Below, in pieces: positions 1 through 64,000 of a stretch of 64,000 bases of DNA (position 1 is its first letter; the number at the start of each line of letters is the position of its first letter). This DNA is from Botryllus schlosseri (taxonomy: Eukaryota): positions 15,998,001-16,062,000 of the forward strand of contig CM119372.1 of assembly GCA_051294905.1 (NCBI GenBank), written 5' to 3'. Position numbers and translations under genes: made by a program. Below the pieces are notes generated by a model, which was not told the origin of the DNA, did not search any database, and saw nothing but the letters and a program-made list of their open reading frames with translations.

Positions 1-560
1 TACAAAATTAATGCCACATACATATTGCCCGCAAATCGACATTTTGACTTTTAAATACCTCGTGATATTGATAAAACACCAGATTTAACTATGATTTACA
101 GCCTCTATATATGTAGGCGTGTTTCTGTTGTCAAGTGATTAGTTGGTCCATCTACTTTGCTTGATTTGGCTATGGCACCATAGGTCCCCCACCCTATAAA
201 TATTGTAATTGAATTGAAAATAGTGCACTCGAGGATGGTATTGATTAAAAAAATATGTGTCATTATATACCCTGATACAAGCCCTATACTTACATCAAAA
301 ATTATGGCGGGTTTATTAGTCTGGAAGGTGATATGGAAAAATGTATATGTCGATCCAAATTTACTTTACACCGCCTAAAACGTAAATAATTTGTCACAGA
401 CACGATGACTCACGTAAGTCGAAGTTTTTTTGCATGTGAGGAAAGATTCTGCCAGCATGCCATTGTAGACAAATTGTCGTACTGTAATCATGGCATTATC
501 AAAGAGAATTTTTCAAGTATTTTCGGTCCCAGTGTCTCATCGGTACCACATATCCCCCTA
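1..560. mobile_element. Right part of a non-autonomous DNA transposon (same family as 23711-24668), inserted into a GTTCAC-family element
   Basis: Positions ~110-560 are collinear with ~24215-24668 and end in CATCGGTACCACATATCCCCCTA, the same terminus. Confidence 0.75.
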
Positions 561-579
561 CACTACATGTAGGTACGTA

Positions 580-1197
580 TAGTCAGCGGATGATGCTTAT
601 TCAACCAATCGATGAAATTGATATCGTTCTAGAATGCGCACGGGGTCGATCTTGATTTCATATGTTAATTGTATCATAAAAACATATCCGTGCGATTGGG
701 GTGTTTGCCGCTGCTGTATAACTTGTTAATGGTGTAATATCGGTAGCAATTATAGAAACCCGTTTACACTCTGCTCAATATCAGCGTAGCAATACTCATA
801 CGCCGAATGTAATTCCGGTCTGGCCTAGAACGTAAGGCGTAAGCTTAAATTCCCTTTCAAGTTCTCGTCGAAATTGTTGGCAAAGCGACGGAAGATATTG
901 ATTTTATGGGTTTATTATATCATTCGATTGCCTCAGTTGATACAAATGGCGAGGTTTAAAACGTCAATATGTATACTTCAGCATTGTGGCGTGATGTGGC
1001 CCGAGTCGTCGCTAGGCATCCTGTACAGTGTATACAAGTACCTTAATATAGGCTATCACTTCACTGAAATGTAGGGTTGGAATTAGCAATATGACGTCAA
1101 GTGACGTCATGAGGTCCACGTTCGCGTTCACACAGAAGCTTTCAAATGGTTCGCGTTCTAACGAACCTGAACCTTTCAGAGGCTCACACCATCTCTA
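580..1197 (+). mobile_element. Right part of a GTTCAC/GAACC-family hAT MITE
   Basis: Collinear with 53650-54283. Ends CACACCATCTCTA, matching that family's TIR. Confidence 0.8.
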
Positions 1198-1834
1198 ATA
1201 TATATGCGTCAAACCCCACACTACAAATGCACATGTAAATCGCTTTATGCTAATTCTGAAATTTGATTGATATTCTGATCGACTCAATTGACTATACCAC
1301 TGAACGAACACTGCCGGAATATCTGGTGTAGGTCTAACGTGAGTCTAAAATCGGAAACAGTAGATTTTGAAGGTCATGTGTGAATTGGGAAATTGTATAT
1401 AACGTCTTCAGCATCTCTCTTTCTCATGGAGCCTATGCCCAAAATCCTTGACAGAAAAATAATAATTTCATCTATCTCCTAATATAAGTCCCGCATTTAC
1501 GAGCTAGGGGCTCACTATTCTGTAACGCTGGACCAGACTGATTGGGAGCTGTGCACAAAGGAGCCTGCTGCGAAGTGACGTGTTGACTCTAATACATATT
1601 ATGGCATAATCCAGTGTTTGGAATGTTAACGAGGTGAACGCTGTAGGCTATACCAGCTGGCATTGTATGAGCTAGCAATATTCACCATGACCGTTACGGT
1701 AATGTCGCCGATATTATCGACAGTTGGAGTATAATTAGGAAATCATTACGCCAACAGTTCACATTCGATGGTAGATAGTTTGATAGGGTATTCTATATGA
1801 CGAGTTCAAAATGAGCTAATAAACATGCTTGGCA

Positions 1835-2188
1835 AGAGTGTCGGAAGTTCTCAAGTCATGACTTGACTCGAGTAAAATTTTGCGAAAATGACTTGATTTG
1901 ACTCACTGTTTCAAAAATGTGGATTTACTCGTGACTCCGAGCAAAAATTATAAGTCAATTTCAAGTAATTGGTATCGACTAAATCGCTATATCTTGTGTA
2001 ATGTTCGTATTGTTCGCGATATGCTGGTGTGAACGTCAACATTCTACATGACTTGAATTGTGACTTGACTCGTGACTGACCTGACTTGACTTGACTCTAA
2101 TCCTTTAAAAATCGATTGATTTGACATGAATCAAGTCAAAATGTGCAATGACTTGTGACTCGAAGGTAGTGACTTGTTCCCAACGTTG
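1835..2188 (+). mobile_element. Internally deleted GACTT-family hAT MITE
   Basis: GACTTGACTCGAG arrays and terminus GAAGGTAGTGACTTGTTCCCAACGTTG, similar to 55340-56717. Confidence 0.75.
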
Positions 2189-2304
2189 ATGAGACAAGCA
2201 CATTATGGCGATATTCTTAGCTTGGCTATAACCAAACGATAGGATGCAACTCTTCAATAGGTCAGCACCTTTTGACGGATCTAGAGTGTGCAAGATCCCG
2301 TATC

Positions 2305-3310
2305 TAGGGTTGGAGTTAAAACAAAAATCCATTTGAAACAAACATGTTTAAAAACTCACCCTCGGTCAAAACATGTTTTTTTTCTTCTTTTTCTCTAGCC
2401 ATGACGTCACGAATCTTCAATTGTGTCGTCACAATGGATTGGTATTCAGAATTCAGAATATAGGGTAAATATCAGGGATGAGCGGATTTGAAATTTCTAT
2501 GTCCTAATCCAATCTAAATCCGAACCGTCATATCCAAATCCAAATCCTAATCCATACCTTTTTCATATTCAAGTCCTTGTCCAATCCTAATCCGATTCCA
2601 ACTGGAAATTCAGAAAAAATATTAATTTATGCAATGGAGGGATTCGAAAATTTTCTTTCACAATCAACGATTCACTTGATTCAAGATAACTTAGTAACCA
2701 TAAGTACAATAATAACTGATCTGAATAAAGTTTGTCGCCATTCGCCTCACGACATTTCAATCTCCCAGAAAATAGGTAAATCCAATCCAAATCCTAATCC
2801 GTTCTAAAAAAAATGTTTAATCCAAATCCAATCCAAATCCGACAACATTTCACAAATCCTGTTTTTTCAAAACCTAATCCTAATCCATGCTCATCTCTGG
2901 TAAATATGGCCCTTGGACGAAAAGGGCTTCCAAACACTGTCATAAACAGACCAAAAATATCTTCAACCATGACTAAATCGTTATGTTGCATTTTTACGGT
3001 CTGCGGTCATCATCATCAGAGCATTCATACAGTACCAATCATCTATATTTACGTGCTCTAACTGTTGAACCAACGACGATATAGATGGTCCAGCCACTGC
3101 ATATCGTAGACGTCGACTATATTGGGTGCAAATCGTCCGTAGGTTCATAATACTTGTTTTTTTGAAAGTATTTACACAATTATGGCATGATTATACGTTT
3201 GAAAAAAAAACAATTTTGCTTTTTTCAAAACGGCATTTATTTAAAACACTGTTTAAAACATGTTTTAAAAAAATTGTTTTGAAACACCGTTTGTTTCAAA
3301 TGTAACCCTA
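2305..3310. mobile_element. Non-autonomous hAT-like element hosting 2473-2899
   Basis: TAGGGTT...AACCCTA termini, flanks CCCGTATC/CCTGTATC (7/8), AAAACA motif clusters at both ends. Confidence 0.7.
2473..2899. mobile_element. hAT MITE with CCAAAT/CCTAAT subterminal arrays
   Basis: TIR CAGGGATGAGC...GCTCATCTCTG and perfect 8-bp TSD GTAAATAT. Confidence 0.85.
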
Positions 3311-3327
3311 CCTGTATCGCTAACTTA

Positions 3328-3720
3328 CTATTATTATTATTATTCATTATCAAAACCATGTTATGGTGAATATAACAGCGTGGTCTTTTGCACCCCCCGA
3401 CAATAAATTCCATTAATAACACAAGCTACGTAATAATTTCAATACACGATATTATTATTGGGAAGTCAAATGACAGTTTTTATATACGGCGTCCCGTTGA
3501 TATTACAAAGTCGATTACGTGTTGTAATATATTGGTGTCCGTCAATAAGTTTTCCAAGATGAATGGGATTCGCTTTCGCTGTGCACTGTTTCTTAGTGTC
3601 TGTCTGCGTTGTTCCAGTGCCGGACAATCCATCGAAAAATGTCGCACGCCTTCGATAAATCCACAATGTGCACAAAGATATGTCGCTGACACCCCTATTC
3701 CGTAGAGATGTCCATTCAAT
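3328..3720 (-). mobile_element. 5'-truncated I-group LINE 3' end
   Basis: ORF 3480-3719 encodes a C-terminal CCHC finger (CAHC...H...C...VIDFVISTGRRI), followed by a 3' UTR and a (TAA)n tail. Confidence 0.7.
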
Positions 3721-3933
3721 CCGCAGTGTCCCGTTCGTAACTGAAATAACGCGGATTCGTTTCTTCGCGATACTTGTCTTGGAATTGTCGTATCGACGTT
3801 AGGTTGGTAGTGACAATATACGTTGCTCCCTGGTCAGTGCTTTGGTATTGCCAATTCCAGATCGCTAACTGATTGTCAAGTCTTTCTCGTGGCCGTACTA
3901 CATTCCATTCACACGTTCTAAAATCGACTATAG

Positions 3934-5849
3934 CAGTGCTTTTCAACCTTTTTGAGCTCCATTCGCACTTTTTTTGTAAAATAAATTTCATTCGCACAAA
4001 CAAACCAAAAATTGTTATACAAAAAGAATATGAAGATACATAACAACAGTTTGTTCAGATGTGCAACAAATTGGCTGCTATGTAGCTTAAGCTATCAAGT
4101 GTCTCATTGAAAAGGTACCTTTTTCGCTCGTTTTGATTTCAACTATTTCACTAAAACCGTTATCGGCCAAACAGGTTGTTGGGTTTTGTACAAGAGCGTC
4201 TACTATTGCTTGGATGGCCAGGTCTTAAAATCTGTTCTGCACCCCCCACCCAAAATACAGCGTCTTTTTTGCGAGTGAAACATGCTTGCTGGTGAAAGTC
4301 GTTTTTAAGAGCTGACGCAAAGGTCCCGGAGGCTCCAGTTTGTCGAAGGGGCGAAGAACTTACATGCTTGTATTGAGGCTTTTGCCTTATGTCTTGGAAA
4401 ATAAGGTCCAAAACGATCAAGTTAAGTAGGTGCATTAGAGCTCGCTACCTTATGATATGCTGCTCCAACTTGTGTTCTGTTTTTTTTTCGATTTCCCCGT
4501 TTCTATCTTGCGAGTGAATGAGAAGAGCAAATAAACTCACGTTACCGTATGTTCTGCTATTTCACCCAATCTAACTTGAGAAATTACAACAGTTTAATAA
4601 CGGTAAAGCAGCATTTTAGACTACCACGAAAATCTGAGCTTTTGGGGCATCTCGCGACCCGAGCTTCACCCATGAAAAAGAATTCATTTTTAATATTCCA
4701 TTAATATGCTACGATTTCACGGACATGTATGACATACAGAACGCGCTCACCACAATTCTACACAACACAGCTCCACAAAACATGTCTGACGAACGCGATT
4801 TCAAATTAGGGTAAATTAAATTCCTATGCGTGTCGCAGTTGTATTACTGTAACTACTGTCAACTCAGATTGCAAGAGCGGGATTATTCCGTGCCGATAAC
4901 GGAGCATATCCATATCGAAAGGTTTAGCCATCCAGCATCGGTCATGTTCTGGCCAAGGTTTTGTCGTCGCTTATGTTTTTGGCACTGCATTTTATCAGCG
5001 GTTTGTTGGCAAAAACTTAACGTGTTCATGTTCAACGACGCAGAAGTGGTTGGGTTGGCCTCGAAATGAATGAGTCTCACATGCCTGAGCTCGCTCGTTG
5101 CCCACCCCTACACTATAGTTCATTCCAACGGTCTTCGACCATGTTGTCCTGAAAAACCAGTCGGAAAAATCTTATCACGAATTCTCATAAACCATATTTT
5201 CTGAGTGTCTCGATTATTGGCTGCAGTGCCAAACACAGTGGCCGCTTAAATATGTGAAAACTATTCCAGGATTTTTTGCAATAAGTTCAACAAATATTAC
5301 ATACATATTAACAGATAGCTCTGGCACCATGTCGACTCAAAATTATACTATTTGCGGTTCATACTTTAATAACCATTGAAGGGGTGAAAATTTGTGTTAC
5401 AGTAACTTGCAAATGCGAGTTTGTAATGATGATATATACTATCCTCGTGCCTCACCCTAGTCGAACGGGCATTACGAAAATATGATGATTGCTTAGCGAA
5501 AGAAAGCAGGAAGTCAACTGGACGTCATTTTTCAGCCCGTCGCAGGCTCAGACGGGCTGATATATTGATGTCTGCCACTACACCAGCTTCGACACCAGGC
5601 TTTTGGCTACGTACCAATTATAGTGCGGCTTGTGAGAGCTACGATTAGTGGTGCGTCGTAAGATAAACAAGTTCTTACAATTGCGTCTCAACTAGAAAAG
5701 TTACCCTGCCCTTGGATTTCCTATTACGTTTATTTGAGTTATTCCATGGCAGAAAAATTACAATTATTCACAATTTTTATTCGCACCATCCGCACTGCAA
5801 TTTTTTCATTAGTACAAGTGCGAACCGTCACACAGGTTGAAAACCACTG
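3934..5849. mobile_element. Non-autonomous hAT (Buster/Charlie-type) element
   Basis: TIR CAGTGCTTTTCAACCT...AGGTTGAAAACCACTG and perfect TSD GACTATAG. Confidence 0.85.
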
Positions 5850-8352
5850 GACTATAGTATAAGACTCGAACATTATATTGTCTGTCGACTGAAGGACCGC
5901 CTCTTTACTCTCCGAGTATATTTCAGTAATGTTATTATTAGCATTATTTTCTTTATTCACAGTAAAACTGCTAAATATACGCAATCTCGGTGATATTATT
6001 ATTATCATACTATTTATTTGCAGTAAAACTAGTAAATACACACGTATTCCAGGGACCAACCTGCTTGCTATAGGGGAAATGGCGAGATTGAAGTATACTT
6101 AAATAATTTCAGTATTCAATTCAAATTGCTGCTCATAATACATGCAGAAGTCAGATTACAGAATTGCGGTAGATGAAGATTCGGCAAGGGTTGTAGAGGT
6201 AAAGATGACTTGAAATGTAAGATCGAAATTACAGAAATTATGCTGTGATTTTCGAGTGCAAGTGTAATTAAGTCCAGTGGTGCATCCAAGATCTTCCGAG
6301 GAATATGCTAAGTGTCCAACAAAGTGATCTTCAGGATCATGTCGAATCGAACGCCTCCAGAACTTTTTTTGCATATGAGCCATAAGCTTTTTGCTTATGA
6401 CCCCGAAGCATATCTTTTGTGCTATTCACTATATCATTACAATCCGTCAAGAACGGAATGGACTTCTCTTAACGTCTTCACAGCTCATAGTTCTCGTGAA
6501 ATTACCTAATATAATATCGTCCTAGAAGTTTCTTGGTTAAGTCTCCGAATCAACATCAACACAGCCATCATGATTGTCCAAATGTCCATCCTCGTATGCT
6601 TTTATATCGATATCACTAAGTGTAAATATAGGGAAGAAGCGCAGACACGACAAATTGCTACCAGTGACCAGCAACCAGTGATTTTTCACATTGCTTGAAG
6701 ATTGTAAGTGGTATCTGGTGCTCCAACCTGATACTATTTAGATTTTCGGAATCGATGCGACAATACCTATCGATTCATAATGGCCAATGCAAATTATGAG
6801 CTCACATCGTCATGCAGCAACTTCGAGCAACATGCGACTCTCGTAGAATGAGCATACTCGTAGCAACAAATGCTTGTTTACCCTCGGTCAATGAACTCGA
6901 ATGGCTGATGATATTTGCAGGACTAAAGAAATCGGATATATATGTCCATCATTATTCCAGAGTTGACTCAAGTCACTCCCTTCGAGTCACAAGTCATATT
7001 GAGTCATTATACATTTGGACAGGAGTGAATTCAAGTCACACGATTTTGTGAGAACTCGATTCGAGTAACGAGTCAAGTCACGAGTCATGTCAAGTTGAAT
7101 TTTCGAAGTAATAGAATGAGTCGGCATTTATTCTGGATCGAGGATAAGATATACAGCTAAATACATATGTTGAATAAATGAATCCGCCTATTTTGACGTG
7201 TGTCCTTATTTTTGGTTAGTTCATCCTTATCTCCGGCAACAGGCCTTGAATATTGTGCATTTAATCCATGATTGTATGACATCATGAATGAAACATGTTC
7301 TCGCGGCGTATACGTCACAGGGCAGTATTGTTGTATGTGGAGATGTAGGCTACCTGATGCTGTGTTGTACAATTTCTTTTTTGCGTTTACCTGTTTCAGC
7401 GAGCGCCGCGTGTGAGATGGACAGTTAGCATTCCGGTGGCCAACCAATAGCCACGGATTTTTTTGTGTCCGGCCACAAATATTCCGTGACCGGCCATGAA
7501 AACTGGTATTCAATGGCAGGCCACAGTGAATTTTATGACCAGCAATGAAATTTCACTGCGACTGGCCACGAGACTTCCTTGGCCGGGCACAGAAAACTCG
7601 TTTTTTTGGCCGGCCGTAATATACCAACTTAGTAGTAAATATCAGTACTGTCCGTGACCCAATCGAATCGGGGTCAAATGTATGATCAATTATGTTCTAT
7701 TATGGGTGTACAGTCAATAGAATTAGGTGATAGCGACAGTTTAGCTGAGTTTATAAGAATTTTCACCCGAAATACCAGAAAAATGGCTATAAAATGTAAC
7801 AATAGGAAAAAGTCGAAACAATCAGGCAGAGTCTCTAAGATATCAATTAAAAACACATAAAATGATGTAAAGAATAGATTTAAAAGGGGGATACTCGCTG
7901 AAACAGGAAATAATTGTATAGAAAGCCAGAAGCAATGAAGATAGTATCAAAGCAGGTAACTGGCAAGTATTGATTCGGATAGAAATAGACCCGAATGTTC
8001 GGCTGACGCTCGTCACGGGTAATCGTCAGCAACTGTATAGAATTGGAAAGAACAATGAATACCAAATATATGTCGGAAAGCTGTGAAATTCACATGACAC
8101 TTTGTGGCCGGCAACAGAACAGCTCGGAGCTCGCTGTGGCCGGTGCTTCCCCCGTTCTGATATTGATTTTCTGCTGTAAGATGTGCAATGTGCCTACTGC
8201 ATTGTGCAGTTGCAATCGATTGTATAGTTGGTTATATTTTGTAAATATACACACCTGCGATTAAGTAATATGAGGCTGATTATATCCATCATTTTCAACC
8301 ATTTTTATCGTGTATGATAAGTCTGCGATGCGAGGTTATAAAGATATACTTG

Positions 8353-9616
8353 TAGAGGTGGTCAGTAACGAAGTACTTCTACTTTTTCGGAGTACTCAAG
8401 TAGTTTTAGACTACTTGTGGTAATTACTCGAGTTAATCTCATTTCCGCTACTTCTGCTTCGTAATATTTTTTGATCTACTTACTTACTTTTCGCTATTTT
8501 CAGTTTGTCAAGTAGAAGTAGTGTAATCCTTCGATTCGAAAAGAGCCTGAGGAATTTCGGGGCTGTTTTCTTGAAGTACCAACATTTAATTTTTATAAAA
8601 GTTAACTAAAGCCCAGAATTTTGATCGCGATTCTCGCCAAGTAGATATGAAGTGACAAGTATATTTTCACGAAAGTATTCTTGAATAGGCTATAATTTAG
8701 GTAGCGGTAGCGTGGCTCCCTTTACTCACACCGCATTGTCGCCCATATGAAACAGTTCATCACAGTAAATATGGCCCATCATAAAGTTTGAAACTAGTAG
8801 TTTCACAATCTAGCATTTATCTGTCATATCGTAATCTAGCAGCCCAGCATGGCGTGTCCTAATCTGGAGAAGTCTCTGAGTTTTTGAGCATGAGATTTGT
8901 TTTTAGCAGACCACTGTTGAAGCTATATCTGGACAAGGGACATGTCACACATTTTCCGCTTTTCACCAGTAGTGTTTGTATTTCTCTTTTAGTTCGCAGT
9001 ATCATTAGGTTCAGTTCCTTTGTCTGGATCTGGAGAGCTTACATGTTGAAGTTTTAAAGCAAGTGTAGCAATACTTCTATTTTCCGAAAATAAAATAAAA
9101 TTACGCTACGGTGTGGCATTTTTACGGTCCGCCATATTTTTTTTAGCGTATAAGATACTAATGTCGCACCGATACAGCTTCTTGGTATTGCTCTTCGACT
9201 AAACTATGGGCCTTATAATATGGGTGAGAGCGCAGCACTATGACGTTTTCTAAAACGGGGTGTTCGGGTAAACAAAGATTAGTGTGCATAGCGACATCTT
9301 TTGCTTTCCATGATACGGACGAATGCTTATGCCTTTGAAAATTGATACCTAATGTGATTCATCAATATGAATCAAGCTCTCTGCACCTTCCGTATAGCTC
9401 AATTTGCAGCTCTTGACAGTCCATGCGAACGTAATATGACTGTTTTCAAAACTACTTAATTACTTGAGTAGATTTTAAGCCAGGAAATTCTACTTCTAAT
9501 TCAAGTAGTTTTAGGTTGCTTTAAAAAGGGTACTTCTACTCGTACTTGAGCAGATTTTTGCGTCGCTACTTCTACTTTTACTTGAGTAGCCTTCTCGACT
9601 ACTTTGATCACCTCTG
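8353..9616. mobile_element. TACTT-array hAT MITE
   Basis: TAGAGGTGGTCA...TGATCACCTCTG termini, TSD TATACTTG/TATATTTG. Inverted homolog of 43772-45060. Confidence 0.85.
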
Positions 9617-10039
9617 TATATTTGATCATCCATAGTTCAAGGATGTAGGGGCAGTTTAAAATCTTTCGTGAATTCCCCTGATGAATTTATGAATAATACA
9701 ATTATTGTACTGAAAATTTGTCTTAACTCACTGCAGATTTGTTTGTTTCACGCTTAAGTAGACTCGACTATACCTCCTTAAATACATATATATGTTTGAT
9801 CGAGTTACTTAATCGGTCAATATGCGGCCATTTTACCTGTTTTCTCGTTCTCAGTACTAAATTCCGTAATCATAGTACCCGAACGAAACAATCAGGGAAT
9901 CAAAGAACCAATAATATGTGGAATGTACTCTTTAATTTCCGGAAAAACTGTGAAATCCACATAACATTCTGTGGCCGGACACAGAGCAGCACAAAACTGT
10001 TGTTAAACATGACCAAGGTGGAACAGAAACCCGTACAAT

Positions 10040-10680
10040 TGACATCCGCAATGGCATATTTCAAGGCGACTCATTCTCGCGACTTCAATTCCGCCTCAGC
10101 TTAGCTCCACTCAGTGAGTTGCTGAGAAAAAAATAAAACAGGATACGAGATGAGAAAGGTATCAAACTCTGAAGCTCAAAAGATTCATCACCCTTTGTTC
10201 ATGGCTGATCTGTAACTGTATGCAAAATCCGATACGGACCTGACTAACCAAATGAAAATTGCTCATGAGTTTTCAGAAGATACAAAAATGAAATTTGGCT
10301 TGGATAAATGCTCAAAACTTACCATACGACGTGGCAGAGCCACCAGCGCTGGAGACATGAATTTCAAAATGGATGAAGCCATAACAGAATTGAATGCTGA
10401 AGACCACTAAAAATATTTAGGGATCTGTGAAAGCGACAACATTAAACATGTTGAAATGAAATCAAGTCTAAAAAAGAAGTCAATCCTCAAAATTGAATCA
10501 ATTTCAAAAACAAAATCAATGCGATAAGCAGTCTTACAGTATGCCTCTATTGAGATATATAGCTTTGGTGTGGTGAACTGGCGCAAAGATGAAACAAAAA
10601 AAAATAGACACAAAGACTAGAAAACTTATGACAATGCATCACATGCACCACTCAAAATCTGATACACAAGGACTGTACAT
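10040..10680 (+). pseudogene. Degenerate non-LTR reverse transcriptase fragment (R4/Dong-like)
   Basis: Hand translation gives GIFQGDSFS, HHPLFMADL*LYAK, MKFGLDKCSK and KYLGI, with stops. Confidence 0.75.
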
Positions 10681-12240
10681 AAGGGGTCTTCAAAAATGAC
10701 TTTTTTTCTCAAATCGCACTGGCTACTTGATAAAATTGTTAGGTTGCCTACTTTAAGTCCACACACCTAATTTGGTTCAATTCCAACCAGTAGTCGCATT
10801 GCCACAGGAGAAGAAAGTTTCTATTTATTATTATGAAAATAAATAACTAAAAATTTGAAAATTTTCTGATCACCCCATGAAAGTGTTAGGTTGTCTATAG
10901 AAACGATGTTCATCAAATTTGGTTCAATTCCAACCAGCGGAAGCGGAGTTATTGGCGTCGGAAAATTTGGATTATGAATAAAATAGTATATTAACGGTGA
11001 CCAATTCTTTAAATATTTATCATGCACAAATGTTTAAAATTTGTCATTTAATAATATCAGTACACAATACCAACCAGCATCACACGGCTTCAATTTTTTC
11101 TCTTACTTCTCATGATTACAAGTTGGACGCTATCTTGCATGCTTTCATTCGCCGCTGACTAACCTGGCTTCACCACTATCAGCTTGCCGAGTTTTCGCGT
11201 TAAGCCGTGACAGAAAAAGTTTATTGTGAAACAACAGCGATTTAAAAAAACACTTCAATGCACGATCTTCAAGCCAAAAATAAAAGCAGTATGACGATAT
11301 ATATTCATTACATTTTGTAAATCCGTAAAATAAGGTATCGTATTGTAGACGTAGGCATACAACCACGCATTATTTCGGAATGTAACGCATTCCTAAAAAC
11401 ACAACGGATAGGCTCATGCTTCACGTGAGGGAATACGAATATAAGAACTGTCACGCCGTTATACTCTCGTAATGCATCGAATATATACGTGCATGTTATG
11501 AAATTCAATTATATACAATGCATATACATTCGAATTTATATCTGGTTCAATAAATAATACATTCCGTTGGAACGGTTACAACGGACGCTACACAACCTTC
11601 TGGGGTCAGATTACACATCAGTAATATCACATTACATGCTCTCTGGGTTGGAAGCAGTCACATTACTCGTGTTGCATAATTGATGTAATATTTTCAAGTG
11701 CGACTTTCACTCCTTAGTGTAAATATGCGTAGCGTGAAAATCGATTATAATTCATATATGAGGAAACGACTTCGGATTTGCTTGTAACCGCAATGTCATT
11801 AGTAATCGTGAATTTATGTTAACTGCGCGTATTGTCTTTGATTGGTGATGTAGGATCCTTATCGCCAAGAAAATAGCGACTTCCCCTCCCTTTTTTTGCA
11901 GAAGTAATTCATGCAGATCTTGCAAACTGTGATTGTCAAAAACATGCGTTAGTTAAAGGATGTGCAGCGATGGCATACGTCTGCAGAGGTGGTCGGATAA
12001 GTCATTGAAAATATGATTAAAGTAACAGTGTAATCGATGTCGAGTCACTTACGACTGGATGTAGAAATTTTAGGACATGTTCAAAATACTTGAAGTAGAG
12101 ATCGAAAACATAATGTATATTACCATATTTCATATATGTAGATTAGCGAAGTATTCCGGGACGAAGTGTTACAGTCTATCGAACGCCAGGGACTGATATA
12201 AATTTTGCATTTTTTCATCTTCATAAATAGGGCTGAATGA

Positions 12241-13507
12241 CAGACTTGTACAAACTACAAACATTTAGTTAGTTGATGGTCCACTAACTAACTATTTTTT
12301 CAGCATTTCCTGTTCTAGTTGCAGTTGCGGATTTTGAAAATTGAGTAGTTCTATAGTTCTAGTCGTAGTTGCGGATTTTGAAAACTCAGTAGTTCTAGTT
12401 CTAGATTTAGTTGCAAATTTGAAAAAATATTAGTTACCGAACCACTAGAAAACATGTGTCGTGGTTTTGGGCGCATTGAGATGCCGGTGTTCTGTTTTAT
12501 GATTATTTGTGCACAAGGTGCAGCTATTGTTCGCTCATATCCATCACTGCTAACAGTGGCGTAGCGGGCAGGTTACTTTTTGGGGTCGGAATCTCTCCCA
12601 TATTTCAAACTCGAAACCCAGTTGCTTTGAAATGTCTATTCAATGACTGATATTTCCGAAAAATCAAAATAATGAGTTAACTATATAGGAGAATGAAATC
12701 CAGTTCTGTACGGTTCTAGACCTCAATCACTTGTGAATACGATAGCGAGCTAAGTCAAAAGTTTGCACTTTATTAGGCAGTGTATGTATTTCTAATAATT
12801 TATAAATTGAAAGCAATGAATTACGTGGTTAACACACGCTTTTGGGTGAATGTGTTACTATTAGGCAACTGGAAATTTATTGTCAAAGTACAAATATAAT
12901 ATTTATCCCGCTTATTTATTCAAAACAATGGTAAACAAGTAACATTGTTAACTCTTTTTAATCACACCAGCCCATATAGACACGTCCTTCTAAAAGACAT
13001 CAAAATATATGGGATGTTACAGTGTGGTCACTATAACGAGCGGTGTGTCGCTTATTGGTAAAATCGTCCTGTTGTTTTGGTATAGTTTCGCTGGCAGGTT
13101 TTCCGAATTCGTCTTCTCGCAGCTTCAGCTGAATGGATGTGTGCTTATGTCTTAATCCCGACTTTAATCAAACCATGTTGTATCGACTTTATTATGAATA
13201 TAGAATACGCCAGGGATCGGCTACCTCTGGCATCCGTGCCCCTTTTGTGTTGTTATCTGTACGACAACCAGTAAAGCTACTCAGGCAGCAGACTTGTACA
13301 AACTAAACATTTAGTTAGTTGATGGTCAACTAACTAACGATATTTTCAGTAGTAATAGTTCTAACGATTTTGTTAGTAGTTCTAGTTCTAGTTGTGGATT
13401 TTGAAGATCGGGTAGTTCTAGTTCTAGTTGTTAGTTTTAAAAATTGAGTAGTTCTACTTATAGTTCTAGTTGTGGTTTTTCAAAATCCAGTAGTTTGTAC
13501 AAGTCCG
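12241..13507. mobile_element. CTAGTT-array hAT MITE with an internal duplicate of its left end
   Basis: TIR CAGACTTGTACAAACTA...TAGTTTGTACAAGTCCG, TSD CTGAATGA/CAGAATGA, second left terminus at 13289. Confidence 0.8.
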
Positions 13508-13997
13508 CAGAATGACTTATATTCACCACGCAGCAACTCTGTATTCGAAATTATATTTTATTGCCGTGGCGCATGGGGTGAGTCGCCTGATTGCTGTGAA
13601 AGTTTTACTCGTAGAAGTGATGCGAATGTATCCAAACAGTTAGGTCTTGATTGACTAAATCTAAAATCTGGAAAGTTGGTTGATTTCGCGAAGTTTTGAA
13701 ATACAAGTGAACTTGGTCTAATGGAAAAATTCTTAGGTGAGCACCACCAGTCCGACTAATAGGTCCCATCAACAAAAGGCAGTAACTATATGTCTGAATA
13801 AAGGAGCTGTCAGTGTGTCAACAATCCATGTGATATACCGGATTAGGCTTGTCGCCGATATTGCATAACATTATGGGGGCATAGTGAATGAGATGTCCGT
13901 AAGCAAGAAAATGTTTATCCATAGCATACTTCGTATATGTTAAAATTATCTTTTACCGCACCGTTTAGAACGAATCATGCACGGATTGCGTCATAAT

Positions 13998-15273
13998 CAG
14001 CACCGTAACTGCCGCACCCCAAACCCTTCAATTGGGGGGGGCCGAGCTCGAAGGGGGCCCAAAATTATTTCGTGAATTAGCATAAATCATGTAGTATTTT
14101 TTGAAAATTTATGCAATTTCTTCAAATTTTTTTCGCGCTGCGCGCGAAATTAAGTAGCCGTTTATCTATATTATTGGGTATTGGGCCATTACCGCGCCAC
14201 GACCCACCAAGACATACAATCAAGTTTTAGGCCATATAACATGCGACTCCAAGAAGTGTGCCAGAACGATCGGCAGGGAGAAAAGCTTGGCCGAAAAGGT
14301 CTATGCCCTTATGCAGACCTAAGACTTCGTTATATAGGCTATACAAAATACATATAGGTTTAATTGTCCATAGGCGCCTAAATAACTGGCGCCGAATGTT
14401 CCTGTCTTTGCAATCTGAACCGCACAAGACAAATACCATCCTGCTGAAAAAATTTTTATGCCAGTGAAGAAATACCAATTTGAAATCGTGTGCGTCTCTT
14501 AGTTTAGAAGCCTACGTTTGGGCAATTCTATATTTTTTGATATAGCAGTCTGGAAGTCACGAAATAACATCATGTAACGAAGTCATATCAACGGGTCCGC
14601 CCGTCCGAAGATGTTTAATCATTATTCACGGGCTCTCCCGTTTTCAAGACACTTCACTCAGCTCTACCGGTAATCTAATTACGTGAGTAGAGAGGACAAT
14701 AAATTGATAGCATAATATATATGCAATCGCCGATCTGATTGACCGATTTTATCATAAATTATCGAAAATTTTCGCGCCAGGCGCTGGCTCACAATACGGT
14801 GCAGATAATTTCGTGACAAACGCGAACAACGTGATTGGGGGTCGTTTTATCACGCTATGGGAGCCAAAGACCCAAGTTTTTGGGGGCCTGACGAGGTGCT
14901 GTTTCGTTCCTGCCAACGGGTATACGCCCGAAGATGTTTAATTATTATTGAGTGGTCCTACCTTTTCAAACACACCTCACTCAGCTCTACCGGCAAATCT
15001 GATTACGTGAGCAGAGAGAAGATTAAAATTGATAACAATATATGCAATTCCCGATCATACTGACCGATGAAATCATGAATTCTATAAATGTACTTTTCCG
15101 CGCTTCGCGCGCTTAGGCGACAAAAGCTGATTCACTAATCGAATTCCCAATGAATATGATGAATAGCGGTAAACAGTGTAGCGAAGCCCCCCAGAAGTTC
15201 GGTCTATAACCCTATGGGGGGCCCAAGACCAAAGTTTTTTGGGGGGGCCTGACGAAGTACTGTTACGGCCCTG
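13998..15273. mobile_element. Non-autonomous hAT element with GGGGCCC-rich ends
   Basis: CAGCACCGTAAC...GTTACGGCCCTG termini, TSD GTCATAAT/ATCATAAT. Inverted homolog of 40976-42314. Confidence 0.85.
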
Positions 15274-15289
15274 ATCATAATCAACTTAC

Positions 15290-15397
15290 GTCGGACAAAT
15301 CTTTCCCCAGGCTCCTCGCGACATCGTCCTCGCTCGTATTTTCTATTACAATATGCATCCATGCATTTCATGCGCATCATCCGCATCATTCGTAGTA
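15290..15397 (-). CDS. Candidate exon 2 of a secreted protein ((V)LRMMRMMRMKCMDAYCNRKYERGRCREEPGERFVR)
   Basis: Minus strand TTTTTTCGAAG acceptor and GTAAGT donor. 108 nt, phase 1-1, open in the frame set by exon 1. Confidence 0.45.
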
Positions 15398-15721
15398 CTT
15401 CGAAAAAATGAACATTTGGGTCAAAACACTTTGGATGATTATCGTTGGAAAACCGATATTAGCGGCTCACGAATTTAGTAATTTATGTTTTATCATACTG
15501 CAGTCCGAATGAACTCGCAAGTCGTAAATCATAAATGTAGAGTGTACACTTACAAACACACACTCAATTCAACTCAGAAAATGATCACGCACAAATTATA
15601 TAGTCATGTTGAAATAAACCAGGCTGGTACTCTTCAGGAGAAACATATGCATAAATAGCATAAGCCTGTTCAACTCAGATTCATTTATTTACCTGGATAT
15701 TTGAAGTAATTATGTACTCAC

Positions 15722-15815
15722 CTTTCCCTGAAGCACCGCTAGACCTGGAGTGCGCCTCGGCTATTGGATGGCAGACCAGTAGCATTAACAAAGTCCAGAG
15801 TACTATGCAATTCAT
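15722..15815 (-). CDS. Candidate first coding exon with signal peptide (MNCIVLWTLLMLLVCHPIAEAHSRSSGASGK)
   Basis: AAAATG start context, hydrophobic core, AEA cleavage-like motif, consensus AAG|GTGAGT donor in phase 1. Confidence 0.55.
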
Positions 15816-18243
15816 TTTAGAACTGGTTGGTTGATTATTGTATACTTCTGGAAGCGAAATCGTACTGTAAACTGTGCATAATTTGGCATGTGTGAATTGT
15901 GGCATAGAAATAATCCACAGCAAATACGCTTGGTTTACCCTTCCGATTTGGAGAGTTGTCTTTCCCATGCACATCAATAGTTCGAGACCGGTTGATATAT
16001 TCGGTGATCAACACCAACACTTGTTAATGGATTTATCTCATATAGCTCCAATTTCCATATCTATAATACCGCTAGTCTTATCACGAGACGCGTACTTTAT
16101 ATCACACCAATACCAATGCTCGTTTCATGGTTTCACCTTCGCCACTCTATCATCCATTCTCAAGCTATCTGTATCATATTTATTATTTTTAGCATAAGAT
16201 ATATAGCGGAAATGTGAGAGTTAGAGCTATTTCGAAATCTTCCACAACGAGTAATGTTCAGCTCACGTGGGAGTGAATTCATATACAGAAGGTTGACTGC
16301 CATAAACATACGCCTACTGTAGTTTATGCCAACAGGAGGTGCTGGTGTATCGTCTAAAAATATTACATGGAGCTTTAGCTATCTGCCCGCGTCAATTAGT
16401 CAAAATGTCATACCTGCAACGTCACATTTGGGGTTACGATTGTTGATATACAATGATCTCCAAATCCTCTACAATATGCTACTAGAATCTAGAAGTACAA
16501 AACTTCAATATTGCAGCAAACACTACACTCATATTGACGAATTTATTCCACTCGAAGCATTTCGACTGACTCTGTAGTCAGTAAATGCAGTTAAGACTAG
16601 TAATAATAAATTTGAGCGTTCGGGTCGCAAGTTATCCAGAACTGCCAAGTATGCTGCTATTAGCAACTCAGCAGTATACCTCTCTGCGTATTCAAGTGTG
16701 GCGACTGAGATGCCCAATTGCGCATCTATCCTTAGGTTAGTAATCTCTCGTTATACCGTACCTATCCTTGTTACCAGCCGTTCTCTACTCTGTGTATTTT
16801 TCGTAATTACGTCACAACGACAAAATTGTTTCTATATTTCGAATTTGTTTAATAGAAAGTAAGTGTCACGCTGATTCCGAAAATATAACTTGAAATATCG
16901 TCTGGGCGAATGAACCAACGCGAAATAGCCGCCGATCAATTGACCATCGATAGTATCTATGGCTGATGGTTAACAGATAAAGCTCTCTCCAACCTCAAAA
17001 TGTTATTTCATGACCGCATTTGTCGTCGTGGCCCGCAGTTCACCAAGACCTGTTCTAAACCATTGACCGAGAACTTGGGTTATTGCGCGATAAAATGCTC
17101 TCCCTCTCTTGTGCACTCGAAAACTATAAATATTAAGAATGAGAACACAGCTTTTGTGCACAAATCTTTTTTCCTTTAGTATCTCTCAAACACGTATACA
17201 GCAACGGATGCTGGTTTGTAATATCATTTACTCAGATCATTTACAATAGGCATTTGACTTTCTTTAGTAGGAAATCTGTATGAATGTGAAAAAGTACCAA
17301 GCACAGTAATGAACCTAAATCCGCAATTTTATTACTTTACCGGCCAATTGTATATCTTAGCTATTTCGCTGAGGTTACAATAATGATGACAAGTGCGATC
17401 ACAGGCTATACTATCAAATGATAAATGAGAGTGTGTTATCGGCACGATTTATTTATTTCAATGTACACGGCTGCAGGAATATCACCGGCGACTTTTCAAA
17501 TTCAGGCACGTGCCCATTATACATATTAAACTGTCTCATTAAATAATTAATCAATGGAGCGTTCACGTGAAGAGGGCGTGTTTGCGAATGCACAATCCCT
17601 CACACCATCATCTAAGATGAATTGAATGCTGAATCTGATGCCATTTGATTGGAACAGCGGTTTTCAACCAGTGAGCCATGGCCCACTGCAAGGATAATCC
17701 CCGAATTATCAAAGAAGAACTCAAATAACTCAGCTTCTACGGGTTGGAATTCAGTCAAATTTGTTTTGCATTGATTTTAAAGACAACGCAACAATTTCAT
17801 GGGGTTGACAGAAAAATTTGATGAAAATTTTCTAACTCTACGAAATCCGCGAATATTGGTTTGAATGAATTCAAATTTGCTGTGCGTCGTTTTTTTAAGG
17901 CGACCTAACGATTTAATCACGTAACCAGCAAGATTCAGGAAAAAAAGTTTTTTTTGAACAGCCCTAATGTATACTATACATTGTATAACCTACACCGTGA
18001 CCAATAACCATAGTTTAAGAGCATCATCGACAGAAGGCCTCAGGAAAGCCAGTTGATTGCTCATAATTTGGAAAAAAAATTACAACGGTGCTCTCATCCG
18101 ATCTGAATCGAGTTCCCATGATGCAAGGCGATCGACGGATGATTTTTTGAGTAGTGAAAGACGACGCTCGTTGCCACTAGGATTGTACTCATTAACCAGA
18201 ATTCTAGTTCCGATACTTTTTTACACTTCGGAAGCTCTAAAAT

Positions 18244-19022
18244 GAGGGGCGGCCAACCAGTGGCCCGCGAGAAGGTTTCTCGAAATTAGCTGTAATATTA
18301 AAAAAACAAAAATGTCAAATTAATTTATTGTGAATTAGCAAGGCCGACCAAAGGTATATATTAGCCTGACCGCGAAATTTGGGATGTTGATGACCGAAAT
18401 ATCAGTTCCAACGCATTTCTGTAACCAGGTGCCAGCCACGTTTTTTGTAGATCTTTGTATAGGACCATAGAGTAGACTATTCCATGGAGGGTTATTTCTA
18501 ACTGGCTATTTTAGCATTGGTGCCTCCTTAAGAAAATTAAAAGTTAAAAATAGCCCCAAATTTAAAGAATTGAGTCGAACTATATTCGCAATCACGAGAG
18601 AACGTCTCATTTGACAAGCGACCTCGCTTCTGCGCTAACAGAAAGATCGTTGGCGAAAAAACCTGTGCACGAAATGATAGACGCATGTTCACCGAATTCT
18701 TTGATGTTAATATGTCAAAGCGCCGAGTAATCGTGTCCTTGTCAAATGAGCCCAGCGGTATACAGGGGCGACCCACAATTTTTGCAAGTAACATTATAAT
18801 TGATCGAATTCATTCATTACTTTTGAAGAAATTTCGTGCAGTTAGGACATCCTTGCACACTGGGTTTGCATGAAATAATTGTTCGATAAGTCTTGCTTCC
18901 GCCGTCACCTAATCTGGCTCGCTCCTATCGAACGACTAAAATAGGTCCTAAAAATTCAAGTATCCCGCGCAATGGTTCGTAAATCTCATGTGGCCCCTGT
19001 GCCAAAAGGTTTGGTCCCCCTG
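18244..19022. mobile_element. Degenerate Buster-type hAT MITE
   Basis: AGGGGCGGCCAACC...GGCCC at the left and GGCCC...GGTTTGGTCCCCCTG at the right. TSD not convincing. Confidence 0.55.
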
Positions 19023-19980
19023 CTTTAAAGACTTTATTAGTCCTGATGCATCCTATGACCGCGCAGTACTAAAAATCGATACGTCATTAAAAATCACATA
19101 TCTGTGAAGTCGTGGTCAATCCACAGCGTAGCTCCGAAGTCGCATGAAACAGGGATGATCCAAAAATTACCAAATTATCTTGAGTAAAACTGACATTAGA
19201 TTACTTGCGGTCGCATAAAAGATATATATTTGAACTCACGACGTCATTCACACCCGTACTACGTTTAAATAAGTGATACTGGAATACCCGACTCGACTCA
19301 AAGCTTTATTCTCGTTGCAGAATCGAATCCCTCCGGCAATCGGGTTTTTCCGATCCTAGTTACCGCAGTCGCAAAAGTTCTGAATCATCCAGTGTAAAGG
19401 GTCAACGTATGATAAATAGAAAGTTCAACGGCAATTTCATGCCTGATCATTACGTGTAATCTTCTACAATGAAACCTGTGCTACCCCGAATCAAATAACA
19501 AACCAAGTCGATATCATGCTGAAATTAAAAATAATTTGAAGGTCACATTACAAGTTAGTGATGCAACGAAGTATATAACAAGTACCATCTAGTTTACATT
19601 GCAATATATCTTTGCAATCAATGAAATAATAAATAAATTAGTGTAAAAAAGACGTTTAAAACGCGTAATTATTAATCGGCAGGGCACCGGATCGTTTTAC
19701 GCTGGGCTACACGCCTATTCGACAATTATGAAACTGGTGAACAGTGTAGTTTTGACGGTATCATTCTTTAGGCTCACTGATTCATTTCAACAACCAATAT
19801 AGACATCTTGGATAAGTTATTCTATTGCTAAAATGAAGAAAACCAATCCCAGAGTCGATAGAAACTGAAAATTTAGTTGTGCAGTAACCGGACGCAACAA
19901 AGAGGCTCATACCGCGTATGTTGTTTACTGCTCTATTTACTTTCCAATCACGGGACAGGGACAAAGTTGTTGCTATATTT

Positions 19981-20317
19981 CAGGGGCGGGCAACATACGG
20001 CCCGCGGCCCGCAGAGAGTTTCTGCCTTGAAAATGAAATTCCAATCTGAAAGTATTGACAAAAGTTGTGCGACACAGAACGAATTCAAGTTTGCCAGCCT
20101 GAGAATTATGGTCATGAAACTACTTGTTCTGTTCATGTCTATATACATTTGCGAGCAAACATTTTCAACCATAGACATTACCGAGACAATGCTGCGTTCC
20201 AATATGAATATAACTGACGGTCACATGCAGTCTTTACTAAGGGTTTCTGCTCATGACATGCAGCCAGAGTTCAAAGAACCTGTTGACAACTTTGATCGAT
20301 CACAGATGTCCGATTGA
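19981..20317 (+). pseudogene. hAT (SPIN/Charlie, GTF2IRD2-like) terminus fused to a transposase C-terminal remnant
   Basis: CAGGGGCGGGCAAC...GGCCCGCGGCCCGC end. Peptide LFMSIYICEQTFS...ITDGHMQSLLRVS resembles the hAT dimerization region. Confidence 0.7.
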
Positions 20318-21920
20318 CCTCAACAGCCATTGAAGTGGGCTACATTGATGTTGAAGAAATGTTACTTGCTGCAATGTAGCACTAGGCAACACGTCAATGC
20401 ATCAGAGCAGTGCTTTCCAAGTATTTCAACTAGTACCCCCTTGACAACGAATGCAGTACCAACCACCTCCTCGACCGCCCACCCTCCCGCGCGGAAGGAG
20501 GCTGGTGTGCTGCATCTTCAAGATATTGGATTTCAGTTTTGCTATGAGCAATCTCAAAATATCCCCATTCCACTACGTCAAGTCGATCAAGTCAAAAGTT
20601 TGGCACTGAATGTGCACTTTACTGAATATAAGCTGGGAAAGGCAATGACAAAACAGTTACCTCGATTCCTGGAATCGGAAGGGTACTTCCTTTATATTGT
20701 TCCTCTACCAAGAACGAGTGATACGATATATTGAACCTAGACTCGAGCTAAAATTTGTTCTACAATGAAACAATAATTGCATGTTTGGAACTTCGCGGAA
20801 TGGATTGATTCTCCAGTCTGTAACTTCTTATTGAAATATGTCATAAAATCGATTTACCAAATGTGCTTGTGCACTTCGTCAATTCGAGACGATGGTAACA
20901 TGGTTTTACGCCAACATAAGATGTGCAAAGAGTACCCCGTACCGGTATCTAACTCATTCAGGCGTGAGCCCAATTGATAGCCAGCGCCCACCAATCGCTA
21001 TTTCATGTCGAGTGTCCGTTCACAGCCACCAAAGTCCCCAGGAGGATCTAGCACGCAGGCTGAGAATCACTGCGTTAGAGAGTTTTTGTTAATAGTTTAT
21101 AACGGTATTCGATCACCCAGTATTATATTTTGCCAAATCCAGTGTTCGCGAATAACGGTATCGACAGAATAGAGCTCCGACAATTATCAAGAATAGACGT
21201 TACCGAGAATGTACAATACCGAGAATGGACATTACCGATAAAATATTAAAAACATTCAACGGTATTTAAAACGATAAAATTCAGATTACTCGCGATAACG
21301 CGACGCATGGTCAGTGGGGTGGTCCAGAATTTGGAAAATCTCAAAAATGAGCCGTATCCACGTCTCATTCTGAAGAGCTTCTTAGAGGTACAGAACTTCA
21401 GTATGCAATTGAATAGTATTTTCATATTGAAATGAACCCGAAAATTTTCGGCTGACATTCGATATTTGCGCCAACGCGTTTTGCGGCGGTAAGCTACCAC
21501 CCCCATCATTCACCCGTACCGTTTTCGTTGAACTTTTACATGCCTCAACCTGTTCCGTTTAATTTAGCTTAACGATGTTATTTATAAACAAATCGATAGC
21601 GTGGCTATGGGCTCGCCTCTGGGACCTATTTTAAATGACATTTTCGTAGGATATTTTGAGGGAGAGCTTCTCTTCCAGTGTGAGTCCGTCAAACCATTCT
21701 TGTACCGCCGATATGTAAACGATACTTTTGTCATATTCAAGAATGAGTTGTAATGTGATCAATTTCTCGTTCGCTTTAACTCGCTTCACCCGGCCCTGCG
21801 ACTCACAATTGAAAAGAATGCAATAACACTCTGTCATTTTTAGGACGTTCTAAATATAGTCGAAAAAAATGATACCAATAAATTTGAAACATTATCTTCA
21901 GGAAACCGACATTCACAGGC

Positions 21921-22325
21921 TAGACATACATACAGAGAGATAGAAAAATTCTTTATTAGTACAATGTGATTTGACACAAATATGCAAATAAGACAAATGC
22001 AGCGATACGACCGCAACAAAATGCGTAGTCCTCAGGTCAGCTGTAGTCAAGGCGTAGTGATAGTATTATATAATGTAACTGTCAGTCAGTAACACTCAAA
22101 TAAAAGTATAAATGACAAAACGCAATACAGTAAAATAAAAAAAAAGCAAATATGTAGAAATGAGCTGAGACTTGAAATTCCGATGGAATGACACAAATGA
22201 CAAACCTCTATGCTTTAGTGATAAAGAGTTCCGAATCCTTGCGACCTGCAAAAGTTATGGGTCTCTGGCACACATTAGCGGCTAAATTTTGTGCAAAGAT
22301 ATTTCCAGGTGTGGCTGCTCCAGTT
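21921..22325 (-). mobile_element. LINE 3' end (CR1/L2-like) inserted in the Penelope-like RT
   Basis: Interrupts the RT right after RKPTFTG. Minus strand has a VARIRNSL-like C-terminus, AATAAA and a simple-repeat tail. Confidence 0.5.
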
Positions 22326-23214
22326 CATTCTTTGTAATTCATTTAGTCCTAGACGCAGAAAATCAACCTCATAAGCGCCCGCGCGCATATAGCGTTGATG
22401 GTATGTTCGGGTAACAAACTGACTTTAAAACTTGACAACATCCGTAAAATCGTACTTGATTACGGTTACCCCGAACACGTCATTAACCGCGGCATAGAGA
22501 GGAAATTAGGCAATTAAAGGCGGAAAAGTCAACAGAACCTACCGAACGTGCAACGAAATATCTTTACATTCATCTACTTTGGATTGGTCCTATTGCCACC
22601 CGCTTTGAAAAGCAATTGATTTTTGCGGTCAGTAAGTGTTACGACACAGTGAAGACTAGCGGGATTTTCACGACAACGCAACTGCTCCCTATACATCACG
22701 CATAAGACGTGCTTCTTGCACTTCAACAAAGTAATTCTGTGTACGAAAATCAGTGTCACTATGATTGTGGCTATGCGTGGGAAGAACGTCAAAGCGCTTG
22801 CAGGAACGGAGAAATCAGCATGTCCCTAGATTTATTAAAACACGAGCATCACGCTCGGTGAAAAGCTCACCCTTGACACATCCCCTCAATGCTGATGCGT
22901 TGCAATCAAAGGCCATAAATTCTGCCATAGGCAAGCATCTGTTGGATAATCACGTTCGTCCGAAAAAAATATCGAGACGACCGATTTCGCGTCGTCGGGA
23001 GTGGCCGATCACACTTTTATTTGAGCGCCTTGCAGTCGACTTCTATCAAAATACACCAGCCAAGGCTGTGTCTACAAAAAGAGTTCGTGTACCATCTAAA
23101 AATGGTGCATTGAACACTCTCTTATTCGAAATTTCATGCTGGTGACGTCATATTTTGTGATACGACTGTTGACATACAATGTTCTATCCAATTTTCTACT
23201 AGTTGTTGACGATT

Positions 23215-23248
23215 GCCCCTGACGAGTGTCCGCCAAAAATGTTCGGGT
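23215..23248 (+). ncRNA. Degenerate minimal hammerhead ribozyme
   Basis: GCCC-CTGACGA-GTGTCCGCC-AAAA-ATGT-TC-GGGT. The GAAA core reads AAAA. Confidence 0.55.
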
Positions 23249-23710
23249 TTATTTCAATATGAATATATATATTATTCAAAGTCCCATTCCATAGATTACT
23301 GATAATAAAAACGCCAATCAGCCTGCAATAAGCTCACAGGGAAGTCGTTAAGATTTGGCTAAAAGCATTTGAAAGCATTTGAAAGCATTTGGAAGTGGAC
23401 GTGCCACTGACCATAGAACTGCGAGAAGACTAGTAGTCGCGAAATCACGGCGCTTGATTGGCTATTCGGCTATGCCTCAATGATCACGAAGGTTGCGGCT
23501 TGCTGATCAAAAACGTGTAAAACATGACTGGCTTATTGTGAAAAGAGAGGGAGAGAGTCTTTATTTTTCATCCAACCAAAATACATTTAAAAAAACAGAC
23601 GGCAATGATGGCTGAACAAAAAATATGCACGCTCAGAATTCGATATCAGTTAGTAACGATTGGTATGACAGTGAAAGTAAATTAGTCTGATCAGACACGC
23701 ATCAAACAGG

Positions 23711-24668
23711 TAGGGTAGATGTGGTACCGATGGATCAAAAATTGGAAAATGACCGCTGGCCCCAAAATGTTCAGCCAAAAACAGCAGATCTTTTGCTGGT
23801 ATAGCACTTTGATACAAGCTCTACCTATCGCGTACACATATTTGAATATCCGTCTTTACAAAAAATATTTATAAGCGTTCAAAATTTGTTGCTCGAACGT
23901 ATCATCGGTCCCCACTTGGTGGGTCCAATGGCACACGACCCGGGTACCTAGGAGACATACTCTCAAAAACTCAGATGGGACAATTTTTCTCTTCTGTGTA
24001 TTATAATCTAAGCTACAGCAGGCCAAAGAAGAATGTTTGGTCGCAACCGTCGAAAAAGCAACTCAAATGTTGCCATGAAATCAGGCTCTGATCTATAGGC
24101 TCGAACTTATAAATTTGAGGGTACATACATATTGTCCGACAATCGACATTGTAACTTCCAAATACCTCGTTATAGCGATAAAACATCATATGCAATTATT
24201 ACATGAAGATTTTCTGTACGTAGGCATGTTTCAGTTGTTGCCTGATTAGAATGCTTGATTATTTTACTTGATTTTGGCTATTGTATCATCGGTCCCCACC
24301 CTACGAATTTTATACAAGAATCGAAAAAAAATCCACTGAAGGAAGGTATTTAATAAAATGATATGTGCTATTATATAGCCTGATACAAACCCAACACTTC
24401 ACATTAACAATGGTTGCTGGTCTGTTCGTGTTGAAGGTTACAGAGCAAAATGTACGCGTCGATCGAAATTTAGTTTACACCCCCCAAAACAGAAACATCT
24501 GTCAGAAACCCCATAGCTCGCGCACGTCGGAATTTTTGGCATTTGACGAGGAAAGATTTTGCCAGCATGCAATTGTAGACGAGCTCACGGAGTGTAATCA
24601 TGGAATTATCATAGAGAATTTTTCAAGTATTTTCGGTCCCAGTGATCCATCGGTACCACATCTCCCTA
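23711..24668. mobile_element. Non-autonomous DNA transposon (superfamily uncertain)
   Basis: TIR TAGGGTAGATGTGGTACCGATGGATCA...TGATCCATCGGTACCACATCTCCCTA. Second copy at 1-560. Confidence 0.8.
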
Positions 24669-25789
24669 CACTTGACTCCTTACAGTCTGGCTGTAAAAAA
24701 TGTTACTTAAAAAAGGAAAATAAATAAGAAAGTAAACGATGGTAGCTATTGATCAATGAAGAAATGTTACCGTTATAGCCTACATGCCTTGTTTTCATCG
24801 AGAGAAAGCACAAGATCTCGTGAAGAAATATTGCAAAGGCGCTATGCAAGTGGCGAACGAATTTCTAGTTTCAGAAGGGATGTACCATCATTGAATACCA
24901 ATATAAAGCTTAACAATAACCCTACTCCGTCTGATCTTATTAGAAACTTGTCGTGGTATTAAATTGAAGTTTTGAATGCTTTTAGGGTTGGTTGAATCAG
25001 CCGTTTATGTTATGCACTTTTCAGATTCTTATAGCATAATAAATATACAAGTAAGTGCTGTTAAAGTCCTTAGTGATGGCAGAAAAAGATGTGAGGGTAA
25101 GCACAGACTATGCTGGTACGACGAGCAAAAAGACAGTTTGCCTGTATAGCTTAGCATGTCCCAAACGCAGTGGTTCCCAACCTCTGGTACGCGTACCACT
25201 AGTGGTACGCGAAGGTCTTCCTGGTGGTACGCGAGTAGATTCTGTTTTTTTTCTTCTATCGAACGGAGTTATTAGTTCAGGTGGGGTTCATTTCAAGTTT
25301 TTTTTGAAGTTGTCGTCGTCGTGGTAGGCTAGGGGACGTCCGTGGCAAGGTAGATCGAAGAAACGAAAACGATTTGTTGCGTCCATGCATAACTTTCGAT
25401 GCGCTGTGAGTAAACGTATGCCGCGCATCGACCAGCTAGTGGAAAATAAACAAGTGCAGTCATCGCAATAAATGAATTGACTTTTGTTGTTTGTTAATGT
25501 TATTTCATTATGTTGTTCTTCTTGTGACTGGTGGTAAAATACAATTCCATGCATCCCATCAAACCTGACTTGACTCGAGTCACCATTTTCGTATGACTTA
25601 TTATTAATATTATATTTAAAAGCAATTTTAGTGACGCATATAACAACTATGGTCTTTTGCGTCACGACATAACGGTTGCTAATCGCAATGCTAATCGAAT
25701 CGATATTGCGATAAGTAAATACAGTCAACTAAACATTTAGTACTGTCTCTTGGTCTTCGCAAGGAATTCCCACAGCAAAGGTAATATAT

Positions 25790-28700
25790 AATCAATAGTT
25801 ATTATATTTTCCATGGTGAAGAGTACTCTCAGGTCCATTACGGCAGCTCTAAACTGGCATCTTTCGTTAGCGTACTTTGCACACTCCATAATAACGTGCT
25901 CTGCAGTTTCTTCAACATGGCATGTGGTACAATCAGGGGTATCGGAGTATCCAATTTTGCTAAGATGGGAGTTGAGACGACAGTGTCCGGTCCGTAATCT
26001 GAAAATGGTGGTTTCGGCACGGCGTGGCGTGGTTGAAGTAGGTAGTTTTGTGTATATGTCAGGGCAAAACTGTTTGAAATGTGCTCCAGAGGCGGTTTCG
26101 ATGAAACGTACGTTGGTTCCAGTCTTGCCTAGAGCGACCTAAAATCAATGAGTTGGCTTCGCTAGAAGTAAGATCTACACTTTGGTCAGCTAAGTCAAGG
26201 GCCGCAGCCTCTTTCGCAAGTCGGTCAGCGACTTCATTCCCTTCAATACCACAGTGTCCTGGAATCCATACAAAGGAAATATCTCTATGACTTTCATGTA
26301 AGAGATGGTGAGTTAGTTCTAATATTTGATTGGTAATATAGTTATTTTCACCAAGATGTTTTTCCAACGACAGCAATGCACTCAAAGAGTCACTCAGAAT
26401 AGCAACCCGTTCGATGGAATTTTCTGAAATCCATATCAATGCATCGAATATTGCTTTCAGCTCAATTGAGAAGATTGATAGGAGTTTCGAACATACTTTT
26501 GATGTTCTTATATTGCGATCGGGGATGTAGAAGGAGTACCCAGCACCGTTGATGTTTTTAGATCCATCGGTGTAAATTAGCATTCTGTTTCGGTATTGCT
26601 CAAAAAATATAATCTCTGAATATAGCATCGACAATGTGACGTGATGGATCGCGTCCGAGGGCTGTTTGCAATGATGTATCAATCATAGCACATTTCAATA
26701 ACCAAGGGCATATGGTTAGAGGGTGGTTACCTCTGACTTGCAAATCATCCAATATTTGAAGTCGGGGTAAGAGATTGAAAGTCACAAATCGGTCTGAGAG
26801 TAGATTGTAGATTTCCTCCCATGAACCCTCCAATAAACTACGTGCTGGGTTTGATTGTTGTGTTCTGATCTTGGAACGGTATTTGAGACAAAGATATTGG
26901 TGCCTGAGAAAAAGGGGCATGTCGTTACACGAGGCCTCTAATACGCATATAGGGGTGCTGGACATGGCACCGCAAGAAAGTCTCAGAGCTTGATTGCGGA
27001 TTGCAATTATTTTCGTGAGGTGTGATTTCGGTGCGAAGAAGTACGCTTCCATGCCATACTCTATGATGGATCTTATCAGGGTTAATAGCGTTCGAGTGGA
27101 TGCACCCCAAGATGTGCCGGATACCATTTTGAGTAAATTCATGCGCTTTGCGCATTTGGATGCAACGTTAGATGTGTGTATCTTATAGTTGAGTCTTTTG
27201 TCAAAGGTGACACGTAAATATTTGAAGGATTCCACATACCTCAGCTGATGACTTCCTAGTTTGAGTACAGGTTGTACATAATTTCGCTTTTTCGTGAAAA
27301 CCATTGCTACGGATTTCTCGACCGGTACCATAAAACCCCACTTTACACACCATCGATGGATCTGATCAAGGGATGACTGAATGTTTTGAGCAAGTTGGTC
27401 AACAGCAAGACCGGCCTCCCAAATGGCACAATCGTCCGCATAGAGTCCCATGTCTGACTCGATAACTGTTGGGAGGTCATTTATCATAATGCTGAATAAC
27501 AAAGGGCTAAGCACACTCCCTTGTGGGATACCATTTTCTGTGATGAAAATGTCGGATAACGTTGTCCCGATTCGAACTTGAAAGGTACGGTCGTGTATGA
27601 AATTGTTGATCCAAGAAAGACAAGGCCCCGAAATACCCATTTCCCGTAATTTATGGATGACAGCTGCCCTCCACACCATGTCATATGCTCTCTCGATGTC
27701 CAAGAAGACAGCTAAAACCGATCTTCCATTATGAGTAGCTTTGTAAGTGGCATCGTGTAAACGGAGCACATGATCCAGGGCCCGGCGTCCCCGACGAAAG
27801 CCACTTTGAGCTGAGTGGAGTAAGCCGTGCTTTTCTAGATACCAAGATAGTCGCTTCATAATCATCGTCTCCATCACGTTACAGAGGTGGCTGGTCAAGG
27901 CTATAGGACGATATGACTGTGGGTCTGATCGGTCCTTGTTTCCTTTGGGAATTGGAATAACAATCGAGTGCTTCCAGCTGCGAGGGACAGTGCCATTGCA
28001 CCATGAGTTAGCCTATTTATCACCGAAAGCATACTGAGTAGGGCATCTGGAGGGAAGTTTTTGAACATGGAGTAGCAAAGAGTGTCATGTCCCGGGGACG
28101 TGTCTTTTTTCGACTTCAGTGCTTTCTCAAGCTCTGCAATCGTGAAAGGATTGTTCAGAAGAGTATCGTTCCTATGGTATTCGACTTCTATGAGGAGTGA
28201 GGCTCTCAAGTCCAACCTATGACGGCAATTCAAAGAGCTGCTACAGCGTTGGATTGTCTTCGCTAGTATTTGTGCTTTCCCTCTTTGCTCTCAACTTTCA
28301 AAGATGCCACCGAACTATTAGAAAGATTGCCCGAAATAGAACGGAAGACACTCCACACTTTTTGGAAATTTCCCCTGGTGCCAAGTGTTTCACAAAAGGA
28401 TCTCCATGATTCACGTTTTGCTGTTAGTATCACTCGTCTGCACTGTGCACGGCTACGTTTAAATTCAGCGATGTATTGCGGATCAAACGTTTGCCTCATT
28501 TTCAAAAACGCTGCCTTCTTCCTTCTCACAGCCCTGGCACAATCGTCGTTCCACCATGGTACTGATGAGCGACTGTGACTTCTTTTGATTGGAATGGACA
28601 GGCTGGCCGCACATAATACATCACTAGTGAATTTGTCGACCATGGCGTCTATGTTGTTCCCAAAATTTGACACTTCGGGTAGATCAATCATCTGGCGAAA

Positions 28701-29432
28701 GCTCGCCCAATCTGCATTCGAAAGGGCCCAAGTAAGCGGACGTTTGTTAGAGCGGGGTAGTTTAGCCAATAAAGATGTCAGTATGACAAAATGATCACTG
28801 CCTAATAGGGAGTTTGTCACGTTGGTAGAGCACGAGAGGGCGATATCTGCCGACGCCAGTGACAAGTCGATGAGTGAGGCCCTGCTAACTGCGTTGTATG
28901 CAGTATTGATGCGAGTTGGACTAATTGCGTTCAGGGTTACCAATCCATACCGGTTTATCGAATCATACAACATGTGACCTCTGCGATTCGAGTTTCCAGC
29001 ACTCCATGACCAGTGATGGGCATTGAAATCACCTAATATCAAAGACCTGTCTGACAGGTCACCCAAAAAGTCTATGTCACCATCAACAACTCGGTACTCG
29101 GGAGAGCAGTATATGTTACAGATCCGCAAACCGTTCACTTCGATGCACAGCGTATCTATACAACTACCGGGTGACTGAATATCGAGAATTCGATAAGACA
29201 ATTGCTTATTAATTAGAATGGCTAGCCCACCACTGCGAAGTGTTTTATCTTTTCTTTCAATGATGTACCCTTTAATCTTTGGAACATATTTATCAATAAG
29301 ATGTGTCTCTTGAATTAACATAATATCAGGAGGCCTAGGGAGTTGTTCTATAAAGTTCTTCAGTTCAGGTAACTTCCTATATATTCCTCTGCAGTTCCAT
29401 TGCAGTATAAGAACACCAGCGTTCTTATACAT
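25790..29432 (-). pseudogene. LINE ORF2 (APE endonuclease, RT, RNase H, CCHC), frameshifted
   Basis: LQWNCRG, IQETH, GDFNAHH, SDH; FLDIERAYD, GIPQGSVLSP, LYADD; IYTDGSK, WIPGHCGIEGNEVAD; RLRTGH...CTTC...H...C. Spread over several frames. Confidence 0.92.
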
Positions 29433-30738
29433 TTTGTGGAACTGCGCTCAAGAGGCTTTTCAGTGATTCAGGGTCGAAAGAAACGCTTAGCCACTTCTGA
29501 GCCGCGGAGGTAATCAATGACAGAAGATCAATATCATCGCTTGAACGACAAGTTTTAGCTGTGAGGTTCACAATTTCGCATATGAATGCGAAGAATAGTA
29601 ACGGATGTGTAGAAGACATGATAGATAGAATTGACGAGTCGTGGTCTGATTCGGACGGGGTACTGGCGGCCTCGGTGGCCTCGTTTACATGAGAAGAGGT
29701 CTCCAATAAGGATAAGTTCGCATCATTGGGAAGGGGTGGTCGCGGTGGACTGATTTTCGCCGAAGTTGACTTAGCAGAGGCATTCTGACGTTGGTGTACA
29801 GCCTGCCGTCGGTGTACAGCCTGACTATAAGTTTTACCGCTGGGAGTTGGCGACAATTGTGTATGTGAAGATCTTTCTGGTGCTTTCGCTTTAGCATCGA
29901 CGTGCGATACTTTTGCTTTAGCATCGACATACGATAGACTCTCTCGTTCTCGAATTATTTGTATTTTGGCTTCCCTCTTATACACTGGGCACCCACCGTA
30001 AGCTGCGCTATGGGGCATTTTGCAGTTGACACACCTCTTTTCCTGATCGCACTGATGATGCTCATGTTCATGACTCCCACATTTGGAGCACGTTTTTCTT
30101 CCACCGCAATTTGCCTTCGTGTGACCGAATCGATTGCATCGGTGGCACCTCAATGGGGGAGGATTATAGGGATTGGTCTTGAATCGAAGATATCCAATAT
30201 ACAACTTATCTAGAGGTGTTGGAACATCAAACCCTAGCAGCATTGACAAACTATCAACATAGCCATCAGTGGACTTGCGTTTTAGACGTTTAGCAAAGCA
30301 CACGTGTGATTCGCTGAGGAATTCAACAACTTCGTATTCTGACATGTCAGCTGGCACGCCTCGGATAACGGCCCTAGACGCATGCTGATGCAGTTTACTC
30401 ACATCGTAACATCCCGTATTAACCGGAATTGACACTACTCCGTCTGTAAACATATCTAGAGATAGGAGCTTATCGGCCTGCATGCGATTGTGGCAGGTGA
30501 CGAGTAAGTCTCCCGACGGGAAGACACGGATCCCTTCATAATTACCAATCACTGCGTGTAAGCACTTGTTCACTGTGATAGGATGATAGTGTTTCATCTT
30601 CCTATCTGCATCAGACTTATTATTCATTGTTTTCCATGGCGGACTATCACAATCAGACTCGCTTTGTGAACCCCTTTTACTGCGTTTTGATGTGACAACA
30701 GTAAACTCCATGTCATCGTTACCAACATCCGCTGCCAT
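29425..30738 (-). CDS. LINE ORF1 gag-like nucleic-acid-binding protein
   Basis: 437-aa ORF with three knuckles (CHRCNRFGHTKANC, CSKCGSHEHEHHQC, CVNCKMPHSAAYGGC). Overlaps the ORF2 start by 8 nt. Confidence 0.9.
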   Translation of the reverse strand: MAADVGNDDMEFTVVTSKRSKRGSQSESDCDSPPWKTMNNKSDADRKMKHYHPITVNKCLHAVIGNYEGIRVFPSGDLLVTCHNRMQADKLLSLDMFTDGVVSIPVNTGCYDVSKLHQHASRAVIRGVPADMSEYEVVEFLSESHVCFAKRLKRKSTDGYVDSLSMLLGFDVPTPLDKLYIGYLRFKTNPYNPPPLRCHRCNRFGHTKANCGGRKTCSKCGSHEHEHHQCDQEKRCVNCKMPHSAAYGGCPVYKREAKIQIIRERESLSYVDAKAKVSHVDAKAKAPERSSHTQLSPTPSGKTYSQAVHRRQAVHQRQNASAKSTSAKISPPRPPLPNDANLSLLETSSHVNEATEAASTPSESDHDSSILSIMSSTHPLLFFAFICEIVNLTAKTCRSSDDIDLLSLITSAAQKWLSVSFDPESLKSLLSAVPQNV

Positions 30739-31909
30739 CAGGCGGGATGGTGGCTTATACAGCTAATAACTTCTCACTGCACGTAATCCTATCCGAGTAC
30801 CGCTAGAGTATTACCACAAGTAAGCCTTTACACCAGAAAACCAAAACCTCGCAACAAGCTCTCGACGCTGATTGCAGGATGAGCTGCTCAATCTAGACAC
30901 GTCCGCACACATCGGCGGTCAGACGCGAATGGGTTCGTATGACTTGACTTGACTCGAGTCCCTTTGCTAAAATGACTTGACTTGACTTGACTCGGCGTAT
31001 CAGAAATGTGGAATGACTCGTGACTCGGAGCATAATTCACGAGTCAATTTCAAGTCATCAAGTAATCGACATCGATAAAATCACTGTATCTTGCAGATGT
31101 TCGGATTGGTCGCGAAACGCTGGTGTAACCCGTGAGTGCGACCAATCAGCGACCATCGTGCGTTTTACTGGGCCGCTATTGTTCTCTCACATATAGATTG
31201 ACAACAAACGAAGTGATCGAAGCTTACAGCGTACGTTGTCGTAAACTAGTATGGTAAAGTAATTTAATAGTGAAATGTCTATTTCTGTTCTCTGTTCTTA
31301 CCAAAACCAAACCAATTGTTTTATTGAAATTGAATTCGAATATAGTTTATATAGTCTTCAGCCATTGGCGGAAGCTCGAATTGTATCATATCAATTTGTA
31401 AATGGGTAATGTATTGCGTCTTATCAAGTCGTTTCTCTATTTTGGCTGGTAACTATGAACTTAGGCTATGCAATTACTCACGTAGTTTAGCAGTTCTACG
31501 TATATGTGAACGATACAGCGCCTTCTTACGTGTATATTTAACTTTATATTCGTTCACCGATTCAAAATCAATGACCACTCAATCTGTATTTCAGACAGCT
31601 AGCGAAATGCGTCATACCTCATACTTTGAAAAAGCAACTTGACTTGAATTGTGACTTGACTCGAGACTTGACTTGACTCGATTTGACTCGAGTCACCTCC
31701 AAAAATCGAGTGACTTGACTCAAGTCACCTTCGAAAATCGATTGACTTGACTTGACTCGAGTCAAAATGTGCTATGACTCGAAATGACTCGTGACTCGAA
31801 GGTAGTGACTTGATCCCAACATTGCCTGGCTGATAATGCTTAGTTAAATGGAATTTCTTACTACACCGCGCATATAGGGCTGGGCATAATGATTCGAGTT
31901 ACTCGAATC

Positions 31910-32834
31910 CAGTGTTGGGATCAAGTCACTACCTTCGAGTCACGAGTCATTTCGAGTCATTGCCCATTTTGACTCGAGTCAAGTCAAGTCAATCGATTTT
32001 CAAAGGTGACTCGAGTCAAGTCAAGTCACTCGATTTTGGGAGGTGACTCGAGTCAAGTCGAGTCAAGTCAAGTCACGAGTCAAGTCACAATTCAAGTCAA
32101 GTTGCCTTTTCGAAGTATAGGGCACGATAACGTCAATGCATTTTGGTAGCTGTCTGAAATACAGATTGAGTGGTGATTGATTTCGAGCCGATGAACGAAT
32201 ATGGATATAAATATACAGGCAAGAAGGCGCTGTATCGCTCGCATATACGTAGAACAGCTAAACCATAGTTTATAGTTACCAGGCAAAATAGAGAATAGAT
32301 ACGAATTGATAGGACGCAATACATGACCCAGTTACAAACTGATATGATACAATTCGAGCCTGCGCCAATGGTTGAGGACTATATAAACTATATTAGAGTT
32401 CAATTTTAATAAAACAAGAGGTTTGGTTAAGGTAAAAACAGAGATTAATTACTTTACTATACTAGTTTAATACAACGTAAGCAGTATGCTTCGATCACTT
32501 CGTTTGCGGTCAATTTATTTGTGAGGGAAAAATGGAGGCTCCGTAAAACGCACGATCATTAAATGATTGGTAGCTCACACGGTTACACCGGTGTTTCGCG
32601 AACAATCCGAGCATATGCAAGATTTAGAGATTTTTGTCGACACCGATTACTTGATGACTTGAAATTGACTCGTGAATTTTGCTCCGAGTCACGAGTCAAT
32701 CCATATTTCTGATACGCCGAGTCAAGTCAAGTCAAGTCATTTTAGCAAAGTGACTCGAGTCAAGTCAAGTCATTCGATAAAGGTGACTCGAGTCTGACTC
32801 GAGTCAAGTCATGACTCGAGTCATACCAACACTG
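31910..32834 (-). mobile_element. Complete GACTT-family hAT MITE
   Basis: TIR CAGTGTTGG...CCAACACTG and perfect TSD CTCGAATC. Confidence 0.9.
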
Positions 32835-32994
32835 CTCGAATCTGACTCGAGTAGTAAAAGACGATTTTCTCGAGTACTGGAATTATACGCTGAAAGCTAA
32901 TTTATCAACGAGGATTATAGTTTCGATACTACTTTTCATAGTTGAAGCCACGAAACCTTGACATGCCATACCGTAGCATACAATACATATAGTG

Positions 32995-34112
32995 CAGGGG
33001 TGGGCAACCTGCGGCCGTGACAGGTAATTTAATGAGTATGTGTTGGCGGCCGGCGGCAGGCAAATTAAACTTTTGGTTCATTGAATTTTAAAAAATCTTA
33101 GAGTTTTCTTCGCGCTGAGCGTGATTCAATGCTATACATCATAGTGATTCATTTTGAAATCTGAGTCCCACAGCGCACAAGCGAACAGCAGATAGAAATG
33201 ACGCGCCCCATATAGAAATATCAACTGTGAATAGTGAGCTTCTCACGAAAGAAATTCGTTTCTGTTACGTTTAGGCCAGTGATTACTAACCGCGCTTCTC
33301 AGGGCCACATACGGCTCCAGCCCAATAGATGAATAACCGTCAGACAAGGATGTATCTATCTTGAGTTCTGCTGGTCATATACCTTTATATATCGTATCTG
33401 TGAAGAGTAAATTTAGACAGAAATAAAGTCTCATAGTCAAGTATAAATTGCAATCAGTCCAACATTGGTCAGCATATGATATCCCACAAACTTGGGCATA
33501 AAGTGCAGAAATGTATGAAGACTGAAGAGCTATCACATCACGACATAATAGTACTCACCAATTTGCTTGTATCAATGCTATATTAACCGATATAGTATCT
33601 ATAGAAGTTCATGTGCAAAATGTGCAATTGTTCATACATTTGAATTCGCTGGATTATGAGAGCAGAGGTAGGCTAGCTACCTTTATATTTTCGTTGTAAG
33701 TAGCCTATGCTCGAGTGTTTCATGCGGCTCCATTCGTACTCTGAAGTTAGATGGTCATAGATAAGTCACATGGGCTGATAAAGGATAAACAATTGATTGC
33801 AATATGTGCATATACTAATAATAATGACGAAATTCATTTGTGATTCTAAAAAAATTTCGCGCTTCGCGAGACCATGACGTTTCCCATTAGTTAATAAAAA
33901 ACAAGGTCTCTCGCGATTTCGGTGTGTATAGTAACAGTAAGCCGATATGAGAGAGTAGATTAGTCCGGAATTAACCGGAAATGGCCATGCATAGTTATCT
34001 TGGGTATTGGGCGCCCAGCTAGTTCATTACGTCTTACGCACTGGAATGCGGCCGTAGGCTACGTAGGTAATCGAAATGCGGCCGTGAATAACAAAAAGGT
34101 TGACCAACCCTG
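32995..34112. mobile_element. Buster-type hAT MITE
   Basis: CAGGGGTGGGCAACCT...AGGTTGACCAACCCTG, flanks ATATAGTG/ATGTAGTA (6/8). Confidence 0.75.
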
Positions 34113-34463
34113 ATGTAGTACAACGCTACGACCGTTACTGGAAGTAACACGTTTCTGAATTCATGATCATTCCACAACATTGTCACCAAGTGCAAATGGG
34201 TATGGCCCAGAAAATATTAGAGTATCTTTAATGTGATGGATAACGGGCATTATATTCTTTGCGGTGGCATTAAAGGTACATTTTCAACTTTGACATACTG
34301 CATTCGGTTATGACGTCGTAATGAGGGGCCCTCGATTACTAGACTCAAAGCAGAATACGTGATTCAGAATCGAATCACCCAGGTACTCGATTTTGCCCAG
34401 CCCTACTCGCCTAGGTCAAATACGTGAGTATGACGTCATAAATGATGGATGTAGGGTATATTA

Positions 34464-35850
34464 CAGACCTGGGCAAAGTGCGTCCCGCGGGCCAAATGCG
34501 GCCCACGAAGCCATTCTGTGCGGCCCGCGAATGATTCCTCGGAATTCATAACATTAAATCTGCTTTTTTAATGTTGATGCGTGGACTAAAACCATGGGCT
34601 GTATCAACTAAATAGGAAATTCGTTCTCTTTGAAGCCTGTTCATAGTGTTCATTAATATGCCACGATCACGCTGCCTACGTACCTCGCATGCGTAATCCA
34701 GATTCAAAATAAAGGCAATGTGGCAAAGTATGAGTAACAATTAAATTCACAAGAAATCACTCTTTCCATCTAGCTTAAACCTTCTTCTAACCTTCTTTGC
34801 TGCCATTGTCACATTACGCATTATACGGTAGACCTACATGTTTCAAATTGTTACATGAAGCGTTTCCAAATCCATATTTCGTAAAACAAGTCAATCAGTG
34901 CTCGCGATTACCATAAGACTTCTTATATCTATCACCCATAAAGGATGAACGGGCATGTCAAAAAGAGAAATCTCAAAGCTGAAATTCAAAACAGGTTAAG
35001 AACACTAAATATTTGCATACTGGAGTTCGGGGTATACCTGTTCTTTTAGTTTTTGCCGAGCTTGTCGCCGAGATTAAAGATTTTAGTTATGAAAAAAACA
35101 CGAAACACTCGATCATGGGAGGGTGAATTTCCGAAAAACTGCAATATTCACTCAACATCAAGGTTTTTTGAGCTGCGCAGTGCACGTTGCACAATGCTCG
35201 GGATGCAGCGACAAAGACAAGCTATCCCATATTTCAGTGAAATGTTTCTCGAACTGGGGGGGGGGGGGGCGTGAAAGCATCAAAAGAGATACGCGAAACC
35301 GAAGTTGAAAGAATTGTTTTTTCGCGCTTCGCGCGATTTATCTCCACCGCATAGCATAGTTATTGCTCAGTGTATTGTCCGACTTTGACATTACTGAATT
35401 ATTGCGTCAACAACCAACCTTCCATGCCACCAAGGTATCCGTGGGGATTGCTAGCATTCCGGTTGCTCTTTTTAACATGTTGTGATATTATGATCCGGTT
35501 AAGCGCGAGATTTTTAACTATCATAAAGGGTGGCGTGCCTAAAAAAAGTTTGAGAACCACTGTTTTAGTTTCCTAATAGAAGGACGTGGACACGGGTTTA
35601 TAAAGAGAGTTAAAATGTATTATGCTTAACATTGTCTTGAATTATGTCGGCAAATATATATTTTTTTATTCAACTGTCACTTTCTCATCACCTAACATGA
35701 ACACATTCACTAAGCAGCATTCAATAATAATGTAATTTAGAAATAACATTAAAATACGCTGGAGAATATAGCTAACATTTTCCATTCGGCCTGCCAACGT
35801 ATTTTCTACTTCTCATTTGGCCCGCGGAGGGATATAACTGTCCACCCCTG
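34464..35850 (+). mobile_element. Buster/SPIN-type hAT deletion derivative containing a short MITE (~35235-35562)
   Basis: CAGACCTGGGCA...TGTCCACCCCTG, GGCCCGC motifs, perfect TSD GTATATTA. Confidence 0.8.
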
Positions 35851-36351
35851 GTATATTAGATGGTACGCGAGCACTGCATAAAACTTCGAAATGGTACGCG
35901 GGTGGAAAAAGGTTGGGAAGCACTGTCCTAACGGATCTGAGATCATTACCGGCTGAATCACGACTAATACTTGGATGAAACCAGGCATGGATATAAAAAA
36001 AGAATGCATTGAAGCGGTGCGGTAGTTACACTTCTTCAGAGTTCCAATGTAAGTTACCTGGTCGTCGCACATATCTTCTGAGCATACAGGATTGTGTCCT
36101 ACATCTATCTCACATTGGCGTGCTGCACCAGTTTGGCGATGACTAATATACTTAACATGCACTCAGAAAAGCAGGAGCACTCGGCGTAATGGCAAACAAA
36201 TACGATGGGTATTTCTCGTATTTATCCTTAGTTCGATAAGTTCACGATCATTCGCTGTCTCACCTCTGCCATGCCTCCAATAGGCTATTGGTGATCTGAA
36301 CCTGTCGTGACCTACTTTTAAAATTAAAACATACAATGTCCAGGTGTCACA

Positions 36352-36625
36352 TTTTTTATTGGTATTCATGGTGTTTGTAGACTACCATGGTCATTTACAC
36401 CAGGCCGAAATTCTTCATTTTTCTTCCGTATCCGCCGACTTATAGCACGGCCCACTTCTAGGCTTTTTGTAAGACATCGATTACGCGGATGAGATGGCGA
36501 GGAGGAGCCTATAGATAAACATCCAACACTTGAGTATAGGAATTCCGAAGTCGACCCCGGTCAGACCAGAACCTGCAACCCCCTGGTGTGGCAGCCGCGG
36601 ATTATACCCCTATGCGCTATCTCGT
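36352..36625 (-). mobile_element. SINE copy
   Basis: Reverse complement of 58051-58300, with an A-rich tail. Confidence 0.65.
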
Positions 36626-38625
36626 CTATCTCTTATTATTAAATCACCCAGGTACGATTCGTTTACAAAATTATTGCCGTTAGGAAACTTCTAGAACGAG
36701 TAGAAGCACATAATCAGCGAGCCGCCGCGGTCGTGATCATTCAAGCATAGCTGATTAACAGATCAAGAGCCGTGATTTCTTGATTACTAGTCTTCTCGTC
36801 GTTCTATGGTAGCTGCCTCGCCCCAGCTACAGCAGCTACTTTCAAACGCTTTTAGCAAAATCGTAACGACTTTCCTGTGAGCTTATTGCAGGCTCATTGA
36901 CGTTTTTTATCATTATTATATAGAATGAGACATGATGGATACGGAACATTTTTTGATATTTTCCGAATTTTGGACAACCCTAAATGGTCAGTGTTTTTAG
37001 GTATTATTTCCCCATGCCATTGTTGCGCTAATATGATGGCAGCTAATTCATTTGACTGAACATTTCGCCGGACGATCAGTTGTGAAATAAAATTAAAACG
37101 CCGGGTAGACGTTAGGCTACTCTTTCAAGCGAACTAAATCATCTTAAAATTTATCACGATATAACAGATTCCGCGGTGGATATATTGTCATCCGTGAAAT
37201 TGGGTTCTGACTGGTATGATAATTATCGAGACGAGGTAGATGGCATCTCCAGCTTCGTTTTTTATATGTATACTTCGTCGTAACTCACGATCCGTAATTA
37301 GAGGTGTAAAACCAGTTACGACCTACACTGGACCATATTTTATTATAACCGGGTTATGTATATCCGATTATCCGTACGCATTCGTTAATACGAGCAAGTG
37401 CTTCGTAGCAAAATACGCGACCGCGGATGCTGTCGTAACTCATTATCGGTAATTAAACGAAGTTGCGTCGCCCAGATATCCAAAGACGTCTTATCCATTC
37501 GAATTGTTATCGTATCTAGCGTACGACAGCGGAGCTAAATCAAGCCTGTTTCCTGGCCAAGGCCGTAGCGCTGCCTGGAAGGAGTCATGCTATTATCCAC
37601 AAGCAGAAGAGCGTGATAGAGCAAACGTAATTAAAGTCAGTACTATTCTCGATGACAAAATCTCCATCTCAGTTATGTGTACAACTTCATTTTTTAAAAT
37701 CACGGTGGCACAATCAATGACCGCAAGTTCACGTTCAAGGTATTTGGATCCCGATATTGAGTAACCGAAATCTTATGAGTGTACATTCGGTGTCAAATCT
37801 CAGGTATAGATCTCGTTCCCGGTAATGTCCATTCTCGGGCGTGTCTATCTCGGTAATGTCCCTTCTCGTTAATAGTATTCTTCGTCATGTCCTTATCGGT
37901 AATAGCATTCTCGGTATGAAACCCCGCGACTCAAAAAAAGTTTGAAATCCCTCTGCTATAGATTCATACGATACGTTATCGGATCATTTCTATTTTGTAA
38001 ATAACTCACCGATACATTAACCGATCGTTAGACTGTGTGTACCATCGTTTAAATAACATAAAATATCTCACAGTCATAAGAATTTTTCTAATTGCGGTCA
38101 ATAAATGATACTTTTGAAGGTCACATGAATACCTGTAATAATTTGTTTCCTTCTGAAACATTTTGGGCCCGTATTCATGTATTCACCAGATTATGATTTA
38201 TGGTTCATCAGGTTAAGCGTAAACTGCGCGCCGTCACACTTTCTAAGAACTATCCAGGCTCGTGATCGTGACCATCATCTGATCATCAGATCAATTCGCT
38301 ACCGACAACCAATGTCACAACAAAATATACAATGTCGATTTATGCGTACACTGTACAGCGAAAGTAGCCTATTCTCTACTCTAAATAGATAATACAATTA
38401 CAATCCGTCAATCAATATGATGTTATTTATTTGTATTAGTCATGCTTGGTATTCGCAGGTGCGTCAGTGCGTAATCGAATAAAACGTTAATGTTTCATAA
38501 TTGGTGATTCGCCGATAACAGGAGGTACACAAATTTTGTTGGCTATTCCTTTATTCGCCAATGAATATGCCTTATAATTCGCCGGGAAATGTTGTGTACG
38601 AACATGATAACTGTCTCCTTTAAGG

Positions 38626-38916
38626 AAGTGGTTTTCAAACTGGGGGGGGGGGCGTGAAAGCATCTGAAGGGGGCGCGAAGCTGCGGTTAACTGAGGAAAT
38701 TTTTCGCGCTCTGCGCGATTTACCTCCAATTCATGGTTTTTGCTCTGTGCATAGTACGAATATTTTCTTGGAGAATTCTCTCATCAACAGTCATAACCTT
38801 CCATGCCGTCAAACTATCCGTTGGGATTGCTACCACTCTGGTTGTATTTTGCGATATGACGACAAGGGGCGCGCGAAATTTGGGGAGGGGGTGTCTAAAT
38901 AAGTTTGAAACCACTG
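38626..38916. mobile_element. Short (~290 bp) Buster-type MITE
   Basis: AGTGGTTTTCAAAC...GTTTGAAACCACTG. Relatives at 35235-35562 and 58385-58654. Confidence 0.75.
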
Positions 38917-40542
38917 CTTTAGTGACTGAAGGCCTCTGTAAACAGGTTACCTTACTTTCTCACTATGAAGATATGGTTGAAAACTATGGTTGTATTTTCT
39001 TGTGCAATGCTGTGACTTTACCGATTGATTAGATACTTAAGTAATACTTGGGGTGATTTTTTTACTACTTAAAAAATTAAAGTTTTGACGTAGAAAATTA
39101 AAATTTTGACATTTATCAACCTTATAAAACTTAATTTTGACAAAATTTTGCCCGCATGTATGTAAATTAGGTGTTTTCACACTTAATGTTTATATTGTAC
39201 TACTTATCTTCATTCCTGGTTGGAGCTGTCTGTCCTTACGAAGTAGTTTGGCATGAAAAAACTTTTTTGACTTGAAAACTGATAAATTTTTACACGAAAA
39301 AAAACTATTTTATTGAAACCTGGACCTATGCAGACTCGCAGTAGTTGCATCACGCAATAAAATTTGTTGGAGTAGGCTACAACGGAATATACTAAACTAC
39401 ATTCTCGCATAAAAAGTGTCTGTTCTTTCTAAGTGGCTTGCCATGAATGGAGAAAGAGCGTTCAACGGCAGCTGTTGTTGGCTGGAAACACTGAAGTTGT
39501 GCGTACACTGCTGGTGACACACCGTGTTGCTCCATTCTGACAATGTTGTCTACGCAGTCTTGCTAAAGCTCACGGTTTCATGTTCACTTTACGGTTCAAG
39601 TCATGGGAAAAACAAAGCTATATTTACAAAGCTAAATATCTGTAAAATATAAGGGCCGATAAAAGTACCGGTGTATAAGTTTCCTACAACCTGAGAAGGA
39701 GTGTCATCATATATTTTATCCTAATGATTTGTTACAAATTTCCTTCAAGGGCTGTGATAACACTGGTCTACACATTTTTTGCGCCAGGACTTCTTTGGGT
39801 CAATTATACCTAATTTGGGGGCGCTGAATACGAATCTGACGGTATTTCTGCTCTCATCATTAATTAGTATTACGAAGTAGAAGTAGACGTAGCGGAAAAA
39901 AGATATACTTGAGTAAGAACCAGAAGTAACGGAAAACTACTTGAGCATTTCAAAAAGGTAGAAGTACTTCGTTACTGACCACCTCTGGTCACGTACCAGA
40001 GTGAACAATTGTCTTCTACATGATATAATATTAATACAATGTTTATCGTATGCAAACTTTAACGTTTTACGAAAGAGCAATGTGCTGTCAACAAAATGCA
40101 TTGACCGATTAAGTCCGCAGGAGAGATGTCTAAAGATAGATAACGTAGGGAACTAAATTAGGTTCGGAGCTACTAATCACAATCTTTAAAGGAAGAGTTA
40201 TATATAAAGATGATACCTGTTACTGACTAAAAATAGTTGCATCCACATATAAATTTATGGGTCGAAAAGAGGTCCTGATCGAAAGAAGACAGAGAACCAC
40301 TGGATTCAAGTTCACCGAAAACTCAGTTATTCTGTTCTACAACAAACCAGGTTTCATCATTATAGATGATCTCAATAACAATGTTTGATATGTTGCTGTT
40401 GTACGCTGACCGTAATGTCACCAAGGAAAGCCGAAATTTGAATAATTTATGAAAATGAGAAAAATTCATGCGGAAACAATCAGACGTGATGGAGAAATTG
40501 GGAGCACAGAATCGGATTCAGCAACCTTAAATTGGCCTAAAT

Positions 40543-42577
40543 CAGTGGTTCCCAACCTTTTTCGGTGGCAGGGCCAAATTTAGAATTTCAGAGTACGGCC
40601 GGGGCCGCACGAATACCAAGGCATAGAAAGGAACCCAAAATAGTCACCAAAATATGAAAATTGGCATTGTTCCGATCATTCGCTTGACGTCATTGGCCAT
40701 TGTGTTGCCGCGCTCCCGTTGTTCAGAACAATCAACCTTTGCTGGCTATTTCGGAGTAGTTTTATTGCCCTGGCGAGATTTCAACTCGTATTTTTAGAAT
40801 CAGTGCGACACTTGCTTTCTATAAACACCGACATATCAAATTATACGGACGCTTGGGTCGCGAGCTATAGGACTGGAAATTATGCTGCTTTTTGCCGGCT
40901 AAGCAGTACGCATCTCGGCGTATTCAATCGTGAGTCACTTGTTGCACATCTATCCGTAAATTAGTTATCAATACCAAGGGCCGTAACATCACTTTGTCAG
41001 CCCCCCCCCCCAAAAAAAACAAAAGGTTTGTCTTGGGCCCCCCCATAGGGTGATAAACAGAACTTCTAAGCCCCCAGACCTCCTCAGGCTAGATGGCTAT
41101 TAACCGCTATTTATCATCTAAATCGGGTGTCTGTTTTATGCAGCTCCTCTCGACTAATCGCGCGAAGCGCGAAAAATTTATAAAATTCATGATTGAATCG
41201 GTCAATATAATCGGAAATTGCATATATATTGGTATCAATTTTTATCCTCTCTCTGCTCACGTGATCAAATTGACCGGTTGAGCCAAGTGAGTTGTGTTTG
41301 AAAAGGTAGGACCACTCAATAATAATTAAACATCTTCGGGCGTATACCTGTTGGCAGGAACGAAACAGCACTTCGTCAGGTCCCCCAAAACACTTAGGTC
41401 TTGAGCTCCCATAGAGTGATAAACCGACCCCCTGTCCCGTTGTTCGCTTCTGCCACGAAATCAGGATCCCCGTTTAGTGAGCCAGCATGGAACGCGAAAA
41501 TTTTCGATAATTCAAAATAAAATAGGTCAATAAGATTGGCAATTGCATATATATTGCTATCAATTACTTGTCCTCTCTGCTCACGTCATCAGATTTACCG
41601 GTAGAGCTGAGTGAGGTGTCTAGGAAACTGTAGGGCCCGTAAATAATAATTAAACATATTCGGACGGGCGAACCCGTTGGTACGACTTCGTTACATGATG
41701 TTATTTGTTATTTCGTGACCTCCAGCTGCTATATCAAGAAATATAGAATCACCTGAACATACTAAACTAGAAGATGCACACAATTTCAAATTGGTAGTTC
41801 TTCACTGGCATATAATTTTTCCCTGCGGTATGGTAGCCTATTTGTCTCGTGACGTTCAGATTGCCAAGACAGGAACATTCGGCGCCAGTTATTTAGGCGC
41901 CTATGGTCAATTATACCTATATGTATTTTGAATATACATAACGAAGTTTTCGGTCGGCGTAAGGGCAGTCCTTTTCGGCCAAGGTTTTCTCGGTGCCGAT
42001 CGTCCTGGCACGCTTCTTGGAGTCGCATGTTACATGGCCTAAAACTTTATATGTCTTCGTGCGTCGTGGCGCGGTAATGGCCAACGCCGATATGCCTACT
42101 TCTATAAATCTTTGCGTATTTTATCTTTGTCGAAGAGTATAATTAAGGTACGTGGAAACTCGAAATCGCGCGAGGCGCGAAAAATCTTTGAAAAAGTTTC
42201 ATAAAATTTCATAAAATACTCTATAATTTATGCTAATTCACTAAATAATTTTAGGCCCCCTTCGAGCTCGCTCCCCAAAATTGGGGGGCTTGGGATGCGG
42301 CAGTTACGGTCCTGTCAATACCTATATCTATAGGTACTGCCCGTTCAACTGGAAAGTTAAGGCACATTGCATTGAAACAGCAGTGACGTAATCTTAGCAG
42401 TCTACTCACAACTTTCCTGCAATCCTAATTGAAAACTCCAGACTCCAAGCCAAGCAAGAGTATTTTATAAATATAATTTTTTTTCATAAATCGATTTCTC
42501 AATAATTTTTGTGGGGGCCGCAAGAAGGCTAGCTGGGGGCCGCATGCGGCCCGCAGGGCCGCGGTTGGGAATCACTG
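40543..42577. mobile_element. Charlie-type hAT MITE hosting 40976-42314
   Basis: CAGTGGTTCCCAACC...GGTTGGGAATCACTG and perfect TSD GCCTAAAT. Confidence 0.88.
40976..42314. mobile_element. Non-autonomous hAT element (family of 13998-15273)
   Basis: AAGGGCCGTAAC...GTTACGGTCCTG and perfect TSD TCAATACC. Confidence 0.88.
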
Positions 42578-43771
42578 GCCTAAATCAATCATTAAAATTT
42601 TTTGTGCAAAATTTTTTCGAAATTTGTAGGCCAGTGAAATTTATAGACTTGCAACAAATATTGAAGCGCACATTTAGTTCGAAATTTTGTTGATCATGAT
42701 AAAAATATATTCATGCTCATTTTATATTATCAGTGTTCACAAGCACAGATCACCAATAACGAAGTACTTCTACTTTTTAAAAGAACTCAATTAGTTTTCG
42801 TCTACTTGCAGTACTTAAACTGCTCAAATAAATCCAATTTTCTACCACTTCTACTTGGTCATAATATTTTGTGACTTTGTTACCGGGCATGTGTGAATTC
42901 TCTTTAACTGAGGCAAATCTGCGGCGATTAACACGTAATTTAATAAACATGTGTTGGTGGCCATTAATACGTATTTAATATTCACGAATCAAGCCGCAAG
43001 TGGTCACGCAAAATAAATAGCATAATCATAAATGAAGTTAGTCATTCCTTGAAAATGTTAATCATGATGTGCGAGACTTGTAAACCACTTTGTTACCAAC
43101 TTCGAAATCATTACCTCTCATCAATCTTAAGCTCAGCACCTGTCACAGGTATTGATCGCTATCGCTGTCAGTATGCGACGACATGCTCTACTGAGCTTTA
43201 CTGGTTTTGTAGTTTATTGTAGGTATTTTTCATACAGTTTGCGGTTCGATAGCGCGGCCTTGAGTTTTCTTTCACGTTTTGTCGTCAATTAGTATACTTC
43301 GTGACAGTGGTTCTCAACACTTACGCTAATCTACAAGCCTTCTCGGAACCCCAAATAGTCGCTGAGTGATAAGAACTGAAATCTACCGCGATATATAATC
43401 AACTTATGGTTGTCAACTGCCGAAGGTCCGGATTCTTCCAGACATGTCCGGAATTTCAGTATTTGAACTGCGTCCAGACGGAAATTCTGGATTACAGTAA
43501 GGGTGCGGAATATTGGAAAAATGTATGTTATTATGAGTTTTTTTAGGTTCCAAGCTGCCGTTCCCCTACCTGTTCTTGGTAGCGAACACCCACAGCTCGT
43601 CAAATCGCTATGTTTTAAACATGTCTGCAGCTAGCATTTGACGTTTCGGAAATGTTTATTACTATCTATTCCGAGGAGAAGCAATAGGTTTGGCTTATTC
43701 TGGTTCGGAGTTTCCTAAACTGTGAGGCTTTGAAGTGCGGCACAAACTGTTTGTTGACCAGGTGTTACAAC

Positions 43772-45060
43772 CAGAGGTGGTCAAAGTAGTCAAGAAAGCT
43801 ACTCAAGTAGAAGTAGAAGTCGCGACGGAAAAAAATCTACTGAAGTACGAGTAGAAGTACTTCCTACATAACCAACCTAAAACTACTTGAAGTAGAATTA
43901 AAATTGACTGACTTTAAATCTACTCAAGTAAGTAAGTAAGTAGTGTTGAAAACGATCGTAATTCGTTCGCATGAACTGTCAAAAGCTGCAAATGGAGCAA
44001 TGCGGAAGGTGTAGGGAGCTTGATTCATATTGATGCATCCCAGGAGGTGTCAATTTGTGATAGAATGTGCAGTCGTCTACATCATGAGATGTAAATGATA
44101 GTATTGATATGGAAATGCGATATTAATCCTTTGTTTACTGGAACACCCCTTTCAGAGAATATCATGGCATGGCTCCCTTCCCCATGTTATAAGGCCCCCA
44201 GTTCAGTCGGAGAGCGATACGGAGAAGTTGTGTCCGATACGGCTTCAACACTTTGTGCGATTAGTATACGTTAATTAATATTATGGCAATTCGTAAAAAT
44301 GCCATATAGTGTAAAGCTATATTTTCGGAAAATATAAGGCATTATTACACTTGCTTCTATACTTCAACATGTATGTTCTCCAGACAAAAGAACTGAAACT
44401 ATAATTAGAATTCCACGTATAATACTCGTATTTGAAATAAAAATACAAATACTACTTATAGCGGAAAATATATTTCATGTCTTTTGTCCAGAAAGTTTCA
44501 ACGGTGGTCTGCGAAAACAGGTCTAACTTTAAAAAGAAGTCAAAGTCCACTTTTCCAGATTAGGACACTTCATGGGCAGCAAGATATAAAAGGTAATTTC
44601 TAGATTGCGAAATGGTAGTTTCAAACGTTTTATGGGGGCCATACTTACTGTGATGAAATATTTTATATAGGCGACATTGCTGTATGAACGGAACCATGCA
44701 GCCCGGTATCTAAATTATATTCAGTAATACTTTCGTTAAAAAGATATTTTTACTCCATATCTACTGTGCGCGAAGCGCAACGAAAATTCTGGGTATTACA
44801 TGACTTTTATGAAAATTAACTGTTGGTACTACGTGAAAACAGCCCCGAAATCCCTTCGGCTATCTTTCTTATTAAGGGATTAAGCTACCTCTGCTTGACA
44901 AACTGAAAATATCGAGAAGTAAGTAAGTAGTTCACAAAATATTACCAAGTAGAAGTAGAAGTAGCAAAAAAAAATATCCACCTGAGTAAGTACCAGAAGT
45001 AGAGAAAAACTACTTGAGTAATTAGAAAAAGTAGATGTACTTCGTTACTGACCACCTCTA
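43772..45060. mobile_element. TACTT-array hAT MITE
   Basis: CAGAGGTGGTCA...TGACCACCTCTA, TSD GTTACAAC/GTTACAAT. Confidence 0.88.
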
Positions 45061-47309
45061 GTTACAATCAAGACCGTAACTATCACATCCAAAACCTCCC
45101 GGAGGGGCCAAGTTGAGCCTCAAAATTATTTCCTGAATCAACTAAAACGAAAACGTATGTTGGGACAGATTAATGCTACATTAAATTTTTCTTCGCACTT
45201 CATGCGATTCAGTTGCTATAGATCTGTTGATTTTGATACGGATACCACTCTCTCGCAAAAAATAACGTCAAAAAATAAATATCAAAGACCTAATATACTG
45301 TAATAAGTCCAGTTGCATCACTGTTTGGATGCTTCAGTCAAAGGCTATGGTTTTAAACTTAGGATGTTCGCTTGCCATTTCTTCTGGGGATCGCCCAGAT
45401 GCTGAACGTAATCACCTTCCAAAATAGGCAGTGGGCGAAGGCGAAGGCGCTGAGTATTGTTTTGCAATCAGCTTGGTGGGCAACGCAACATTTCCGAACA
45501 GGTAAACGACTCGCGACCATTGAAAGGTCAGGAATCACTGGTCTAATGGTGAACAACCAGCGGGTGCGGAGCGGCAGTTCGACTTATAGATAGTTTTCAG
45601 GGTATGGTACGGTACGGTTTGGAAGTACGGTATACGTTATGGAAAGAAATGATGATATGGAACATGGAAATGTGCAATTATGGTATGATATGGAAATTTC
45701 CACGTATGGTATGAAAATGTTTTTACATGCTCCCATACTTTGGCAGTATTTCCAAAACCATTACAATGATCTTACTTTTTTGTTAAACCGATAGCATACC
45801 TCAGAAAATCGGTCCGCTTAATGATAAAATTGTTAGGTTGTCTAAAAAAACGCTACACACCAAATTTCAGTCAATTCCGACCAGTAAAGGCCGTGCAATC
45901 TTGAATTGAAATTTCGACCATTTTTTAATTTGTGGTATTTACGGTGGCAAATTTCCACACTTCGGTATGACCAAACATCTTGTTCCAGGCATGTCTGAAG
46001 TGATAACGATGCTTTTTTTTCAGGCGCAGAGCTCTCTACCAATATCTCAGTTGATTTACTATAGTCACAGAAAGCATCAAGAGAAAACCCAATACAATTT
46101 ACGTCCCCGTATTGCCGGTCGCAGAGGTGAATTTGGAATGTGTACACCGCGCTCGAACCACGAACGAGCGTATCATCACAAGTCATGATTATGAGTTGAG
46201 TGCGTATCTTGATCTACAGCGATTCCTCTCAACGTAACTCCTAGTGTTCCACGGAACACCGATCAAGAACCTCTGCTTCATGAGCAATGTCGTTGCAATA
46301 TCGTAATATTTTAATGTGCAACTTTTGGTAACCGATGAAAATGTATAGAATTCTTTGAAGTCAGCATCATCTAAGAAGCTTCCTCTGAATATCTCAGATG
46401 CTCAGATTGCTCACAAATGCCACGCCAGTGTTGGTTTCTTGATTTACAATTAGAAATTTTCATGCGCAAGCTATTTCGCGAGCAAACAGTGATGAAACAG
46501 AAACCACACGCGCTGTTTGCGATGCGAATATATGATATCTGACGAGCTGCAGAGAAGATCCGGCGTACAGACGTATCGTTTGTGACTCTACGATGCCATC
46601 TTAGGGTCGGACGAGAAGAAATCGGAGGATTTTTATTTTCCGAGAAAATAAGTGTGGAAATATCGACCCAAACCCAAATAGAAAGTTGAAATGGTGGTGT
46701 GATCCGATAAAACAGCATCGCCAGCTCACAAAACCTCAAGGTTGGGGTCGAGTCTTGTAAGATAGGCTATTTGATTTTCTATTTGGAACATTGATGAGAA
46801 CTTTTTGAATAGGAGACCATTTCACAGTTCACGGGTACGGGCAAATTTCTCCAATGATAAATATTTTTATAAATCGGTGGTTGAATTCTTTTCCAAATGC
46901 CCAATCTCCGTCATCAGTCACGCATGCCCTAATATAGATAATACAGAGTGTCAATATAGGAATGAGACGCAGTTGGAAGTCCGTCTAACTAATTTAGCAT
47001 TACCACTGTGCAATAACACATGCATCACACTCGGAGATAATGTTGCCTTTGACTCCTCCCCGAAAGCTTTAATCGGAACAAGCAAAGGTGATGAATTCTT
47101 CTATTGGTAAATATGAGTTGAATAATTCTATTTGTGCAAAAATTATCGAGACGACAAATGTCGCATCGTCGGGAGATAACATTACCACTCTCGTTTGAGT
47201 GCCTTGGAGTTGGTTTTTATCAAAATACGCCAACCTAGTTTGTGCCAAAATAAGGATTTCGTTTACCATCTAAAAATAATACATTGAGTTAAAGCGATAA
47301 CTTCACCTC

Positions 47310-47460
47310 GAATGTTCGAACTTTCATGCTGGTGACGTCAAATGTGATGATACAATTGCTGATATACGATGTTCTTTCCAATTCTCTGCTATGCTGACTA
47401 TTACCCCTGACGAGTGTCTGCCGAAAATATTCGGGTTCATTTCAATGCGGATATATAATT
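47310..47460 (+). repeat. Solo Penelope-like terminal repeat fragment
   Basis: Collinear with ~23125-23270. Confidence 0.75.
47403..47436 (+). ncRNA. Minimal type I hammerhead ribozyme
   Basis: ACCC-CTGACGA-GTGTCTGCC-GAAA-ATAT-TC-GGGT: complete core, 4-bp stem I, palindromic AATATT stem III. Confidence 0.7.
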
Positions 47461-49485
47461 CAACTGTTATTTTGGTGGATTAGCTCGGTGACCTCTCAAT
47501 CGGTGCATGCATATGTTCGCCACTATTCATTTCTCGCAACTAGATACTTGTCATTGTCACTATATACTTACATGCAGAATTCTTGTCATAATTCCAACGA
47601 AGTTTTATACCATATGAGATTTAACATTCATTTCATTCATTACAATTATAATACCGTCGTGTCACCGGAAAGAATTGTTGGCGCGTGATGAAAAATTATA
47701 TGGTCGTCGTCTTTTCCCGTTGAGCTTGGGCTTGCAGCTGTTCATGGCTAAAATTGAGAGGGGGAACGGAAGGTTGGTGCATTCCCTTTATAAAGGCCGT
47801 CTAACTTACTTCCTGGTGTCTATTGAGAATTTGGACGCTAGCTGAATGGCTGACTTATCACTAGGGCAAGTTTTCATTGCAGTCAAATCCGTGAAAGTTG
47901 TAGTTATTTTTCACAAAAATGGCAGTAAAAATTTGCATTTATTTTTCACAAAAGTTGCACCAAGAAGTTGCATTATTGGACAAGTTCCTTGAAATTATTA
48001 GGGTATGACATACTGGAATAGATCCGTATGGAAGGCACTGTCGCAAAACTCAGTGTTTGCGACTTCAACAAAATTAATAGCTTGAAAAAATTTTCGGCAG
48101 TCTGAATGTACGTTATATCAGAAACGACCTCAAATTTATACGACAGTGAATCAAGCGATCTATTTACGTATACTGCCAAATATTTCCAGTAAAAAGTTAG
48201 TTGCATGACAAATCGGAAAAGATGCTATAATTTGCATGAAAATCAAAAAAGTTGCCAAAAATTGCAATATCAGATTACTCCAAACAGCTGAAAACACCAT
48301 ACTACATAAGTTCTGAGTATTTAGGAAAGTGTAAGAAATTGTAAAAAAAAGTTGCAAAAGTTGCAAAACTTGTCCTACTTGTCACATAAGGAGAATTACA
48401 TCGCTCATTAGCTAGTATCGCAGCTCAAACGAACGATAGGATCGTAAGAAAGATGTGTCCACAATTCCAGAAGAATTATACGTTACTCATGGTCAGCACG
48501 TTCGCCCGAACATACTCACGGCGTGTGTTGGAAGCTGTCGACTAGAGCAACGTATACAGGTCTTTTGGGCCGATTTCTATCTATATCCAACCGAATCGTG
48601 ATATCATCTCGCAGACTTCTATAATTTTTGATCCGTATATAGCCGAAGATGAAATATATTTTAAAGTAAATTATATCAGAAGGTAATTACAGACCGTGGC
48701 GCACCAGACCCTTACGGGAGATTAGCGCCACTACTACTTTTTACCATACTAATAATCAAGAAATGCTACGTGAATTCTACGTCACGCGAGATACCCGTAA
48801 CGAACTATACGTTATTCGGTTGAGACATAGCACTACCAGTCGCTTGTAGTATTCATTTTTATACTCCCGGCACTTTAATCTTCATAGTGATGGCAATACA
48901 CCAACCTCACGTTATAGGTGACGGTTTTAAATGACGCTTTACCTGATTTTGATACATTGTTCGCCGGGTTTCCCATTCCACTGTGGTCGTTTTTTCTTCC
49001 ATTTTGAAACATGAACTGAGGTGTTCAGAAACGAGCCACCGATAGCATCCGTTTAATTCGCATTTTTGTAATAGTTATTGGTATTTAATCTTCGTCTCCG
49101 CGGCCCCAAAGAATAGTCAAATGCCCCCTAGTTTGGAAACCCCGGGATTGCAGAATTGGGGTGGATCAAAAATTGGAAACGGTTGCAGAGGTAGAGTAGA
49201 GATGATTGAAAAATCTTAATCGAAATTACAAAAACTGGGCTGTGATTTTCGTCAACAAATGTAAATTTGTCCGGTGGTGCATTTGAAGTATTTGGAAGAA
49301 AATGCTTATAGTGCCCGATAAAATGATCTTCTGGATGATGTCAAATCGAATTTTCCGTAACCTTTTGGATATGTCTCATTAGTATTTTGCTTATGATTCC
49401 CGTAACCGTAGGGTCAATGACTCTCGGTAAAATGTTTATTTTGCATCGTCACATTTTCTCACATTCTATATTGAGATATGCGCAT

Positions 49486-51929
49486 TAGGGTTGTTCAGAA
49501 TTGACCGACTTTCAAAAAGTCCAGGTTTTCAGTCCGATTCCCATGCCTTATACCTTAAAAACATATTCTGGCTACTTTTTTTGTAACTCGTCCCCTGCAT
49601 CCGTGTGCACATTGAGCTGGAAGAATAGCAGCTGAAAATAGGGGATTCCCCTAAAATCTGAGTGTCACGATTATACCTAGCCTAGTTAAAGTGACATATA
49701 GCATGGATTTATGCAGCTGTTGCGGTTTGGAGTGCTACAAAACCCCATTATATAAGGCATTGCTAGTTCAGGATATCATTTCCATGTCCCACACTGCCTT
49801 AGAACTGCTCAAAACGACCTAAAACTGATAGTCATTTTGTTGGTTCACAAATCCTACACCCCTCAAACCTACCCGGCACTGTTCATCAATTTCCTGGATC
49901 CCCATGTGCAAGAATACAACTGTAAATGTAACATCCACTCACAGCCACATTATTAACATCACAGGAAACAAAAAAATAAGGCAAAGAAAGAGATCAACTT
50001 TGCAAAATATTACATAAATCAGGTGGATGAAATGGTTGCTTTCGAGAAATCTGCATATCTGTTCCGGTGATCTTCCACAGCTTGTAGGAGACTCGCTCAC
50101 TGTTTTTTGTCATCCGTTATGAACGCAGCATAGTCGGTATTCAATTTTACCATACGCTCTGCTGCATCATTGATTACTTCAACAGTATTCACAAATTCTT
50201 GAGCAGTCACGAAATCCGGATCAGTATGCCATTCCGAAACTGGAAGACTCAATTAATCATGTTCCACATGTATAGCATCAAATAGAAACCACGATTCTGG
50301 ACCAATCAAATCGACCATACTCATTGACTCAGAGACAGAGTCAGAGATCAGACTGAGAGGCATACCTCTGCGAAATTTTTCAGGGATTGGCATTTTCAGC
50401 AATTTAGCAGCCATCGCTTCCTTCAGTTTGTCAGGAATCTTTGGATTAGCCGAGAACATGGTAAATACCACCATTTCCTCAGTTGGATACCAATGATGTT
50501 TTCGCAATTTCTTGTATGCCACATCAGCAACAGTGAGATCGCATAATGAAAAGTTTTTCATGTCATGAAGGAATTTCAGATCATTCCAAGGTGCGTCACA
50601 AGCAATACCAGTTTTCAACCAAGCTGGAACATAAAACAAAGCAATGAATGTATTGATTCGTTCCAACTTTTCAATGAACTCTTCAGAATAGTCCATTTGC
50701 TCACTCCACATGAACATTTTTTGACAGTATAGGACTTGACGACTCATCCATCTAGCGCTATGAGTAGCACCAGGCTTGCGAAAACGATGATCAACATTTG
50801 TCATCCAAAATCGCCAAGGTGCCTGTTGCACATTCTCTGTAGTCATCTGTTATCAAGACTTCTTTCTGCTTTCCATCATTGGGTTTCATCAGTGGAATTA
50901 TTTCTTGCTCTGCTTCATCAGCTTTCATCGCCAACCAGCTGCCTTCAATAAACTTCAGCGTTTTATAGCTTCTTGATTTATCAATATGTTTCCACTTCTT
51001 CTTGAAGGTATTAAAATCCTGTTTTCATGGCCTGTGGTTGTCGATCCAAACAAACACTTCCAAACCTCTCGAATGACCAGTTCAGAAATATGATGGCGAC
51101 AGGCATTGTAGAAAACTTTCGTGTTAATCAATTCTTCAAGTAACGGAACCGCACCTTTGTTTTTACCAGTGTTTGAGGATGTTGTGTCAGACACAAGAGC
51201 TCTACCAGATTTTGTTAAATTCCAAAGTTCTAGCAGTTCAAATGATGCATCAGCCTGTGCTTTTCCTGTAGCACTTTCCGACTATGCTGCGTTCATAACG
51301 GATGACAAAAACAGCGAGCGAGCCTCCTACAAGCTGTGGAAGAATACCGGAACAGATATGCAGATTTCTCGAAAGCAACCATTTCATCAACCTGATTTAT
51401 GTAATATTTTACCAAGTTGATCTCTTTCTTTGCCTTATTTTTTCGTTTCCTGTGATGTTTATTATGTGGCTGTGAGTGGATGTTACATTTACAGTTGTAT
51501 TCTTGCACATGGGGATCCAGGAAATTGATGAACAGTGCCGGGTAGGTTTGAGGGATGTAGGATATGTGATCCAACAAAATCACTATCAGTTTTAGGTAGT
51601 TTTGAGCAGTTCTAAGGCAGTGTGGGACATGGAAATGATATCCTGAACTAGCAATGCCTTATATAGTGGGGTTTTGTAGCACTCCAAACCGCAACAGCTG
51701 CATAAATCCATTTTATATGTCACTTTAACTAGGCTAGGTAAAATCGTGACTCTCAGATTTTAGGGGAGTCCCCTATTTTCAGCTGCTATTCTTCCAGCTC
51801 AATGTGCACACGGGTGCAGGGGACGAGTTACAAAAAAAAGTAGCCAGAATATATTTTTAAGGTATAAGACATGGAAATCGGACTGAAAACCTGGACTTTT
51901 TGAAAGTCGGTCAATTCTGAACAACCCTA
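49486..51929 (-). mobile_element. hAT-like (probably hATm-type) transposon derivative with 652-bp inverted repeats
   Basis: 49486-50137 is inverted at 51278-51929. Perfect flanking ATGCGCAT on both sides. Confidence 0.9.
50025..51277 (-). pseudogene. 5'-truncated, frameshifted DDE transposase
   Basis: SDTTSSNTG, ACRHH, PGATHSARWM and VINDAAERMVKL motifs in order. Confidence 0.8.
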
Positions 51930-52715
51930 ATGCGCATGGTATCGATAACTCAGAGATTTTGCTTTGCGCTATTTGTCTTCTTATGCAATGACTTTGCAGT
52001 AGGTATTATCGCCGTTGTAGATGCATTTTGGGAAGCCGATGATTTCTGTTTTAAAAGTCCGCTCAATTTCTTGTAGTCCGTACCATTATAAACGATTAAC
52101 TATTTCGCGGAGAATGCCGTAAATGTCACTCGCATCCAGTGGCCAATTTCCTTGGCATAGCCATCATTAAAATGACTTGACTTCTTACCTGGAGCTGCAT
52201 CAATACTGCTTTTGCTTCTGAGAAATTGATCGGTAACTTCATGTTAAAAATTTCCTAAGAATCTATTTATTTCGGTGGAAGTAAAAGGTATCAACAGGGA
52301 ATTAATGGTTATTTTTGTCGGTGTCGATACCAATAATGTGCCAAGTGGCATATAGTAAACGGTTTCGCTTGTTTGATCACTATTTTGCAAGCCTTTCAAT
52401 TGCTTATCTATATGCAAGCCGTATAATCATTTTGTTGGTAAGTAAATATTGTTAGTGGAATTAACATCGAATGCTATGTGCAAGTCTTATTATAAAATAA
52501 AAGCGACGGGTCAAACTGACCGCACAAATCACTAGTCTAACCCTTGCCATGCACCTGATCTTGCGGACAGGTTTATAGTGCCAACTGACTTCACAAATAA
52601 ATAAATGCCGTTTGTAATGAAATTTGGTAGTGATTTATCATATGATTCAATTGCACCCAAACATGGTCAGCAACAACTATTTATACTTTTTCGTGCTAAT
52701 CGACATGGTTTAGTC

Positions 52716-54853
52716 CAGAGGTCTCAAACACGCGGCCCGCGGGCCGCATGCGGCCCGTCAGAGCATTTTGTGCGGCCCGCGACGACATTTCAGATTTTTA
52801 TTAATTTTACAATATATAAGAGGCACTTATATCTTTTCAAGTTTTAAAGTGAAAATTCCCTCTTAAATTGCTCCGAAAGCCTGAAACTATTCATGAAATT
52901 TCACTCTCCGCGACCATGCAGTAGAGATTCCCTATTTCGCCACATTTCCAATTTATGATGGTAAACCCTGACCCTTAAAACGATAGTCGTTTACAGCACT
53001 ATGCTTAAACGATTCGTGACTGAAATTTGTGAGTTAGACTTGGATGCGACCTTTATCAGAATTACGCGACCTTCATTAGAATTACTCAGGCTCGGGCTGA
53101 CTCGATGGACAAATGAAAATGACCGGAGTGGACTCGGAGTGACTCGGAAAGCTGCGAATTGGTTAGAACCATAGACGCAACAAACTATTCGCGTGTCCCG
53201 GGAATAGCAATAGATCTGAAGGTCGCAGCTTGGCATTTCGCCGACTAAGCAAGTAGTTATGGCAACCATTGGCAATCTGTTAGTTACATCTTGGGTCACT
53301 AAACCATGTTATTAATGCCACTTAAAGGTACCGAGTAGAGATGGTGTGAACGTGAGGTTCACGTTCGCGTTCTGTGTGTGAACCTCAGAAATTTAGAGGT
53401 TCACGTTCACAAACGAACCTTGGTAGGTTCTGCACTGTGAACCTTCTTCGTATATAACAATTTTCACTTCATTATAACATCTTTGGTTTAAATTTATTGC
53501 ATTTCAACTGCGGGCCACTCTATGCATGGCGCTGTCAGCGTAAAAAAATCAACACTAAACGAGCATGCACCTTGACAATCTCAAAATTTGTTGTTGTGAG
53601 CTTGACCCGCAATCACACAACAGCAAGAACAAAATACACTAGATATGTAGGTAGTCAGCGAAGGATGCTTATTCAACCAATCAATGGAATTGATATTGTT
53701 GTCTGATTTAAAAAATCTAGCAGGCGTACTGGGTCGATCTTGACTTCATATGTTTATTGTGTCATAAAATCCAAATTCGTGCGATTGGGCTGTCGGCTTC
53801 TTCTGTATAACTTGTTAACGGGTAATATCGGTACCAAGTATAAAAACCCGTTTTACATTCGGCTCAATATCAACGTAGCAATACTCAAGATGCTGATTAC
53901 ATTATTTGGTCTGGCCTAGATCGTTAAGGCGTAAGCTTATATATTCTTTGCAAGTCGTTGTCGAAATTGTTGGCAAAGTGACGGAAGATATTGATTTAAT
54001 GGGATCATTATGTTATTTGATTGCCCCTGTTGATACATTTGGCGACGTTTAAAACGGCAATATGTACTTCAGCATAGTGCCATTATGTGGCCCGAATCGT
54101 CGCTAGGCATCGTGTACAATCTGTTCATTAATATAGGCTATCACTTCACTGAAAGTTGGGGTTGAAAGTAGCAATATGACGTCACGTGACGTCGTGAGGT
54201 TCACGTTCGCGTTCACACAGAACCTTTCAAAAAGGTTCACGTTCACACGAACCTGAACCTTTCAGTGGTTCACACCATCCCTAGTACCGAGTACGGTAGT
54301 GGTAAGCTCCAACGATGTAACAACAATGGGTTGCTCGGCGTTCCGATATTTCTATAACTATAACACATTCAATAATATATGTATATTGTTATTTTTCTGC
54401 TCCAATATTGGAAGGTATTCGACCATGAGCTCAATTACCCACTTTTCAGGAGTATACCAGAAACCTGGATTGGGCTACACTGCTAAACCCCAAATGCTGT
54501 GATATCAGATAAATCTCTATTATCAATTTGTTAAATTCAAAATATTCATAGTAGCTGCAAAATTATACGCGATAGCTTTTATGATAACATATATTTGTCC
54601 GCTCACATGGCCTAACACTTCTATTCAAATATATATGTGATAATTTTTTTCATGCCAGGCCTAAATTAATACAAAAGTAAATCACATTTTTATGATGAGT
54701 GTTGAATATCAGTCTGCTGGATTGGCTCAATTTCAACCCGTCAAATAAGGCCTACTTAGAAAGACATGGAATATCCCTTTTGATGCTGCGGCCCGCGGCG
54801 TCGTCAAAAACTGGAAAATTGGCCCGCGAGCACATTTGAGTTTGAGACCTCTG
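52716..54853. mobile_element. Buster-type hAT MITE hosting 53336-54283
   Basis: CAGAGGTCTCAAAC...GTTTGAGACCTCTG and perfect TSD GTTTAGTC. Confidence 0.9.
53336..54283 (+). mobile_element. Complete GTTCAC/GAACC-family hAT MITE
   Basis: TAGAGATGGTGTGAAC...GTTCACACCATCCCTA and perfect TSD GTACCGAG. Confidence 0.9.
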
Positions 54854-55129
54854 GTTTAGTCTATACTTCCGTTAGTTACTCGTGTGTATGTGTTTTAGAC
54901 CAGTGGCTCTCAACCGCTGGTCCGTGACAAGTTTCCTACCGGTCCGTAAGGTATATTGGAATTTAACAGTTAAATTGAAAAATGCAAAACGTTGAGTGCT
55001 TGTCCATTAATTAAAGATATAAATATCAAATTATGAATTTGTATAAAAGTGTTGAACGTATTATTTTCATGGCGTCACAATAGTGAGGTCGTCGGGTCAA
55101 CTGTGGCTGTTCGCCACAATGGTACAAGT

Positions 55130-57503
55130 TAGCGATGGTGTGAACCTATGAAAGGTTCAGGCTCGTCTGAACGCCAACCTTTTTGAAAGGTTCTGTGTGA
55201 ACGTGAACGTGAACCTCATGACGTCACGTGACATCATATTGCTAATTCCAGCCCCACATTTCAGTGAAGTAATATATTAATGTACACGATACCTAGCGAC
55301 GACTCGGGCCGCATAATGCCACAATATTGAAGTACATACCAGTGTTGGGATGACTCGAGTCATGACTTGACTCGAGTCAGACTCGAGTCAACTTTTTCGA
55401 ATGACTTGACTTGACTCGAGTCAATTTGCAAAAATGACTTGACTTGACTTGACTCGGCGCTTCAAAAATGTGGATTGACTCGTGACTCGGAGAAAAATTT
55501 ACGAGTCAATTTCAAGTCATCAAGTAAACGGTGTCGACTAAATCAATGTATTCTGTGCATGTTCGGATTATTCACGATACGCCATTGTAACTTGTGAGAG
55601 CAACCAGTCATTCACTGATTGTACGTTTCGCTGATCCTACATTGTTACATCACATATACACTGACCGCATACGAAGTGATCACAGCTTACCTTGTCGTAG
55701 TAGCAGATTAATTTAATAGCAACGTATCGCTGTTTATTGGACTGTTCTGTCCTTACATTGGACGGCGCTCACCTTTACCAACCCTCTTGTATGATTTAAA
55801 TCTAACAAATATATTTTATGTATTTATATCCTCACCGATCTGTATAGATGGCTAGTGTATTGTACGATATCAATTTCTTTCATCTTCTCGAGGCTTCGTA
55901 TTCGATCCTCTATTTTTGCTGATAATAAAAGAATGTATAGCATGTCGCTCAGAGTTGTCAAACTCAACTGACGTCGCGGGTCGAATTCAAATATACAGAT
56001 CACTCGCGGGCCGCACCAGTCAAATGATTCCAAAATATTACTAACTCTTAACTCAATATATGCACTTTTTCGCATTCTCGAAATTGGGTGTTAATGTCAG
56101 CGATTTTCTCCTTACGATAACTACAATCACAACTCCGCTGTCGGGTTGTTATAAAGTGGCCTATGAACATACTCGAAATTTGCTATCTTGAAGGAATATT
56201 TATTAGTAGTATTTCTTACTGCAAATTCGAGAAATGTGTTGAATAAAATCACGCAATTTTCACCATATACTCAGAATTTCTTCGCGCGCCGAATGAAATC
56301 ATTTGGCGGGTCGTATGTTTGACACCCCTGATGTAGCTGTACAGTTACTTACGTATTTTATTAGCAGTTCTACGTGTGCGTGAGCGATACAACGCATTTT
56401 TGCATGTATATTTAATTTTATATTCGTTATTTGATTCAAGATAAATGACCAATTGATCTCTTTAACATAGCCAGTAAAATATAATGAATTTGAATGATCA
56501 CTCATACTTCGAAAATTCAATTTGACTTGAATTGTGACTTGACTCGTGACTTGACTTGATTTGACTTGACTTGACTCGAGTCACCTCCAAAAAACGAGTG
56601 ACTTGACTTGACTCGAGTCACCTTTGAAAATCGATTGACTTGACTTGACTCGAGTCAAAATGTGCAATGACTCGAGATGACTCGTGACTCGAAGGTAGTG
56701 ACTTGATCCCAACACTGGTACATACTGACTTTTTAAACGTCGCCAAATGTATCAACTGGGGTAATCAAATGATATAATATTCCAATAAAATCAATATCTT
56801 CTGTCGCTTTGCCAACAATTTCGACGAGGACCTGCTAGGGAATATAACATTTCGCCTTAATGGTCTAGGCCAGACCGGACAATATATTCGGCGTCTGAGT
56901 GTTCCTACGTTGATATTGTGCAGAGTGTAAAACGGTTTCTATACTTGCTACCGATATTACCCCATTAACAAGCTATACAGCAGTAGCCAACACCCCAATC
57001 GCATGGATTTGGATTTTATGATGCAATAAACTTCCGAAATCAAGATGGACCCCGCACGCTTGCTGGATTTTTTACATAAGACAACGACAGCAATTTCATT
57101 GATTGGTTGAATGAGCATCATTCGCCGACTAGCGGATTTCGCTTTTGATGTTGTGTGATTGCGAGTCAAGCTCACAGTAGAGAGTCACTAAATATTCGCA
57201 AACGGAAAGCTTGATATTTCGAGCAAACTTTTGTAACAAAGCAAGTAAAATATTTGAGATTGTCAAGGTGCATGATCGTTTAGTGTTGATTTTTTTATGC
57301 TGCCAGTGCCATGTATAGAGTGGCCCGCAGTTAAAAAAAAAACGCAAAAAATTTCAACCAATTAGTTATAATGACCGGAAAATTGTAATATAAGAAAAAG
57401 GCTCACAATGCAGAACCTACCAAGGTTCGTTTGTGAACGCGAACCTTTAAATTTCTGAAGTTCACGCACAGAACGCGAACGTCAATCTCACTTTCACACC
57501 ATC
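55130..57503 (-). mobile_element. GTTCAC-family MITE split by a GACTT MITE
   Basis: Reverse complement of 53336-54283 once 55340-56725 is removed. Confidence 0.85.
55340..56717 (+). mobile_element. GACTT-family hAT MITE with an internal insertion ending ~56330
   Basis: CAGTGTTGGGAT...ATCCCAACACTG and perfect TSD GTACATAC. Confidence 0.9.
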
Positions 57504-58050
57504 ACACCAGAGTGTTATAAGACACTTTCAAAAAGTAGCCTACAGCTCATTTCGGACAAGTTTTATGTGAAAACTACGGGGACTATTAAACAAATTTCTA
57601 TAAAGAAAATCTTGACAGTATAATAGAGCCTCTAGCGAATGGCATATTCACATTTCTTTCAAAAAGAACCAAACAATCATAATGAAGTTAGTGGTCTAAC
57701 GTGACTTCGCGAACTCCGCCATGTAGAAGCTTCAATGGAACCACGTATATTTGTCTATAATCGAAAGGCATCATTAAATGGAGTTTCCAATAACGCATGA
57801 AAGTTTTCGAAATTGAATTTAGGGTGCCATTTGGTTTTTGAAAATTCGCCGGTCCGCGAGATTGGTTTTGAAATTTTACCGGTCCGCGAGGTCAAGAAAG
57901 TTGACAACCACTGTTACTTTTTAAACATTACATTCTAAAAAGTGGAAAGTTGTTGTGTGACTATTTTGCGTCTCTTTTATGAGTGAAATCGTCATAAGAA
58001 CCACATGACGTAGCCGCTGTATTATGGTCAATAACAACAATCGTCCATGC

Positions 58051-58320
58051 GTGGCGAGATAGCGTGGCGTAATAATTCGCAGCTGCAACACTGATGGGTT
58101 GCGTGTTCGAAACCGAGGGCGACTACAGAATTCCTACCTGAGTGGTAAAGGTTTATCTAGGCTCCTCCTCGCTATCTCATCCGTGTAAGCGGTGTATTAT
58201 TACCCTAGAAGTGGGCTATGCTACAGATGGGCAGCTAAAGAATATATAAAGAAAATTGGCCCGGTGTAAATGACCATGGTAGTCGACAACCACCATAAAT
58301 ACACAAAACAGACGAATAAA
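58051..58320 (+). mobile_element. tRNA-derived SINE
   Basis: A-box-like TGGCGAGATAG, B-box GTTCGAAAC at 58105-58113, second copy at 36352-36625. Confidence 0.65.
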
Positions 58321-60431
58321 CAATCATCAGAATATATTTTATTCTGCCCAACACACACACAAAATGTACAATGCAATACAATACAAGCATCGGAAGGGGG
58401 GCGCGAAGCTGCGGTCAACTGGAGAAACTTCGGGCTCCTCGCGATTTACCTCTAATTCATTGATATTGCTCTGTGCATAGTCCGAATTTCACATTTCAGA
58501 ATCCTCTCATCAACAATCATAACCTTCCATGCCATCAAACTGTACATTGAGATTGCTGGCATTCTGGTTGCATTTTACGACATTACGATAAGGGGGCGCG
58601 AAATTTTTCACTATCATAAACGGGGGCGTGTCTAGAATAGGTTGAGAACCACTGGCTAAACAGTGGTTTTTAAAATTTTAGATTTCACCCAAAATCTTAG
58701 TTTTAGTAGCATTTCGCCACCCCAGCATCATACGTCAAAAAGAATGCATTTTTAATATTAGTATGGTATGTGCATGTGTAGTGCATTTGTACTACTGTCG
58801 ATATAGATTGCAAGGACGGGAATATTTAGTGCCGCATATTTTCACGACAGGACATGTTAATATCGAAGGTTTTGGCCAACCTGCGACGGTCACTTTGGCC
58901 AAGGTTTTATCGCTGACGTTCTTTTTAGCGTAGCACTTTGCCCCACCATATGTCGGCTAAAACTTTATGTTTACACGTGTCCCACCACGGAATGGGTTGG
59001 ACTCGAAATACCTTTGTATATCATAGGACGGTAAGCGTTCGTTATACACCCTTACACCAATGCAATCCGAAGGTCCCCTACGATGCTATTCGGAGAAACC
59101 AATGTCGGACACTATTTTCAAGTACTGCAGTAGGTAGGTGACGGTGCGGCACATTTGATACAAGGGCACAATGGCGCATTCTGAATATTTTTAAAGCCTG
59201 GCATAAAGAATAAACATAACATTAACAAATACCAATTGTTAGTTTTGATAACATGCGTAAATATACATCAATACCTTTCGATCGTATTTCTAGAGTATAT
59301 CTTATTTATTGTTCTTACAATTAGTACATTGCTTAGTTAGAGCAATTATCAGTCGCATTAAAAACTAGTTTAGGTGCAGAATCGCGATTTAAAAATTTAT
59401 TGATGTTTTTGTTCAGAGGATGTGAGTAGGGCACATCAGGCGAATTTGGCAGGGTCACGATGGATTCGTTAATTTCCGAAGGCAGTTTTAACATTTATGA
59501 TGACGGTCACCAGTAGAAAGTGCAGAAGCAAGATCGTTACCTACAGCCCCTTGAAAAACACCCCCATCAGTGTCATGGAATAAATGGAGAACAATTATTA
59601 AAGTGACTTCAGTGACGTATTTCTGCGACCCGATAATCTGAAGCTGTAAAGCGCCTGAATAAATGTTTGACTGCAGGTCGCATTACAGATACCACGATAG
59701 CATCGTCAACAGAATAGTATTGCATCATCCAACCGAACTGCATAGTACTTCTCCTCATGCATGCAAACGGTTTCCAAAACAACTTAATGCGGAAGTTGGT
59801 ATGCGGTATAAATTACTAAATATGACTAAAAGTAAACTTTCGCGAGAGACAAGTCTGCCACACGGATAGCCGCGCTGATCATAACAGCTGTCTTCCCGTA
59901 AGTGGTGCTATTATACATGTGTGCATTTGTGGCAGCCAATGCAGTAATATGTCGTTTTCTTCGTACAATTACATTTAAACGATTCTCATGAAACAATTTT
60001 TTACGGTCATGTCAACAGCAATGAAGCTGACGCTATTTTGCGCAGTTATTCTTCATTCTCGATTTGGAAACGTGGCTGTAACATCACTAATTCTAGGATG
60101 CTAGCCGCAGTAAATCCACGAGAACGCAAATGCAGCTTGCAGCTCGCCAATCGCAAAATAACTTCACTCAGAGCTCAAAACGATGTTGTAGTTGGCACTG
60201 CTAACTGTAATATGATTTGGTATCATGTAAAGTCATCTCGCAATATCATATCTTAGTCTCTTGTACCGTGGTGCTCGCAGTGAAGTTGGATATAATATTA
60301 TCATGAATCTTGACCCCATGCAGCATTTAGTCTTGCACTAACACTTCACTTTTCATCTGTGTGTTGCGGTGCGCGTCATTCGTCAGAGTACAAAACGGAT
60401 TGATCGCCGGACCCAAGCTAGACGAAAGAAC

Positions 60432-60453
60432 ATGAACGGAGAATATGAAACAG
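60432..60453 (+). CDS. GCH1: Probable first coding exon of GTP cyclohydrolase I (MNGEYET)
   Basis: AACATG start and CAG|GTAAGG donor. Phase 1 matches the acceptor at 62022. Confidence 0.55.
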
Positions 60454-62021
60454 GTAAGGAAGTGAGAAGGTAAATCTGTTGCAGCGCTGGGGTTGTCCTT
60501 AGAGATTATATTACCGGCGCATCAATATCCGGATAGCAAGAGGACATCTTTCATTATTGCAAGAAGTAGCGGGCCATAATTAATGGGACCTATGAGGTTG
60601 AGAACCGTTACCTTAGTACAGAAACAACTAGTCCATAAGACTTCTAAAGGTATATCAGGTGGATTACTTAATGTAGGAAGAGATATTTGAATTTGGATTC
60701 GGCATTATACTCAAATATAAATAGAATTAGACCTAACTATATGTTGGCTCACCGCAGTAGACAGAAACCACTTGATATAGAATTGGCAAATCGGTACTTG
60801 AAAACGTACCAATCGAGTAACTTGACATGTTGTTGGACATATGCCACGTGGGGAGCTGATATGACATTTTGATGGCATATGCATGATCAAGGAAAAACAG
60901 TTCTAAGGACGCTACAGGAAGGGTTGGCAGAACTACATAATTGTAAATACGTATACACAGCGTAAATGAACCTCGGTAGTTTGTAAGACCAAGTTCCCTC
61001 ATAACGTCGATTGCCAGCTATCTAAAATCCTTTCTCTGCTTTGACCCCGCGCCGAGAAATTGCAATAGTGCAGATATGCGTGGTGAAACTTTTGCAAGAG
61101 GTTAACCAGCAACAACGTGTTACTTCCATACCACAAATATACACATAGTGTAACGGTAACACTCGCGAACATGTTTAGGAAGCAATTCGAATACGGTGGC
61201 TTTCTTGAGAAAATGACTGCTGCCGAAATGTTTTTCGCACTTTCAATTCCAACTTAAGATCACATAACATTCATACCGTAGTACCCCTTTATTCACTGTA
61301 TGTCAAATTATTCCAAACTTAAAATTGGTCGCATCTTGGTAATTGGCGCTCTTTCCCAGTAGAATTATATGACAACAGCGAGGTTACTAAAAAAACTTTT
61401 GAGACTCGATTGCGGTTTATGCTTAATCAGTGACTAAATTGGATGGTTAGTTATGGTTATACAGTATACATAGCACTTCTCCGATGATGGCAATAGTTGC
61501 GTCCGTCGATATTACGTGACCACCATCGTTGGTATATGTACAATTAGTATATATGTTGAAGAAGGGCCTATGTCTGTTTCTTTGGACATTTTAGGGTCTT
61601 ATTGAATATTTCATTCGACGCTTATATTTACTGTATGCGAAACAATGCAGGAAGTTGAAATGCACGGTGGGATACGCACTGTAGGGTTACCATACGTCCT
61701 CTTTTTTCAAGAAATCGAAAATGTCCTCCGAAAACGCTCAGTTGTCCTTGTTTTTGGTAATTCGTCTTCCTCTATAGCTGTGACAGCCAGAACGACAGGA
61801 CGAACTGAAAAACGCTATAAATACCGCGAAATATGATTTCGACGTCAGTGACGGCATGTACGATAAATGAACTTAGAGCGGGTCTTCCGGGAGTCGATTT
61901 GAGAAAATGACCCTTTTTAGTAAACACAACAGGACACAACAATATTTCTAATCGAATATTTCCATGTTTACTCCAAACGTTATAGTTAGTGTTAATATTT
62001 CACAATCCTTCCATTCTTTAG

Positions 62022-62186
62022 TGAAGGACACCAGACGAAAGGGGCTTGTTGCGTTGGAAAATGCCTACCGGGTGGTACTGGAGCGAGTTGGAGAGGATCC
62101 CACAAGACAAGGCGTAGTGAAAACGCCCTATCGCGCTGCCAAAGCTATGCTGTACTTGACGAAAGGCTATCAACAATCTTTGGAAG
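62022..62186 (+). CDS. GCH1: GTP cyclohydrolase I exon (remainder lies beyond the window)
   Basis: [44 protein letters not shown] matches the GCH1 N-terminal helices. Pyrimidine-rich TTTAG acceptor and AAG|GTATAG donor. Confidence 0.9.
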
Positions 62187-62883
62187 GTATAGGCACATAG
62201 ATAATATTAGAGTGGTGCGACCTTAGGAGCGTTAACCCGCTGCTTTAACTATGACATGAAGTTTATCTTCTCTTGCCGCGTTGTAGGATGGTGGCCTGCG
62301 TATAGGCATAGAAAACAATTCTCCTAATGATGGTCTGGTATTAGCATAATTTCGTTTCTAGCGAAGTCACTCAATGATGACAGGTAGATGTTCATATAGT
62401 GAGATGGAATTATCCAACCATACCCGTCGGTGAGTATTTATTCCAGTGGTAATAACTAGGGCTAGGCAAAATCGAGCTGCATACCGGAATCATTCGATTT
62501 TTAATGGGGTATTATGCTACGAGGCGAATATTCGAGTATCTCTCATCATGACGTCCCAGTAGTCTTAATGATGGGCAAAGTTCCCACCTGTACCTATACA
62601 AAGAAGATAATGCCAACTCCACAACACAGCAAAGATGATTTGGTAATTTTTCGACCACACCAATTTCAATGTACACTGTAAAAAATAAACCGTGTATTTA
62701 ACGTGTTTTTTGCATGTTTTTTCCAATAATACGTTAAACGACGGAAAACGCCGACGTGTTTTTGAAATAAACAAGTTTAAAACCGAAAACGCGACGTGTT
62801 TTCCAATTAATCAAGTTCAAAACTGAAACGTAACATGTTATGTAGAAAACATGTTGCGTTTCAGTTTGGAATAACGTTGCTCT

Positions 62884-63147
62884 GATTTGAAAGCTACTGT
62901 CGCGCTGATTCCGAAAATATGCATTAAAATCTAATCAGGGCAATGGAACGCCTTCGAAATACACCCAAAAGTATGAAATTCGGCATTGTTCCGAACCACG
63001 CGTTATAGGGCCATTGTGCTGCGTCGCTGCGATTGTTTGGAACAATGCTGATTTTCAGATTTTGAAGGCTACTTCGGGGTAATTCCATTGCCCTATTGAA
63101 ATTTTAATGTATACTTTCAGAATCATCGCCACGGTAGCTTTCAAATG
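62884..63147. repeat. Imperfect foldback palindrome
   Basis: ATTTGAAAGCTAC...AGGGCAATGGAA...GCATTGTTCC is mirrored by GGAACAATGC...TTCCATTGCCCT...GTAGCTTTCAAAT. Confidence 0.75.
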
Positions 63148-63307
63148 AAATCAACTATATCTAATTTGAGCGCTCGGGTCTGAAGCTATGGGATATGAAA
63201 TTATGTAACGTTCAGATTGCTGAGCAAGCAAGCGTGACGATAGCTGTTGCGAATCTATCCGTATAGGTTAGCTATCTATTATAAAACATGTGAGTATTCG
63301 TCGTAAT

Positions 63308-63510
63308 ATATTAGTTCACACCTTACACGATTTCAGTATCCGTCGTGATTGGTTGAAAAACGGCGGCATCATATTAGTTCACACCTGACCTCACACGATT
63401 TCGGTATCCGTTGTGATTGGTTGGAAAACAGGAAATTTTAGTTCGCGGCTCATACGATTTCAGTATCCGTCGTGATTGGTTGAAAACGGCGGTGATATAT
63501 TAGTTCACGG
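63308..63510. repeat. Minisatellite, about three units of ~60-65 bp
   Basis: TTAGTTCAC...ACGATTTCAGTATCCGTCGTGATTGGTTGAAAA is repeated. Confidence 0.85.
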
Positions 63511-64000
63511 CTGAAAAATGGGTTGAACCGGATGAGTTCAAAACTGAACAGTGAACACAATGACTCGCACTCAGACCCTAACCACAACACTACAACACGA
63601 CCCTCTACTCACTGACATGGATTCGGACTTGACTAAGGCGTGAATTGAGAATCAATCGACTTGACTCGAGTCAAAACAAAAAAAAGTTAGATTGACTTGT
63701 GACTTGGAACCAAGTGTATTGGTTACAGCCCGGCTTTGCAATGCATGCTACGTATGTTGCGATGCGATTAATCCGGGTGTACAGACTTCCACAGGGCAAA
63801 ATAATATCAAAATTCCAATTATCGTTGATAAATTAGGCTACCTTTCAATGCCAGGAGCATATGATTTCAGTTTTCGAATGAACAATCTGTCACTGTACTC
63901 GGCTCGAATCAAAAATATAGATACTTGTTCCGTTCGAATACTCGAATCATTGTGCGCAGCATTAGTAACAGTCCGAAACGCCTCTGTTTGCTGCAGTTCC

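What the first reader, a model, noticed from the sequence alone, without database searches (positions are those of the whole stretch)
47403..47436. Core-intact minimal hammerhead ribozyme in a solo Penelope-like repeat
Seen: ACCC/GGGT stem I, CUGACGA, a vestigial stem II closed by G-C, GAAA, palindromic AAUAUU and a UUC cleavage triplet. It sits in ~150 bp homologous to the 3' repeat of the Penelope-like element at 21.5-23.3 kb. Established: Penelope-like elements carry minimal type I hammerheads with palindromic stem III that can act as dimers. Inference: this orphan copy could self-cleave after C47432.
Basis: partly seen in the sequence, partly recalled or inferred. Interest (0 to 1): 0.7.

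Follow-up and report, generated by a model that had tools for sequence, protein, structure and literature searches.

The report
Decaying knotted hammerhead in Penelope relic
This is a real but probably inactive copy of the small self-cutting RNA that Penelope-type jumping genes are known to carry; the one less usual point is that this family replaces the ribozyme's second stem with a base-paired knot, which this copy has partly lost.

Summary
The motif is real. All 13 core bases, a 4-bp stem I, the AAUAUU palindrome and C47432 are as stated. It is the window's only descriptor hit (1 of 300 shuffles, tight settings).

Two corrections:
(1) It is not a 150-bp solo repeat. It lies 119 nt after the stop codon of a ~450-bp, 5'-truncated, broken Penelope-like copy of a very abundant family.
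(2) Stem II is not vestigial. In the family majority its 7-nt loop pairs with 7 nt upstream of stem I, a pseudoknot. A distant relative keeps it with a compensatory change while the flanks no longer align. This resembles the RAGATH-1/pseudoknot hammerhead minus helix IV. None of 56 published representative metazoan minimal hammerheads shows it.

This copy breaks two of those seven pairs, has no intact dimer partner in the window, and three partly read RNA runs show no reads on its unique flanks and no pile-up of ends. Verdict: a probably dead relic of a known association, in a modestly new structural variant. The scan noted a knotted stem II before in this genome (e1-7786987). Lünse 2017 was unreadable and may pre-empt novelty.

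The parts
47015..47466 (+). 5'-truncated, decayed Penelope-like element copy (endonuclease tail + 3' UTR + hammerhead + short tail)
   Evidence: blastn to 22839-23269, 72% over 447 columns, and to 21461-21406. Family contigs and reads cover about 47070-47476 and stop at the unique flanks. No convincing target-site duplication.
47016..47287 (+). Broken C-terminal coding tail of the RT/GIY-YIG ORF (residues 285-374 of intact relative P0002), with a frameshift near 47135-47138, in-frame stops, and terminal TGA at 47285-47287
   Evidence: tblastn E 8e-19, 46% and 64% identity; stop position
47393..47399 (+). 5' strand of the pseudoknot (GCUGACU here; family majority has G at 47399)
   Evidence: G in 203,404 of 209,846 summed contig depth and in 579/691, 672/747 and 44/47 RNA reads; pair counts
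47403..47406 (+). Stem I 5' strand (ACCC)
47407..47413 (+). Core C3-A9 (CUGACGA), intact
47414..47422 (+). One-base-pair stem II (G47414-C47422) with a 7-nt loop 47415-47421, the 3' strand of the pseudoknot. U47419 here; family majority A.
   Evidence: A in 1,490,108 of 1,546,785 summed contig depth and in 943/1057, 1041/1104 and 70/71 RNA reads
47423..47431 (+). GAAA core (G12-A15.1) and palindromic helix III AAUAUU (47426-47431), stable only as a dimer
   Evidence: isolated self-duplex only -0.2 kcal/mol
47432..47432 (+). C17; the predicted cut is 3' of it
   Evidence: descriptor; core consensus in PMC3088659
47433..47436 (+). Stem I 3' strand (GGGU)
21455..23269 (+). Longer broken copy of the same family (RT to endonuclease, about 400 bp of non-matching DNA at 21920-22320). 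Its hammerhead has G12>A at 23235 and a pseudoknot mismatch at 23231.
21375..21461 (-). Inverted, truncated 3'-end piece abutting the 5' end of that element; starts inside the hammerhead core
   Evidence: blastn 21406-21461; extension to about 21375 judged by eye against the loose-end consensus; RT homology starts at 21455
7965..8060 (-). Short family copy with a perfect 7-bp pseudoknot (terminal G-C) but C3>G and 2 nt lost from the GAAA/helix III stretch
16302..16484 (+). Family copy that ends just before the hammerhead
15597..15640 (-). Probable family remnant: CUGAAGA and loop present, GAAA to cut site missing
   Evidence: (weak, E 0.96)

Best explanation
The motif is the 3'-terminal hammerhead of a Penelope-like retroelement family, left in an old 5'-truncated insertion. 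SHOWN: context, family abundance, family-majority letters, pairing potential. INFERRED for the active element: the core folds as a type I hammerhead. G10.1-C11.1 is the only stem II pair. The 7-nt loop pairs over 6-7 bp with the strand 7-14 nt upstream of the core, forming a helix that takes the place of helix II and, through a 2-3-nt linker, ties it to stem I. Helix III forms only when two copies pair through their palindromes (tandem pLTRs or two transcripts), perhaps with help from the element's protein, and the cut falls after C17. INFERRED for this copy: it decays neutrally, has kept the 13 core bases by luck and by how it was picked, has lost two pseudoknot pairs, and most likely does not cleave in the cell.
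For: Context: 119 nt after the stop of an RT/GIY-YIG ORF tail. The best 120 listed relatives of P0002 carry RVT_1 in many cases and PF01541 in 6. An inverted truncated piece at the 5' end of the longer copy is the standard PLE layout (PMC8557442 passages). Abundance: 13,441 contigs of one DNA run lay on the stretch; summed depth is 1.25 million in the hammerhead bin vs 11-16 in unique flanks (not a copy number). Pseudoknot: the majority letters at 47399 and 47419 restore 7 complementary pairs, against a mapping bias that favours this copy's own letters. L001/L002 (51-53% protein identity) keep the same register with G-C>U-A at the outer pair. L002 shares 33/44 positions in the motif vs 15/45 and 9/30 beside it, and its 3' UTR does not align. 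Random 25-mers pair as well with the loop in 0.16% (L002) and 0.025% (8 kb copy) of 20,000 draws. Rfam RF03152 has the same 1-bp stem II and 7-nt loop. 9 of 31 viral-contig hits to a pattern that fixed only core and loop length show 5-6 pairs in a row in the same register (about 3 sequence families). Decay: at least 33 of 304 positions differ from the family majority, the ORF is broken, the pseudoknot duplex is -4.7 vs -8.1 to -10.5 kcal/mol in intact ones, and the MFE is a hairpin over 47421-47434. At 10-13% neutral divergence, 16-25% of copies keep all 13 core bases.
Against: Pseudoknot covariation rests on 5 sequences in 2 lineages: one two-sided change in the pseudoknot helix, 8-12 of 500 shuffles reach the scores, and relatedness is not controlled. 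No cleavage or probing was done. This copy differs from the majority at only 2 of 44 motif positions vs 31 of 260 around it, a direction that could hint at constraint, though p = 0.19 and 139 rows of the table were hidden. Only 6-13% of each RNA run was read, the tool's filters can drop reads, and the runs are of other samples, so silence is not proven. The genome was not held, so no genome-wide copy alignment was made.
Confidence: 0.8

Rival explanations
1. One reading: this orphan copy is a working ribozyme in the cell (active or co-opted), cutting a host transcript after C47432 alone or by pairing in trans with another family transcript.
For: All 13 core bases, stem I and the palindrome are intact. 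Family sequences are abundant in RNA (1,498, 1,731 and 145 reads laid), so trans partners exist. 5 of 7 pseudoknot pairs remain.
Against: Zero RNA depth on unique flanks in 3 of 3 runs; reads 99%+ alike 3/1498, 0/1731, 0/145; no pile-up of starts or ends. Two pseudoknot pairs lost. In a tested 1-bp-stem-II hammerhead, shortening the pseudoknot from 6 to 4 bp cut the rate about 20-fold (PMC3088659 passages). A monomeric PLE minimal hammerhead did not cleave and dimers cleaved weakly (PMC4209133). The Anolis Poseidon hammerhead cleaved only with protein (PMC11167929 passages). Slow in vitro cleavage of an engineered dimer at high Mg2+ is still possible (my estimate about 0.35) but would not show function.
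Confidence: 0.07
2. The hammerhead is real but stem II is simply vestigial; the loop/5'-flank complementarity is inherited coincidence or a competing inactive fold, not a tertiary clamp.
For: Few independent sequences and only one two-sided change. Nested folding programs pair these strands at the expense of the hammerhead fold in the 8 kb copy, so the pairing could act as an off-switch. A review describes PLE hammerheads as lacking helix III or the loop-loop contacts (PMC7761336 passage).
Against: The pairing is kept in exact register in a lineage whose flanks no longer align. The geometry (1 bp + 7-nt loop + 6-7-bp helix) matches RF03152 and the 8YDC crystal structure and recurs in viral hammerheads. 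Slid controls fall to 25-40% paired vs 91%.
Confidence: 0.1
3. It is a solo pLTR or non-autonomous retrozyme unit rather than a truncated autonomous element.
For: Single hammerhead, no RT at the locus; a 2026 preprint derives animal retrozymes from PLE pLTRs (10.64898/2026.07.22.740005, first fifth read). pLTRs are themselves truncated copies, so the line is thin.
Against: It carries about 270 nt of endonuclease-coding tail collinear with the autonomous ORF, is not in tandem, and lacks the 4-bp helix II of canonical type I retrozyme hammerheads.
Confidence: 0.03
4. Chance resemblance to a hammerhead.
For: No Rfam hammerhead hit; a loose descriptor hits 14% of shuffled windows.
Against: Sits where PLE hammerheads are expected; conserved with an intact core in the distant element L002; tight descriptor 1 of 300 shuffles.
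Confidence: 0.01

Closest known systems
Minimal hammerheads (min-HHR) of metazoan Penelope-like elements (Cervera & De la Peña 2014, PMC4209133; read main text parts 1-2 of 4 and supplement parts 1-2 of 3)
   Same: Type I, short stem I, G10.1-C11.1, palindromic minimal helix III needing a dimer, position in the 3' repeat after the RT-EN ORF, mostly single copies in truncated elements, very high copy number.
   Different: All 56 representatives in their Fig. S3 have a hairpin helix II of 3 bp or more, and the consensus has an extra base between A9 and G10.1. This family has a 1-bp stem II, no extra base, and a loop II / 5'-flank pseudoknot. Their descriptor required a helix II, so it would have missed this form.
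RAGATH-1 / pseudoknot-containing (PK) hammerhead (Rfam RF03152; Zhan et al. 2024, PMC11300833, PDB 8YDC; read parts 1-2 of 6)
   Same: Type I, stem II reduced to G10.1-C11.1, 7-nt loop forming a 6-bp pseudoknot helix that replaces helix II.
   Different: There the partner strand is the loop of a hairpin (helix IV) followed by an A-rich triplex linker, and helix III is long, so it works as a monomer. Here the partner strand is 2-3 nt from stem I (no room for helix IV) and helix III is a 6-nt palindrome. The RF03152 model does not hit this motif.
Pseudoknotted hammerheads of Perreault et al. 2011 (PMC3088659; passages and a supplement text search)
   Same: [quoted passage not shown]
   Different: The tested 1-bp example is type II from a metagenome; not tied to Penelope elements in the passages read; my five short motifs were not found in their 11 text supplements.
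Short-stem-III hammerheads of Penelope-like retrotransposons (Lünse, Weinberg & Breaker 2017, PMC5785218; not held, seen only as a reference-list title and through a review's summary)
   Same: PLE-linked, diminished stem III, cleave as dimers (title; PMC6765202 passage).
   Different: Unknown. I could not check whether their alignments include the 1-bp stem II + pseudoknot form.
Poseidon element of Anolis carolinensis (Frangieh et al. 2024, PMC11167929; passages)
   Same: C-terminal GIY-YIG PLE with a hammerhead; no RNA-seq ends at the cut site, as here.
   Different: Active element; its hammerhead overlaps the start codon and cleaves only with protein. The copy here is truncated and broken.

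Membership tests
Hammerhead ribozyme, type I | Core C3 U4 G5 A6 N7 G8 A9 / G12 A13 A14 A15.1 / U16.1 H17 | tested here: met
   consensus from PMC3088659
Hammerhead ribozyme, type I | Open-ended stem I closing the junction | tested here: met
   4 bp here; A-U/U-A change and a fifth pair in L001/L002
Hammerhead ribozyme, type I | Site-specific Mg-dependent self-cleavage | not testable with these tools
   No pile-up of RNA ends in 3 runs, but standard libraries need not show one
PLE min-HHR (Cervera 2014) | Located in the terminal repeat downstream of a PLE RT/GIY-YIG ORF | tested here: met
PLE min-HHR (Cervera 2014) | Palindromic minimal helix III | tested here: met
   AAUAUU; AAGCUU in L001/L002
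PLE min-HHR (Cervera 2014) | G10.1-C11.1 pair | tested here: met
   5 of 5 sequences
PLE min-HHR (Cervera 2014) | Hairpin helix II (3 bp or more in all 56 listed) with an extra base after A9 | tested here: not met
   1 bp and no extra base vs Fig. S3: works like a min-HHR but is a variant
RAGATH-1 / PK hammerhead (RF03152) | 1-bp stem II with a 7-nt loop | tested here: met
RAGATH-1 / PK hammerhead (RF03152) | Loop II pairs with an upstream strand (about 6 bp) | tested here: met
   As pairing potential: 7 pairs in the family majority, the 8 kb copy and L002; 5 of 7 in this copy. Not probed experimentally.
RAGATH-1 / PK hammerhead (RF03152) | Helix IV hairpin and A-rich triplex linker | tested here: not met
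   Only 2-3 nt between the pseudoknot strand and stem I vs PMC11300833
RAGATH-1 / PK hammerhead (RF03152) | Long helix III; score above the Rfam threshold | tested here: not met
   No hit at E <= 10
Endonuclease-bearing Penelope-like element | Single ORF with RT and C-terminal GIY-YIG endonuclease | tested here: met
   Via intact relative P0002 (RVT_1 E 1.2e-5, below cut-off) and its relatives with PF00078 and PF01541; window copies are broken
Endonuclease-bearing Penelope-like element | 5' truncation and adjacent inverted truncated copy | tested here: met
   47 kb copy truncated; inverted piece at 21375-21461
Penelope/Poseidon clade | Phylogenetic placement; no Zn-finger linker before the endonuclease | tested here: inconclusive
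   No such linker seen by eye in P0002 (criterion from PMC8557442); no tree with named references was built
Non-LTR retrozyme | Tandem non-coding units, each with a type I hammerhead | tested here: not met
   Single unit with a coding tail

The most novel reading that the evidence does not exclude
A subclade of animal Penelope-like elements (this genome's very abundant family plus L001/L002) carries an undescribed hybrid hammerhead: the 1-bp stem II and loop II pseudoknot of phage-type PK hammerheads, without helix IV, joined to the dimer-only palindromic helix III of PLEs. With its stem I/II clamp built in, a dimer of intact copies would cleave fast without protein, unlike the sluggish PLE hammerheads tested so far, and helix-II-based descriptors and Rfam would have missed whole PLE families as 'hammerhead-less'.
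Probability: 0.35. Interest if true: 0.55.

Novelty: new variant of a known kind. Interest (0 to 1): 0.3.

Why it matters
The locus itself matters little: it is one of very many decayed copies. The family architecture matters modestly. What PLE hammerheads do is open: they are slow in vitro, one needs protein, and cleavage was dispensable for insertion in vitro (PMC4209133; PMC11167929). A PLE hammerhead with a simple Watson-Crick clamp gives a clean break-and-rescue test of whether these motifs are selected as catalysts. It also shows a blind spot: Rfam and helix-II descriptors miss this form, which bears on claims that some PLE families lack hammerheads.

Tried and rejected
- Whole-genome analysis: no genome held; L001/L002 not held as records.
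- Rfam: no hammerhead hit over the window, over 47360-47470, or in L002 (15 of 61 loci were given).
- Sequence-only core pattern: not above chance.
- Nested folding: z-scores -1.7 to +1.3, never the hammerhead fold; uninformative for a pseudoknotted dimer.
- Family-specific patterns: 0 hits in metagenome contigs, viral contigs and genome contigs. The PLE protein profile found nothing in viral contigs (0 of 56 candidates).
- Pfam on 7 window PLE fragments: 0 of 7 hits.
- Distant PLE contigs: of 13 loci examined (L034-L046; the other 15 of the 28 returned were short RT-motif matches, E 1e-7 or weaker, and were not examined), 6 show ordinary hairpin-helix-II minimal hammerheads and none shows the knot. 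The knot is therefore not clade-wide.
- Target-site duplication: only a 7-mer inside the element and 40 nt beyond its end, rejected.
- Sigma-70 promoter scan: not relevant to a eukaryote.
- Run search: no RNA holder listed.
- P0004: a repeat-protein artefact, discarded.
- Literature: searches and supplement searches found no description of a 1-bp stem II + pseudoknot hammerhead in a PLE. Lünse 2017 is not held, Weinberg 2015 was not consulted, figures cannot be seen, and bioRxiv supplements are closed; any of these may bear on novelty.
- The organism was not identified.

Full report
OBSERVATION. A type I descriptor run over both strands finds this hit and no other. Shuffled windows give a hit in 1, 2, 19 or 41 of 300 as the limits are loosened (the tight limits were set after seeing the motif). 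A sequence-only pattern is not above chance, and Rfam's models miss it.

CONTEXT. It is not a 150-bp solo repeat. Similarity to the element at 21.5-23.3 kb covers 47015-47457 at 72%. An intact relative from public assemblies, P0002 (374 aa; 84% identical to the window fragment in the best segment via P0001), maps by tblastn onto 21580-23110 and onto 47016-47284 (residues 285-374, with a frameshift and stops). The stop is at 47285-47287 and C3 lies 119 nt downstream. P0002 has 1,982 relatives; among the best 120 listed, many carry RVT_1 and 6 carry the GIY-YIG accession PF01541 (the family name of that accession is recalled). The longer copy has an inverted truncated 3' piece against its 5' end, the standard Penelope layout (PMC8557442 passages). 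The locus is therefore a 5'-truncated Penelope-like insertion. Other copies in the window all have damaged cores: G12>A at 23235; C3>G plus a 2-nt loss at about 8.0 kb; truncations at 15.6, 16.4 and 21.4 kb. No genome was held. In one DNA run 13,441 contigs lay on the stretch at 80% likeness, with summed depth 1.25 million in the hammerhead bin against 11-16 in unique flanks. That is not a copy number, but it shows a very abundant family.

STEM II IS A PSEUDOKNOT. The loop closed by G10.1-C11.1 is complementary to 47393-47399. This copy makes 5 of 7 pairs. The family majority differs at exactly the two broken pairs: G at 47399 (203,404 of 209,846 summed depth) and A at 47419 (1,490,108 of 1,546,785), with the same majorities in three RNA runs. 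Mapping favours this copy's own letters, so the result runs against the bias. The 8 kb copy has 7 of 7 Watson-Crick pairs. Two metagenome contigs with a related element (L001, L002; 51-53% protein identity) have the same layout 3' of their ORF (194 nt after the stop in L002): 7-nt strand, 2-nt spacer, 5-bp stem I, core, 1-bp stem II, 7-nt loop, GAAA and an AAGCUU palindrome, with G-C changed to U-A at the outer pseudoknot pair. L001 has U at position 3 and a mismatch at the inner pair. L002 matches this copy at 33 of 44 motif positions but 15 of 45 upstream and 9 of 30 downstream, and its 3' UTR does not align. Random window 25-mers pair as well with the loop in 0.16% (L002) and 0.025% (8 kb copy) of 20,000 draws, against 17% and 40% for the two damaged copies. 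Limits: 5 sequences, 2 lineages, one two-sided change in this helix; 8-12 of 500 shuffles reach the scores and relatedness is uncontrolled. More distant Penelope-like contigs show ordinary hairpin helix II motifs (6 of 13 loci examined; none knotted), so the knot is confined to a subclade.

HOW IT WORKS. Inferred by analogy with the PK hammerhead crystal structure, where G10.1-C11.1 and a 6-bp pseudoknot helix replace helix II (PMC11300833), and with a tested 1-bp-stem-II ribozyme whose rate fell about 20-fold when the knot was cut from 6 to 4 bp (PMC3088659 passages). The upstream strand stacks on G10.1-C11.1 as helix II, and its 2-3-nt link to stem I holds stems I and II side by side. Helix III is only a 6-nt palindrome, so two copies must pair, as for other PLE hammerheads (PMC4209133). 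G12 and G8 then cut after C17. The likely role in the active element is processing of tandem or read-through transcripts; this is the published proposal, and it is unproven, since cleavage was dispensable for in vitro insertion of an Anolis element (PMC11167929 passages).

THIS COPY. It differs from the family majority at 33 or more of 304 positions (139 table rows were hidden). Its pseudoknot duplex is -4.7 kcal/mol against -8.1 to -10.5 for intact ones, its palindrome self-duplex is -0.2, and the monomer hammerhead fold is +0.6 against -6.8 for a fold with a hairpin over 47421-47434 that hides GAAA and the cut site. In three RNA runs (6%, 13% and 6% read) depth on both unique flanks is zero; every or nearly every laid read runs on into unlike sequence; reads 99%+ alike number 3 of 1,498, 0 of 1,731 and 0 of 145; both directions are similar; and no place shows a pile-up of ends. 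This is weak negative evidence: partial reading, other samples, read filters. Against my reading, the motif is less changed than its flanks in this copy (2/44 vs 31/260, p = 0.19; 6/44 vs 101/383 against the 23 kb copy, p = 0.07). This is expected if subfamilies kept the motif while active and if the copy was picked for its intact core. At 10-13% neutral divergence, 16-25% of copies keep the 13 core bases and 4-9% keep all 23 core and stem bases.

COMPARISON WITH THE KNOWN. It works like a PLE minimal hammerhead and meets location, core, palindrome and G10.1-C11.1. It fails the hairpin helix II: all 56 representatives in Fig. S3 of PMC4209133 have 3 bp or more. It shares the 1-bp stem II, 7-nt loop and pseudoknot with RAGATH-1/RF03152 but lacks helix IV and the long helix III, so it is not a member. 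The helix-IV-less knot also occurs in viral contigs: 9 of 31 hits to a pattern fixing only core and loop length pair 5-6 bases in a row in the same register, in about three sequence families. Each half is known; I did not find the combination in a Penelope element in eight paper searches or two supplement searches. Lünse et al. 2017, the most likely place for it, is not held, and figures and bioRxiv supplements cannot be seen. I had noted the knot before reading it; I could not see its sequence, and it is not independent support.

VERDICT. Observation real, context misdescribed, activity of this copy unlikely in the cell (about 0.07). The association is textbook and the scan has met it in several other genomes. 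The pseudoknotted stem II is a modest, testable structural variant at family level. Novelty: new variant of a known kind. Interest 0.3.

Noticed in passing
window 16544-16587 (-): Weak model hit (E 0.095): two 7-nt complementary strands followed by C-GAAA and a UUC, but no CUGANGA between them. Either a deleted hammerhead of another knotted family or a chance hairpin. It lies 60 nt from the end of the 16302-16484 copy on the opposite strand.
   Followed up: partly
window 21920-22320 (+): About 400 bp without match to the Penelope ORF interrupts the longer element; origin not examined.
   Followed up: no
window 25737-30762 (-): Near-complete but frameshifted LINE: ORF without Pfam hit, AP endonuclease, RT, RNase H, zf-RVT.
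   Followed up: no
window 49478-51937: Long inverted repeat, arms of 532 nt at 96% plus 105 nt at 97%, around a 1.2-kb spacer holding a 198-aa frame without Pfam hit; probably a young DNA transposon.
   Followed up: no
window 30934-32834, 55340-56718, 1889-2158: Family of inverted-repeat elements rich in GACTTGACTCGAGTC-type units; MITE-like.
   Followed up: no
window 19877-20314 (+): Weak hAT dimerisation-domain match (E 0.0055).
   Followed up: no
L034-L046: Penelope-like RT contigs sit inside prokaryotic MAGs; six carry ordinary minimal hammerheads, four of them with a UUGANAA core. Probably eukaryotic contamination of those MAGs.
   Followed up: partly
L003, L008, L011, L018, L019, L032, L022, L030, L031: Viral-contig hammerhead cores with a 1-bp stem II and a loop II / 5'-flank pseudoknot only 2 nt from stem I. 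Of the six of these given to Rfam, only L011 matched, weakly, to RF03152.
   Followed up: partly
window 47446-47467 and 21375-21405: Family reads and contigs break off or continue with a shared extension at about 47463-47467; the inverted piece carries the extension and the 47 kb copy does not. This fits the 30-40-bp one-sided 'tail' of Penelope insertions.
   Followed up: partly
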